From the UHGV virus genome UHGV-0716684: a DNA stretch of 44,840 nucleotides, one strand, 5' to 3'. Shown here one piece after another: positions 1 to 44,840 of the stretch. The translations under genes were made by a program, and so were the position numbers. Source of the stretch: a virus. The notes beneath the pieces were generated by a model. That model did no database searches, had not been told where the DNA came from, and saw nothing but the letters and a program-made list of their open reading frames with translations. Position 1 is the first letter of the stretch. Each line of letters starts with the position of its first letter.

Positions 1-73
1 CACGGTCTTTTTCGCGTTCGAATACGTTAACCCATGCAGTGTTTACTTTACGCAGATTCAGTTTAATGCCCAT
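1..73 (-). CDS. hypothetical protein, 5-prime part only (N-terminus MGIKLNLRKVNTAWVNVFEREKDR; continues past window start)
   Basis: ATG at 73..71 on minus strand, 24 open codons to the window edge; promoter immediately upstream. Confidence 0.4.
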   Translation of the reverse strand, partial: MGIKLNLRKVNTAWVNVFEREKDR

Positions 74-127
74 CTTGATTTCTCGCTTTTAAGATTACTC
101 CGGGAAGCTGCCCGGCCAGTGATTAGA

Positions 128-156
128 ACTATAATAGCTAACTATTCAGATGTCAA
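128..156 (-). promoter_or_regulatory. sigma70-like promoter TTGACA-N17-TATAGT with operator-like GAATAG-N4-CTATT in the spacer
   Basis: Reverse complement of 128-156 reads TTGACAtctgaatagttagctatTATAGT; lies between two minus-strand genes. Confidence 0.5.
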
Positions 157-160
157 CACT

Positions 161-1423
161 TTATTCTAAATCTTCTTCACTAACCTTATTCCACTCAGGA
201 CGTTTGTCGTCCGCTGTTGTGACGCATGGCGCCCCCGGCTTACGTGTGATGAAGTCTTTCAGTTCTTCTTCTGGTATTACTTTAACCGCTTCGGTCGGCG
301 TCAGGAGCACTTCTTTAGTCAGCTTGTCGCCGTAGAGTTCTGCTACTTTCTCTGCGTCTTTCCACGCACGATTACCTGGGCGACCTTCCACCAGCTTGTA
401 CCCTGGCACTTTCTTACCGGAATGCAACGCAGCAGCCATAGCTTTTTCGACCTTATCGATGTGCTGGCGCAACAACGGCAACTTCTCATATTCAGCTACG
501 AGTTGCTCCGGCGTAAGTTCCAGCGCAAAGTCGTCCTCCAGTTCTTCGGCAAGTACAGAATTAACCGTCTTTGTACGCGCTGCGCACTGTTCAGAGAACC
601 GACACCACTGACAACCGTCGACAGACGGCTTAAAGTCCGACGCTTTCAGGTTCTTCTTGCCTCGGAAATACGCATCAAGGGCTAACAGTGCGCGTTTCTG
701 TGCGAACTTAGCGAACAGTTCCAGACCTTCAACCGAGATGTCCCACTCCGACGCGCCCCCGGCGTACGGCTGGAAGATGACCAGGCGCACTACTGATATG
801 TTATAACGTCTCTTGAGTCGGCGGTAAACACCGAGAGCGTAGAGCATAAGCTGCTTGTTTTCTTTCGCTTCGACATGATGCCGTCCTGTTTTCAGGTCGC
901 CGATAATGAGCATATGCTCGTCAGTGTTCGCCAGTTCCTGAACGGCAACAAGGTCAGCGGTTCCGAACGTCTCAACGCCTTCGTAACCCGGATGCAATAC
1001 CTCAGTAAGATTTACCCGCATTTCCAGCTTGGCGTAAGTCGCTACGTCGATAATCGCTTTGCAGTAGTCGGTGTACTTGCGCACCTGCTCAATCATGTCA
1101 GCCGTAATCAGTACCGCGCCTTTCATCTGGCTAATTAGCGCCTTAATCTGGCCTTTACCCTCGTCCAGCACGTAAGCGCCGACTTCACGCTCCAACGGCA
1201 ACGCAGTGCCGCGTATATAGGCGTTGAGATGGACCTCAGCTATGGTGTGCATGGCGGTTCCTGATACAGCGGCTTTACCCGACGTGTTAGGGATATCTTT
1301 TTCACACGCCAGCGACGCAGCGCATGACAGCCACTTTTTAGCGCCTGACGGTGACAGTAAGGCGTGTACATCATTATTGCCGCCTCGTTCTTTTAGTTTC
1401 ATGCTCTTAAACTCCCACCCCAT
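161..1423 (-). CDS. PD-(D/E)XK superfamily exonuclease (RecB/Cas4-like, DUF2800-like)
   Basis: 420 aa ORF; N-terminal HALLSPSGAKKWLSC motif, nuclease-core-like GTADLV / IIGDLKTG / QLMLYA segments, C-terminal cysteine cluster CQWCRFSEQC. Confidence 0.65.
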   Translation of the reverse strand: MGWEFKSMKLKERGGNNDVHALLSPSGAKKWLSCAASLACEKDIPNTSGKAAVSGTAMHTIAEVHLNAYIRGTALPLEREVGAYVLDEGKGQIKALISQMKGAVLITADMIEQVRKYTDYCKAIIDVATYAKLEMRVNLTEVLHPGYEGVETFGTADLVAVQELANTDEHMLIIGDLKTGRHHVEAKENKQLMLYALGVYRRLKRRYNISVVRLVIFQPYAGGASEWDISVEGLELFAKFAQKRALLALDAYFRGKKNLKASDFKPSVDGCQWCRFSEQCAARTKTVNSVLAEELEDDFALELTPEQLVAEYEKLPLLRQHIDKVEKAMAAALHSGKKVPGYKLVEGRPGNRAWKDAEKVAELYGDKLTKEVLLTPTEAVKVIPEEELKDFITRKPGAPCVTTADDKRPEWNKVSEEDLE

Positions 1424-1553
1424 TTAACTTTACGCGTTTTGCGCTTGTAGGCGCACGTGTCACCGCTACGGTTGAATATAATCAGCCAAGTCGAGTTGCT
1501 TACTCGAAAAGGCTGGTGACATTTAATAAAGAGAAGTCGCGCTTTACGGTTCG

Positions 1554-1703
1554 TCATTCTGCAATCTCCACAATACGCGCATTAGTGAAACTGCGTGCGA
1601 AGCCGAATGTGTAGAAGATGTACTGGGCTTCGTCCAAACGTGCGTAGCGGCTGTGTTCCTGGTCTTTACCGTCTATTTCTACAATTATCGCGTACCTTGT
1701 CAT
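1554..1703 (-). CDS. small hypothetical protein (49 aa)
   Basis: Hand-translated ORF MTRYAIIVEIDGK...; ATGA start/stop overlap with upstream gene; below ORF-track size cutoff. Confidence 0.3.
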   Translation of the reverse strand: MTRYAIIVEIDGKDQEHSRYARLDEAQYIFYTFGFARSFTNARIVEIAE

Positions 1704-1972
1704 ACCCTGCTCTCCCACTGGTCGATTAAATGTCGCGTCTTATGTTCGCAGTGCATAGCCCACCCATACATCGACTCAAAGACATAAAAGTCTGGCTTGG
1801 CGAATGTCGTGCGCTTAATCTGTGACACGTGACGGCCTATATCTTTAGGCCGCGGTACTTTGCCTAAGTAAGCCATCTCTTCCATCTGGTGCGCTCCGGA
1901 CGGCGCACGCAACAGCCATAGTGCCTCTGTGTTGTCCCGCCTGTCGACGGCGCGGTAGAGTTGGTAAATCAT
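1700..1972 (-). CDS. hypothetical protein
   Basis: 90 aa ORF in tightly packed minus-strand operon. Confidence 0.5.
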   Translation of the reverse strand: MIYQLYRAVDRRDNTEALWLLRAPSGAHQMEEMAYLGKVPRPKDIGRHVSQIKRTTFAKPDFYVFESMYGWAMHCEHKTRHLIDQWESRV

Positions 1973-2172
1973 TTCCTTACCCTCGCAGAATTAATCCACG
2001 TGAAAACATCGTCAATAGAAAAATCGCCGTCGAAAACCTTCTCAACTTTGCTGGCCTTCTTGACCGTCGTAGGGTGTTTGTTGTCTACCGCCTGAAATAC
2101 GTAAACCAAATCATTTTCAGCGACAACGCTGCCAGAAATCATAAGACCACTTTTCTTAGCTAAAATAGCCAT
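1969..2172 (-). CDS. hypothetical protein
   Basis: 67 aa ORF, start/stop overlap with neighbour. Confidence 0.5.
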   Translation of the reverse strand: MAILAKKSGLMISGSVVAENDLVYVFQAVDNKHPTTVKKASKVEKVFDGDFSIDDVFTWINSARVRK

Positions 2173-2183
2173 AATTCCGACCC

Positions 2184-2399
2184 TCAGTAGTACGGCGCAA
2201 ATTCACCTTTAACGGCGGGACGAATTGTATGTACCGCCGTTTTATCGGTTGGGTACATGTCCGCCCAATATTCGCCAGCGGCATAGTCAAGAGTCCCGCG
2301 CCACGCACCATTCAAAACAAAGAATTGCTGACAACCCACATATGAGTCACTTATTTCTACAACTATTTGTTCGTTTATTACTTTGTATACGTTACTCAT
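2184..2399 (-). CDS. hypothetical protein
   Basis: 71 aa ORF in operon context. Confidence 0.5.
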   Translation of the reverse strand: MSNVYKVINEQIVVEISDSYVGCQQFFVLNGAWRGTLDYAAGEYWADMYPTDKTAVHTIRPAVKGEFAPYY

Positions 2400-2442
2400 T
2401 ATTACGACCCTCAGTTAAAGCGGCCCGAAGGCCGCCAGATAA

Positions 2443-2943
2443 TTATTCTTCTTCGAAATACTTGTTCTTGATTGCTGTCAAGCGTTCCAGGTATTCAGCC
2501 AGGTCTTCGTCTTTAATCGCTGCAATCTTCATTTTCTTACCAGTGAACTCTTCCAGCAGTTCATCAGAATCGTCGCACGCGGCATCGCTAGGACCTTCAT
2601 TAATTGCATCGTCGATGGCCTGAATCTGGTCACGCAGAGACTTGTAATCGACTTCTTCTTTCTCTTCTTCCGGTTCTGGCGCAGGTTCCTCTACTTTAGC
2701 TTTACGCGGCTTGCGTTTTGGCTTCTCTTCCTCCGCCGGTTTAGTGTCAACTACGTCTTCACCTTCAACCGGGATTTCTTTTGTTGCTTCTTCAGCGCAC
2801 TCAGCTACCGCTTCTTTGGTGTACGATACCGTCTCTACTTCCAGCGGCGTGGCAACCTGAACAACTTGTTTCGCACTGTTCGCGGCAATCAGTTCATGTG
2901 CAACTACGAAACGTTCCAGCAATACTAAGAATTTCTCTAACAT
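2443..2943 (-). CDS. highly acidic low-complexity protein (E/K/P-rich linker)
   Basis: 166 aa ORF with long acidic stretches (EEEKPKRKPRKAKVEEPAPEPEEEKEE, DDSDELLEEF). Confidence 0.55.
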   Translation of the reverse strand: MLEKFLVLLERFVVAHELIAANSAKQVVQVATPLEVETVSYTKEAVAECAEEATKEIPVEGEDVVDTKPAEEEKPKRKPRKAKVEEPAPEPEEEKEEVDYKSLRDQIQAIDDAINEGPSDAACDDSDELLEEFTGKKMKIAAIKDEDLAEYLERLTAIKNKYFEEE

Positions 2944-2967
2944 TTGTTTCTCTCCTGTTTGTGTAAG

Positions 2968-3195
2968 TTACTCACCGTCGCCTTCAGTAAGGCTATCGTC
3001 TATTAGTTCAAATTTACCGTTTGAGTGTTGAATAGCTTCTTGCCCGCAATGGTCACAGACAACAAGTTTATCGAACCCATCAAACTCATCCCCTACTACG
3101 CAAGAAAGTACAAATTTATGTTTTGTGCACACTTCTTGCGGAGCGCCGAAAATTGCTCGAAAACCTTTAGCTATGGCCCCAGTGATTGTGTTCAT
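2968..3195 (-). CDS. small zinc-ribbon-like protein
   Basis: 75 aa ORF with C..H and CDHCGQ motifs; GAGGGG Shine-Dalgarno upstream; first gene after promoter at 3224-3252. Confidence 0.55.
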   Translation of the reverse strand: MNTITGAIAKGFRAIFGAPQEVCTKHKFVLSCVVGDEFDGFDKLVVCDHCGQEAIQHSNGKFELIDDSLTEGDGE

Positions 3196-3223
3196 ATCTG
3201 CCCCTCTCGTTTGGTATGGGCTA

Positions 3224-3252
3224 ACTATAATAGCGAACTATTCACATGTCAA
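3224..3252 (-). promoter_or_regulatory. sigma70-like promoter TTGACA-N17-TATAGT with GAATAG-N4-CTATT operator-like palindrome
   Basis: Reverse complement reads TTGACAtgtgaatagttcgctatTATAGT; near-identical to the element at 128-156; divergent from the HTH gene at 3317. Confidence 0.5.
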
Positions 3253-3316
3253 TGGGCTTTTCTAAAATAATTAATATGGTACTATTCACATATCAACTGA
3301 CTAAGGAGTAACTGAC

Positions 3317-3532
3317 ATGCAACCATCTGAACTAGGCATCCGTGTAGAGCAACGCCGTAAAGAACTCGGTATCTCCCAGCGCCGTCTGGCTGTTCTGGCC
3401 GGCGTTTCCCAGGGCGCGATTAACCAGCTTGCACTCGGGGTAACTCAGGACGTACGCCCGGCAACGCTGTTTAAACTGGCGGAAGTGCTGGAAGTAGACG
3501 CCAAGTGGCTGGCGCTAGGTGAAGGGGCGTAA
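3317..3532 (+). CDS. XRE/Cro-family helix-turn-helix transcriptional regulator
   Basis: 71 aa; HTH signature ISQRRLAVLAGVSQGAINQL; AGGAG Shine-Dalgarno; operator-like palindromes in its own upstream region. Confidence 0.8.
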   Translation: MQPSELGIRVEQRRKELGISQRRLAVLAGVSQGAINQLALGVTQDVRPATLFKLAEVLEVDAKWLALGEGA

Positions 3533-3548
3533 CGCCCCTTTCTTTTTA
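3522..3548 (+). terminator. rho-independent terminator (stem aggggcg / cgcccct, then T-run)
   Basis: GC hairpin whose loop is the TAA stop of the HTH gene, followed by tttcttttt. Confidence 0.5.
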
Positions 3549-3549
3549 C

Positions 3550-5772
3550 CTATTCCAAATCCTCCTCTGTCACCACCAGCATCTCATTTGGTTCGTATAG
3601 TGTCTTCGGCCTTAATCTATCACCTATTCTTTCGGGTATACGATATGTTCTCGGTACTACTTCGCCGTTAGCATCGCAACCAAGCATTAGTTCTCCATCT
3701 TTCAACATTTTATCAAGATGGGTGTTAGTCACAGAGAAGTCACCGGAACGAGCCACTATCTGCTGCTGAGTAAAACCGCGACCTGTGTCATCTGACTGTT
3801 GCAGGTCTTCCAGTGCCGAAAGTATTGACTCCTTCCTTACTTCATCCCTGCCGCGTTTAACTTCTTCCTTTACTTTTTGCTTACCTTCTTTCGTCAACCC
3901 TTCTTCCCGCTCTTTCTCCTCGTCAGTTTTGAACGGCTCGAAACCCCACGGCATCAACACAAGCGCCTTGTGTGGTTCAGGCAGGTCCAGGTTTACGATT
4001 GTGCCGTATTCCTCTGTGCTACCCAGGAACTCAACCGCTCGGTATTCTTTAGGCGGCGGCGCTTCACGGAACTGTACCGACTCCAGCACCATGCCAACCG
4101 TCTTCTGCTGAGGCCCGTGCTTGAATTTCGAGTGATATACGTTTATCTGACGGTCGGTTGCACGTTCGATTGTCAGTTCCACGTCAACACCCGCATACAG
4201 CGCCCCACTGCCGCGTGCTTTCTTTCCACCCTTCGGCGTATGGTGGACAACGCCTACTGCGGCTTTAGTTGCATCGCGTACTTCTTTCAGAATGGCGATA
4301 ACTTTACCCATGCCGATTGCTGTTGATGAACTGTTCTCGTCGAACTTATCAATCGTCAGTGCCAGGGTCTGGTTAAGGGTGTCGAACGCAACCATGCCAA
4401 TTGGCTCGTCGCCAGCAGTTTCGCGCATTAACTTAATCAGGCTTTTAAGTTTGCCGACTTCGCCCATATCGATGACGTGTACATAATCTTTACCTTCCCC
4501 GCCATATTTAGCCGCTAGTGCATCAATACGGGTGCGTGTAGCTGCGCCACCCTCACCATCAATATAGAAATGGTGGCAACGCTGGGTATCCGCCCCCGCA
4601 AACCTGTACCCGGCGGCGCTGAGGTACATCATCCCCAGCGTATAGAACGATTTGTACGTGCCAGATTCCCCGACGATATCCCAGATACAATCCGACGGCA
4701 TGTACCCCTCAACGACGAAATCAGCCTTTACCGGCTCCGGTAACTCGTCCTCCTCTGAGTCCTCGTCGTCTTCCAGGTCGTCGAGGCTGCAAGTTACTGG
4801 GTCCTCGTTCTCTGTGCGGTGTAGTTCTTCAATCTCTTCTTCCGGTAAATCAGGCAGAGCCGCACGAATGCTGTTAATGCTGATAGGTTGCTTATCTATG
4901 TTAAGCTCGTCGGGTAGGCCACACATACGCAGGGCCAAATGCTGCCTACGGTTAAGCTCGGTGCAAGCGCCGTTGTTTGTATGCTGGCAGACAAAGCGCA
5001 CTTCTTTACCGTCGAGCATTATGCTGGTGGAGCCCTTGCCTGTATGCAGATGTTCGTTAGGGCATGGCACTTCGTACCCGCGCCCGGAAGATAAAGCGTC
5101 AAGGCCAAGCTCGGCTTCGCAGAAGTGTGCTATATCCGCGTTAAGCCCATGCTCATCAGCGGCAAGTGTTTTAGCCTCACGCTTACGCAACCCCATCTCT
5201 TCGGCTTTCTTGATGTACCGCTCAGCACGGATAACACGCCCTTCTGTAACCGTTATCTTCGACTCTTTATGCGGCAGGTAGATAAGGCGGTTGCCGTCTT
5301 CTGTGCAGTGGTCGCGCAACGCTTCGTCTATTTCTAACTCTGCACAAATAGCACGTTGCACCATCCACGCGTCGTTAGAGTTAAACGGCGTGCGAGCTGG
5401 AACCAGAACGCGGAAAGCGTAATCTCCGTTTTTACATGCGTGCTGATGCGATGCCGTTGTGTGCAGAATATTGAAGAACGGCGCGTTCTTGAATTTGCGT
5501 GTCAGGTCGCGGTACTGAGTACGGTTGAGATGGTCGAAATCGAACTTAACCACACTGTCTTCCAGGATAGCGTTTTTACGGCGACCACCAACAGGCGCAA
5601 TAGCTTTCTGTTTAATCTTGGCAGCGTCGTACTCTTCCTTAGTCCATGACGGGTCCACGGATAAACGCTTCGATGTATCGCAGACATACTCGACAAACTG
5701 CTCCAGCGGCATTTCACGCGCTACAGGGTTTTTATCGAATGTGTTACGCAGCGTTGCAAAAACAATATTCAT
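3550..5772 (-). CDS. putative primase-helicase (primase-polymerase-like N-terminal domain, Zn-binding motif, C-terminal RecA/AAA_25-type ATPase)
   Basis: 740 aa; DFDH and SHQH motifs, CPNEHLH..C..C zinc motif, Walker A GESGTYKS, RecA-like C-terminal region. Confidence 0.7.
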   Translation of the reverse strand: MNIVFATLRNTFDKNPVAREMPLEQFVEYVCDTSKRLSVDPSWTKEEYDAAKIKQKAIAPVGGRRKNAILEDSVVKFDFDHLNRTQYRDLTRKFKNAPFFNILHTTASHQHACKNGDYAFRVLVPARTPFNSNDAWMVQRAICAELEIDEALRDHCTEDGNRLIYLPHKESKITVTEGRVIRAERYIKKAEEMGLRKREAKTLAADEHGLNADIAHFCEAELGLDALSSGRGYEVPCPNEHLHTGKGSTSIMLDGKEVRFVCQHTNNGACTELNRRQHLALRMCGLPDELNIDKQPISINSIRAALPDLPEEEIEELHRTENEDPVTCSLDDLEDDEDSEEDELPEPVKADFVVEGYMPSDCIWDIVGESGTYKSFYTLGMMYLSAAGYRFAGADTQRCHHFYIDGEGGAATRTRIDALAAKYGGEGKDYVHVIDMGEVGKLKSLIKLMRETAGDEPIGMVAFDTLNQTLALTIDKFDENSSSTAIGMGKVIAILKEVRDATKAAVGVVHHTPKGGKKARGSGALYAGVDVELTIERATDRQINVYHSKFKHGPQQKTVGMVLESVQFREAPPPKEYRAVEFLGSTEEYGTIVNLDLPEPHKALVLMPWGFEPFKTDEEKEREEGLTKEGKQKVKEEVKRGRDEVRKESILSALEDLQQSDDTGRGFTQQQIVARSGDFSVTNTHLDKMLKDGELMLGCDANGEVVPRTYRIPERIGDRLRPKTLYEPNEMLVVTEEDLE

Positions 5773-5897
5773 TTCTTTTTCTCCGCACGTTCTAAGGCTT
5801 CCTGCATACGGCGCATTGCGCGGTTCATCTTTACCGGCGCGAAGAAATCGGCGCCGTGTTTCTGTCGGCGCAGCTGTGGAACTATTAACTTCGTCAT
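5769..5897 (-). CDS. small basic hypothetical protein (42 aa)
   Basis: Hand-translated ORF MTKLIVPQLRRQKHG...; ATGA overlap with primase-helicase start. Confidence 0.3.
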   Translation of the reverse strand: MTKLIVPQLRRQKHGADFFAPVKMNRAMRRMQEALERAEKKK

Positions 5898-5966
5898 TGT
5901 ATAATCCTTGTGCTTACTTTGATGATTTGTGCTTTGGCCCCGACGTTCTTGCGTTGGGGTTTCTTT

Positions 5967-6257
5967 TTACCGTTTAGCCAACCCTTCCAGCAAATTTTTA
6001 TACTCTTCAAAATATTCCTCGACCAAATCATCGCCGAAATAGAAGTCGATATACTCGAGATTATCTCTTACGTTAAGCGATGCCGACATGGTGCTTAGTT
6101 GGCGTAAGCTAATTAGCTTCATTTCTGTTTCTACGCAGAAAGGCCGGTAGGTATCAAGATGGCAAGAGATATTGAAGCATAAAGCGAACTCTCCTGCCAC
6201 GGAGTGAACCATATACACTTCGTTTTCTGCTTTATTGTGGAAAATTACGCCTTTCAT
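5967..6257 (-). CDS. hypothetical protein
   Basis: 96 aa ORF. Confidence 0.5.
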   Translation of the reverse strand: MKGVIFHNKAENEVYMVHSVAGEFALCFNISCHLDTYRPFCVETEMKLISLRQLSTMSASLNVRDNLEYIDFYFGDDLVEEYFEEYKNLLEGLAKR

Positions 6258-6436
6258 TTCACGTTCTCCTTAATCCATGCTTCGACTTTATTACGGTCAA
6301 ATGTTCCCGGTAAACGGCGGCCCATAACCTTAATACAGCAGTCAGGGAATTTGCCGCTGCGCAACCAGTTATTAATTGTCTGACGTGTCACCCCGATACG
6401 TTCAGCTACTTCATTCTGCGTCATATAATGCGACAT
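6254..6436 (-). CDS. AlpA/excisionase-like small HTH DNA-binding protein
   Basis: Start placed at internal ATG (MSHYMTQNEVAERIGVTRQTINNWLRSGKFP...) preceded by GGAG; ORF track extends to 6550. Confidence 0.6.
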   Translation of the reverse strand: MSHYMTQNEVAERIGVTRQTINNWLRSGKFPDCCIKVMGRRLPGTFDRNKVEAWIKENVK

Positions 6437-6467
6437 TTTTATATCTCCTGTTTGTTTGGTGAAACTG

Positions 6468-6496
6468 AGTATAGGATAGCGGGAATGTAAAAGCAA
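6468..6496 (-). promoter_or_regulatory. candidate leftward promoter TTGCTT-N17-TATACT
   Basis: Reverse complement of 6468-6496; upstream of the AlpA-like gene. Confidence 0.4.
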
Positions 6497-6533
6497 CCAA
6501 TCTCTGTAATATTTAATCTTTACAAAAATGTTA

Positions 6534-6563
6534 TTGAAAGTTCTTGACACATGTTTGTATAAT
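6534..6563 (+). promoter_or_regulatory. candidate rightward promoter TTGAAA-N18-TATAAT
   Basis: Consensus -10 TATAAT at 6558-6563 with TTGAAA 18 bp upstream. Confidence 0.45.
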
Positions 6564-6762
6564 GGTTTTGGGACTTGTATATATTACGGAGTTGACGAAC
6601 CCTCCCCGAGGGATTCGTCAACCCCTCCCAGACAGCTGAGATGCTTGCCTTGGGGTTTAAGGATAAGTGTATCTAAATCTCATTTAAAGAAGTAACCCGC
6701 TGAAATATCTACTGTTTCTTAATGTGCCGTAGATTCGCAACCGTAAAAATGTAACGATTATT

Positions 6763-6789
6763 GGGCAGGCTTAAGCCTGCCCTTTAGTT
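6763..6789 (+). terminator. terminator-like hairpin (gggcaggc-ttaa-gcctgccc, then tttagtt)
   Basis: Perfect 8 bp GC-rich stem followed by a T-rich tract, inside the noncoding switch region. Confidence 0.4.
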
Positions 6790-6854
6790 ACCAAGTAATA
6801 AGAATAAAGGCACAACCCTCCCCGAAGAATCACAACGGCAACGTAACTATTCTC

Positions 6855-6883
6855 TTGCACACCCCAACATAATAGGTTACTAT
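6855..6883 (+). promoter_or_regulatory. conserved phage promoter TTGCAC-N17-TACTAT with AATAG-N4-CTATT operator-like palindrome
   Basis: TTGCACaccccaacataataggtTACTATtcac; near-identical copies at 20383-20411 and 29690-29718 (minus strand). Confidence 0.5.
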
Positions 6884-6917
6884 TCACTTATCGAAACGAG
6901 ACATAAGGAATTTAGAA

Positions 6918-7136
6918 ATGAACAAAGCGACCGCAAGCGTAGTTTCCGCAATCAAAGAAGTTTACGGCATCGATATCTCAGAGCGCGTAATTATCGGGAA
7001 CAAGCGCAACTTCTTTACGTTCGACACCGACGGAATGGATGAAAATGATTTTGTTAACGTACAACGTTTCGCTAACGGTAAAGGACTTCGTAACGAGCCA
7101 GCGGGTTACAAGAAATTTGCTATCTACTTTAAATAA
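6918..7136 (+). CDS. hypothetical protein
   Basis: 72 aa ORF; AGGAA upstream. Confidence 0.5.
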   Translation: MNKATASVVSAIKEVYGIDISERVIIGNKRNFFTFDTDGMDENDFVNVQRFANGKGLRNEPAGYKKFAIYFK

Positions 7137-7145
7137 GACAGAGGA

Positions 7146-7340
7146 GTGATGGTTATGTTTAAGAAGGGTCAGTTGGTTAAAACAAAACGCGGCGGACAGT
7201 ACGTAATAGTTACCCAGAATGAGGATGAATATAGTACCGCTGTAGACGTATGGGGTCTTGTACGAAAGAAACATGGTTACGCTTTCAGAGATAATTTAAC
7301 ACTCATCGGCAACAATTTTAAATTCAAAGGGGCGAAGTGA
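7146..7340 (+). CDS. hypothetical protein
   Basis: 64 aa ORF; GGAG upstream. Confidence 0.5.
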   Translation: MMVMFKKGQLVKTKRGGQYVIVTQNEDEYSTAVDVWGLVRKKHGYAFRDNLTLIGNNFKFKGAK

Positions 7341-7558
7341 TGATTAAGCTAGAGATTAAATCGAAAGAGACAAAACAAACCATAGCCAGTAAAGAATTCA
7401 ACAGTAAATCCGAAATCGGTCCCTGGCTAAAACAGTACGCACATTTGCGGACGGTTTACATCCTTCTGACGAAGGAAAGTGGTGTGGTCACTTTACTCGA
7501 ACCGGCATCGAATCATGATGCTCGTGCCGACGACTCTGAGGGAGGTTGCCGTGAATAA
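7337..7558 (+). CDS. hypothetical protein
   Basis: 73 aa ORF overlapping neighbour stop. Confidence 0.45.
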   Translation: MMIKLEIKSKETKQTIASKEFNSKSEIGPWLKQYAHLRTVYILLTKESGVVTLLEPASNHDARADDSEGGCRE

Positions 7559-7600
7559 GTTTGTTTTAATCATCAGCGCCGTTTATGTGGTGCACGCGTT

Positions 7601-7807
7601 GTGGAGGTTGGTATGAGTCCGTATAACGAATTCCGCTTACGCCGTCTGATTGGCGGTCTGCGCGCCGCCGAGTTTGGTGTTGAATGCTGGGAAAAGGCGA
7701 AGTACACCCCGTTGAAGTCGTGGCATTTGGCTCATGCTAAGGAGGTAGCACAGTACCGTGAGTACAAGTTAAACAGTTTTCTTAAGCACCACGGGGTTGA
7801 GTTATGA
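7601..7807 (+). CDS. hypothetical protein
   Basis: 68 aa ORF; start may be the internal ATG (MSPYNEF). Confidence 0.45.
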   Translation: MEVGMSPYNEFRLRRLIGGLRAAEFGVECWEKAKYTPLKSWHLAHAKEVAQYREYKLNSFLKHHGVEL

Positions 7808-7947
7808 GAGAAGCATTCGAACGGTGGGCCATCGTCGAGGGTCTGCCGGTTAACAAGGGTTCAAAGAAAGAGTACCTGAACGTTAAGACACGTCTCGCGT
7901 GGCGGGCGTGGAAAGCTGGTGTTCAAACTGCGATGAATACGAGGTGA
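7804..7947 (+). CDS. small hypothetical protein (47 aa)
   Basis: Hand-translated MREAFERWAIVEGLPVNKG...; ATGA overlap with upstream gene. Confidence 0.35.
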   Translation: MREAFERWAIVEGLPVNKGSKKEYLNVKTRLAWRAWKAGVQTAMNTR

Positions 7948-7950
7948 GAT

Positions 7951-8151
7951 ATGGGTGAGTGGATTAAGTGTAGTGAGATGCTGCCGGGCAACGGTAGTAC
8001 AGATAAAGAATTCCTGGTGTATGAAACGTTAAATAACGCAGTTCAACACGATTATTACATCGTTCCTGATGACGGGAGAAAGCCTTTCTGGAATCACTAC
8101 GATAAGTACGTGACTCACTGGATGCCGTTACCTGAGCCGCCGGAAGTGTGA
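7951..8151 (+). CDS. DUF551-like small protein
   Basis: 66 aa; N-terminal MGEWIKCSEMLP resembles the DUF551 pattern (M.EWI....LP). Confidence 0.45.
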   Translation: MGEWIKCSEMLPGNGSTDKEFLVYETLNNAVQHDYYIVPDDGRKPFWNHYDKYVTHWMPLPEPPEV

Positions 8152-8285
8152 TGTTCAATAGTTTGGGATTTTACTGAGTGACTTACGCTGCTACACAGCA
8201 GCGTACAACTTTAACTTAGTGTCGTCAAAAGGCGACACTTTCACCAAACGCAACAATCGAAGCGACTATTGCAGGAGACGCAACA

Positions 8286-8456
8286 ATGAAACTGAATGAC
8301 ATCGTAACCTGGACCGGTAGAAACGGAGAAAAGCGATTCGGGCTTATTGTTGCGTCAGACGGCAACAAGTACCGTGTTATGCGCTGGTGCCAGTGGGCCA
8401 GACGCCCGAGGTACTACTGGATTCGTGGCGAACGATTATCTTTAAAACACCAATAA
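8286..8456 (+). CDS. small hypothetical protein (56 aa)
   Basis: Hand-translated MKLNDIVTWTGRNGEKRFG...; AGGAG upstream. Confidence 0.4.
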   Translation: MKLNDIVTWTGRNGEKRFGLIVASDGNKYRVMRWCQWARRPRYYWIRGERLSLKHQ

Positions 8457-8463
8457 AATTTAC

Positions 8464-8492
8464 TTGCACACTAAGATAGAATAGGCTACTAT
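8464..8492 (+). promoter_or_regulatory. promoter TTGCAC-N17-TACTAT with GAATAG-N4-CTATT operator-like palindrome
   Basis: TTGCACactaagatagaataggcTACTATtcat upstream of gene at 8525. Confidence 0.5.
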
Positions 8493-8524
8493 TCATTTAC
8501 ACAGACGAGACAGAGGAAAACGAA

Positions 8525-8710
8525 ATGTTAGAAGTTAAAGTTACAAAAAGAGACAGTGAACTGACTAAAGGCATCTTCAAAGTAGGAACCGTTATAGACC
8601 TGGATTTAGATGACATGGTTGTGTACCACGGTGGGATTGAGTGGAACGTGGCGCGGACCGACAACGGCTTCAAGTTACCAGGAAGTGAGACTCACTTTGC
8701 AGCAGTTTGA
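8525..8710 (+). CDS. hypothetical protein
   Basis: 61 aa ORF; GAGGAAAA upstream. Confidence 0.5.
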   Translation: MLEVKVTKRDSELTKGIFKVGTVIDLDLDDMVVYHGGIEWNVARTDNGFKLPGSETHFAAV

Positions 8711-9170
8711 AATATGGTTCCGGAGCCGGTTTGGGTTCACCCCGGCCCGGAAAGACAATGGCTACGCTGAACCAGAGGTTCAGCGGATGTGGGTACGGTG
8801 GAGTATCGACCGTAGTATCGTGGGTCGCGGTATCTATACTGACGAGGAAAACGCTATAATCGACGCTTACATCGGCCTGGAGCACAACCCGTACAAGCAA
8901 CAGTGCGAAGACCTGGCGCATGGGGTGCTGTCACTTAAAAACCAGTTACGTGATGCGTCGGCGCAGATTAAGGATTTGCATCTGGCGCTGGTTAAGGCCA
9001 CCGGTGACGTTGAGGCGTACAAACTTATCCGGGAACAGGAGCAATCCGGTTGCCGTAAGGGAGATACTCAGGAATGTGAACATGATTGGAGGGTAGTGCA
9101 GTATTCCGCCGGGGTAGAGACGAATAAGTGCCGCCTTTGCGGAGAAGAAAAAGAGGTTCGCTACAAATGA
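8697..9170 (+). CDS. hypothetical protein with C-terminal Cys-rich zinc-finger-like motif
   Basis: Frame open from 8610; start uncertain (TTG at 8697 or ATG at 8787); C-terminal C..H..C..C. Confidence 0.45.
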   Translation: MQQFEIWFRSRFGFTPARKDNGYAEPEVQRMWVRWSIDRSIVGRGIYTDEENAIIDAYIGLEHNPYKQQCEDLAHGVLSLKNQLRDASAQIKDLHLALVKATGDVEAYKLIREQEQSGCRKGDTQECEHDWRVVQYSAGVETNKCRLCGEEKEVRYK

Positions 9171-9370
9171 CCAGCATCCTCTTTATCTGGGTGTTATCTG
9201 CGGGTCAGATGCACCTGGCGGCAACAGAAACGTTTTATTCTATGGAGGCGTGCCAGTCAGCGGCACGCGCCGCAGAGAACGCGCACTTCTTGTTTCAGGG
9301 CGACAAGCCTAACGATTCAGAGGTACGCGCTATCTGCTCACCTAAGCGACTTGGTAAACAGGAGAAGTGA
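9167..9370 (+). CDS. small predicted secreted protein
   Basis: 67 aa from ATGA-overlapped ATG; hydrophobic signal-peptide-like N-terminus MTSILFIWVLSAGQMHLAA. Confidence 0.45.
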   Translation: MTSILFIWVLSAGQMHLAATETFYSMEACQSAARAAENAHFLFQGDKPNDSEVRAICSPKRLGKQEK

Positions 9371-9372
9371 TT

Positions 9373-9636
9373 ATGGTACAGAGATATTTATTACAAGGCG
9401 GTTTAATAGGGCCGCACGACGATGGTGACTGGGTTGGTTACGAAGACTACGCGGAACTTGAGCGTAAGTTCAATGAACTCAGGACATGGCGTACGCAGAT
9501 GCTCAATGCCGCTTTCGACTTTTTAGCGTGGGCAGAAAAAGCGGAAGCCGAGTTACAGAAATACAAAGACCAGTTCCCTGATTACGTCGAGTGCGCGAAC
9601 TGTGGGTCAGTTACACATGCGGAAGGGGTGGAGTGA
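9373..9636 (+). CDS. hypothetical protein, paralog 1 (W/Y-VGYEDYAELE motif)
   Basis: ATG preceded by gtgattATGGT context shared with the next gene. Confidence 0.5.
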   Translation: MVQRYLLQGGLIGPHDDGDWVGYEDYAELERKFNELRTWRTQMLNAAFDFLAWAEKAEAELQKYKDQFPDYVECANCGSVTHAEGVE

Positions 9637-9638
9637 TT

Positions 9639-9869
9639 ATGGTTATTCGTAAAGGCTTTTATGAAGATGGTAATTTCGATAGTAAAGTAAATGGGGAGTA
9701 CGTAAGCTACGAAGACTACGCGAAACTCGAAGCCAAACTTCTGGAAATAAAAGCAGCAGCCAGTTGTCTTGTGCGAGAAGCGAGTAAGGTGTATAGCGAT
9801 TATAGTGACGTTATAGCGCCTGAGTTTGTAGACCAGCAAACCATATACGAACTAGGTATTCTGCTATGA
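9639..9869 (+). CDS. hypothetical protein, paralog 2 (YVSYEDYAKLE motif)
   Basis: ATG at 9639 with GGAAGGGG upstream; shares motif and start context with previous gene. Confidence 0.5.
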   Translation: MVIRKGFYEDGNFDSKVNGEYVSYEDYAKLEAKLLEIKAAASCLVREASKVYSDYSDVIAPEFVDQQTIYELGILL

Positions 9870-10159
9870 GCCTCGCAACTGACATCCTGAAACGAAGCGG
9901 CCTTGCGCCGCTGTCGCCGAGAGCTAAAACACAGATATACAAGCGTCGGGGTAACGCGCTGTACCCAGAGATTCAGGCCAGGCGCAAAGCTGTCCGCGCC
10001 TGTGGATTCCAGAACGGGAAGGCCGTGAATCTCGGTGAGTTCAGGACAAAGGAACGCGCTGCAATCTCTAATCGGTTATTTAATTACTGGAAATCGCTGG
10101 GATACGATGATATCCCGACGAAACCACAGAGACGACAATACATCTGGAGACATAAATAA
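9866..10159 (+). CDS. basic hypothetical protein
   Basis: 97 aa ORF. Confidence 0.5.
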   Translation: MSLATDILKRSGLAPLSPRAKTQIYKRRGNALYPEIQARRKAVRACGFQNGKAVNLGEFRTKERAAISNRLFNYWKSLGYDDIPTKPQRRQYIWRHK

Positions 10160-10234
10160 ACCGCTATTAGGATAATTCCTACCCGTGGTATCCTCCAGTT
10201 ACTGCATACTTAATATGCACCTGGAGGATTCATC

Positions 10235-10543
10235 TTGGATAAATTTACTGAAACAGTGACGGGGTGGCTTCTCGCTGCCGCACTAGCCGGAGGGGTAATC
10301 GGCCTACGGCAACATAAGTCCGTTATTTCTGGCCCTATTGATGGCTTCTGCTTTATCGCTACCGGCTTCACCTGCGCCGTATTTGGTGCGCCTCTCGCGG
10401 CCCAATGGTTTGGTATTACCGGCGAACGCGAGATAGCTGGCCTGGGCTTCATTATCGCTATTCTCTGGATGCCTATCTATTCCCGCCTCTCCGGTATCGT
10501 CGCCGGAGAATACATCGCACGTCGAGGAGACCCGGATGAATGA
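10235..10543 (+). CDS. putative holin (three hydrophobic segments)
   Basis: 102 aa membrane protein immediately upstream of lysozyme; TTG start 6 nt after GGAGGA. Confidence 0.55.
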   Translation: MDKFTETVTGWLLAAALAGGVIGLRQHKSVISGPIDGFCFIATGFTCAVFGAPLAAQWFGITGEREIAGLGFIIAILWMPIYSRLSGIVAGEYIARRGDPDE

Positions 10544-10808
10544 GTTATTCTGGTTCGGCGGTATGCTGGCAATCGGTGGCACATCGCTGTTTAATGTATA
10601 CCACCCCAGTGTTGACGATGGGTTATTTGGTCGGGTGCTCTACATCCTGACCGCTATCGTTTGCGCTGCCGGATGCATCCACCTGTTACAGGGCAGCATG
10701 TCGCCAACGCTGCCTGGGACATTAATCACATTAGTTGCGCTGCGCCAGATTCGTCAGGCGTGGCTGTCATACGGAGGACATAAGCGTGTCTCGAAACATT
10801 TCAGATAA
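10536..10808 (+). CDS. putative holin/antiholin-like membrane protein (two hydrophobic segments)
   Basis: 90 aa; overlaps holin stop and lysozyme start. Confidence 0.5.
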   Translation: MNELFWFGGMLAIGGTSLFNVYHPSVDDGLFGRVLYILTAIVCAAGCIHLLQGSMSPTLPGTLITLVALRQIRQAWLSYGGHKRVSKHFR

Positions 10809-11271
10809 TGGGTTGCATTTTACCGCTGCATTTGAGGGATTCCGCGGAACTGCGTATCGCGCTACACCGAATGAGAAGTACCTTACAATAGGCTACGGAA
10901 GCTATGGCCCTCATGTTAAGGCTGGGCGGACCATCACTCCAGGGCAAGGCCTCCTGTTACTGAATCGTGATATGGCTAAGGCCGTAGCTGCGGTTGACGC
11001 AGCAGCGCACCATTCACTGACGCAGGCGCAGTTTGATGCTGTTTGCGACCTGGTCTATAACGCGGGCGCTGGCGTGATTGCTGCTACTACGGGCACGGGT
11101 AAGGCGCTGCGTTCTGGTGATATCACGACGCTGCGGGCTAAGCTGGCGCTGTTCATCAACCAGAATGGTAAACCGTTACTTGGTCTGCGTCGCCGTACTG
11201 CGGGTCGTCTGGCGTTGTTCGACGGTAAACAGTGGCAGGAGGCGGAGGCTATCGGGAGGGCTGTTAAATGA
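10786..11271 (+). CDS. endolysin, lysozyme (glycoside hydrolase family 24-like)
   Basis: GTG start 8 nt after GGAGG; motifs AAFEGFRGTAY and TIGYG typical of phage lysozymes. Confidence 0.8.
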   Translation: MSRNISDNGLHFTAAFEGFRGTAYRATPNEKYLTIGYGSYGPHVKAGRTITPGQGLLLLNRDMAKAVAAVDAAAHHSLTQAQFDAVCDLVYNAGAGVIAATTGTGKALRSGDITTLRAKLALFINQNGKPLLGLRRRTAGRLALFDGKQWQEAEAIGRAVK

Positions 11272-11397
11272 TGGACGAATACGAAGGCGTTTAGTAAACT
11301 TACATCACGCTGCTTGTGCTTGCATACTAAGCCCTGGTAAACCTGAAGCAGCAGCCCAGGCGGTGGAGACTGCGTAGGGTTCAGGGGCTTATGCCCG

Positions 11398-11428
11398 AAA
11401 CCCGGACCGCGAATCCGGGTTTTATTTT
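11398..11428 (+). terminator. rho-independent terminator
   Basis: cccgga-ccgcgaa-tccggg followed by ttttatttt. Confidence 0.6.
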
Positions 11429-11501
11429 ACCAATTGACACCTAAGACTAATCAGACGATACTTAAATCACCTCCTGTTCCATCCCTCTGCTCTCCAGTTT
11501 T

Positions 11502-11534
11502 ATCCCGGCCCTGACCCAGCCGGGATTTTTTTTA
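11502..11534 (+). terminator. rho-independent terminator (second, tandem)
   Basis: atcccggc...gccgggat followed by tttttttt. Confidence 0.6.
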
Positions 11535-11555
11535 TCTGTTTTCTGTAATGACTAG

Positions 11556-11584
11556 TTGACTATTATCCTCGACCCTATTATATT
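11556..11584 (+). promoter_or_regulatory. sigma70-like promoter TTGACT-N17-TATATT
   Basis: Located after the tandem terminators and before the small-gene block at 11619. Confidence 0.45.
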
Positions 11585-11618
11585 TACTTCATCGACAACG
11601 AGAACGGAGTAGAGAGAA

Positions 11619-11816
11619 ATGGGCAACGTATCGACGATAGAAATAACCGAAGAACTCGAAGTTAAATGTATCGCATCAGTTATAGGGAATGGTTCGGTGG
11701 AAAAACTACAGATGAGGGCTGCTGCGGGCTACATACGCAGGGCTAATAGCGCGCAGACTGATGTTTTACGTAAACGTTACCTCGTGAAAGCGTTAGAAAT
11801 ACTGGAGAATAACTAA
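11619..11816 (+). CDS. hypothetical protein
   Basis: 65 aa ORF; GGAG upstream. Confidence 0.5.
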   Translation: MGNVSTIEITEELEVKCIASVIGNGSVEKLQMRAAAGYIRRANSAQTDVLRKRYLVKALEILENN

Positions 11817-11965
11817 TGAAAATTACAGATATCGAAGCATTCAAAGACGCACAACTGATGGCACGCATCGCCGTTAGCAACCTGAGCAACAGCATCCCAG
11901 CGGCTGCATTCTGGTTCGCCGCGATGCAGACACTGAAAGCAGCTTATGCAGGAGAGAAGAAATGA
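11816..11965 (+). CDS. small hypothetical protein (49 aa, ends AGEKK)
   Basis: Hand-translated MKITDIEAFKDAQ...; start/stop overlaps both neighbours. Confidence 0.4.
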   Translation: MKITDIEAFKDAQLMARIAVSNLSNSIPAAAFWFAAMQTLKAAYAGEKK

Positions 11966-12171
11966 TCGACGTTATCGTTGGTGGCATCTATAAGAGTAAT
12001 TACTCGTGGGGTGATGTAGGTGAAGTTAGTTTCATTGTAACTGCGGTTGGGTTGGACCACGTACTTATCGCCGACTACCCATTGATGAAATTCAATGAAT
12101 CCTATTCAGAATATTGTGTTGGTAGAAAGGAGTTCGAGGCTAAATTTAAGTTTGCAGGAGAGAAGAAATGA
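11962..12171 (+). CDS. hypothetical protein (ends FAGEKK)
   Basis: 69 aa ORF; 18-nt junction gcaggagagaagaaatga repeated at both ends. Confidence 0.5.
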   Translation: MIDVIVGGIYKSNYSWGDVGEVSFIVTAVGLDHVLIADYPLMKFNESYSEYCVGRKEFEAKFKFAGEKK

Positions 12172-12365
12172 AAGTTAAAGCCGCTAAAATTCTCTGGTTA
12201 GCCGCCCTTGACTATGTGACAGAGGGTAAAGTGTACGATGTGTACAACCCGACAGCTACTGGTTTCGGTTATATAGACTCCGACGACGACTGCTATATTT
12301 TCATAGACTTTGGTAACGATGAAGGTGATGGCTTCCACGGCGTTAAATGGGAGATTGTAGAATGA
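12168..12365 (+). CDS. hypothetical protein
   Basis: 65 aa ORF, ATGA coupling. Confidence 0.5.
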   Translation: MKVKAAKILWLAALDYVTEGKVYDVYNPTATGFGYIDSDDDCYIFIDFGNDEGDGFHGVKWEIVE

Positions 12366-12520
12366 GCGAACAAGGTCAAGTAAGCCAACCATTACGAGTA
12401 GGCCGTAAAGTCAGTCACACCTCGTTCCCGACACGAGAGGAGCTTATGAAACGTAACAGTTTCCCGGGGCCGGACAAGAACAAGTATCTAAATCGCATGT
12501 GGGGAGAGCGTAAAGAATGA
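12362..12520 (+). CDS. small hypothetical protein (52 aa)
   Basis: Hand-translated MSEQGQVSQPLRVGRK...; ATGA coupling at both ends. Confidence 0.4.
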   Translation: MSEQGQVSQPLRVGRKVSHTSFPTREELMKRNSFPGPDKNKYLNRMWGERKE

Positions 12521-12714
12521 CTGACCGTGAATATGAAAAGATGATGGTGGAGGCTGTTAACGGCGGCGTAGACATCAGTCACGTGATGCACGTCCTGAAT
12601 ACTAAAATCGCTGTAGCCGAGCAAATGGTTGAGTCACTTTACGAGACACGTCGTGAACTGATTAACCGCTTCAACCTGAACAAAGCATCCGGTGATGGGC
12701 ATGAAAGCGCCTGA
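12517..12714 (+). CDS. hypothetical protein
   Basis: 65 aa ORF. Confidence 0.5.
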   Translation: MTDREYEKMMVEAVNGGVDISHVMHVLNTKIAVAEQMVESLYETRRELINRFNLNKASGDGHESA

Positions 12715-12883
12715 ACCGGTAGTGATTGATGGCGTCCTGTGGAAACCATACTCTGTTAACCATATCGACGCCGACGGGAAGAAGTTTAGCTTCTACATTT
12801 TTGCAATTAGCCGTGAGCACGCCGCGTGTGTGGTCGATGATATACGAGAGACGGCGTGGCTCGGTGATGAAATAGTGGGGTAG
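12692..12883 (+). CDS. hypothetical protein
   Basis: 63 aa ORF; true start probably ATG at 12695 or 12701. Confidence 0.45.
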   Translation: MMGMKAPEPVVIDGVLWKPYSVNHIDADGKKFSFYIFAISREHAACVVDDIRETAWLGDEIVG

Positions 12884-12885
12884 AT

Positions 12886-13056
12886 ATGTTCAGTGACATC
12901 AACGCAGCAATCGAAGAGGCAATCTGGCGTCGCTACAACGGCGAGCAACAACGGCACTTCTGCCTGGTGCAACGTGGAAACATGATTGCTGTAGTGCAGG
13001 ACCGCGATAACAAATATCCGAATGCGATGTGGACAACGAGGAATTTCTTAGGATGA
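12886..13056 (+). CDS. small hypothetical protein (56 aa)
   Basis: Hand-translated MFSDINAAIEEAIWRRY... Confidence 0.4.
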   Translation: MFSDINAAIEEAIWRRYNGEQQRHFCLVQRGNMIAVVQDRDNKYPNAMWTTRNFLG

Positions 13057-13289
13057 TTACCAGCATTCCTAACCTGATTAAAGAATTTGGCACGATGGCC
13101 GAGACGTGCCGACAAACCGGCATCAACGAAATGACGATTGCGAAGTACAGCAAAGACGTGGACTGCGAGCGCCACGTAATTTATAACAACCGTCTGATGA
13201 CGCACGTTAAAACAAGCCCGGTGTTATTCACGCGCCGGGGTATCACTAAAACTGAGCAACGTATCGCACGAGAGGAGAGCGGGGAATGA
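13053..13289 (+). CDS. small HTH-containing protein
   Basis: ATGA-coupled start MITSIPNLIKEFGTMAETCRQTGINEMTIAKYSK (HTH-like). Confidence 0.45.
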   Translation: MITSIPNLIKEFGTMAETCRQTGINEMTIAKYSKDVDCERHVIYNNRLMTHVKTSPVLFTRRGITKTEQRIAREESGE

Positions 13290-13390
13290 GACTACTAATC
13301 ATCCCTAACGCCCGGGCCATTCCCGTAGCTAACGACCATTACGGCGGCGACGGTAAAAGAGCACCACGCCACGGCCTATACAACTGATAC

Positions 13391-13414
13391 AAGCCCTCTA
13401 CCGAGGGCTTTTCT
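13391..13414 (+). terminator. rho-independent terminator
   Basis: aagccctc-tacc-gagggctt followed by ttctgt. Confidence 0.5.
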
Positions 13415-13508
13415 GTACATCCCGCCCAATCCCCTTATATAATCCATTTAGACGCGTAGGGCGCGTCTGGTGCGCTCTGATGGTCAGACGCATATGCAAG
13501 GGGATTCT

Positions 13509-14021
13509 ATGAAGCTGAAACTCAAGCAGCCATCACCAGAGGTGGTGCAAGCTGCACATGAAGAAGCTGTTAGCGCAAACCGTCGCCGTAAACGACCGCG
13601 CGGTAAACAGAGCCTTTATCAATCATCCCGTAATTCCGCCGCGTTGTGGGACCCGGACTATTGTGACGAATTGATTCGTTTCTTCGACCGCACGTCGTGG
13701 GAGGCTATGCCGACCGGTGCGCACGGAGACTACAAAGCAGTCATTGCGGATAAACCGCCATCACTGGCTCGCTTCGCCTTACACATCGGTGTCACTATCC
13801 CGATTATTAAGCTGTGGCTGCGCGAGATTCCCTCATTTGCAGAAGCCTATGAAACGGCACAGGCGCTGGAAGAGGCGTATTTCACTGAGAATGGGGCCGC
13901 CGGTATCTCTGCTACGTTCGCCGCCGCTAAGCTGGGGCTGAATAAAACAGTTGTCGCCGAAGAAGTACGCGACGAGCCAATCAGTGAAGTAACAATTAAG
14001 GTGGTGTCCGGTGAACGTTAA
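13509..14021 (+). CDS. terminase small subunit
   Basis: HTH region SLARFALHIGVTIPIIKLWLREIPSFAEAYE typical of small terminase subunits; directly upstream of and overlapping the large subunit. Confidence 0.65.
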   Translation: MKLKLKQPSPEVVQAAHEEAVSANRRRKRPRGKQSLYQSSRNSAALWDPDYCDELIRFFDRTSWEAMPTGAHGDYKAVIADKPPSLARFALHIGVTIPIIKLWLREIPSFAEAYETAQALEEAYFTENGAAGISATFAAAKLGLNKTVVAEEVRDEPISEVTIKVVSGER

Positions 14022-15282
14022 TATCACGGCAACGGAACCTCAAGGCGCATTTCTTGGGATGCATTGCAAGTTCCCTGCGTTCGTGGCTGGCTTCGGCACC
14101 GGGAAATCAGAGGTTATGTGTAACTCCGCGCTACTGGACAGCATGGAGGGTGGCAGCGATTCTATCATCGCCATGTATGAGCCTACTTATGACCTGGTAC
14201 GCCTTATCCTTGCGCCCCGTATGGAAGAGAAGCTGACGGACTGGGGTATCCGGTACAAATACAATAAGTCCGACAACATAATCTATACGTCATCCGGTCA
14301 ATTTGGGGATTTTGTCCTGCGTACATTAGATAATCCAGCACGAATCGTTGGTTACGAGTCATTTCGTGCAAAAATCGACGAGTTGGATACCCTGAACATG
14401 GAACACGCGGAGCACGCATGGAACAAAGTCATCGCCCGTAACCGTCAGTTGCCGAGGACGTATAAACCTATTACGCCAAAACCTGCTAATACCGTTTCCG
14501 TGTTCACTACGCCGGAAGGATTCCGTTTCGTGCATGACCGCTGGGTTGTTAAAAAGAATCCTGGTTACGAGATGATTCAGGCGTCCACCCTGTCTAACCC
14601 GTTCCTGCCAGAAGATTATGTGCAGTCCTTACGAGATACCTACCCCGGGCAGTTGATTGATGCCTACATCAACGGCGAGTTCGTAAACCTCACGGCTGGG
14701 ACGGTCTACTACGCTTACGACCGCAGGAAAAACAGCAGTCGCGAAACAATCAAGCCTGGTGAGACTCTGTATATTGGGCAGGATTTTAACGTAGGCCATA
14801 TGGCGAGCACAGTCTACGTGCAACGCGGAAAGGTGTGGCACGCTGTCGCCGAGTTGGTTGATATGTTCGATACGCCGGATGTAGTGCGAGCCATAACGGA
14901 GCGCTGGAAAAGTAAGGGCCATTATATCGTTATGTACCCGGACGCCAGCGGCAAGAACCGTAAAAGCAACAACGCCAGCACCTCCGACATCGTCCAGCTA
15001 CAGCAGGCCGGTTTCGAAGTACGCGCTAAATCGACAAACCCACCGGTTAAAGACCGCGTATCTGCGATGAATAAGGCGCTTGAATCTGGTATGGTCATGA
15101 TTAACGAACAGGCTTGCCCGGTTACTGCTCGATGCCTGGAGCAGCAAGCCTACGACAAGAACGGCGAACCGGATAAATCAGGTGGTGTGGACCACCAGAA
15201 TGATGGAACCACATACCCTATCGCGTATGAAATGCCGATTCGCAAACCAGTTATTAACGTCCCGGTGACTTTCGCACTTTAA
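14011..15282 (+). CDS. terminase large subunit
   Basis: 423 aa; Walker A GFGTGKS near N-terminus; position before portal. Confidence 0.85.
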   Translation: MNVNITATEPQGAFLGMHCKFPAFVAGFGTGKSEVMCNSALLDSMEGGSDSIIAMYEPTYDLVRLILAPRMEEKLTDWGIRYKYNKSDNIIYTSSGQFGDFVLRTLDNPARIVGYESFRAKIDELDTLNMEHAEHAWNKVIARNRQLPRTYKPITPKPANTVSVFTTPEGFRFVHDRWVVKKNPGYEMIQASTLSNPFLPEDYVQSLRDTYPGQLIDAYINGEFVNLTAGTVYYAYDRRKNSSRETIKPGETLYIGQDFNVGHMASTVYVQRGKVWHAVAELVDMFDTPDVVRAITERWKSKGHYIVMYPDASGKNRKSNNASTSDIVQLQQAGFEVRAKSTNPPVKDRVSAMNKALESGMVMINEQACPVTARCLEQQAYDKNGEPDKSGGVDHQNDGTTYPIAYEMPIRKPVINVPVTFAL

Positions 15283-15294
15283 GAGGATTATTCA

Positions 15295-16770
15295 ATGTTA
15301 ACTATGAACGGTCAGAATCAGGGTGTTAAGACTAAACACCGGGAATGGCTGCATCACTTCAATAAATGGCAGAAGGTACGCCACGCGCTGGAAGGCGACC
15401 TTATCCGTTACCTGCGCAACGTCGGGAAGAACGAACCAGACCCGACCTACGCGGCACAGCGTCAGGAAGAATACGAGAACGGCGCTATCTGCTACAACTT
15501 TACTAAACGTACCCTGGCGGGGATGGTTGGGTCCGTGATGCGCAAAGACCCCGAGCAGATTATCCCGCCTGAACTGGAGTACCTGTTACGTAATGCCGAC
15601 GGCTCCGGTGTTGGTCTGTGGCAGCACGCGCAGGACACGCTGATGGAGATTGACTCGGTGGGCCGTGGTGGGTTGCTGGTTGACGCCCCGGAGACCGCCG
15701 CGGCAACGGCGGCAGAGCAGAACGCGGGGTTATTAAACCCGGTCATCGCTTTCTATACCGCAGAGAACATCATCAACTGGCGACTGACTCGCGTCGGTTC
15801 AGTTAACCGCGTGACGATGGTTGTATTGCGTGAGGTATGGGAATACTCAGAACCGGGCGCAGAGTTCGAAACAAAGTTCGGTGAGCAATACCGCGTTCTC
15901 GATTTGATTGACGGTCGCTACCGTCAGCGCATTTACCGCTTTGACGCAGAAGGTGGCGCACAGGGTGAAGTAATCGAAATCTTCCCGGAACTCGGCGAAC
16001 AGTTACGTGGCAAAATCCCGTTCACGTTCATTGGTGCAAGCAACAACGACGCTACTATCGACGATGCGCCTTTGCTGCCGTTGGCTGAGCTTAATATCGG
16101 ACATTTCCGTAACAGCGCAGACAATGAGGAATCCAGCTTCGTTGTAGGCCAGCCAACTCTGTTCATCGCCCCCGGTGAGAACATGAGCATGGAACAGTGG
16201 AAAGAAGCTAACCCTCACGGCGTGCGCATGGGGTCACGTTCAGGCCATAACATCGGCTACGGCGGCAATGCATTTCTTGTTCAGGCAGGAGAGAACAACC
16301 TCGCCAAACAGAATATGCTGGATAAAGAGAATCAGGCCATTCAGATTGGCGCGCAGCTTATCACCCCGACGCAGCAAATCACCGCCGAATCCGCCCGCCT
16401 GCAACGCGGCGCCGATACGTCAGTCATGGCAACAATCGCGCGTAACGTAAGCATGGCGTATACCGATGCATTGCGCTGGGTAGCGGCGATGCTAGGGTTG
16501 CGCGAAGACACAGAGATTGAATTCAAGCTGAACATGGAGTTCTTCCTACAACCGATGACAGCTCAGGACCGCGCCCAGTGGATGGCAGACATTAACGCTG
16601 GCTTGCTGCCCGCCACCGCTTACTATGCTGCGTTGCGCAAGGCGGGTGTAACTGACTGGAAGGATGAAGACATTCAGAACGCTATCGAGGATGCACCATT
16701 GCCGTTGGGGGCCGTTACTCAGGTGACGGGGGAGATTCCGCAGTCGGCGCAGCAGCAACAGCAGGAGTAA
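15295..16770 (+). CDS. portal protein
   Basis: 491 aa ORF directly after terminase large subunit; size and position typical. Confidence 0.75.
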   Translation: MLTMNGQNQGVKTKHREWLHHFNKWQKVRHALEGDLIRYLRNVGKNEPDPTYAAQRQEEYENGAICYNFTKRTLAGMVGSVMRKDPEQIIPPELEYLLRNADGSGVGLWQHAQDTLMEIDSVGRGGLLVDAPETAAATAAEQNAGLLNPVIAFYTAENIINWRLTRVGSVNRVTMVVLREVWEYSEPGAEFETKFGEQYRVLDLIDGRYRQRIYRFDAEGGAQGEVIEIFPELGEQLRGKIPFTFIGASNNDATIDDAPLLPLAELNIGHFRNSADNEESSFVVGQPTLFIAPGENMSMEQWKEANPHGVRMGSRSGHNIGYGGNAFLVQAGENNLAKQNMLDKENQAIQIGAQLITPTQQITAESARLQRGADTSVMATIARNVSMAYTDALRWVAAMLGLREDTEIEFKLNMEFFLQPMTAQDRAQWMADINAGLLPATAYYAALRKAGVTDWKDEDIQNAIEDAPLPLGAVTQVTGEIPQSAQQQQQE

Positions 16771-16799
16771 ATATTAAGGCCCCTATTGGGGCCTTAATC

Positions 16800-18212
16800 T
16801 CACTTATTCCATACCAATTTCTCTTGTCCGCTATCCCATATGCGGGATACACCTTCCGCAGCGTACCATTCCGACTGTGTAAGCCCCTCTGGCGCTTTGT
16901 TCCATTTTTGCCGTGATTCTGTTTTAGTCGCATTGTTTACGACGATGCGGAATCCACATCTCACAGAAGCCTTTTTAAACCCCGCTGATAGGTATGATTC
17001 TCCGGTAAATAAATCCCGGTCAGTGTAGGTAAAACCGTCGGTGATGCTATAACGGCGCACGGCATAGGCCCATAGCTTCGACAGCCCGCCTACCACCGAA
17101 CACGACGTAGCGTACCGCACAAGCTCCCATTCACCTTTTCTACACGTCAGCGTCATTACCGCAACAATCTTTTCTTCATAAACGAGGCTGATATACCTCG
17201 TCGAGTTACGGAATCCTTGAATGTGGTTCTCCTCCAGGAAACGCTCTGCACATATTTTGTTAATCTCTTTTACATGGCATTTGCGGGCGAAAACTCGCAA
17301 AGAAGAGACGCCGACGGAATGGCCGATTATTTTCTTTATTATTTCTTTTTTATGCAGCCATAGCTCATCCCTTATTGACAGGAGCCGGAACCCTCTTTCC
17401 TCAACGGCGACTCTTTTCTCCATGTGATACTTTCTCCCCTTCCCGGCAGCTTCACTGTGCCAGTACAGGCCGTTTATTTCTATCGCCAGATTATGTTGCG
17501 GTATTAAAATATCTATCTCTCTTGGGTGGATAAGACTTCTATCATTCCGATGATATTCCACCCCCATGCTATCGAGAAATTCACAGACTTCATCCTCCAC
17601 TTTACTACGCCCGAACGACGCGCACCGCGGGCACCCTCTACCCTGAAAAATGTTACCAAGCGTAGAGGCCCATTCATGGCCTTTTTGACACCTCAGTGTC
17701 GATGGCGCACGGCAGATATCCCCTGAATAAGACACCAGTTCAAAACCAGTGCCGCGTAACCTTTCCTCTATTTCTCCGATCTCGAGCCTTTTTCTGTTAG
17801 TGCTGCAATTCGGGCAATGACTTTTACCCCTTAAAATGTCGCTGCCGGTAGCGGACCAGACGAACCCGCATTTACATCTGAACGTTGATTTCCCACTTAC
17901 AGCACCTGCGTAATTAAGGCATTCAACCCCATTAGGCCACTCTGTTACTTTCGCCCGTTTTTCCGCAGCGTAGCATTGGGGGCAACCATGACCGTTTAGG
18001 ACGGTATTGGCCTTTGTCTCCCACACATGGCCACTACGGCAGCGGAATTTAGACTTAAGTTTAGAGTGGCCTGCATACTCAATTACTACTATACCCCGTG
18101 ACGCCAGTCTCAGGTTTACATCTTCTTCAGTTAAACGTCTGGACCCCATTAAAATACCCTCCGCTTCTTCTAGTATAAAGATTGTGTATATACATGTACC
18201 ACAGCAAGACAT
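16800..18212 (-). CDS. putative multi-domain homing-type endonuclease (zinc-ribbon repeats plus PD-(D/E)XK Vsr/DUF559-like nuclease motif)
   Basis: Repeated C..GH.W...G.GCP.C units; motif EIDILIPQHNLAIEINGLYWHSE; opposite strand inside the packaging/head module. Confidence 0.55.
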   Translation of the reverse strand: MSCCGTCIYTIFILEEAEGILMGSRRLTEEDVNLRLASRGIVVIEYAGHSKLKSKFRCRSGHVWETKANTVLNGHGCPQCYAAEKRAKVTEWPNGVECLNYAGAVSGKSTFRCKCGFVWSATGSDILRGKSHCPNCSTNRKRLEIGEIEERLRGTGFELVSYSGDICRAPSTLRCQKGHEWASTLGNIFQGRGCPRCASFGRSKVEDEVCEFLDSMGVEYHRNDRSLIHPREIDILIPQHNLAIEINGLYWHSEAAGKGRKYHMEKRVAVEERGFRLLSIRDELWLHKKEIIKKIIGHSVGVSSLRVFARKCHVKEINKICAERFLEENHIQGFRNSTRYISLVYEEKIVAVMTLTCRKGEWELVRYATSCSVVGGLSKLWAYAVRRYSITDGFTYTDRDLFTGESYLSAGFKKASVRCGFRIVVNNATKTESRQKWNKAPEGLTQSEWYAAEGVSRIWDSGQEKLVWNK

Positions 18213-18252
18213 CGCACCGCAATAAGAAAAAATTCCCTGAGATATTATTTTT

Positions 18253-19329
18253 ATGCGTTACACTGTCGATACTACAGGAGGGCTTATGAGCTTACTTACA
18301 TCTCTAATTAGCCACCAGATATGGCTGCAACGTACTGCATCCGGTGAGGTGAAAGACCTAGCACCGTTCATTCAGGAGATGCGGGACGAAATCAAACGGC
18401 AGGTGCTGTTATTCGGCGATGATGGCCGCAGCACCGCCCGGCTGAATAAACTGTTACGCGACCTTGAAGAAGCACTGGCTGGACTTACAGTTGACTGGCA
18501 AACAAAGCTGACAGAAGACCTTAAGGAACTGGCGGCATATGAGGCTGAGTGGAACGTAAAGACACTTACCACCAACGTTAACGCGGAATTTGTTACACCT
18601 ACCGCCGAGCAGGTGTGGGCCGCTGCCGAGTTTCAACCTCTGTCGCTAAGTGACAAGCCCGTTGACTTCACCAAGCTGATGTCAGGCTGGGGTGAAGCGG
18701 AGGTCGCGCGCCTTGTAACTGGCGTTAAGATGGGCTTTGTGCAAGGCCAAACCACACGGCAGATTGTTAAAGAAGTAGTTGGTAAAGGCGGCCTGGCTGA
18801 CGTATCAGAGAAACACGCTGCTACAGTAATCCGCACCGCGCTGTCCCACGTGTCCAACGAAGCCCGTAATGAGACGTACCGCCAGAACGACGACATTATC
18901 GAGAAATATGAGTGGGTGTCTACTCTTGATTCTAGGACCTCAGCCGTTTGCAAGGCCAGAGATGGGATGACGTGGGAAATCGGTAAAGGGCCGATGCCCC
19001 CCGCCCATCCGAACTGCCGGTCGTGCACGGCTCCGGTAATCAGTTCGGAGTTCGACTTCCTGGATAAAGGCGCAAAACGCGCGGCTAAGGGTGCGGACGG
19101 AGGTACTCAGGTAAGCGCAGACACCACTTACTACGAGTTCCTGAAACAACAACCGGCATGGTTTCAGGACCAGGCTCTAGGCCCGGTGCGGGGTAAGATT
19201 TTCCGTAACAGCGGTATATCGCCGGAAGAGTTTCGCGTAATATCTGTAGATGGTTTCGGGAATCCGCTCACGCTTAAGCAGATGGCGGAACTCGATAAAC
19301 GTGTTGCTGATTATCTGAAAGGGGAATAA
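18253..19329 (+). CDS. head morphogenesis protein (SPP1 gp7 / Mu F-like minor head protein)
   Basis: 358 aa; conserved PMPPAHPNCRSC region; position after portal. Confidence 0.75.
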   Translation: MRYTVDTTGGLMSLLTSLISHQIWLQRTASGEVKDLAPFIQEMRDEIKRQVLLFGDDGRSTARLNKLLRDLEEALAGLTVDWQTKLTEDLKELAAYEAEWNVKTLTTNVNAEFVTPTAEQVWAAAEFQPLSLSDKPVDFTKLMSGWGEAEVARLVTGVKMGFVQGQTTRQIVKEVVGKGGLADVSEKHAATVIRTALSHVSNEARNETYRQNDDIIEKYEWVSTLDSRTSAVCKARDGMTWEIGKGPMPPAHPNCRSCTAPVISSEFDFLDKGAKRAAKGADGGTQVSADTTYYEFLKQQPAWFQDQALGPVRGKIFRNSGISPEEFRVISVDGFGNPLTLKQMAELDKRVADYLKGE

Positions 19330-19790
19330 TGATGGGCTTTTTCAAAGTAACTGATGTACCGTCGCGTCGCGTAGTCCAGTACGCCCGTGTGCCTGGCTCC
19401 GGCGAGAACGTGGTATTTATTGAAGATGAAAGTGTACTGGGTGCGCCCGTAGACGATATGCCGTTTGCAGATAAAACCGGTATTGCGCTACCGGCGGCGG
19501 GCATGCTTTATGAGATTCAGTACCTGGCGGATGCTGGTGATGTGTATTTCTCCGTACAACCGCAGGACGCTGAACTGGCAGACGGCAGCGCAAATATCGC
19601 TGTCGAAGTTAAGGCGGGCAAAGCACCATATGCGCTGACCTGGTACAAAGACGGGAAGGAAGTGGTTAACGCCCCGGAAGAGGCTTTGTCTCTTACGGTT
19701 AATTCTGTTGGGGAATACTTCGTTAAAGTTACTGACGCCGATGGTGTAGAGGCTATGAGTAAAGCGGCGAAAGTTACTAAGCCAGAATGA
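19329..19790 (+). CDS. hypothetical head-associated protein with Ig-like C-terminal segment
   Basis: 153 aa; LTWYKDGKEV...GEYFVKVTD pattern reminiscent of Ig-like domains. Confidence 0.45.
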   Translation: MMGFFKVTDVPSRRVVQYARVPGSGENVVFIEDESVLGAPVDDMPFADKTGIALPAAGMLYEIQYLADAGDVYFSVQPQDAELADGSANIAVEVKAGKAPYALTWYKDGKEVVNAPEEALSLTVNSVGEYFVKVTDADGVEAMSKAAKVTKPE

Positions 19791-19793
19791 TAT

Positions 19794-19820
19794 AAGGCCC
19801 CGAAAGGGGCCTTAATTTTA
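19794..19820. terminator. conserved terminator hairpin aaggccccgaaaggggcctt
   Basis: Perfect 8 bp stem, GAAA loop, T-rich flank; same hairpin at 27155 and 39396. Confidence 0.6.
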
Positions 19821-20357
19821 ATAAGCTAACCAAGAACCTCTTTCTGTGAACATCAATTTATTTCCTTTTAAGAGATTCAGAACCGCAGGGATAACTTGTA
19901 TGTTTTCTGCGACGTGCAGCCCTGAGACAGTTTTAGCCCGCAACGGCAGCATGTGGTCGATATGCCATAAGAAACCTGTTTCACCCGCTCGCAGTTGACA
20001 TAGCTCCTGCGCTTCTTCGAATACTAATAGGTCAAATTCATCATTCCTGATGTTTATACTCCTGGCTCTTTTTGCCGTTTTATACTTCAACCTTTGGGCT
20101 TTCCTGGCGGTTTTGTTTTTCTTACGGTACTCCGCATCAATTTCGGCTAATCGGTCTTTATTTTCTTGCCTCCATTTTGCGTTTTTAGCCGCCCAAGAAA
20201 CAGCGTTTCGTTCTCGGTACGATTTTTGTATCTCTTTAGTGCACTCATAGCACCCGGTGCGAACATGCCTTTTCGCAACATGCCCGCGTTTACACGGTTT
20301 GCCAGTGAAGTAATAATCATCCCCCGCGGCTATGGCTTCTGAACGCTTAGTGAGCAT
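19818..20357 (-). CDS. HNH-type endonuclease
   Basis: 179 aa; CKRGH..C.EC zinc-binding N-terminus and WHIDHMLPL...N HNH-like core. Confidence 0.6.
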   Translation of the reverse strand: MLTKRSEAIAAGDDYYFTGKPCKRGHVAKRHVRTGCYECTKEIQKSYRERNAVSWAAKNAKWRQENKDRLAEIDAEYRKKNKTARKAQRLKYKTAKRARSINIRNDEFDLLVFEEAQELCQLRAGETGFLWHIDHMLPLRAKTVSGLHVAENIQVIPAVLNLLKGNKLMFTERGSWLAY

Positions 20358-20382
20358 AAAACCCCCTGTTTAAGTTAACCGA

Positions 20383-20411
20383 ATAGTACCCTATTATATT
20401 GGTGTGTGCAA
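20383..20411 (-). promoter_or_regulatory. promoter TTGCAC-N17-TACTAT with GAATAG-N4-CTATT palindrome
   Basis: Reverse complement TTGCACacaccaatataatagggTACTATtc; upstream of the HNH gene. Confidence 0.5.
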
Positions 20412-20686
20412 ACTATTTGTTTACATATTCCAGTTATTCCACTCAATTGTAAATGTTGGAATAAACTATTCGAATAGTTGACTTTTCACTAAAAATATGA
20501 TAAGCTCCACCTGAGCTTGTGAAGTATGAACAAGCGACCGCGGCGCGGGCAGGTAACGGAGCCGGATGTTAAGTCCGAGTGTAGTTACGCTGACGCGTTC
20601 GGAAGGGCCGTACTCTATTGCTTGTGTAAAAAGTAACTGGTTTACTGAGATTACGCCGTTTCTATGTTTAAATGATAAGGACTAGC

Positions 20687-20712
20687 GCCCCGCTTTAAGG
20701 CGGGGCTTTACT
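20687..20712 (+). terminator. terminator-like hairpin (gccccgc-tttaag-gcggggc, then tttacttat)
   Basis: GC stem followed by T-rich tract, located in the leader just upstream of the i-spanin RBS. Confidence 0.45.
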
Positions 20713-20730
20713 TATCGAGAAAGGAGAAAC

Positions 20731-21117
20731 ATGAATCTTAAAGCAACTGTCGTAGCGGGGGCATGTTTCATCGTCCTGTTATACGCACACGGCTACTTTC
20801 AATACCGCAGCGGTTGGGACGAAGGCCGGGCGAATCTCGTTTCGCAGCAACAGCAGGAAGCACAGGCTGAGTTAGCGAAGAAAACACAACGGCAGCAGCA
20901 GGATGAGTCGAAGGCCGCAGCCGCTGATAACGAAGGCAAGACGAAATCAGAGGTAATTACACGTGAAGTCGTTAAGTACATTAAAACGCCCGGTCGCAGC
21001 GTGTGCACTTTCGATGATGCTCGCGTCCTGCTCAAGTCCCGCGCCGTCGCAAACGCCAATTCCATCCCCGGATACGACAATGATGCAGCCGCCGTGCAAA
21101 CTGGCTCCGCCAAGTAA
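20731..21117 (+). CDS. i-spanin (Rz-like)
   Basis: 128 aa; N-terminal transmembrane segment, Q/E/K-rich coiled-coil-like middle; AAGGAGAAAC RBS. Confidence 0.6.
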   Translation: MNLKATVVAGACFIVLLYAHGYFQYRSGWDEGRANLVSQQQQEAQAELAKKTQRQQQDESKAAAADNEGKTKSEVITREVVKYIKTPGRSVCTFDDARVLLKSRAVANANSIPGYDNDAAAVQTGSAK

Positions 21118-21226
21118 CGACGCTGACGAGGATTTGGCTATCGACGTTCAGAACGCCGAATGCGTACGGCAACTGAGGCTGAAAGTGTTCATGTTGCAGG
21201 ACTACGTGAGGAATATTCTGGAATAG
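20963..21226 (+). CDS. o-spanin (Rz1-like lipoprotein), overlapping the i-spanin in another frame
   Basis: GTG start; signal peptide with lipobox LASC; proline-rich mature part; extends past the i-spanin stop. Confidence 0.55.
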   Translation: MKSLSTLKRPVAACALSMMLASCSSPAPSQTPIPSPDTTMMQPPCKLAPPSNDADEDLAIDVQNAECVRQLRLKVFMLQDYVRNILE

Positions 21227-21308
21227 TTGCCTTGCATGTTGGAATAATTTATTCTTGACATGTAAATCCGGGTGGCCCGGGTTCCAACGTCCAGGGGACA
21301 TACTGACT

Positions 21309-22010
21309 ATGAATCGTTTTTTACGTTATCCGTTCCAGGAAGAAGCTGGGGCAGAAGATAAAGCTGGTGGCGGTGACGCGCCAAAAATGTTCACCGCTGA
21401 AGAAGTTCAGGCGCTGATTGAGAAAGAAGTAGCCGGGCTTAAGGCCAATCAGGAAGCGTTGCTGGCGGAGAAGAAAGAAGCCGCTCGTAAAGCAAAAGAG
21501 GCCGAAGAAGAACGGCAGCGTGCCCACCAGGAGGCGTTAAAAGCCGCTGGTAAGATGGACGAGTTCGAAAAGACGATTCGTAGCCAGTATGACCCGGTGT
21601 TAGCTGAGAAAGATGGTCGCATCTCCAAAATGGCAGAGCGCATCCTCGGCAGCGAACGTAAAGCGGTGTTAGGCTCTTTCGCGGGCGACTTTATCACCCC
21701 TGAAGCAGTAGACATTCTTGCACCGTTCGTTAAGACTGAGTTCGAAGGCGATGATGTGGTTACTAAGTTTGTCGGCGCAGATGGCAATGTAATCACAACT
21801 GACCCGGAACAGTTCCGTAAATATTTGCGTGAACACAAAGCGTTTTCGCATTTGATTAAAGCAAATGCAGCTTCCGGCGGCGGGGCTTCCGGTGGCAAAG
21901 GCGGCGGGGCCGCACCAGCGTTTAAAGACATGAGTGAAGCAGAGCGTTTAGCCCTGTATAAATCGAACCCTGCCGAATTTGAACGGCAACTTAAAGCCCT
22001 GAGGAAATAA
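21309..22010 (+). CDS. putative capsid scaffolding protein
   Basis: Charged, helical-looking E/K/A-rich protein immediately upstream of major capsid gene; ORF track starts at 21255 (TTG), ATG at 21309 preferred. Confidence 0.55.
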   Translation: MNRFLRYPFQEEAGAEDKAGGGDAPKMFTAEEVQALIEKEVAGLKANQEALLAEKKEAARKAKEAEEERQRAHQEALKAAGKMDEFEKTIRSQYDPVLAEKDGRISKMAERILGSERKAVLGSFAGDFITPEAVDILAPFVKTEFEGDDVVTKFVGADGNVITTDPEQFRKYLREHKAFSHLIKANAASGGGASGGKGGGAAPAFKDMSEAERLALYKSNPAEFERQLKALRK

Positions 22011-22012
22011 TA

Positions 22013-23062
22013 ATGGCAATTACTACTATCGGCGATATCGTAACTGGCAACATCCCGGTCCTGGCGTCTTATATGACCGAGGACCCGGTAGAAAAAACCG
22101 CGTTCTTCCAGTCTGGTATTCTGACCCCGACCCCATACGCTGCCGAGATTGCCCGCGGCCCGTCCAACATCGCTAATATTCCTTTCTGGAAAGCGATTGA
22201 TACCTCTATCGAGCCAAACTACTCGAACGACGTATACCAGGATATCGCTACCCCGCGTAACGTGCGGACCGGTGAGATGATGGCGCGCGTTGCATACCTG
22301 AACGAAGGTTTCGGCCAGGCGGACCTGACTGTCGAACTGACCAGCCAGAACCCGCTGCAATCAGTAGCTTCTCGCCTGGATAACTTCTGGCAGCGCCAGG
22401 CACAACGCCGTCTGATTGCCACCGCGCTCGGTCTGTACAATGACAACGTGGCCGCTACCGACGCATACCACGAGCAGAACGACATGGTGATCGACGTGTC
22501 CGCTACTAAAGGCTTCGACGCGGGCGCGTTCATCGACGCTACCCAGACTATGGGTGATGCGCTGATGGGCAACGGCGGTGAAGTGCTGGGCGCTATCGCG
22601 ATGCACAGCTTCGTTTATGCGCAGGCCCGTAAGCAGCAGCTTATTGACTTCATCAAAAACGCTGACAACGATACCCTGTTCGCCACCTACCAGGGCTACC
22701 GCGTGATTGTTGATGACAGCATGACGGTAGTTGGTACAGGCCCGAGCCGTAAGTTCATCTCCATCATCTTCGGCAACGGCGCTATCGGTTACGGCGAAGG
22801 TAACCCGAAAAATCCGCTGGCATATGAGCGCGAAGAGTCCCGCGGCAATGGTGGCGGTGTCGAAACCTTGTGGACCCGTAAGACCTGGTTACTGCACCCA
22901 CTGGGCTACAGCTTCACCAGCGCAGTAATCACTGGCAACGGCACCGAGACTACCCCGCGCTCCGCTTCCTGGCAGGACCTGGCGAACGCCTCCAACTGGA
23001 ACCGTGTGGTTGAACGTAAGCATGTGCCTATTGCCTTCCTGGTAACTGGTGTAGGTGCTTAA
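22013..23062 (+). CDS. major capsid protein
   Basis: 349 aa ORF after scaffold gene, followed by a strong terminator; size and position typical. Confidence 0.8.
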   Translation: MAITTIGDIVTGNIPVLASYMTEDPVEKTAFFQSGILTPTPYAAEIARGPSNIANIPFWKAIDTSIEPNYSNDVYQDIATPRNVRTGEMMARVAYLNEGFGQADLTVELTSQNPLQSVASRLDNFWQRQAQRRLIATALGLYNDNVAATDAYHEQNDMVIDVSATKGFDAGAFIDATQTMGDALMGNGGEVLGAIAMHSFVYAQARKQQLIDFIKNADNDTLFATYQGYRVIVDDSMTVVGTGPSRKFISIIFGNGAIGYGEGNPKNPLAYEREESRGNGGGVETLWTRKTWLLHPLGYSFTSAVITGNGTETTPRSASWQDLANASNWNRVVERKHVPIAFLVTGVGA

Positions 23063-23078
23063 GGTTAAGCTATAATCG

Positions 23079-23104
23079 AGAGGGACTTCGGTCCCTCTTT
23101 TCAT
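23079..23104 (+). terminator. rho-independent terminator
   Basis: agagggac-ttcg-gtccctct followed by tttcattt. Confidence 0.6.
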
Positions 23105-23123
23105 TTACTAAGAGGATCCCTCA

Positions 23124-23468
23124 ATGGCAGACGTATTGAAACGACGCATCACCGGCGTCTCCGCTGACGCCCCGGGCGCTAAGATTGACATGGAGACTAT
23201 TTCTCCTGCGTCTTTTTCTACCCCACTTAACGCTACTACCGAGGTTACCGCACCCGCCGCATTGACTCTCGCCGTTGCGGTAACTGGCGGTCTGGAGCCA
23301 TATTCTTACCAGTGGTATAAGAATAACAACGCCATCGCCGGCGCTACCGCAGCTACGTACACCAAGTCCACTACTGTCGCTACTACCGACTCCGGCACGT
23401 ATAAAGTGGTTGTTCACGATGCGTATGGTAATATTATCTCCAGCAGCACTGTAGCAACTGTGTCTTAA
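23124..23468 (+). CDS. Ig-like domain protein (possible head decoration protein)
   Basis: 114 aa; YSYQWYKNNNAI...DSGTYKVVVHD Ig-like signature. Confidence 0.5.
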   Translation: MADVLKRRITGVSADAPGAKIDMETISPASFSTPLNATTEVTAPAALTLAVAVTGGLEPYSYQWYKNNNAIAGATAATYTKSTTVATTDSGTYKVVVHDAYGNIISSSTVATVS

Positions 23469-23504
23469 TACAACGGCCCTTCGGGGCCATAATAAGGAAA
23501 GGTC

Positions 23505-23684
23505 ATGGCAGATAATTATGTAATCCGTGAAAAGTACACTCACGTTGATGTTGTTGATGGTCAGGTGATGCCTGTTCGCGGTGTTGTAGACGCGGATGAA
23601 CTGGTTGCTACTCAACCGGACAACGAAGAAGCGCACAACAACGGTGGTGGTACTAAGCGTCGACGCCGTAAGTCAGAGGAATAA
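23505..23684 (+). CDS. small hypothetical protein (59 aa)
   Basis: Hand-translated MADNYVIREKYTHVDVVDGQ...; AAGGAAAGG RBS. Confidence 0.45.
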   Translation: MADNYVIREKYTHVDVVDGQVMPVRGVVDADELVATQPDNEEAHNNGGGTKRRRRKSEE

Positions 23685-23687
23685 TTC

Positions 23688-24200
23688 ATGCCGCTAATCG
23701 TGGAAACTGGGGCAATCGTCCCTAATGCCGACAGTTACATTAGTCTGGCTGACGCCCGCGCGTTAGCGGCTAATTATGGTCTGGAGTTGCCTGCGGACGA
23801 TACCGCCGCAGAGGTGGCCTTGCGCAACGGTGCTACTTATGTCGGGCTTGCAGAACCGCAGATGTGTGGTCGTCGTGTATCCGCCGAACAGTCACTGGCA
23901 TATCCTCGCACTGGTGTAACGTTGAACGGCTTCCCTGTAGCTAACAACGTCATCCCGAAGCAGGTAATTCTTGCGCAGGTAATTGCTGCTGTTACCTATG
24001 GCGCGGGTACTGAGGTGCGGGCTAACTCAGACGGGCGTTCCGTGCAGACTGAGCGTGTTGAGGGTGCGGTGACAGTGACCTACTTCAACAACGGCAACAG
24101 CGGGGCTACAACTGCTATTACCGCCGCGGACGACGCTTTACGCCCGTTACTGTGTGGCGGTCTTAACAACGGCTTCTCATTTAATGTGTACCGGGGTTAA
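23688..24200 (+). CDS. putative head-tail connector/adaptor protein
   Basis: 170 aa; position in head-to-tail joining block; call by synteny. Confidence 0.45.
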   Translation: MPLIVETGAIVPNADSYISLADARALAANYGLELPADDTAAEVALRNGATYVGLAEPQMCGRRVSAEQSLAYPRTGVTLNGFPVANNVIPKQVILAQVIAAVTYGAGTEVRANSDGRSVQTERVEGAVTVTYFNNGNSGATTAITAADDALRPLLCGGLNNGFSFNVYRG

Positions 24201-24202
24201 AA

Positions 24203-24817
24203 ATGGCGAAGACTAAAACAGAGATATTTACGCTAATCGGGTCCGAGCTACCTGACAACACGACCGGTCTTATTACCCCCGCCGCATTGCGCGAGGTAAT
24301 GACGCAGATGGCGGACTCGCCTATCTACGCCACTCCAGGCGTTAAAGAAGTTGAAGTTCTACGTGCTGCGTCTACCATAGCACAAGCACCAACCGCGGTA
24401 GATACAGCATTGCAGTTAACTTTTGGCTCCGCTCAGGGTAGCGCATCCGACCCAGTAACGATTAATGCCGCAGGGCTGGTTACGTTCAACACCCCCGGAA
24501 ACTACGCCGTTCGCATCAAGTTGCAGGCGGGGCGCACGGGTGCTAGCGGTACATCAATCTTGCTATCACGTATTTTAGTAAATGGCGCTCAGTACGGCTC
24601 GCCCGCCGCCACGAAACTAGTCAGCGCCGACGTAACGATTCCGATTGAATCCCGCGTTGTTATTAACCCGACAGCAGGCCAGACGTTTGCCGTTCAGATT
24701 ATGCGAGATAGCCCCGGAAGCAACTACGGCGGCGTATACCCGCAAGCGGCTACCGTGACCGCATGGGGCACAGCACCATCCGCGCTACTGGTTATCTCAA
24801 GACTGGAGGCCGCCTGA
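24203..24817 (+). CDS. hypothetical structural protein
   Basis: 204 aa ORF in head-tail joining block. Confidence 0.5.
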   Translation: MAKTKTEIFTLIGSELPDNTTGLITPAALREVMTQMADSPIYATPGVKEVEVLRAASTIAQAPTAVDTALQLTFGSAQGSASDPVTINAAGLVTFNTPGNYAVRIKLQAGRTGASGTSILLSRILVNGAQYGSPAATKLVSADVTIPIESRVVINPTAGQTFAVQIMRDSPGSNYGGVYPQAATVTAWGTAPSALLVISRLEAA

Positions 24818-25176
24818 TGAGCACCGCTTTCAGTAAGCGTATGCAAGGCGTGGGTACGCGCCTGCTAACCAAATTCGGCAGCACGGTGTCGCTGATTCGC
24901 GCTGGCTCGAAAGTGTGGGATGAAGCCCTCGGCGAGTACGTATGGTCTGACGATGAAGTGTTGCCGTTGAAGGCCGTTCCGGTTCCGGTAAACGCGGGAC
25001 TGGTAAATGGTACGACGATTCAGGCCGGCGACATGATTGTTAAAGCCGATTACAGTGTCGTACCGAAGATGGAAGACAAGGTTCAATTCGGCGGAGAGCA
25101 ATGGTCCGTCGTAACCATTGAGAAGAAGATGGTTAATGATGATGTCGTGGCCTACTTTATTCAGGTGAGAAAATGA
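24817..25176 (+). CDS. putative head closure / tail completion protein
   Basis: Start at ATG overlapping upstream stop (TGATG); call by synteny only. Confidence 0.45.
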   Translation: MSTAFSKRMQGVGTRLLTKFGSTVSLIRAGSKVWDEALGEYVWSDDEVLPLKAVPVPVNAGLVNGTTIQAGDMIVKADYSVVPKMEDKVQFGGEQWSVVTIEKKMVNDDVVAYFIQVRK

Positions 25177-25568
25177 GTTTCGCGCTCGATGTCTCTAAGT
25201 TCGTGGAAAAGGCGAAGAAGAACCCTGAGACGGTGATGCGCCAGGTGTCTATCAAGCTGTTTTCCGCTATTATAGAGGCGAGTCCGGTAGATACGGGTCG
25301 CTTTCGTATGAACTGGATGGCATCTGGCGGTACTCCTGCTTCCGGTATTACAGACGCTACGGATAAATCAGGAAACACGGCAACCGGAAACGCTACGAGT
25401 TTCGTACTGAAAGCCGCAGACTGGCACGAGTTCACGCTGACAAATAACCTGCCGTATGCACAACGGCTGGAGTATGGCTGGTCGCAACAGGCACCCGCCG
25501 GGGTGGTCAGGACTAACGTGTCCCGCTTCCAGCAACTCATTAACGAAGAAGCCAACAAGGTGAAATGA
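25173..25568 (+). CDS. HK97 gp10-like neck/tail-component protein
   Basis: 131 aa; motif SPVDTGRFRMNWM characteristic of the HK97 gp10 family. Confidence 0.55.
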   Translation: MSFALDVSKFVEKAKKNPETVMRQVSIKLFSAIIEASPVDTGRFRMNWMASGGTPASGITDATDKSGNTATGNATSFVLKAADWHEFTLTNNLPYAQRLEYGWSQQAPAGVVRTNVSRFQQLINEEANKVK

Positions 25569-25981
25569 TGGGCTACTTTGAGGACTTAACAAAAGCGTTT
25601 GATGTGCCGCTGGTAGCCTTCGGAACCGCCAACGGCATCAAAGTCGCGCTTGAAAATATCGGCGCACCGACGTCAACCGATACACCATATCTGGCAAGTT
25701 ACATGTTGCTGGCGGATACGGAACAGGCGGATTTGTTCTTCACGGAACAACGCGCTGGCGTCTATCAGGTAGATATTAACTACGCATCGGTGAAAGGTAG
25801 CGCGCCAATCAATAAAATGGCAGACTTACTTAACACGGCGTTTAAAGCAGGTAAGTCATTTTCACGTAACGACATCTGCGCCGAGGTTCAATCGGTTAGC
25901 CTGGGGCCGCTGATTGTAGAAAACGGATGGGCCAAACGACCATTGTCAATTAACTTTATTGCATTCACCAAGAGGCTGTGA
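25565..25981 (+). CDS. putative tail terminator / tail component
   Basis: 138 aa ORF immediately upstream of major tail protein gene. Confidence 0.45.
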   Translation: MMGYFEDLTKAFDVPLVAFGTANGIKVALENIGAPTSTDTPYLASYMLLADTEQADLFFTEQRAGVYQVDINYASVKGSAPINKMADLLNTAFKAGKSFSRNDICAEVQSVSLGPLIVENGWAKRPLSINFIAFTKRL

Positions 25982-27150
25982 ATATGGCTACAACTCCTTT
26001 TAAGGGCGCGAATACTGCGCAATTCTATGTGGCAGAAACTACCCCGGGCGTAACACCGGCTAACCCGGTATGGTCGCCGTTGCGCAACACGGGCGGCGTT
26101 CCTGCCATTACCCGCGACACGCTGACCTCCAACGAACTTGACGGCAGCCGAGAAACCACATCCATCCGCACCGGTAACAAGCAGGTTAGCGGAGAATACG
26201 CTATTGAGCTTAGCTCTAAAAGTCAGGACGACTGGTTAGCCGGGGCTTTAGGCTCTACGTGGCAATCCGGCGTTTCCCTGTCAGGACTATCGATTACCGT
26301 CGCACCCGCGGGCAAGACGTTCACACGCGCTACCGGCAGTTTTATCACTGACGGAGTTGGGGTAGGCGACCTGATTGCGTTTACCGATTTAACAGGCGAT
26401 AACGCAAAACCATTTATTGTTACTGCAGTAACGGCTACGGTTGTTACTGGTGCGGGCATCCAACACACCCTGACCACCGAGACAAAAACTAGTAAGGCTA
26501 AAACTGGCGACACGTTGGAAACCGGTAACGCGTGTAAGACGTTCTCTATCCTTACCTGGTACAAAGGCCAGTGCGGCGGTACTGACGCGTACACGTTAAC
26601 CAAAGGCGTGGAAGTTTCTGGTTTTACCATCGAACAGGCTGTTAACGCGATGGTAACTGGCAGCTTCCCGTTCATCGGTCGCAGTCAGGAGATTCTCACC
26701 ACGCAGCCGTCTGGTTCTGATTTCTCCTCTGTTACGTTTGGTGACGAGCCATTCTCCTCGGTCGATGTTTCTGTGTTCGACGGTTCTACGCCGTTGCGTT
26801 GCGACAGCCTGACCATCGCCAACGACAACAGCGCGTCGGCGCAGTTCGAACTCGGCAACACTAACGTAGCGTTTGTGGAACGTAGCCGCGCGGCTAACAC
26901 CTTCTCCATCTCCGGCAAGCTGTACGACATGGCTATGATTCAGAAGTTTATCAACGAACAGCAGGTGGAGATTAACTCTATTCTGGCGGGGGTAAACGGG
27001 GCTATGTCTTTTAGTTTGAAACGCGCAGAACTCACGGCGGTTACACCTGAGATTGGTGGGCCTGAGTCAATTACCCAAAGTATAGAAGGGCAGTCCACAG
27101 GCAACCAGTATCAGTCGTCTATCGTAATTCAACGTATTAGTTACGCATAA
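25978..27150 (+). CDS. putative major tail protein
   Basis: 390 aa; last gene of the plus-strand head-tail operon, followed by conserved terminator. Confidence 0.6.
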   Translation: MNMATTPFKGANTAQFYVAETTPGVTPANPVWSPLRNTGGVPAITRDTLTSNELDGSRETTSIRTGNKQVSGEYAIELSSKSQDDWLAGALGSTWQSGVSLSGLSITVAPAGKTFTRATGSFITDGVGVGDLIAFTDLTGDNAKPFIVTAVTATVVTGAGIQHTLTTETKTSKAKTGDTLETGNACKTFSILTWYKGQCGGTDAYTLTKGVEVSGFTIEQAVNAMVTGSFPFIGRSQEILTTQPSGSDFSSVTFGDEPFSSVDVSVFDGSTPLRCDSLTIANDNSASAQFELGNTNVAFVERSRAANTFSISGKLYDMAMIQKFINEQQVEINSILAGVNGAMSFSLKRAELTAVTPEIGGPESITQSIEGQSTGNQYQSSIVIQRISYA

Positions 27151-27154
27151 AACT

Positions 27155-27179
27155 AAGGCCCCGAAAGGGGCCTTTTCTT
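27155..27179. terminator. conserved bidirectional terminator hairpin aaggccccgaaaggggcctt
   Basis: T-rich tract on both strands; convergent gene ends. Confidence 0.65.
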
Positions 27180-27396
27180 ACTCACTTTTGAACGGCATTT
27201 CGTAGAAGTTAGTTAACTGGCCTCGGTCCCTTCGTTCTGTCATTTCTTTAGAGGCCTCTTCCTTACTACTAACGGCATAAATATCAACCCACTCGTCCCA
27301 TTCTTCGTCGTATACTCGGATTACATATATTGTTTTCATAATATTTTCACTCATCAATATTGCTTCGGTATTCCCGTAACTTCTCCAGACTTTCAA
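27178..27396 (-). CDS. hypothetical protein (accessory island)
   Basis: 72 aa ORF on opposite strand within tail module. Confidence 0.45.
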   Translation of the reverse strand: MKVWRSYGNTEAILMSENIMKTIYVIRVYDEEWDEWVDIYAVSSKEEASKEMTERRDRGQLTNFYEMPFKSE

Positions 27397-27577
27397 TTGC
27401 TTCTGCTAAGTCGGTTCCGGTGTCCTTGTGTCCGCGCAAGCCCATGCACAATAACTTCTTTAACGCATGCTGTAGCGCCGGGTCACGGATATCGAAAGCA
27501 CGGAGCACATCATAAACGTCTACTGTCATGGTGCTGCCGTGAGTGTTTGTCATTGTGCGGTTGTATTTTGAAGTCAT
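27347..27577 (-). CDS. hypothetical protein (accessory island)
   Basis: 76 aa ORF. Confidence 0.45.
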   Translation of the reverse strand: MTSKYNRTMTNTHGSTMTVDVYDVLRAFDIRDPALQHALKKLLCMGLRGHKDTGTDLAEAIESLEKLREYRSNIDE

Positions 27578-27586
27578 CTCTACACC

Positions 27587-28087
27587 CTATTTATAACCGT
27601 TGTTGAATGTTGTCAGTCCATGATTTATGTGAAACCTATTAGCCACAGACATGTAAATTCTTTCAGCGAAAGCGTCCTCTATTCTGTCAAATGTTTTACT
27701 AATCTGCTTACCGTTGACAACGGCATAAGCTCTCCACTTAGTTTTTCCTTTCCGCGCCACACCCGTAACTCCAGAGGTATTATCTTTGCGCCTTTTCACG
27801 TTAACCATGTTGTCCCTTCTAGATTTGCATGACAGGTTTTCAATTCTGTCGTCACAGGTATCATGGTTAGTATGGTCTATGACAAATCCTTTTGGAATCT
27901 TACCTGAGAACATCTCATACACCACCCTCGACCTTTTAAACTTACGGTTACCAAACATGACATACCAATAGCCGTTTTTACACAAACTCCCGGCCACATC
28001 ACCTATATTCACATCGTTACGGCGACATGATTTGACTTTCCAGTATAGGACGCCATTTTTGTAGCTAAAAACCTCACTCCAATCCAT
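27587..28087 (-). CDS. HNH homing endonuclease with AP2 DNA-binding domain
   Basis: HNH_3 motif VIDHTNHDTCDDRIENLSCKSRRDN; AP2-like SGVTGVARKGKTKWRAYAVVNGKQISKTFDRIEDA. Confidence 0.75.
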   Translation of the reverse strand: MDWSEVFSYKNGVLYWKVKSCRRNDVNIGDVAGSLCKNGYWYVMFGNRKFKRSRVVYEMFSGKIPKGFVIDHTNHDTCDDRIENLSCKSRRDNMVNVKRRKDNTSGVTGVARKGKTKWRAYAVVNGKQISKTFDRIEDAFAERIYMSVANRFHINHGLTTFNNGYK

Positions 28088-28102
28088 ACTTTCACCTATA
28101 TT

Positions 28103-29257
28103 TTAGTATGTCGATTTTGGGTTTATGTCTCGCAGCATTTCGACAGGTATACTTATGCGGGACACCTCCCCGTAACGTTTGTGGTATGTAATCACATTTG
28201 CGCTTCTACCTGAATAATAGCCGCCCTTACTAGAATACTCATCTTTAGCCGCTAATGTCTGGTGTTGCTCAACAATTAGCAGATTAGTCTCTTTAACCGC
28301 CCTGTGATGGAGGTGCCCCGTATGGACATATGTGAACTTACACCGCCCGTACATCTCCCGGTACTTACCGATTATAGCCTGCTCTACCTTAGCAAAGTTA
28401 GAACAATGCCCGTGATGTGCTGAAATCATACAATCCCCGAACTTGTACGCATAATACGGTGACACCTCCCGGTTAACCTCGACGCGAGGCTCATTTGTGT
28501 ATACCTCGTAGAACATCTCCCGGAGCCACAGAGAAGAACTAAGGTCGTGGTTACCTTCACAGATAAGAAGTTTAACCTTCTTGTGTTTTCGCAAGCACAG
28601 TGAGACAGCCAGCTTGATAACCTTAATGGCCGTGCGTATCATTTTAAACAGGCGACTATCCGCTGAAAGAATATGACCGCTCATAGGGGTCATTGCCTTC
28701 ATGCCGTCGTAGTGCATTTGGTCCCCTAAGAAGTTAATGATACATTCACCACTCTGTGGACTCATACAAACCGCACTGTTGAACCAGTCAACCGCGAGAG
28801 ATTCCGCGATTGTGGTGTCGTAATCATCCCCGCCTTCTTCTTGACACGCCAACATCCCTATGTGATGGTCTGTTATTGTGTAAAGATTTAATAAGTCGTC
28901 ATCTGTCCCATTTTTGGCCAAAGTGACTGGCTTATACTTGGGTAAATCTTTTTTCATCTCGTCCACAACGGCTTTCATTAACTCGACCTGACGTTCCGCA
29001 TCGGTGTCGGTCTTAACCCATTGCAGTTTAGTGTTGCCTAACTCATCAACCAGAGACGATGTACCCTTAATCTTGTAGCCGTCCGGCACAAGGTGGCTAA
29101 CGTCACGCCCGTGGCCTACGCCTTTCTTCGCTAGTTTCGCTTTACGGATACGAATAACGCGGTCTGAGATGCCGTATTTACGAGCAATGTCGATATTCTT
29201 CATCCCAGCGTTCAATTCTTCCTGTAACTGTTCGTCGGTTATTTTCTTCTGGGCCAT
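28103..29257 (-). CDS. HTH-fused calcineurin-like metallophosphoesterase
   Basis: N-terminal HTH (IDIARKYGISDRVI); phosphoesterase motifs TDHH, GDQMHYDG, GNHD, HTGHLHH. Confidence 0.65.
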   Translation of the reverse strand: MAQKKITDEQLQEELNAGMKNIDIARKYGISDRVIRIRKAKLAKKGVGHGRDVSHLVPDGYKIKGTSSLVDELGNTKLQWVKTDTDAERQVELMKAVVDEMKKDLPKYKPVTLAKNGTDDDLLNLYTITDHHIGMLACQEEGGDDYDTTIAESLAVDWFNSAVCMSPQSGECIINFLGDQMHYDGMKAMTPMSGHILSADSRLFKMIRTAIKVIKLAVSLCLRKHKKVKLLICEGNHDLSSSLWLREMFYEVYTNEPRVEVNREVSPYYAYKFGDCMISAHHGHCSNFAKVEQAIIGKYREMYGRCKFTYVHTGHLHHRAVKETNLLIVEQHQTLAAKDEYSSKGGYYSGRSANVITYHKRYGEVSRISIPVEMLRDINPKSTY

Positions 29258-29322
29258 GCCTATTTCCTCGTGTTTAGGATTTGTCCTATTTAACCACAGT
29301 GCATTCCTTTAAATAAAGGCAA

Positions 29323-29649
29323 CTATTTACTTTCTGCGCCTATTGACCATCCGGTTGTAACCATTTGCAAACGAGTGGCTAACAGTAGGCTGCTGAAAGT
29401 GGGGCTGTTAACATCTACAGACTCAACAACAAGGGATGTCATCAATTCAAGACCAAGGCCAGACCCGCCAGCGCGCACGGCAGCATTACATTCGCGAATA
29501 GCAGCGGTTTTAAACGCACTAACGGCAGACGGAGGGGCTGAATCAAGCACCCCGGAAGTTACTAAAGGGGTTTCACTATATACTTGCTCACACTGGGACC
29601 CTACCGCGCAAAAAGAAATAAGACCCATGGCTATGATTAATTTACGCAT
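29323..29649 (-). CDS. small secreted/periplasmic protein
   Basis: 108 aa; N-terminal signal peptide MRKLIIAMGLISFCAVG; first gene downstream of promoter at 29690-29718. Confidence 0.5.
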   Translation of the reverse strand: MRKLIIAMGLISFCAVGSQCEQVYSETPLVTSGVLDSAPPSAVSAFKTAAIRECNAAVRAGGSGLGLELMTSLVVESVDVNSPTFSSLLLATRLQMVTTGWSIGAESK

Positions 29650-29689
29650 TTTAATTCCTTATTTAAGTTAATAACGTTGGTGTAAGTGA

Positions 29690-29718
29690 ATAGTACCCTA
29701 TTATATTGGGGTGTGCAA
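29690..29718 (-). promoter_or_regulatory. promoter TTGCAC-N17-TACTAT with GAATAG-N4-CTATT palindrome
   Basis: Reverse complement TTGCACaccccaatataatagggTACTATtcac; essentially identical to 6855-6883. Confidence 0.5.
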
Positions 29719-29826
29719 GTAGTGTGTTAGAATAATTTTGCACCTAGTGTCGCGCACGAAAAGCGGTTGGTTACCGCCTGGTGCATTTCTCTTTAACCAA
29801 CAACCTCTTAACCAAAGGATTAAAGA

Positions 29827-30243
29827 ATGAAACTTTCTGATTTTTATTTCGCGTCCCGCCACGCTGCGGGAACTAAGATGCCTATCCTGCTACCGGACGG
29901 CAGTGACTCAGGGGAGTGGTTGCAGGTGATGGGGCCTGACTGCGACGACTCAATCGCCGCAGCTAAGGATTTTATCTCCGCTTACCGCGACATCCTTGAC
30001 CGCCTGAAACCGCTCGACGCGGAGTGCCGCGAGAAAGGGGACTGGGCGCGCTATAACACGGAATTAAACAGTGAATTGGCTAAACTTAACGATGCACTTG
30101 CTGCCGTTGTTGTTGTAGGGTGGTCCTTCGAGGAGAAGTTCACTAAGAAAGCGTTGGTCAAGCTGTTGAAGGAGTATAAAGGGTTGGGAGGGGCTGTCGC
30201 TCAACACCATGCTGAGAGCCGCAAAGCTTTATCTGTAAAGTAG
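29827..30243 (+). CDS. putative tail assembly chaperone
   Basis: 138 aa ORF directly upstream of tape measure gene; AAGGA RBS. Confidence 0.5.
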   Translation: MKLSDFYFASRHAAGTKMPILLPDGSDSGEWLQVMGPDCDDSIAAAKDFISAYRDILDRLKPLDAECREKGDWARYNTELNSELAKLNDALAAVVVVGWSFEEKFTKKALVKLLKEYKGLGGAVAQHHAESRKALSVK

Positions 30244-30602
30244 AAGCGCTTTACGAATATGCGAGGTATCGCTGGGTTATACGGCAAAGGAGACGTGAGT
30301 TCGACTCCATCGCCGACGGGCACAAGGCCGCTATGGCGGCTATGGGGTTACCTGTACCGAAGGAGCCTGAGGAAACCCCGCCGGAATGCCCGAGCGATAT
30401 GATGAAAATAATGGATAAATACTACGCATTGAAGTTTGTAAGCCGCAATAATGTGCTAATACCAAGGGAAATGCTCCAATATCACCACCTTACAGCGTAC
30501 GCAGAGTTGCATAAACAGCCGTTCTCGTTGCTTGAGGTAGACTTAATAATGGGCCTAGACGCACTGTTCGAAGGCCGTAATGAGGACGATTATAATGGCT
30601 GA
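30216..30602 (+). CDS. possible frameshift extension of tail assembly chaperone (GT-like), or separate small ORF from ATG 30333
   Basis: Frame is open from 30216, overlapping the last 28 nt of the chaperone ORF in the -1 frame, and ends just inside the tape measure gene. Confidence 0.35.
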   Translation, partial: EPQSFICKVEALYEYARYRWVIRQRRREFDSIADGHKAAMAAMGLPVPKEPEETPPECPSDMMKIMDKYYALKFVSRNNVLIPREMLQYHHLTAYAELHKQPFSLLEVDLIMGLDALFEGRNEDDYNG

Positions 30603-32598
30603 TACCGCGAGTTTAATGGTGCGAGTCCAGGCAACTGGAGCGGAGCAAGCAGCAAAGCAGTTAGATAACCTTAGTAGTTCCGCTGGGAAAGCGGATTCCA
30701 GCACAAAGAAACTAACGGACACCACCTCCGCGGCAACCCCGAAGATGAACGCGATGCGGGCGTCAATAGGTAATGCTGGGTATCAGGTACAGGACTTTAT
30801 CGTACAAATCCAAGGGGGGCAGTCCGCCCTCACGGCTTTCACGCAACAAGGTAGTCAGTTAGTGTCCGCATTCAATCCAATTGCGGGCACGGTATTGACT
30901 ATCGCCACCGTAATCGGCGGCGCGCTGTACGCGTCTTTGAGTAACTCAACGGATACCGCTAAACAACTGGAGGAAGCTACTAAGTTCCTTGATGACGCTC
31001 TTAATGAGGCCACACCCGGTGTGTATGACATGAATGACGCACTGGAAAAACTGGACGCTGTCGGGGCAACAACAGCGGAGAAGATGGCATTTCTTAATAA
31101 GGCACTAGAGGCAACCGCCATACAGGCTAACTCCACCGCAGATAAGATTGTTGAAGCTATTGATAAGGTAACAAAAGCCCAATCTCTGTTTCAGAAGTTG
31201 ACCACCAACCTTGCCGCATCACAGATAGCCCAAGGCGGGGACGCTGCCGGGGCCGTGGCTTTCCAGTACGAATCCGCTGCGGAAGCTGCGGGGTTGACCG
31301 CCAAAGAGTTACGCAGTATTGAAGTTGCTCAGAAAGCAATCGCAGCTGGGGTTCCTGGAGCTCGAGAAGGGCTGGTCGCCTACCTGGACGGCATAAACGC
31401 CAAAACGCCAGAAGCGCAGATGGAAATAAATAAACTGCGAAATGAACTTAACTACCTTGGTGTGGAGGAAAAGACCCGCGCAGCCGAGCGAAAAGGGGTA
31501 GAGCAATCTGAGAAGACGTATGAAAAGGATAAGGCGGACAGGGCACAGAAGGAAATAGACAGGCAGAATCGTATCGCTGCCGCAGCTAAGAAACGAGCAG
31601 ATGCTCAAGCCCGCGCCGACGCTCGCGCGCAGGAAAGCGCACAGAAAGCCGCAGACCAGTTTATAGCTCAAATAGACACAAACACCGGAACAGAGTTAGA
31701 ACGGATAGACGCCAAAGAGAAACAGAAACTGGCTAAATTGCAGGAGTTCCACGACAAGCAACTCGTAAGCGACGCTGACTACGAGAAGTCGAAAAGTGAC
31801 ATCATGGCGGAGTTTCAGGCACAACGAGATGCGCTGTATAACAATGCTGATGCATATCTGGAGAAACTACAGGCGCTTGGTGGCACAGAGTTCGAGGAAA
31901 TCCAACGGCAGAATGACGCCAAACTTAAGCAACTGGACGATTTCCTTAAACAGAAACTAATCAGCGAAGAAGAATACGCTAATGCAGTGCGTAACCTGAA
32001 CGAACAGAGCAATATTGCACAAGCCAACGCCACCGCCGACGCATTCGGCAGCATGGCAGCGGATGCTAAATCCGCACTGGGGGAGACGTCCGCTGCGTAC
32101 AAAGCGTTCGCCATAACGCAAGCGACTATTGCCACTTACACGGCTGCTATCGAAGCCTATAAATCAACTGCTGCTATTCCAATTGTCGGCCCGGCACTCG
32201 CTCCGGTTGCCGCGGGTCTGGCTGTCGCGGCGGGGGTGGCGAACATCGCCAAGATTAGCGGCGCGCGTGAGCAAGGCGGGCAAATGAACGCTGGCGGTAG
32301 TTACCTGGTTGGTGAACGCGGCCCTGAGATTATCAAGATGGCGGGTTCTGGCAGGGCGACCAATGCAAGTCAAACACGGCAGCAGTTAAACGGTAATAAT
32401 AGCGGAAATAGTGGCCCATCTAATGTTACTATCGTAAACAACACGAGTTCTCAAATCGGCAACGTATCCACTGAGCAAGATGATGAGGGCCGTTTGCGTA
32501 TCATCATTGAAGAACAGGTTGCCGCGTCTTTGCAGAACAGCAACAGTAAGATTAGCAAGGCTCGCAAGGCCACAAGAAACGCGCCGGGGTTCAAATAA
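30595..32598 (+). CDS. tail tape measure protein
   Basis: About 670 aa, long coiled-coil-like A/E/K/Q-rich sequence with Gly/Ala-rich hydrophobic segment near C-terminus; canonical position. Confidence 0.8.
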   Translation: MADTASLMVRVQATGAEQAAKQLDNLSSSAGKADSSTKKLTDTTSAATPKMNAMRASIGNAGYQVQDFIVQIQGGQSALTAFTQQGSQLVSAFNPIAGTVLTIATVIGGALYASLSNSTDTAKQLEEATKFLDDALNEATPGVYDMNDALEKLDAVGATTAEKMAFLNKALEATAIQANSTADKIVEAIDKVTKAQSLFQKLTTNLAASQIAQGGDAAGAVAFQYESAAEAAGLTAKELRSIEVAQKAIAAGVPGAREGLVAYLDGINAKTPEAQMEINKLRNELNYLGVEEKTRAAERKGVEQSEKTYEKDKADRAQKEIDRQNRIAAAAKKRADAQARADARAQESAQKAADQFIAQIDTNTGTELERIDAKEKQKLAKLQEFHDKQLVSDADYEKSKSDIMAEFQAQRDALYNNADAYLEKLQALGGTEFEEIQRQNDAKLKQLDDFLKQKLISEEEYANAVRNLNEQSNIAQANATADAFGSMAADAKSALGETSAAYKAFAITQATIATYTAAIEAYKSTAAIPIVGPALAPVAAGLAVAAGVANIAKISGAREQGGQMNAGGSYLVGERGPEIIKMAGSGRATNASQTRQQLNGNNSGNSGPSNVTIVNNTSSQIGNVSTEQDDEGRLRIIIEEQVAASLQNSNSKISKARKATRNAPGFK

Positions 32599-33998
32599 TG
32601 AGCGACTTATATTTCCCACGTAGCCTTAAGCCAATTGTATCGAAAGGCTACTCGATGACCAGACGTAACAACGTCTGGAGCGTTGATTTAGCTGGTGGCG
32701 GTGTACGTCAGGGGCGCGACACGTATTACGACGTGTTCCCGGTGAGCGTAACCCTGATTACATCCGCAATGGGGCGACAGGCGTTTCTGTCGTTCCTCGA
32801 AAAAGTAGACGGCGGTGCGTCAAGTTTCTGGATGGCGCACGACTTCGGCATGGGCATCGAAGATTATCAGGTAACCATTACGTCCACTATCGCCGAGTCC
32901 ACCGAAGACGGGATTAACTGGACAATTACCTTCACGGCAACCGCCGAGAAATCGCCGTTCCAGGACCTTGAGAACCAGTGCCTGATTAACAATCTTCCGG
33001 ATTTGTACGGCTGTTACGGGGATTGTCTGGGTAGTTTCCTGAAAATATACGCGAACTATGAGACGACGTTCCCTCGCATCTGGAGCAATGAAGGCCCCGC
33101 CGGGTATCCGCCGATTAACCTTCTGGCGTCGACTCTTGATAGCCGCATTGTGTATGAGGGGCCACAGGTTTATTACATCAACCGCAATGGTAATCTTGTA
33201 CAGTCCGCCGCCAATGAATGGCCTCTTACGTTTATTGACGGGGTTGCCGCCGGGCGCGTGCCACCAGAGGTATCAGTAACTAACAGATTCCTATATTCAA
33301 GCAATTTCTCTTCGTCAAACTGGAACAAAGGTTTGGTGAGTGTATCAGTATCTGAAACAGGTGTTTTAACAGCCGCTGGCACGTACGACGTAACTGCTAC
33401 CGCCGCACGCGGTAACCACCTAATAAACCAGACTGTAGATGTTAGCGTTGGTGTTGGCGACATGGTTACTTTTAGTTTCTTCGCAAAAGCAAACGGATAC
33501 AATTTCATACGGATGTACGTGCGAGAACTTCCTACAGTATTAGGCTCGGCAGTTGTTGATTTGCGGGATGGTAGCATTTATTCCGGCCCAGGCGGTACAG
33601 ATGTAACCGACGTAGGCGGAGGGTGGTTCCGAATATCGGAGACGATCACCGCGACAGAAGATAAAACAATGAGCATACGGATGGACGCATGGATATATTC
33701 AGACGGAGTTACCGGATCCTTTACGGGGGATGGCGTTTCAGGGATTAAATTATCCGCGGCTACTGTAGAGGTAAACCAAAATACAACATCACCAATAATT
33801 ACGTCGGCGTCTCCTGTAACACGCCCAGCGCCATCGGCAAAAGTAGTAATGAACGGCGCGACAAGTATCGACATCACCTATTCCGACGGCTCCGTGATAA
33901 ACGTTCAGGCTGTAGATGATTACGCGACTATCCCTCAGGCCGATTCTGCGTGGGGTAGTAAATATATCACTCGTATTGATTTTAATGTGGACGGCTAA
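32598..33998 (+). CDS. distal tail protein (lambda gpM-like N-terminal domain with C-terminal extension)
   Basis: 466 aa; N-terminus MSDLYFPRSLKPIVSKGYSMTRRNNVWSVDLAGGG resembles the minor tail protein M family; directly after tape measure. Confidence 0.55.
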   Translation: MSDLYFPRSLKPIVSKGYSMTRRNNVWSVDLAGGGVRQGRDTYYDVFPVSVTLITSAMGRQAFLSFLEKVDGGASSFWMAHDFGMGIEDYQVTITSTIAESTEDGINWTITFTATAEKSPFQDLENQCLINNLPDLYGCYGDCLGSFLKIYANYETTFPRIWSNEGPAGYPPINLLASTLDSRIVYEGPQVYYINRNGNLVQSAANEWPLTFIDGVAAGRVPPEVSVTNRFLYSSNFSSSNWNKGLVSVSVSETGVLTAAGTYDVTATAARGNHLINQTVDVSVGVGDMVTFSFFAKANGYNFIRMYVRELPTVLGSAVVDLRDGSIYSGPGGTDVTDVGGGWFRISETITATEDKTMSIRMDAWIYSDGVTGSFTGDGVSGIKLSAATVEVNQNTTSPIITSASPVTRPAPSAKVVMNGATSIDITYSDGSVINVQAVDDYATIPQADSAWGSKYITRIDFNVDG

Positions 33999-34001
33999 CT
34001 T

Positions 34002-34517
34002 ATGAGTCAGGAATCAGTAGAAGCTGCCTATCGCCGTAAGTTGGCATCAAATCCCGACGGCGAGATAGACTACATCACGTTGCAAATCAGCCACCCGTTG
34101 TTGTCAAAGACGTACTATCTTGTTCGTGGGCTACAGGAACTTACGGCGACACTGGAAACCGGCGAAACTATCACATTCGAACCCACCCCGATGGAGGCGT
34201 CCGGGGCCGCTAACAACAGCGATATGGACCAGACGACGACGTTTACACTACCGGATATTCTCAATCAACTTGATGATGAGATGGATAAAATCCCGATGAG
34301 TAACACCGAGTTGCCGAAGTTTGTATTCCGCCGTTACGTCGGCACCGACCTGTCTTATCCTGCGGACGGCCCTGTCGTGTACGAGTTACAGGCCATCAAT
34401 CAGGAGAAAGGCGAGTTTTCCGCAGATGTCGGTACACCTATGCTGAACCAACGAAGCACTGGTATACTGATGACACCTAAAGAGATACCGTTATTACGCG
34501 GCCTGTTGACCACATGA
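34002..34517 (+). CDS. minor tail protein
   Basis: 171 aa ORF in tail tip block. Confidence 0.45.
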   Translation: MSQESVEAAYRRKLASNPDGEIDYITLQISHPLLSKTYYLVRGLQELTATLETGETITFEPTPMEASGAANNSDMDQTTTFTLPDILNQLDDEMDKIPMSNTELPKFVFRRYVGTDLSYPADGPVVYELQAINQEKGEFSADVGTPMLNQRSTGILMTPKEIPLLRGLLTT

Positions 34518-34879
34518 ATATTAACGACTACACGGGCATACCTTACGACTTTCGCAAACGCAATTGCTGGCATCACGTGCGCATTGTCCGCGCGGATGCC
34601 GGGTTAGAAACCCCTGCGTTCGACGTTACAAGCCCAACGGCAATTAACGAAGCGTTTGACGAAGGCCGCCGTGACACGAAGGGGCTTACAAAAATTGATA
34701 AGCCTGAAAACTTCTGCGCGGTGCTTATGGGTTATCGCCGCGGGGGTCGTATCGTGTGGCATGCGGGAGTTTACTTCGACGGGATGGTGAGTCATTGCGA
34801 GCTTGCATCCCGCCAGGTACGGCTTGACAGGCTGGCGGACCTCAGAGACACGTACACGGAGATTGAATTTTGGCGATAA
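34514..34879 (+). CDS. tail assembly protein with NlpC/P60-like Cys-His motif (gpK-like)
   Basis: 121 aa; NCWHHV and HAGVYFDGMVSHCE motifs. Confidence 0.45.
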   Translation: MNINDYTGIPYDFRKRNCWHHVRIVRADAGLETPAFDVTSPTAINEAFDEGRRDTKGLTKIDKPENFCAVLMGYRRGGRIVWHAGVYFDGMVSHCELASRQVRLDRLADLRDTYTEIEFWR

Positions 34880-37425
34880 TCCTGCACTACTCGCGAAACG
34901 CTGATGGCGCTTTCGACCGTACAAAACACGTCGGGATGCCGATGGAGTTTGTTGTTAGCCGTATTCCGGACGGTGTGCCTGTGCGCGTCTACCTCGGCGA
35001 GATTGGCGATGATACTGATGTTACAGACGACTTCGAAGCGCTTAAAGACGAAGACGCCGTGTACCATATTATTGAGGGTGCGGGTAGCGGGGCGCTTGGT
35101 GCAGTTAGTAAGGTATTTGGTTTTATCCTTAAGCCAATCGCTAAGTTGTTTGGCCTGAACATGTCCGCAAACGCCAACTATACGGCGACTAACAACCAGA
35201 CAACATCGCCAAATAACAGCCTCACGGACCGCTCAAACAAACCACGCCCTTACGAGCGCTCTTATGACATCTGCGGGACTGTGCAGACAATCCCTAACGA
35301 CCTTATGCAGACGTATAAAGCGTTCAACTCCACTGGTGCTTTGCTGGAGTATTCGTACTACGACGCCGGGCGCGGACATCTGTATATTGAGGCCGATGGC
35401 GTCACGGAAGGCGACACCCTGATAAGCGACATCACAGGTTCCTCTGTTGCCGTGTACGCGCCGTATACGTCACCGAACAACACCACATCGCCGCAGGTAC
35501 AAATCGGCGACGTCATTGATCAGAAGCTCTATGTGACGTACTCCAATGACGACGTTGACGGTATTGTGCTCAAAGCGCCAAACGACATTGGGGCTAACCC
35601 AAGCTCCGGTGGAACCGCCAAACGTACTTCGACCACCGGCTACATCTATGACCCGTCGGGCGACTCTGCTTTTTCTGAGTTTCTTAGCGTCGGTGATGTC
35701 GCGGTGCTGAGCAACTTTGACGTTGCTGATGTCACTAACCTGAACGGCTCGTTTGAGGTTTTATACGTTGATGACTTCGAAGTAAGATTAGCGGTAAACG
35801 GTGCGTCTAACTGGGCGGCGTTGACCAGCGGGCAGACGTACGCCCTAACAGAGCGTTCAGATACGTTTATCGGCCCGAGCGACACCTATGACGTATCCCT
35901 GACAGACTGGTATTACATGGTGCGCGGAGAAGTTGACCGGGTGCTTGCGAACGTTGCCGGGCAGAACGGCATCTACAAATACGACGGCGGCTATAACCGC
36001 ACCAGCGTAACGGTGGAACTCCAGTACCAGATGATTGACTCTCAGCGTAACCCGTTGAGCGATATTTACACGGTACAGGCTACGATTACTGGTAATAGCA
36101 CGGATTACGTTGGTACGTCTATCTACGGGCAGTTGCCGACCGCGTCTCGTTTCCGCGCCCGTATGCGCCGTATAACGAATTTTGATAAGGACTATGACGG
36201 AACGGTAAGCGACGAGATAACATTCATTAACCTGTATGGGCAGTCTCTGGACACCACTCCACACTACGGCAACCGAACTACCGTACATTGCGCCCGTAAA
36301 CAGACGCCGCGGGCCGCCAGTATCGATAACCCTGAACTGCGCATGATTGCGACCGAGATGTGCTACAAATACCTCGGCAATGGGGTATTCGATACAGTAA
36401 TGACACCGAACACGCAAGCCGTACAATCTCTAATTCGACTGGCGCGCGACCCCGCAGTAGGCAATCTGGAACTGACAACGGCAAACATGGACAAGTTACT
36501 TGCTGTGCAGGAAGAAATTGAGTCCTATTTCGGAAGTGAATTAGCAGGGCAATTCTGCTACACGTTCGACGACTATGACACAACCATGCAGGACATCGTC
36601 CAGACCATAGCGGAAGCCGTTTTCTGTACTGCGTACCGTAAAGGTGCGGATATTATGCTGCGATTCGACCGTCCTGTCGCGGGGCCTGAAATGGTGTTCA
36701 CCCACCGCAGCAAAACTACCGGTACTGAGAAATGGACCCGCACGTTCAACGATTCGACAACCTACGATAGCCTGTCGTTCTCATACATCGACCCGGATAC
36801 GAACGTACAGGAAACTATTTATATCCCGGAAGAACTAGGGGCAAACACCGAGGAATACGAATCGAAGGGCGTGCGCAACTATCAGCAAGCGTACTGGCTG
36901 GCGTGGCGTCGCTACCAGCGCAATGCGTTAAGTAAAGTTGTCGTAGAGTTTGAAGCTACCGAAGAAGGTGCGCTCGCTACCCCAGGCGGTGTAATCAGCG
37001 TAGTTAAAGGCTCGCGTATTGCGCCACAGGACGGCTATGTTGCTGCCGTTAATGGGCTTACGCTGACACTGTCACAGCCGGTTGCGTTTACTCCGGGTGA
37101 TGACCACTCCATCATCCTCAAGAAGCGCGATGGCTCTGTACAGAGTATCTCCGTTATCAAAGGAAGCCACGACCGCGAAGTGATTATGCTCTCCGCGCCG
37201 GAAGAAGCAATCTACACGGGGAATAGCGCACTAAAAACTGAGTTTTCATTCGGCAACGAAGCAAGGCATAATGCTCAGAAGATAGTTGTTTCTTCAATCG
37301 ACCCCGGCGACGACCGCACGGTCAAGATTACAGGCTACAACTATGACGACGGATTCTATAAATACGACGGCGTCGCGCCATACGGCAGCGGTTTCTCCGA
37401 CGGATTCAGCAATGGTTTTAATTAA
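34870..37425 (+). CDS. tail tip / host specificity protein (gpJ-like)
   Basis: 851 aa ORF after the M/L/K-like genes; start uncertain (TTG 34870 or ATG 34936). Confidence 0.6.
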   Translation: MAIILHYSRNADGAFDRTKHVGMPMEFVVSRIPDGVPVRVYLGEIGDDTDVTDDFEALKDEDAVYHIIEGAGSGALGAVSKVFGFILKPIAKLFGLNMSANANYTATNNQTTSPNNSLTDRSNKPRPYERSYDICGTVQTIPNDLMQTYKAFNSTGALLEYSYYDAGRGHLYIEADGVTEGDTLISDITGSSVAVYAPYTSPNNTTSPQVQIGDVIDQKLYVTYSNDDVDGIVLKAPNDIGANPSSGGTAKRTSTTGYIYDPSGDSAFSEFLSVGDVAVLSNFDVADVTNLNGSFEVLYVDDFEVRLAVNGASNWAALTSGQTYALTERSDTFIGPSDTYDVSLTDWYYMVRGEVDRVLANVAGQNGIYKYDGGYNRTSVTVELQYQMIDSQRNPLSDIYTVQATITGNSTDYVGTSIYGQLPTASRFRARMRRITNFDKDYDGTVSDEITFINLYGQSLDTTPHYGNRTTVHCARKQTPRAASIDNPELRMIATEMCYKYLGNGVFDTVMTPNTQAVQSLIRLARDPAVGNLELTTANMDKLLAVQEEIESYFGSELAGQFCYTFDDYDTTMQDIVQTIAEAVFCTAYRKGADIMLRFDRPVAGPEMVFTHRSKTTGTEKWTRTFNDSTTYDSLSFSYIDPDTNVQETIYIPEELGANTEEYESKGVRNYQQAYWLAWRRYQRNALSKVVVEFEATEEGALATPGGVISVVKGSRIAPQDGYVAAVNGLTLTLSQPVAFTPGDDHSIILKKRDGSVQSISVIKGSHDREVIMLSAPEEAIYTGNSALKTEFSFGNEARHNAQKIVVSSIDPGDDRTVKITGYNYDDGFYKYDGVAPYGSGFSDGFSNGFN

Positions 37426-37437
37426 AGAGGACTCTAT

Positions 37438-39390
37438 ATGTCAAGCGGATGCGGTGACGTTTTAAGCCTGGTGGATTTACAGACCGCCAAGAAACACCAA
37501 ATTTTTGAAGCCGAGGTTATCACCGGCAAATCCGGCGGTGTTGCTACTGGTGCTGATATTGATTATGCAACAAATCAGGTTACCGGACAGACACAGAAGA
37601 CGTTACCCGCCGTGTTGCGTGGCGCGGGATTTTCTCCCGTGTCGTGGGACTTTTCTACAGGCGGGACATTAACAGTTAATGACCGAGACAAAGTGGTGTA
37701 TGACCCTGTAAGCAAGACGTGGTACTCGTATACCGGGACTCTGCCGGTTGTTGTCCCCGCATCGTTTAACCCGGTTGGTAACGCTAACTGGAAGCCGCAG
37801 ACTGACCCGGATTTGCGCAATGAGCTAGCAGATCTATCCGGCGCATCTTTGGTGGGATTCAATTCTGGGTATTCCGATTCGGTTTCACTCACCGTAATGG
37901 ATAAACTCAAACAGGAGATTAACGTTGATGATTTTGGCGCATACGGTGACGCCTACCTGGTAAACGGAAGCCCAAACCCTAGTCGCCATGACGACACATC
38001 GGCGTTTCAGGCGGCTATAGTCGCCGCGTGGCGCGCGGGTGGTGTTAAAGTTGTTGCTACTCCGTGGAAAAGCTACTACATCGCCGGTAAAGTTTATGTG
38101 TTGGCTTCAGAATCTCCATCTGACATTGAAGCAACTAATTTCCCTAAGCGTAGGATGCAAGTGATCGATTTTCAGGGCGCTCGTATCGTAGGGCGTGACG
38201 ACACTTCTGACACAACTAACGTGTTCATTGAGACTGGCTATATAACTTCTACTGGCACTATCTCTTCGGTTTTTGGAAAATCTGGTGAAGAGTATCTAAC
38301 TATAGGGACAACAATTCGCAATGCTACACTGATTAATTTCTATCAAGGCTTTCGTCTGCGGGACCATGTATTTGGCTGCGAAGTTACAGATATTGTTGGT
38401 GTAAACGTCCAGCAGTTGATTTACACTCAGCGCTGTTTTTACTCCATGTTCAGGAACCTACAGTGTAACGGTACATACACTAACGGCTTGCACCGTTACC
38501 ACTTTACCGATGAATGTAACATTCAGCCATTAGTATCAGTTCATACAGGCCAGTGTGATGTCGGCATTAAGTTCGAAGGGGCTGTTGAAGCTCTTACGCT
38601 GTTCAACTGCGGCATTGAAAGTTTTCGTACCCATGGCGTTTGGATTGCAGGAGCATATAACATCAAGTTTGATTCATGCTACATAGAGTCAGACGAAAGT
38701 GGTGTATATGGCGTCATAGCAACGAGCGCCAATAATATCACTATGGATAACTGTTGGATTTACGGCAGTAGTATGAAAATGTTTGGCGCATTTGACGATA
38801 ATACTAACGTGCGTATTCTTCCTAATAACCGTATTGGGGGAGGGGCCGTTTGGTGGAACCTTAACGAAGGGTCGCCGTACAACCTTTCTGACATTCACTG
38901 GCAAACAGATATAAAACCCGGCGGTACAACACTACCCGCTGCATCCGCTAAAGAGGCCAGCACAGTAGACCAGACTATAGTCTTCTACCACCCGGATTTA
39001 GGACTTAGTTCAGTTGTAGGGAAAGCCAAGCAGACCAGTAAATACCACCCGCAGCTTGTTAACGGGAAGATGAGCAATGGTAGCTCCGCAGGGTACACAG
39101 TTGGCGCGAGCGTCTCTACAGAGATTTCTGGCTCAGACACCCGAGCAAAATGGACAACACAGATTCAATACTCAGATACCCAATTACTGTTCCTCGCCCT
39201 TAAAATAGACCATAACTTGGGGACATGGTTTTGGCTCGGGCATGTAGCCGGTGGGACCGCGGTGGCGCTTTCTACATCCGATGTATCGAAGCCGCCGGTG
39301 GTGAGCAACGAAAATGGCTTCGTTGTGGTAAAAAGTCCTTATTTGGCTACTCCTGTCGCCATACACGGCGGGGAAATACGCATACTCTAA
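37438..39390 (+). CDS. tailspike / tail fibre, candidate receptor-binding depolymerase with beta-helix-like body
   Basis: 650 aa; N-terminal anchor-like domain, then repeated Asn/Cys-containing rungs (NCGIESF, DSCYIESD, MDNCWIYG); last structural gene. Confidence 0.65.
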   Translation: MSSGCGDVLSLVDLQTAKKHQIFEAEVITGKSGGVATGADIDYATNQVTGQTQKTLPAVLRGAGFSPVSWDFSTGGTLTVNDRDKVVYDPVSKTWYSYTGTLPVVVPASFNPVGNANWKPQTDPDLRNELADLSGASLVGFNSGYSDSVSLTVMDKLKQEINVDDFGAYGDAYLVNGSPNPSRHDDTSAFQAAIVAAWRAGGVKVVATPWKSYYIAGKVYVLASESPSDIEATNFPKRRMQVIDFQGARIVGRDDTSDTTNVFIETGYITSTGTISSVFGKSGEEYLTIGTTIRNATLINFYQGFRLRDHVFGCEVTDIVGVNVQQLIYTQRCFYSMFRNLQCNGTYTNGLHRYHFTDECNIQPLVSVHTGQCDVGIKFEGAVEALTLFNCGIESFRTHGVWIAGAYNIKFDSCYIESDESGVYGVIATSANNITMDNCWIYGSSMKMFGAFDDNTNVRILPNNRIGGGAVWWNLNEGSPYNLSDIHWQTDIKPGGTTLPAASAKEASTVDQTIVFYHPDLGLSSVVGKAKQTSKYHPQLVNGKMSNGSSAGYTVGASVSTEISGSDTRAKWTTQIQYSDTQLLFLALKIDHNLGTWFWLGHVAGGTAVALSTSDVSKPPVVSNENGFVVVKSPYLATPVAIHGGEIRIL

Positions 39391-39395
39391 AAACT

Positions 39396-39419
39396 AAGGC
39401 CCCGAAAGGGGCCTTTTCT
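39396..39419. terminator. conserved bidirectional terminator hairpin aaggccccgaaaggggcctt
   Basis: Identical to hairpins at 19794 and 27155; between convergent genes. Confidence 0.65.
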
Positions 39420-39557
39420 CTACTCTTCTGATAACTTCTCCAGTACAAACGCCAGTTGCGCATTAGCGGCATCTCTCTGCTGGCGTAGACGTAGAACCTC
39501 TTCTTCGAGTTCCTTGATACGTTTTTGCAATGCCGGAATCGGGGCTATGATGTTCAT
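39420..39557 (-). CDS. small coiled-coil protein (45 aa)
   Basis: Hand-translated MNIIAPIPALQKRIKELEEEVLRLRQQ...; ATGA overlap with helicase stop. Confidence 0.35.
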   Translation of the reverse strand: MNIIAPIPALQKRIKELEEEVLRLRQQRDAANAQLAFVLEKLSEE

Positions 39558-40978
39558 TTCTTACCTCGTCTCTTCATGTAATTAAGCAATTCTTCCTGCA
39601 CCGATTTCTTCTCGTCTGTACGCGCGGCAACAACCTCGTCCAGCGTGTCTTTAGCAACGATGTGATAGAGGAACACCGGCCGCTCGCGCCCTGCCTGTTT
39701 CTGGCGGACCGGGCCTATACGCTCGACAACCTGCAAATAGTGCTCAAGGTTCCAGCCTTGCGAGATGAATGCCAGATGATGCCCGCCGTCCTGTAAATTC
39801 AAACCATGCCCGGCTGACGCAGGATGCACGCATAAGATTTCGATTTCCCCTCGGTTCCATGCTTCCATCTGCTTATTGCCCTTAGCGCCTTTGGCAAACG
39901 CCTGGGCCTGCGGGAATCGCTTAAGGATGCGCTCCAGTTCGTGCTTAAACTGATAGGCCACCAATAACGGAGCGCCCTGTAACTCCTCAACAATCGACTC
40001 AAGCGCATCCAGTTTCGTGTCGTGAACTTTCTCCCAGTCTTTGGTTGCTTCTCCGTCTGGCCCCGATACATACACGGCACCGGATGCAATCTGTAGGCAC
40101 TTCGACGTCTTCGCCGCAGCGTTAGCCGCTTCCACTTCCCCGCTCTCCAGTTCTGCGAATAGCTTCTCCTCCATATCGATGTACGCCTGACGCGCCTTCT
40201 TCGGTAGGTCGATTTCAACCGGTACAATAATCGGCGCTTCACAACCAAACCACTCGGCCGCGTCAATCGTGAGACTAATGTCTTTCATCTTCTGATGAAT
40301 CTCATTATCTGCGCCAGGGCGGGCGTGGTATTCACGTGCCATCGCCGATTTGCCCTTCTGTACCGAGTTAAACCAGCGGTCTGTGAATGCTGTGTATGAA
40401 GAACCGAGGCGCTCTCCAGCGTCGATAAACCAGTTCTGACCCCACAAGTCCTTAAGGCCGTTCGGTGACGGTGTACCGGTAAGGTTAATGAAACGCTTAA
40501 CCTTACCGAACGCCACTTTGCTTAACGCCTTTGCTCTCTTACTACCGCCAGAACGACTACGGAATGATTTCAACTTCGTGCTTTCATCGGCGACGATAAC
40601 CGTAAAAGGCCAGTCGTCTTTGCCGTAGTAGTCGATAAGCCACTCGATAACTTCGTAGTTGGTGCACACCACGTTAGCGTCTGACTCCAGCGCCGCGATG
40701 CGGCGCTTCTCTGAACCGGTCGCATCGACGACACGCAGACAAGGGAAGTTCCATTTCTCTTGTTCTGCAGGCCATGTACCTGACGCAACACGCAACGGCG
40801 CGAGGATTAACACGCGGTCATCATCATTAAGTTGGCCGTTGCGGAACAGTCTGTTTAACGCCCACAGTACGCTGCCAGTCTTACCCGCACCCATGCTCGC
40901 CCATATGTTACAGCGATGGTGCCGCAGCATGAACGAGGTCATAAGCTTCTGGTACTCGCGCCTTTGAAACTTACTCAT
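39554..40978 (-). CDS. superfamily II DNA helicase (SNF2/RAD54-like)
   Basis: 474 aa; Walker A GAGKTG, DEST box (VADESTKLK), motif III LTGTP. Confidence 0.8.
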   Translation of the reverse strand: MSKFQRREYQKLMTSFMLRHHRCNIWASMGAGKTGSVLWALNRLFRNGQLNDDDRVLILAPLRVASGTWPAEQEKWNFPCLRVVDATGSEKRRIAALESDANVVCTNYEVIEWLIDYYGKDDWPFTVIVADESTKLKSFRSRSGGSKRAKALSKVAFGKVKRFINLTGTPSPNGLKDLWGQNWFIDAGERLGSSYTAFTDRWFNSVQKGKSAMAREYHARPGADNEIHQKMKDISLTIDAAEWFGCEAPIIVPVEIDLPKKARQAYIDMEEKLFAELESGEVEAANAAAKTSKCLQIASGAVYVSGPDGEATKDWEKVHDTKLDALESIVEELQGAPLLVAYQFKHELERILKRFPQAQAFAKGAKGNKQMEAWNRGEIEILCVHPASAGHGLNLQDGGHHLAFISQGWNLEHYLQVVERIGPVRQKQAGRERPVFLYHIVAKDTLDEVVAARTDEKKSVQEELLNYMKRRGKK

Positions 40979-41465
40979 TGGGTCGTATTCCTTTGTCTAA
41001 TGTTTCAAGTGCCGATACCCTGGCGGCTATTGCTTCTTCTCTTGTAGAGTAATAGCCTAAATGCTTCTTTATTCCGTCAATAGTCATATACGCGGCCCAT
41101 TTATTATGCGACTCTCGCCACCTAACGCCAGGAAAGCCGCTTTTATTACTCGACCTAATTTTCTGCCATCCAGCTTTTGCGACGTTACCTTGTTGTGTCA
41201 CTAACTGTAGATTTTCCAATCGGTTATCATCGTACACGCCATTTATGTGGTCAATTTGCATTCCTTCTGGAATCTTGCCGTTGTGCATCTCCCAGACTAT
41301 TCTATGCGCTTGGTATATTTTACCTTTGAACTTAATACGCCTATGACCCTTGTTTACCGAGCTTCCTGCTGTACTGCCTACCGATACTCTCGGCCCCGGT
41401 CTTACTCGCCAAATGAGGGTGCCGTTGTCGTAGGTGAATATCCTTCCCCATGCTATTTCACACAT
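40971..41465 (-). CDS. HNH homing endonuclease with AP2 DNA-binding domain (paralog of 27587-28087)
   Basis: HNH_3 motif QIDHINGVYDDNRLENLQLVTQQGN; AP2-like SGFPGVRWRESHNKWAAYMTIDGIKKHLGYY. Confidence 0.75.
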   Translation of the reverse strand: MCEIAWGRIFTYDNGTLIWRVRPGPRVSVGSTAGSSVNKGHRRIKFKGKIYQAHRIVWEMHNGKIPEGMQIDHINGVYDDNRLENLQLVTQQGNVAKAGWQKIRSSNKSGFPGVRWRESHNKWAAYMTIDGIKKHLGYYSTREEAIAARVSALETLDKGIRPNE

Positions 41466-41644
41466 AATACTAATTCCTTACGCCCAAACGCTGTAACGTT
41501 ACCAGTTACATCTTCGATAACCAGTTTACCGTTCGACTCGACGAACACCGTATCAACGGCAACAGGCTGGCGTGTCTTAACGTTGAAAATCATGTCGCCA
41601 GGTACGATGTCACGTGCTGGTTTGCGGTCATATTCGTGTTTCAT
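41453..41644 (-). CDS. hypothetical protein
   Basis: 63 aa ORF downstream of promoter at 41677-41705. Confidence 0.45.
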   Translation of the reverse strand: MKHEYDRKPARDIVPGDMIFNVKTRQPVAVDTVFVESNGKLVIEDVTGNVTAFGRKELVLCVK

Positions 41645-41674
41645 TTCTCAATTCCTTATATTGTTGGTGTAGGA

Positions 41675-41959
41675 CTAACTATAATAGTTAGCTATTAGGT
41701 CGTCAACCTGTTTAAACGAACCTACGACAAAAACATTCGCGCCACGTTTACGCATCCGCTCGTGCTCTCGTAGTTGGTGCGGGTCTGGCTTCGTATTTTC
41801 GTCTTTCTTCACCTCTACGAACCAGATGATGCCACCGGGGAGAATTACCAGCAGGTCAGGAGCACCCGAACGTCCTTCGTAGGAGAGCTTACGAACGAGG
41901 CCCCCCAGGGCCTCGAATCGGTCTTTTGCGTATTTCTGAATCTTGCCTTCCGGGGTCAT
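41675..41959 (-). CDS. VRR-NUC domain nuclease
   Basis: 94 aa; PDLLVILPGGIIWFVEVKK core typical of VRR-NUC / PD-(D/E)XK. Confidence 0.65.
   Translation of the reverse strand: MTPEGKIQKYAKDRFEALGGLVRKLSYEGRSGAPDLLVILPGGIIWFVEVKKDENTKPDPHQLREHERMRKRGANVFVVGSFKQVDDLIANYYS
41677..41705 (-). promoter_or_regulatory. sigma70-like promoter TTGACG-N17-TATAGT with AATAG-N4-CTATT palindrome
   Basis: Reverse complement TTGACGacctaatagctaactatTATAGT; overlaps a 17-bp perfect palindrome ctaactataatagttag. Confidence 0.45.
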
Positions 41960-42108
41960 GAGCGCAGAATCCAGGTAAGGAAAGCCCCGCCTAGAACGGC
42001 AACACCGACAAACTTAAAGAACAGGCCATAACAGAACATCGCAGCTATTCCAGCGCCGAATAACAGTGCGAGCATGGTTACTATCGCCCAAAATACAAAC
42101 ATTGTCAT
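41956..42108 (-). CDS. tiny hydrophobic membrane protein (about 50 aa)
   Basis: Hand-translated MTMFVFWAIVTMLALLFGAGIAAMFCYGLFFKFVG...; ATGA overlap with VRR-NUC start. Confidence 0.3.
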   Translation of the reverse strand: MTMFVFWAIVTMLALLFGAGIAAMFCYGLFFKFVGVAVLGGAFLTWILRS

Positions 42109-42190
42109 AATACGCACCCCTCACGTTTCGTGTGCTCAATCCCGCAGCGCGGGCAGATTCGACAGTCTTCTTCGTAGAACCAGTAAATTT

Positions 42191-42322
42191 TCATTCCAGC
42201 ACCCACAGATAAATTGCGATGAACATACCAAATATGGCAACCATCATGCCGTATTGACCCTCGTGACAGTAGACACCGGCGGCGAATCCCGCCAGTACCG
42301 CGATACTCAGTTTACTTGGCAT
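42191..42322 (-). CDS. tiny hydrophobic membrane protein (44 aa)
   Basis: Hand-translated MPSKLSIAVLAGFAAGVYCHEGQYGMMVAIFGMFIAIYLWVLE; overlaps the DNA polymerase 3-prime end. Confidence 0.3.
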   Translation of the reverse strand: MPSKLSIAVLAGFAAGVYCHEGQYGMMVAIFGMFIAIYLWVLE

Positions 42323-44492
42323 AACGCTTCATCTCCGCACCTTCTGCTACAAGAGGGAACCCCTCCGCCCATTCAGGTAATTCGCACATCAACCGCTCAA
42401 GCTCTGCAACATTGTATTCCGGTAAATCTGGTGTCTCGCAGATAATCTCATCGTGAACATGAAGCACAATCGGGTAGCCGTTTGCTTCGACGTTCAGCAG
42501 CGCATTAGCCAGCAAATCACGGCACAGCGCCTGTGTGCAGTTTTCCACGAGTTTACCGGAATATGTGTACTGGAAGCCCCACTGACGGGTTAACTGATTT
42601 TCTCCCTGGTACTTTATGCGCACGTTAGTAGACACCTTCCCATCTTCGTCTGTCTCTTTCGATACGCTCAACCCTACGCCTGGGTAAGACATAACGCGGC
42701 CCGACGGCAACGTCATGCGCAGCCACCAACCGGCGACTTTGTTGCTGTTGTTGTCTGTCTCTACGTTGCGCGAAAACTTAACTCCCCGCGGCCCCGCGGT
42801 GAACTCTTTGCCCGGATTGCGGATAGCCGCCATAGCCGCATCTTCAATATCACGCCAGAAAGCTACTGTTTCCGGGTGTGACTCACGCCACATACGCTTG
42901 ATAGCGTCGCAGGTACGCCACACTTTCTTATCAAGAATATAAGATGGTCGGTCATCTTTTTCACCAGGACGTGGCGGTCGCTTGGCTTCCTGAATACGCG
43001 CCCACTCATATCCACGTGCGGTAGCAGCCCAGATGTGGTCGGGGAAAGTCCCGTCCATTGTTTTTGCCATATCAACAAGGTCAAGGCCGAGGTTTTTGGC
43101 GAACTGTACGAATGCGCCGACACCACCCGCGTAGCCAAGTCCCAGTTCGCAGGCCTTACCAATCTGGCGTAAGTCTTTACGTTCTTTCTTAATGTAATCC
43201 GACTCCATGCCAAACATCTTGCCTGCGGTTACGCAGTAAATATCCAGCCCGGCACGGAACGTATCAAGCGCGGTTTCTTCGCCAGCCAGCCACGCCAAAC
43301 CGCGGCCTTCAACGTTAGAGTAATCGGCGACGACAAACTTATGCCCGGCTTCAGGTATAATGCAGCTGCGCACCGTCGATGCCGTTAGTTTGGCTACATC
43401 GAAACGGCGGTGCGCACGGCCTTTAAGTAACGCAGAAATGCCTTTATCCAGTTCGTCGTCGTGATAGTACCCGCGAGCCAGGTTCTGCGGCTGGAAGCCT
43501 TTACCCGCAAATCGTAACGTACGTTTAGCTCCACCATACTGGATGCAACCGCGACGGCGGTCGTCAGACGAGCGGCCTAACAGCAGCGGGTTATATTTCG
43601 TTGACGCAGTGGATGCCGCCCCGAGGCGCATTTCGATAATCGTGCGGGCGTCGTCCGGTAAATCATCATCCGCCAACAGGTCATTTAGCGTCGACTTCTG
43701 CGCGTTGTGGATTCGGTGCGCTGGCGCAAGTTCACGCAGAATAGGAAGGAAGTCTTTACCAGTAAGCGAGCCGCCGTATTTACGTTGGGCTTCTTCCTGC
43801 AACTGCGCTTTGTGTTTCTCTACCGCTTCAATCGCGGCTTCCGCCAACGCAACGTCGACCTTAAACCCGCGGTCGTTGATTAACTGGTCCAGTTCCAGTA
43901 CACGGTCCTCAAACTCCGAGTTACCCCACCGCGGTAGCTTATGGAACACTTCACGCATCGCGGTGATGTCGCTAACTGCGTACTTGATGAACAGCGCCCA
44001 CTCGTCAGGGTGCGTTTCGGCGGTATAGCGGCGAATTTTGTAGTTCTTCGGTGTCGGTTTAGAGAAACGCTGAATCAGCGCCTTACCGCGTTTGTCTTTT
44101 GCGTTGTCAGCAGATACGCCCAGCACTTCGCACAGCGCATCGAGCGAACCCGGCAGCGCGTGACGAAACGCCCAAATCATCGTATCAATGGTGTTGCTTA
44201 CCGGAATGTCAAAACCCCAGCAGTGTTTCATGACGAGCCTATCGAACATTGAGCCGTTGTGCCACACCATCTTAACGCGGCTGTTCGGCTTAACCAGGCG
44301 GCGTAACGCGCGATACAAATCGCCCGGCATATCGCTGCCGTCGGTGCAATCCCATACCTGTACAGGCTGGTCGTTAAAAGCATATGTACAGATTAGCACT
44401 TCGGTAGTTGGATGTTCGGCGTAAGCGTAGGAACCGACTTTCTTCAAATCGGCTTCGGAGAATGTTTCAAAGTCTAAGAACAGGTAACTCAT
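42312..44492 (-). CDS. family A DNA polymerase with 3-prime to 5-prime exonuclease domain
   Basis: 726 aa; Exo I DFETFS, motif A DYSNVEGRGLAWL, motif B KACELGLGYAGG, motif C HVHDEIICE. Confidence 0.9.
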   Translation of the reverse strand: MSYLFLDFETFSEADLKKVGSYAYAEHPTTEVLICTYAFNDQPVQVWDCTDGSDMPGDLYRALRRLVKPNSRVKMVWHNGSMFDRLVMKHCWGFDIPVSNTIDTMIWAFRHALPGSLDALCEVLGVSADNAKDKRGKALIQRFSKPTPKNYKIRRYTAETHPDEWALFIKYAVSDITAMREVFHKLPRWGNSEFEDRVLELDQLINDRGFKVDVALAEAAIEAVEKHKAQLQEEAQRKYGGSLTGKDFLPILRELAPAHRIHNAQKSTLNDLLADDDLPDDARTIIEMRLGAASTASTKYNPLLLGRSSDDRRRGCIQYGGAKRTLRFAGKGFQPQNLARGYYHDDELDKGISALLKGRAHRRFDVAKLTASTVRSCIIPEAGHKFVVADYSNVEGRGLAWLAGEETALDTFRAGLDIYCVTAGKMFGMESDYIKKERKDLRQIGKACELGLGYAGGVGAFVQFAKNLGLDLVDMAKTMDGTFPDHIWAATARGYEWARIQEAKRPPRPGEKDDRPSYILDKKVWRTCDAIKRMWRESHPETVAFWRDIEDAAMAAIRNPGKEFTAGPRGVKFSRNVETDNNSNKVAGWWLRMTLPSGRVMSYPGVGLSVSKETDEDGKVSTNVRIKYQGENQLTRQWGFQYTYSGKLVENCTQALCRDLLANALLNVEANGYPIVLHVHDEIICETPDLPEYNVAELERLMCELPEWAEGFPLVAEGAEMKRYAK

Positions 44493-44505
44493 TATTTTCG
44501 ACCCT

Positions 44506-44532
44506 TAGTAAAAAGGCCCAATGAAGGGCCTT
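44506..44532 (-). terminator. terminator hairpin (aaggccc-aatgaa-gggcctt) with T-run on minus strand
   Basis: Between end of upstream minus-strand gene and DNA polymerase start. Confidence 0.5.
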
Positions 44533-44551
44533 AGTTAAATTGATTCAGATA

Positions 44552-44840
44552 TTAACGGCGGCGACGTTCGCGGCGCGGTGCTTCATCTTCTTCGTCGTCT
44601 TCCAGGTCGTCGACGCTTGCAGCAACTTTAGAGCCTCCAAACGCTTTACCTTCTCCGACGTATTTAATCGCCAGCAGGTTAACGCCGAGTACTTTATATT
44701 TCTGGCTGAACCAGATTTCGACGCTTACGTTAGCGACGCAGCCGCTGTAAACCTGTTCACCTTCAATCTGTTCACCGTCTACGTTGAAGTCCTGCTCCAC
44801 CTGAGTCTCACCTTTTTTAGAGGTTACAATCAGCGGCTGT
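44552..44840 (-). CDS. 3-prime part of a gene; acidic-tailed protein, possibly ssDNA-binding
   Basis: Frame open to window end on minus strand; C-terminus ...SVDDLEDDEEDEAPRRERRRR; adjacent to DNA polymerase. Confidence 0.45.
   Translation of the reverse strand, partial: QPLIVTSKKGETQVEQDFNVDGEQIEGEQVYSGCVANVSVEIWFSQKYKVLGVNLLAIKYVGEGKAFGGSKVAASVDDLEDDEEDEAPRRERRRR

Follow-up and report, generated by a model that had tools for sequence, protein, structure and literature searches.

The analysed window, a 44,840-nt stretch of viral DNA (UHGV virus genome UHGV-0716684), carries on its plus strand a tail gene module in the order tape measure, distal tail protein, DUF1833 minor tail protein, NlpC/P60-like minor tail protein, 851-aa J-like tail protein and tailspike, the last of these being the gene studied here. 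The replication genes found 3' of the tailspike, coding for a helicase, an HNH endonuclease and a DNA polymerase, lie on the minus strand and converge on it. The first-pass annotation had described the 650-residue product as that of the last structural gene, and this label is correct because tail genes lie upstream and converging minus-strand replication genes downstream, so that the reading frame at 37438..39390 closes the plus-strand tail module. The features of the locus are as follows.

37425..37431, plus strand: Shine-Dalgarno sequence AAGAGGA, read from the sequence, 6 nt 5' of the ATG and overlapping the stop codon of the J-like gene
37438..39390, plus strand: tailspike coding sequence from the list of open reading frames, ATG start, 650 aa plus stop
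37438..37824, plus strand: virion anchor, aa 1-129, conserved in Kagunavirus/Guernseyvirinae (phrog_29731, tail spike)
37825..37905, plus strand: linker, aa 130-156 (ADLSGASLVGFNSGYSDSVSLTVMDKL), within the swapped cassette, delimited by blastn breakpoints and alignment
37906..38889, plus strand: predicted right-handed parallel beta-helix, aa 157-484, beginning with the cap motif INVDDFGAYGDA...HDDTSAFQAAI; presumed glycan-binding and catalytic domain
38617..38688, plus strand: codons of E394 (38617-38619), Y415 and E417 (38686-38688), candidate catalytic residues that are invariant in the alignments
38890..39387, plus strand: C-terminal beta-sandwich, aa 485-650, predicted all-beta and present together with the beta-helix in all homologues
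39396..39415, no strand assigned: GC-rich hairpin AAGGCCCCGAAAGGGGCCTT from the terminator scan, with T-runs on both strands, 5 nt past the stop codon

From its sequence, the hairpin at 39396-39415 is a predicted terminator that acts in both directions, at the point where the tail module meets the converging replication genes. Over 65-70% of the 24.8 kb queried, the window DNA is approximately 90-94% identical to the Kagunavirus phages K1ind1-3, UTEC10, VIPECOTH07 and Bas74, and by this similarity it is assigned to a Kagunavirus-like siphophage (Guernseyvirinae). The identical tailspike protein is encoded on no fewer than 12 contigs, which come from different samples; eight of them measure 37-45.5 kb, and seven of these eight, at 44-45.5 kb, are near whole-genome length.

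Anchor, linker and borders of the exchanged cassette

The N-terminal 114 residues of the anchor match the tail spike family phrog_29731 with an E value of 1.8e-49, with further matches to phrog_20900 and phrog_27367 and weak ones to PF18668 (Tail_spike_N) and to PDB entry 9lna. At the DNA level, 103 phage records of INPHARED match nucleotides 1-371 to 1-392 of the gene only, with up to 97% identity over the first ~370-390 nt. The whole tailspike gene is absent from every isolated phage in this database, and among these isolates the receptor-binding module (RBD, aa 157-650) was not found on any Kagunavirus. In this genus the tailspike locus directly follows the J-like gene, and its members depend on glycans (PMC11990801). 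The first-pass reading of the product as a tailspike-like receptor-binding protein is supported, since the N-terminal part matches tailspike PHROGs, the locus follows the J-like gene, and the C-terminal part is 88-95% identical to the tailspikes of other phage lineages.

The borders of the exchanged DNA were mapped empirically by blastn against fFiEco02, a Kagunavirus with a different spike body, and against a P22-like prophage of E. coli EC6; note that motifs 1-3 of Pas et al. exist as figures only. Homology to fFiEco02 amounts to 92.8% nucleotide identity up to position 37823, is nil in between, and returns at 92.6% from 39391, so that Kagunavirus homology restarts exactly at the first base past the tailspike stop codon. 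The EC6 prophage in turn is 88% identical across 37909-39378. The linker had no match to either at the DNA level by blastn. The cassette swap, being read from the break in DNA homology, therefore spans 37824-39390, with one breakpoint at codon 129/130 and the other coinciding with the stop. As in other Kagunavirus tailspikes, a genus-conserved anchor and conserved flanks surround an exchangeable RBD cassette; and as in tailspike depolymerases, an N-terminal attachment domain common to related phages is found on a gene positioned in the tail-tip module.

Predicted fold and candidate catalytic residues

For structure prediction we used an alignment of 42 sequences comprising near and distant homologues, down to 21% identity, as input for an AlphaFold2 model of the monomer (mean pLDDT 79.9). 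Residues 160-480, mostly above a pLDDT of 90, consist almost entirely of short beta-strands, and the model shows the right-handed parallel beta-helix that the first-pass annotation had anticipated and that forms the body of tailspike depolymerases. Residues 485-650 are likewise all-beta, with a pLDDT mostly between 80 and 90 that falls to 59-77 for aa 530-560, and the anchor is poorly predicted in the monomer, with values below 50 for aa 1-52. The Pfam Beta_helix model matches barely at its cut-off, at 26.0 versus 25.9 bits.

The rungs of the helix can be recognized in the sequence itself. Eight of the nine cysteines fall within residues 314-439, each in an xxxC(x)(I/V/F) context, and nearly the same motif recurs in three consecutive rungs, as LFNCGIES (388-395), FDSCYIES (411-418) and MDNCWIYG (436-443). 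In a BLOSUM autocorrelation of residues 285-470 the maximum lies at a lag of 25 (z = 3.1 against 300 shuffles). Residues 151-480 contain 7.0% asparagine, 9.7% glycine and 2.4% cysteine, and residues 481-650 contain 3.5% asparagine and no cysteine (0%). Of the repeated rungs that had been proposed for both the middle and the C-terminal part of the protein, those in the middle (approximately 157-484) are thus retained, but the C-terminal ones are not, as the last 166 residues form the beta-sandwich without the Cys/Asn pattern. This domain presumably serves in trimer stabilization, in additional glycan contacts, or in both, the tailspike, by analogy with all tailspikes of solved structure, presumably being a homotrimer.

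The profile search against PDB sequences recovered the cap motif DFGAxGDG...TDDTxAhQ, which is common to GH55 glucanase, AlgE epimerases and pectin-lyase-like proteins. Beyond the anchor (9lna) and this N-terminal cap motif, no solved structure matched the RBD in PDB sequence searches with either the single protein or the 42-sequence profile, and because of this no CAZy-type family, mechanism or catalytic residues could be transferred. Across the 42 homologues no more than six positions are invariant, among them N361, E394, Y415 and E417. Of these, E394 and E417 occupy equivalent positions of two successive rungs (CGIES and CYIES), and their conservation marks them as candidate catalytic carboxylates. 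In 18 closer relatives D244, E284 and E384 are invariant as well. We infer depolymerase activity for the protein from the predicted fold and from the conserved acidic residues E394 and E417.

Distribution of the receptor-binding module and its probable substrate

Tailspikes on four other types of anchor share 88-95% identity with the RBD, and one on a fifth type shares 71%. Identities to aa 157-650 are distributed as follows.

94.5% and 91.7%: P0017 and P0019, with a PF18668-type anchor, P0019 being located on a 58-kb siphovirus-like contig
89.9%: P0094, a T7-like podovirus spike
89.7-92.1%: 638-aa spikes with the P22 head-binding domain, from E. coli and Salmonella (92.7-94.2% for the beta-helix alone)
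~70-71%: second spike of podophage vB_EcoP_P64441, with an SP6-like anchor

By tblastn P64441 is the only isolated phage in INPHARED that matches the RBD region. At 50% clustering the family numbers 143 representatives with E <= 1e-3 and 12 with E <= 1e-30; it is thus a small and functionally uncharacterised family, and its sequences indicate a module that is horizontally exchanged among five phage lineages. Pas et al. 2023 (PMC10408124) described the swapping of anchors and RBDs among Kaguna-, Lederberg-, Kayfuna- and other genera, and the occurrence of the present RBD on multiple anchors matches their observations.

The module reaches its highest numbers in Salmonella enterica, on P22-like late regions that appear to be intact, where the three spikes P0059, P0060 and P0061 together account for 446 contigs. 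P0060 takes its name from str. A4-653 of serovar Rubislaw, and Rubislaw belongs to serogroup O:11 (PMC5015238). In E. coli the module was found in just three of 5,426 complete genomes. In strain EC6 the prophage late region at argW looks intact, and in its O locus an O60-family wzm is interrupted by IS1. In HKUOPY1 a decayed remnant of the same type of prophage, with gtr genes, lies at argW, its RBD copy being a pseudogene, and wzx/wzy are of type O75; 2017.06.05CC contains a decayed remnant with the module and has O91 wzx/wzy. An assignment of the serogroup from the complete E. coli genomes alone was rejected, as three carriers with O60-type, O75 and O91 loci, two of them decayed, yield no simple consensus.

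A search with the Wzy protein of O75 returned six proteins, and the closest source-named one from outside E. coli was an EpsG/Wzy protein of Rubislaw with 70% identity, which belongs to a 517-member cluster. Another match to this query, at 68% identity, comes without a source name. Rubislaw contigs are colinear with the O75 cluster over wzy-GT4-GT2-manC, with amino acid identities of 70, 56, 65 and 84%, respectively, and a nucleotide identity of 70% over 3.9 kb, and by sequence and gene order the O-antigen clusters of E. coli O75 and Salmonella O:11 are judged to be orthologous. As Salmonella Rubislaw carriers and the O75 remnant converge on orthologous O-antigen clusters, an O75/O:11-type O-antigen may be the target of the module. 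We keep this assignment tentative, and would put it at not quite an even chance, because the hosts EC6 (O60-type) and 2017.06.05CC (O91) do not fit it. The literature search yielded no known O75-specific tailspike, and the review text covered gave no structure for the O75 or the O:11 O-antigen.

Irrespective of serogroup, the target is probably an O-antigen rather than a capsule, the former being favored by the homologues. That the module might instead recognize a capsule or a serogroup-independent exopolysaccharide, such as a K antigen, colanic acid or similar, appears unlikely to us. This reading draws on the close Kagunavirus relatives of the phage backbone, K1ind1-3, which have K1 endosialidase spikes, on podophage P64441, which pairs the 71% identical module with an endosialidase, and on the three different O loci (O60-type, O75 and O91) of the three complete E. 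coli carriers. However, two of these copies in E. coli survive only in decayed form and therefore carry little information on the present O type. There is also a weak match to a PHROG tailspike family labelled 'colanic acid degradation' (phrog_8280, E 3e-5), but it is marginal and lies partly over the generic cap region. That the module is most prevalent on P22-like prophages of Salmonella enterica, serovar Rubislaw among them, further speaks for an O-antigen, as does the orthology of the O75 and Rubislaw O loci, a convergence that was not forced by the analysis. Characterized P22-like spikes mostly cut O-antigen, with the capsule-specific CUS-3 as an exception.

With an O-antigen as the preferred target, the nature of the reaction remains to be considered. 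The O75 cluster encodes the synthesis of dTDP-L-rhamnose and GDP-mannose and contains no uronic-acid pathway, which would favor a hydrolase over a lyase. A glycan of neutral sugars such as that of O75/O:11 would call for an endoglycosidase. The argument draws on the gene content of the cluster; as background, the O75 repeat consists of Man, Gal, Rha and GlcNAc. A lyase or epimerase-type enzyme, performing beta-elimination on uronic acids as in K5 lyase, the pectate lyases or AlgE4, is very unlikely in our estimate. AlgE4-type enzymes use Tyr, His and Asp, and the invariant Y415 next to E417 would be compatible with such chemistry, but the predicted substrate comes from a cluster that lacks the uronic-acid pathway, no lyase family was matched at the sequence level, and the fold alone does not discriminate, as HK620, CBA120 TSP3, polygalacturonases and GH87/GH110 enzymes score equally well. 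Slightly less probable still is a spike that binds its glycan without any catalysis. In its favor, Pfam and PDB profile searches recognized no catalytic motif of a curated glycosidase family. Yet E394 and E417 are stacked on adjacent rungs and invariant down to 21% identity, D244, E284 and E384 are conserved too, the nearest structural neighbours are almost all enzymes, and the Kagunavirus spikes of the BASEL collection are described as enzymatic (PMC11990801).

Proposed function and relation to known tailspikes

We consider it quite probable that the protein is the sole tailspike of a Kagunavirus-like siphophage, composed of a genus-specific anchor and a swappable, glycan-cleaving beta-helix that likely acts on O-antigen and sets the host range. 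Residues 1-129 would dock the spike to the tail tip beside the J-like protein. In residues 157-484 the groove of the beta-helix would bind several repeats of the surface polysaccharide and then cleave it, a proposal made by analogy with solved tailspike glycosidases, and the beta-sandwich of residues 485-650 would complete the receptor-binding module. Cleavage of the glycan would allow the virion to move down to the outer membrane, and as it is this cutting that would open the path, the module would determine the host range. The most likely single substrate would be the O75/O:11-type O-antigen, attacked by an endoglycosidase (hydrolase) with E394 and E417 as its carboxylates.

A more far-reaching reading, which we advance with reserve and deem possible but on the doubtful side, is that this is the first tailspike module identified for the shared O75/O:11 O-antigen. 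It would then represent an uncharacterised family of beta-helix endoglycosidases with stacked Glu394/Glu417 and without a solved or CAZy-classified relative in sequence, spread over at least five unrelated phage lineages and enabling these to jump between E. coli and Salmonella as hosts. In phages of the Kagunavirus type the host range is determined mainly by the tailspike module, which is transferable from phage to phage, and a module with a defined serogroup specificity would be usable for phage engineering, as a serotyping reagent or as an anti-virulence enzyme. O75 is a common serogroup of extraintestinal pathogenic E. coli, and O:11 includes the environmental Salmonella serovar Rubislaw.

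Several known types of spike were considered and rejected. The P22/Sf6/HK620 sequence family was ruled out, as the tailspike has no match to the head-binding domain PF09008 in Pfam, this domain being present only in the prophage homologues, and as neither phmmer nor the PDB profile search found chains of P22, Sf6 or HK620 at E <= 1, leaving similarity at the level of the fold only. An endosialidase was excluded by the wrong fold and by the lack of a match in Pfam and PDB to the GH58 beta-propeller or to the C-terminal intramolecular chaperone Peptidase_S74; the K1ind endosialidase spikes match the tailspike in the anchor only. K5 lyase came into consideration through the resemblance of P64441 to the dual-spike phage K1-5 and was discarded, as there is no sequence match to 2x3h, only a similarity in fold.

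Among solved beta-helix tailspikes, CBA120 TSP3 (6nw9), HK620 (2vji/4xn3), phiAB6 and Klebsiella Depo32 (7vz3) share only 9-15% identity with the protein, and the A-module of the mannuronan C5-epimerase AlgE4 (2pyg) shares 18%. Note that AlgE4, the pectin-lyase-like proteins and the GH55 enzymes are soluble proteins of bacteria, plants or fungi rather than components of virions, and that their substrates are uronic-acid polymers or glucans. The second 'tail fiber protein' of P64441 (XXQ42883.1, 520 aa, Slopekvirinae) differs in its short N-terminus of 26 aa, typical of a second, adaptor-mounted spike, and in its location beside an endosialidase spike in a podovirus. The 638-aa spikes of the P22-like prophages carry a PF09008 head-binding N-terminus in place of the Kagunavirus anchor found here, and their carriers are temperate podoviruses, whereas the phage of the window is a siphovirus without evident lysogeny genes.

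The closest correspondence is with the O-antigen tailspikes of Kagunavirus (PMC10408124), including the O16 spikes of Bas70-76 from the BASEL collection (PMC11990801), which have the same anchor, the same locus after the J-like gene and an exchangeable RBD. As in the present case, their RBDs are common to Lederbergvirus (P22-like) prophages and to podoviruses. The abstract of Pas et al. 2023 (PMC10408124) does not name O75 among the serogroups to which RBP subtypes were assigned. The tailspike adds one more case of cassette exchange, with clear borders and a predicted specificity that can be put to the test, and leaves the understanding of such proteins unchanged: in its architecture it resembles the O-antigen tailspikes of Kagunavirus, Lederbergvirus and Kuttervirus and fits this known type.

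HNH genes and the neighborhood of the tailspike gene

The window carries three HNH/homing-endonuclease genes on the minus strand, two of which lie inside the plus-strand structural region, while the third is found among the minus-strand replication genes:

16800-18212, minus strand: HNH/homing-endonuclease gene, 470 aa, structural region
27587-28087, minus strand: HNH/homing-endonuclease gene, 166 aa, structural region
40971-41465, minus strand: HNH/homing-endonuclease gene, 164 aa, replication genes

The copy at 40971-41465 is shared with L015, a contig encoding an identical tailspike, but it is missing from the same site in other identical-tailspike contigs, which suggests that the HNH genes are mobile insertions.

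Two further features concern the immediate surroundings of the tailspike gene:

34870-37425, plus strand: J-like tail protein, 851 aa when called from a TTG codon, which gives an overlap of 10 nt with the preceding gene
39420-39557, minus strand: coiled-coil-like 45-aa ORF (MNIIAPIPALQKRIKELEEEVLRLRQQRDAANAQLAFVLEKLSEE), directly after the tailspike terminator

In the gene calls on most sister contigs a later start is used for the J-like protein, yielding 827 aa rather than the 851 aa of the window. The 45-aa ORF was called in all ten related contigs. Between this ORF and the helicase gene most other contigs hold an extra gene of 61-171 aa, which is absent from both the window and L015.

Occurrence of the receptor-binding module in phage contigs and E. 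coli genomes

A receptor-binding module 90-92% identical to that of the window tailspike is also present on two phage contigs, with a different anchor in each:

L024, 8001-9974: siphovirus-like metagenomic contig of 58 kb, where the module is joined to an anchor of PF18668 type and has lysis and SSB genes on its flanks
L025, 8001-10217: T7-like podovirus contig, where the module is joined to a PF03906 anchor and occupies the position of gp17

Among the E. coli genomes with the module, the O-antigen locus of strain EC6 (L004, NZ_CP182398.1 1800000-1849999) contains an O60-family wzm/wzt set and a glycosyltransferase gene interrupted by IS1, and the colanic-acid manC of this strain is split by IS5. 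As EC6 may not make a normal O-antigen, the specificity of its prophage is harder to read. Both L005 (NZ_AP027790.1) and HKUOPY1 (L006, NZ_CP019961.1) contain a P22-like prophage in a decayed state, in which the copy of the tailspike module is truncated. The former remnant adjoins IS1, an FRG-domain gene and a Hachiman defence system, and the latter retains gtrA/gtrB-like O-antigen glucosylation genes beside intS/argW.

O-antigen loci of E. coli O75 and Salmonella Rubislaw

No mention of a pairing of the E. coli O75 and Salmonella O:11 (Rubislaw) clusters was found in the literature texts searched. The order wzy-GT4-GT2-manC is colinear between the O75 O-antigen cluster (L007, 7300-12900) and two Rubislaw contigs (L026 and L027), with 70% nucleotide identity across 3.9 kb and amino acid identities of 70% for wzy, 56% for GT4, 65% for GT2 and 84% for manC.

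What the first reader, a model, noticed from the sequence alone, without database searches (positions are those of the whole stretch)
40971..41465. Two paralogous HNH-AP2 homing endonucleases in different modules
The products of 27587-28087 and 40971-41465 share N-terminal YKNG.LYW-type segments, the IDH.N.....DNR.ENL HNH_3 core and an AP2-type DNA-binding domain. Together with the HNH gene at 19818-20357 and the large endonuclease at 16800-18212, the genome carries four putative homing endonucleases, an unusually high load for about 45 kb.
Basis: partly seen in the sequence, partly recalled or inferred. Interest (0 to 1): 0.5.

Follow-up and report, generated by a model that had tools for sequence, protein, structure and literature searches.

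The report
Two HNH-AP2 homing endonuclease genes
This coliphage genome carries two related but separately acquired selfish nuclease genes of a well-known phage family (HNH cutter plus AP2 DNA-binding domain), plus two other mobile nuclease genes, which is ordinary for this group of phages.

Summary

The window is a mosaic Kagunavirus-like genome (Guernseyvirinae). All four nuclease genes named in the finding are clean insertions relative to its closest relatives.

HNH-A sits exactly at the stop/start junction between a 63-aa ORF and the SNF2 helicase gene. It is 96.6% identical to the copy in Salmonella Jerseyviruses, while the flanks are about 81-87% identical and of Kagunavirus type up to the junction. 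This is the signature of a gene that moved alone.

HNH-B forms one sharp edge of a 1.2-kb tract shared at 94-98% with Jerseyviruses. Decayed copies exist in relatives.

Three points in the finding need correction. The two genes are not each other's closest relatives, so they are separate acquisitions. The 470-aa protein is Hef-like with a Vsr/EDxHD-type nuclease, not HNH. A load of four is not unusual: Xanthomonas phages of 44 kb carry 6-8. Near-identical genes are already annotated in GenBank. Homing itself is inferred, not shown. Known kind, low interest.

The parts
40971..41465 (-). HNH-A: freestanding HNH_3 (I-HmuI-like) plus AP2 endonuclease gene, 164 aa
27587..28087 (-). HNH-B: second HNH_3 plus AP2-fold endonuclease gene, 166 aa (equivalent to SEP1_gp22 of Jerseyviruses)
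41453..41473 (-). Upstream junction of HNH-A: recoded last seven codons of the 63-aa ORF, containing the HNH-A start codon
   Evidence: Empty sites read CTGGTTCTGGTGGCGAAATGA. HEG-carrying genomes (window, Spp11) read TTAGTATTATGTGTGAAATAG, with the same ELVL..K* ending. The HNH-A ATG lies 13 nt before that stop.
40971..40978 (-). Downstream junction of HNH-A: its stop codon overlaps the helicase start (ATGAGTAA). An AAGGAA Shine-Dalgarno-like motif for the helicase lies inside the HEG 3' end.
   Evidence: Sequence.
41453..41644 (-). Conserved 63-aa ORF (phrog_4879) upstream of the insertion slot
   Evidence: phrog_4879 6e-46. In relatives with an empty slot it overlaps the helicase start at ATGA.
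39554..40978 (-). SNF2-family helicase gene. Its 5' junction is the insertion slot, and in relatives the gene also carries an intein and a downstream HNH-AP2 gene.
   Evidence: Pfam SNF2-rel_dom. Slot survey. Intein with LAGLIDADG domain in the TUMS_E4 helicase. Downstream HNH-AP2 gene in Jersey gp35 and L011.
28103..29257 (-). S-type DNA-repair exonuclease gene (phrog_704), linked to HNH-B
   Evidence: phrog_704 1e-150. The first ~96 codons are nearly identical to the K-type allele and the rest is visibly diverged, roughly 40% identity judged by eye from the alignment. Every S-type genome inspected has HNH-B or a remnant of it; no K-type genome does.
27600..28850 (-). High-identity tract shared with Jerseyvirus 'buks' (94-98%): HNH-B plus the 3' two-thirds of the S-type exonuclease gene (boundaries approximate)
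   Evidence: 100-nt identity profile. There is a sharp drop to 71-87% at the 3' end of HNH-B and a gradual drop to 83-86% beyond about 28900.
19818..20357 (-). 179-aa putative His-Me nuclease (phrog_1035 'endonuclease VII'), inserted antisense in the late operon
   Evidence: phrog_1035 9e-32. No Pfam or NCBIfam hit. Segment 19814-20425 is absent from XY1, G and VIPECOTH07. 26 records cover at least 80% of the inserted segment; the listed full-length matches are 89-93% identical.
16800..18212 (-). 470-aa Hef-like homing endonuclease: treble-clef zinc fingers plus a Vsr/EDxHD-type nuclease domain
   Evidence: Pfam DUF4379 8e-13, MTES_1575 and Vsr weak. phrog_559 and phrog_3339. I-Bth0305I (3r3p) E=1.5e-3. 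44% identity to Jersey_03 'Hef-like', which sits at another locus. Segment 16759-18284 is absent from XY1, G and VIPECOTH07. No close DNA relative in the phage collection.
16776..16795 (.). Palindromic terminator hairpin AAGGCCCC-N4-GGGGCCTT abutting the 3' end of the 470-aa gene
19794..19813 (.). Same palindromic terminator hairpin abutting the 3' end of the 179-aa gene

Best explanation
HNH-A and HNH-B are two freestanding homing endonuclease genes (HEGs) of the known I-HmuI-like HNH_3 ('HNN') plus AP2 family. They were acquired independently by a mosaic Kagunavirus-like phage.

Inferred mechanism. During mixed infection with a relative that lacks the gene, the AP2 domain and the N-terminal beta-sheet bind a long asymmetric site at or near the empty insertion point. 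The D-H...N...N His-Me finger then nicks or cuts the DNA; I-HmuI itself is a nickase. Recombinational repair from the HEG-carrying genome copies the gene, and sometimes adjacent DNA, into the cut genome.

HNH-A is inserted precisely at the ATGA stop/start overlap between a 63-aa ORF and the SNF2 helicase. It is translationally coupled on both sides, so helicase expression is preserved. Its insertion splits the presumed target, and the upstream junction is recoded; either could make the carrier immune.

HNH-B is linked to the 'S-type' allele of the adjacent repair exonuclease. It probably drives replacement of the 'K-type' allele, in the manner of intronless homing or localized marker exclusion.

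Shown here: family, fold, intact catalytic residues, purifying selection, insertion polymorphism, and transfer between genera without flanks. Inferred: cleavage activity, target sites and homing.
For: Family and fold:
- HNH_3 is above the gathering score for both proteins.
- The I-HmuI alignment covers the catalytic D-H and the Asn residues.
- D72, H73 and N85 are invariant across 65 homologues, N94 is nearly invariant, and both window proteins keep all four.

Selection: 14 synonymous to 3 non-synonymous codon differences for A, and 11 to 2 for B.

Mobility of A:
- It is present full-length in only 8 of roughly 500 Guernseyvirinae records, and in metagenome contigs.
- The slot is empty in XY1, G AB-2017 and VIPECOTH07, with a clean junction.
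- A is 96.6% identical to the Spp11 copy, against 87.0% for the helicase and 80.6% further upstream.
- Informative sites show that the window's flanks are Kagunavirus-type right up to the junction.
- The same slot holds a different HNH-AP2 gene (28% identity) in TUMS_E4, a frameshifted copy of that gene in SS3e, or a C5-methylase in Jersey, K1ind3 and UTI-CM001.

Mobility and decay of B:
- A 94-98% tract is shared with Jerseyviruses and ends sharply at the 3' end of B.
- Spp11 keeps a 15-codon remnant, produced by deletion between AACGGC repeats.
- XY1 keeps the first 60 codons of B, joined at a 10-nt microhomology to codon ~246 of a K-type exonuclease. This shows an S-allele-plus-HEG block entering a K-type genome.

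Literature: the HNH_3/I-HmuI group carrying AP2 domains is a recognised homing endonuclease group (PMC5714182). It is also described as the HNN-AP2 HEGs of Xanthomonas phages (PMC2248197) and the IPA-HNH HEGs (PMC10448857).
Against: - No cleavage, target site or super-Mendelian inheritance was tested.
- The insertion polymorphisms could arise from ordinary recombination at permissive junctions. The slot of A also accepts a methylase, which is not a nuclease.
- HNH-B departs from the family at four near-invariant positions (H54, N81, R87, G137). It is very widespread at one fixed position in Jerseyviruses, which fits a domesticated or inactive protein as well as an active HEG.
- AP2 is not supported at Pfam's own threshold.
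- Co-conversion tracts next to A are essentially absent. That is unusual for classical double-strand-break homing, although it is compatible with short tracts or nick-initiated events.
Confidence: 0.75

Rival explanations
1. One or both proteins, HNH-B in particular, are domesticated. They would be retained for a phage function such as sequence-specific DNA binding or regulation through the AP2 domain, or as a nuclease partner of the adjacent SbcD-like exonuclease, and would no longer home.
For: - HNH-B is fixed at one position in about 158 records at 97-98% identity and is under purifying selection.
- It has lost near-invariant family residues H54, N81, R87 and G137.
- It is always linked to the S-type exonuclease allele.
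- AP2 domains from HEGs have been co-opted as regulators: plant AP2/ERF factors and phage CasPR anti-CRISPR repressors.
Against: - The catalytic D-H...N...N core is intact in both proteins.
- HNH-B is dispensable. It is deleted in Spp11, truncated in XY1, and absent from all K-type genomes inspected.
- It marks the sharp edge of a recombinant tract, as active phage nuclease genes do (PMC10448857).
Confidence: 0.12
2. The genes are ordinary accessory cargo, shuffled by general or illegitimate recombination at permissive junctions such as ATGA overlaps and terminator hairpins. Their nuclease activity would serve another purpose, for example attacking host or competitor DNA, and would not catalyse their own spread.
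For: - The slot of HNH-A also holds a C5-methylase in many relatives.
- The XY1 and Spp11 variants arose by microhomology-mediated events.
- Sites C and D abut an identical palindromic terminator that recurs four times.
- No co-conversion tract flanks HNH-A.
Against: - Two distantly related HNH-AP2 genes independently occupy exactly the same junction.
- HNH-A is found at that same junction in two genera with near-identical sequence in diverged backbones.
- The family is the classic homing family typified by I-HmuI.
Confidence: 0.1
3. They are terminase-associated HNH proteins needed for DNA packaging or cos cleavage.
For: Only the presence of an HNH domain in a siphophage. That some HNH proteins assist terminases is established knowledge (Kala et al. 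2014, recalled from memory, not checked here).
Against: - Neither gene is near the terminase genes at about 13470-15282.
- Both are absent from fully viable close relatives.
- Both belong to the HNH_3/I-HmuI group with an AP2 domain, not to the small terminase-adjacent HNH type.
Confidence: 0.01

Closest known systems
I-HmuI (Bacillus phage SPO1 intron-encoded HNH homing endonuclease, PDB 1U3E)
   Different: I-HmuI is intron-encoded, and its C-terminal DNA-binding part is helical (NUMOD/HTH type). The window proteins are freestanding and carry an AP2 domain instead. Whether they nick or cut both strands was not tested.
HNN-AP2 freestanding endonucleases of Xanthomonas phages Xp10, OP1 and Xop411, and the 'IPA-HNH' HEGs of ICP1-like and other phages
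   Same: Same architecture: an N-terminal HNN domain without Cys dyads, the DNR / NL / N boxes, and a C-terminal AP2 domain. They also occur as several dispersed copies per ~45-kb genome, show degeneration series, and lie next to essential replication or structural genes (PMC2248197; PMC10448857). The annotation of Jersey gp35 itself cites the Xanthomonas phage protein.
   Different: Different phage lineage (Guernseyvirinae). Sequence identity to those proteins was not measured here.
Annotated orthologues in GenBank: Spp11 QIG57333.1 and JNS02 'HNH endonuclease' for A; wksl3 AFO12384.1, SEP1_gp22 and NBSal007 'HNH homing endonuclease' for B
   Same: 96.6% (A) and 97.4% (B) DNA identity, with the same flanking genes and the same junctions.
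   Different: Those are Salmonella Jerseyviruses. Here both genes sit together in an Escherichia Kagunavirus-type backbone. None of them has been characterised experimentally, as far as the searched literature shows.
T4 SegF / SegG intronless homing (localized marker exclusion), and the Hef/SegH replacements in T-even phages
   Same: A freestanding HEG lies next to a diverged allele of a DNA-metabolism gene and carries that allele with it. HNH-B together with the S-type exonuclease tract and the XY1 chimera look like products of such events. The 470-aa gene is annotated Hef-like in relatives.
   Different: Seg proteins are GIY-YIG enzymes. The comparison is with a mechanism recalled from the literature (Belle et al. 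2002; Sandegren et al. 2005), not tested here.

Membership tests
HNH_3 / I-HmuI-like His-Me finger endonucleases (Pfam PF13392; His-Me group 2) | Profile match above the curated threshold | tested here: met
   75.7 bits (A) and 58.2 bits (B) against a cut-off of 24.8.
HNH_3 / I-HmuI-like His-Me finger endonucleases (Pfam PF13392; His-Me group 2) | Catalytic Asp-His general-base pair and the two Asn residues of the HNN motif | tested here: met
   D72, H73 and N85 are invariant and N94 nearly invariant in 65 homologues; both window proteins keep all four. They align with I-HmuI ...VDHKDGNKDNN...NLRWVTQKIN. B has DDR in place of DNR and lacks H54, R87 and G137.
HNH_3 / I-HmuI-like His-Me finger endonucleases (Pfam PF13392; His-Me group 2) | Beta-beta-alpha-metal fold with an N-terminal DNA-binding sheet, as in 1U3E | tested here: met
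HNH_3 / I-HmuI-like His-Me finger endonucleases (Pfam PF13392; His-Me group 2) | Metal-dependent site-specific nicking or cleavage of DNA | not testable with these tools
   Requires biochemistry.
AP2 DNA-binding domain (Pfam PF00847) | Profile match above the curated threshold | tested here: not met
   A scores 24.5-25.6 bits (E about 1e-5), below the cut-off of 33.3. B gives no hit even with its C-terminus alone at E<=10. Several homologues carry a precomputed PF00847 hit.
AP2 DNA-binding domain (Pfam PF00847) | Three-stranded antiparallel sheet packed on one helix, superposable on AP2/ERF domains | tested here: met
Freestanding homing endonuclease gene (functional class) | Presence/absence polymorphism at one precise site among close relatives, outside any intron or intein | tested here: met
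   For A, 40980-41473 is missing from XY1, G AB-2017 and VIPECOTH07, and the flanking genes abut at ATGA. For B, relatives show presence, an internal deletion and a truncation.
Freestanding homing endonuclease gene (functional class) | Horizontal movement independent of the backbone: the gene is more similar than its flanks | tested here: met
   A is 96.6% identical against 87.0% and 80.6% for the flanks, and the flanks are typed as Kagunavirus. B lies in a 94-98% tract with a sharp edge at the gene's end.
Freestanding homing endonuclease gene (functional class) | The endonuclease cleaves the HEG-less allele and is over-transmitted in mixed infection | not testable with these tools
   Needs in vitro cleavage assays and phage crosses.
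Terminase-associated HNH packaging factors | Gene adjacent to the terminase/portal genes and conserved in all members of the lineage | tested here: not met
   Both genes are far from the terminase genes and are absent from viable close relatives.
EDxHD / Vsr-like homing endonucleases (I-Bth0305I, Hef-like), for the 470-aa protein | Vsr-like nuclease domain related to I-Bth0305I, with homology to annotated Hef-like proteins | tested here: inconclusive
   3r3p E=1.5e-3 over aa 201-284. Pfam Vsr and MTES_1575 and the TIGR vsr model all score below their cut-offs. 44% identity over 462 aa to Jersey_03 'Hef-like'. phrog_3339 'homing endonuclease' 2e-75.
HNH / endonuclease VII-like, for the 179-aa protein | Profile or structural match to a His-Me finger family | tested here: inconclusive
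   Only phrog_1035 'endonuclease VII' at 9e-32. No Pfam, NCBIfam or PDB sequence hit. A pattern HIDHMLPL...GLHVAENIQ...LNLLKGNK is visible in the sequence.

The most novel reading that the evidence does not exclude
The 5' junction of the SNF2 helicase gene may be a contested homing site in Guernseyvirinae, and the occupants may interact.

What is documented: at least two distantly related HNH-AP2 HEGs (28% identity) colonised this junction independently, a C5-methylase also occupies it, a LAGLIDADG intein sits in the helicase P-loop, and a further HNH-AP2 gene lies just downstream of the helicase.

What is speculative: the methylase or the recoded ORF end could act as immunity against HNH-A cleavage. 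HNH-B could actively drive replacement of the K-type repair-exonuclease allele by the S-type allele across the Escherichia/Salmonella phage boundary. If so, these nucleases would be the agents that set mosaic boundaries between the two genera.
Probability: 0.25. Interest if true: 0.45.

Novelty: already known. Interest (0 to 1): 0.2.

Why it matters
The practical value is in annotation and engineering. These four genes (2.9 kb, 6.6% of the genome) are dispensable selfish cargo. Their positions mark the points where Kagunavirus and Jerseyvirus genomes exchange DNA, which is relevant for therapeutic phages of E. coli and Salmonella.

The precise empty and occupied junctions, the decayed copies in Spp11, XY1 and SS3e, and the several alternative occupants of one slot provide a compact natural series for studying the invasion, fixation and decay cycle of HNH-AP2 homing genes. 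They also give defined substrates for testing cleavage specificity. Nothing here challenges current understanding.

Tried and rejected
- Sequence detection of AP2 in HNH-B failed. Pfam on the isolated C-terminus at E<=10 gave nothing, and NCBIfam gave nothing for either HNH protein. Fold comparison was needed to settle the question.
- I tried to confirm an HNH domain in the 179-aa protein with Pfam (whole protein and halves), NCBIfam and PDB sequence search.
- I looked for further homing-type genes in the window-specific segments (ORFs at 5967-6257, 6254-6550, 6978-7274, 8610-9170, 29323-29649 and 27178-27396). None was found.
- Jersey_05 and the Spp11 216-aa ORF at the portal / head-morphogenesis site turned out to be amidase-like, not a relative of the 470-aa gene.
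- Promoter and terminator scans around the four genes gave counts no higher than shuffled sequence, so no expression claim rests on them.
- I rejected the idea that A and B arose by duplication within this genome.
- I rejected the terminase-helper role (see rival explanations).
- I looked for a co-conversion tract next to HNH-A and found essentially none.
Full report
**What the window is**

Megablast of both halves of the window and of the 39-43 kb region hits several hundred Guernseyvirinae siphophages. The best matches are Escherichia Kagunaviruses. vB_EcoS_XY1 covers 78% of the left half at 96.6% identity. K1ind2 and K1ind3 match at about 91%, and VIPECOTH07 at 94%. No record covers 80% or more of the query in one place, so the window is a mosaic Kagunavirus-like genome of about 45 kb.

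**Check of the observation**

The 164-aa product of 40971-41465 is called HNH-A here, and the 166-aa product of 27587-28087 is called HNH-B. They align over 149 residues with 36% identity, E=1e-28.

- Both exceed the Pfam HNH_3 gathering score: 75.7 and 58.2 bits against 24.8.
- Both fall in phrog_99 'HNH endonuclease'.
- HNH-A matches I-HmuI (PDB 1U3E) by sequence. Its D72-H73, N85 and N94 align with the catalytic and structural residues of I-HmuI.
- In an alignment of 65 homologues, D72, H73 and N85 are invariant and N94 is nearly invariant. Both window proteins keep all four.
- HNH-B departs from the family at the near-invariant positions H54, N81 (DNR becomes DDR), R87 and G137.

The AP2 claim is weak by sequence. 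HNH-A scores 24.5 bits, below the cut-off of 33.3. HNH-B gives no hit even when its C-terminus is searched alone.

**Are they paralogues in the sense of a duplication?**

No. Among the homologues collected with HNH-A as query, HNH-B ranks 56th for A, and A ranks 16th for B. Each has relatives at 40-48% identity. Each also has near-identical DNA copies in other phages:

- HNH-A occurs full-length in only eight records, all Salmonella Jerseyviruses, at 94-97% identity. It also occurs in metagenome contigs.
- HNH-B occurs in about 158 records at 97-98% identity. It is annotated there as SEP1_gp22 or 'HNH homing endonuclease'.

They are two members of one family that were acquired separately.

**Insertion anatomy of HNH-A**

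BLAST of the window against whole genomes of XY1, G AB-2017 and VIPECOTH07 leaves 40980-41473 unmatched, with clean edges.

In those genomes a conserved 63-aa ORF (phrog_4879) ends in ...GTTCTGGTGGCGAAATGA. The ATG of that ATGA is the start codon of the SNF2 helicase.

In the window, and in Jerseyvirus Spp11, the HNH gene sits exactly between these two genes:

- Its ATG lies 13 nt before the stop of the 63-aa ORF.
- The last seven codons of that ORF are recoded (TTAGTATTATGTGTGAAATAG) while keeping the ELVL..K ending.
- Its stop codon overlaps the helicase start (ATGAGTAA).
- An AAGGAA motif inside the HEG's 3' end precedes the helicase ATG.

The element is therefore embedded so that expression of the essential helicase is preserved.

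Against Spp11, the HNH gene is 96.6% identical. The helicase is 87.0% identical and the region further upstream 80.6%. At sites that distinguish HEG-less Kagunaviruses from Spp11, the window carries the Kagunavirus state right up to both junctions.

The gene has thus moved between Escherichia-phage and Salmonella-phage backbones essentially alone and into the identical site. Codon differences are 14 synonymous to 3 non-synonymous, so the protein is under purifying selection.

**The slot is contested**

A survey with the empty-site sequence and inspection of selected records show the following occupants:

- The slot is empty in many Guernseyvirinae.
- It holds a C5-cytosine methylase in Jersey, K1ind3 and UTI-CM001.
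- It holds HNH-A in the window and eight Jerseyviruses.
- It holds a different HNH_3-AP2 gene, only 28% identical to HNH-A, in TUMS_E4. This gene is frameshifted in SS3e.

The helicase gene itself carries a Hint/LAGLIDADG intein near its N-terminus in TUMS_E4. Other records are annotated the same way. A further HNH-AP2 gene lies immediately downstream of the helicase in phage Jersey (gp35) and in a metagenome contig that also has HNH-A upstream.

**Anatomy of HNH-B**

HNH-B follows, on the same strand and with its own ribosome-binding site, a 384-aa DNA-repair exonuclease (phrog_704).

This exonuclease exists in two alleles. Their first ~96 codons are nearly identical, and the remainder is visibly diverged, roughly 40% identity judged by eye from the alignment.

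- The 'S-type' allele is found in the window, XY1, Spp11, buks and wksl3.
- The 'K-type' allele is found in G AB-2017, VIPECOTH07 and Jersey.

Every S-type genome inspected has HNH-B or a remnant of it, and no K-type genome has it.

Against Jerseyvirus buks, the window is 94-98% identical from about 27600 to 28800. This tract covers HNH-B plus the 3' two-thirds of the S-type gene. Identity drops sharply to 71-87% exactly at the 3' end of HNH-B, and more gradually to 83-86% near codon ~100 of the exonuclease.

Two decayed copies exist:

- Spp11 keeps only 15 codons, the result of a deletion between AACGGC direct repeats.
- XY1 keeps the first 60 codons, joined at a 10-nt microhomology (TGAGATGTTC) to codon ~246 of a K-type exonuclease. 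XY1 also has a complete S-type gene upstream.

The XY1 arrangement looks like the scar of an S-allele-plus-HEG block entering a K-type genome. HNH-B differs from wksl3 and buks at 11 synonymous and 2 non-synonymous codons.

**The other two genes**

Segments 16759-18284 and 19814-20425 are also absent from XY1, G AB-2017 and VIPECOTH07. Both genes are antisense to the late operon. Each lies immediately 3' of a copy of a palindromic terminator, AAGGCCCC-N4-GGGGCCTT. This hairpin occurs four times in the window, where none is expected by chance.

The 470-aa protein:
- It has treble-clef zinc fingers (DUF4379) and a Vsr/MTES_1575-like domain.
- It matches I-Bth0305I (3R3P) at E=1.5e-3.
- It is 44% identical to Jersey_03, 'Hef-like homing endonuclease', which sits at a different locus.
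- It has no close DNA relative in the phage collection.
- It is therefore a homing-type nuclease, but not an HNH enzyme.

The 179-aa protein falls in phrog_1035 ('endonuclease VII'), and 26 records cover at least 80% of the inserted segment, the listed full-length matches being 89-93% identical. No Pfam, NCBIfam or PDB sequence hit confirms a His-Me domain. Only a DH...N...N pattern is visible by eye.

**Mechanism**

The best-supported reading is that HNH-A and HNH-B are freestanding homing endonuclease genes. The steps, by analogy with I-HmuI and other phage HEGs, are as follows:

1. In a mixed infection, the AP2 domain and the N-terminal sheet bind a long site at or near the empty junction.
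2. The His-Me finger nicks or cuts the DNA.
3. Repair from the HEG-carrying genome copies the gene into the cut genome.

For HNH-A, the insertion splits the presumed target, and the recoded ORF end may add immunity. For HNH-B, the linked S-type allele and the sharp tract edge suggest allele replacement of the intronless-homing kind.

What is shown: family, fold, catalytic residues, selection, insertion polymorphism, transfer between genera, and decay series. What is inferred: cleavage, target identity and over-transmission.

The main rivals are domestication (chiefly for HNH-B, given its deviant residues and wide fixation) and passive shuffling at permissive junctions (the slot also takes a methylase, and no co-conversion tract flanks HNH-A). 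A terminase-helper role is excluded by position and dispensability.

**Comparison with what is known**

- The HNH_3/I-HmuI group with AP2 modules is a recognised homing endonuclease group (PMC5714182; that paper cites Magnani et al. 2004).
- 'HNN-AP2' genes occur at 6-8 copies in the ~44-kb Xanthomonas phages Xp10, OP1 and Xop411, with the same degeneration series (PMC2248197).
- 'IPA-HNH' HEGs were catalogued in 240 phage genomes and shown to sit next to essential genes and at recombination boundaries (PMC10448857).
- Homing endonucleases and inteins are already noted as typical of Jerseyviruses (PMC8425127).

A load of four (2.9 kb, 6.6% of the genome) is at the upper end of the few Guernseyvirinae genomes inspected here. 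Those carry zero to three or four such elements. It is not unusual for phages in general.

**Verdict**

The genes are near-identical to ones already annotated in public phage genomes and belong to a well-described family. Interest is low.

The modestly interesting by-products are:
- the exact, expression-preserving junction of HNH-A;
- the multiple independent occupants of the helicase 5' slot;
- the XY1 and Spp11 scars of HNH-B.

Noticed in passing
window 16776-16795, 19794-19813, 27155-27174, 39396-39415: A 20-nt palindromic terminator hairpin, AAGGCCCC-N4-GGGGCCTT, occurs four times where none is expected by chance. The sites inspected lie where oppositely oriented genes meet. Three copies are identical (loop GAAA). 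Two of the inserted nuclease genes abut it directly.
   Followed up: partly
L004 (phage XY1, MN927225.1) 10632-11192: The ORF annotated 'calcineurin-like phosphoesterase' is a chimera. The first 60 codons of HNH-B are joined, at the 10-nt microhomology TGAGATGTTC, to codon ~246 onward of a K-type repair exonuclease. A complete S-type exonuclease gene lies just upstream.
   Followed up: yes
L006 (phage Spp11, MN722429.1) about 11620-11675: The apparently empty HNH-B site is a 15-codon remnant (MDWSEVFSYKNGYK*). It was left by a deletion between AACGGC direct repeats inside the gene.
   Followed up: yes
L013 (TUMS_E4) 2689-3186 and 3183-5648; L014 (SS3e) 1689-2190: The same slot upstream of the helicase holds a different HNH_3-AP2 gene (28% identity to HNH-A). 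Its first codons (MSKFNRR) mimic the helicase start (MSKF.RR). In SS3e this gene is frameshifted. The TUMS_E4 helicase carries a Hint/LAGLIDADG intein beginning near residue 34.
   Followed up: partly
L011 (ERZ507891 NODE_348, 42.6 kb) 3001-5406; L010 (phage Jersey) 26433-28339: In some relatives the SNF2 helicase gene is flanked by HNH-AP2 genes. L011 has HNH-A upstream and a second, 165-aa HNH_3 gene downstream. Jersey has gp35 downstream and a methylase upstream.
   Followed up: partly
window 42312-44492; L006 37382-40480: The DNA polymerase of Spp11 is annotated as intein-containing (1032 aa), whereas the window's polymerase is 726 aa and intein-less. This is another mobile-element polymorphism in the same module.
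   Followed up: no
window 27178-28969 versus L007 30894-32775 and L005: The window lacks the polynucleotide kinase and dNMP kinase genes that follow the exonuclease in K-type Kagunaviruses. In their place it has HNH-B plus two small ORFs of 76 aa and 72 aa. The 76-aa product matches only the C-terminal part of phrog_2452 (positions 150-220 of 235), so it may be a gene fragment.
   Followed up: no
window 18253-18290: The head-morphogenesis gene probably starts at ATG 18286 (MSLLTS..., preceded by AGGAGGG), as in relatives. It probably does not start at 18253, as the mechanical ORF list gives. The sequence between them belongs to the inserted segment.
   Followed up: partly
L004 5247-5897; L007 26392-27042: XY1 and VIPECOTH07 carry a 216-aa gene between the tape-measure and minor-tail genes, on the opposite strand. 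It is annotated as an HNH endonuclease (phrog_953) in VIPECOTH07, and the XY1 copy gave a weak AP2 hit. The window has no gene at that position.
   Followed up: no
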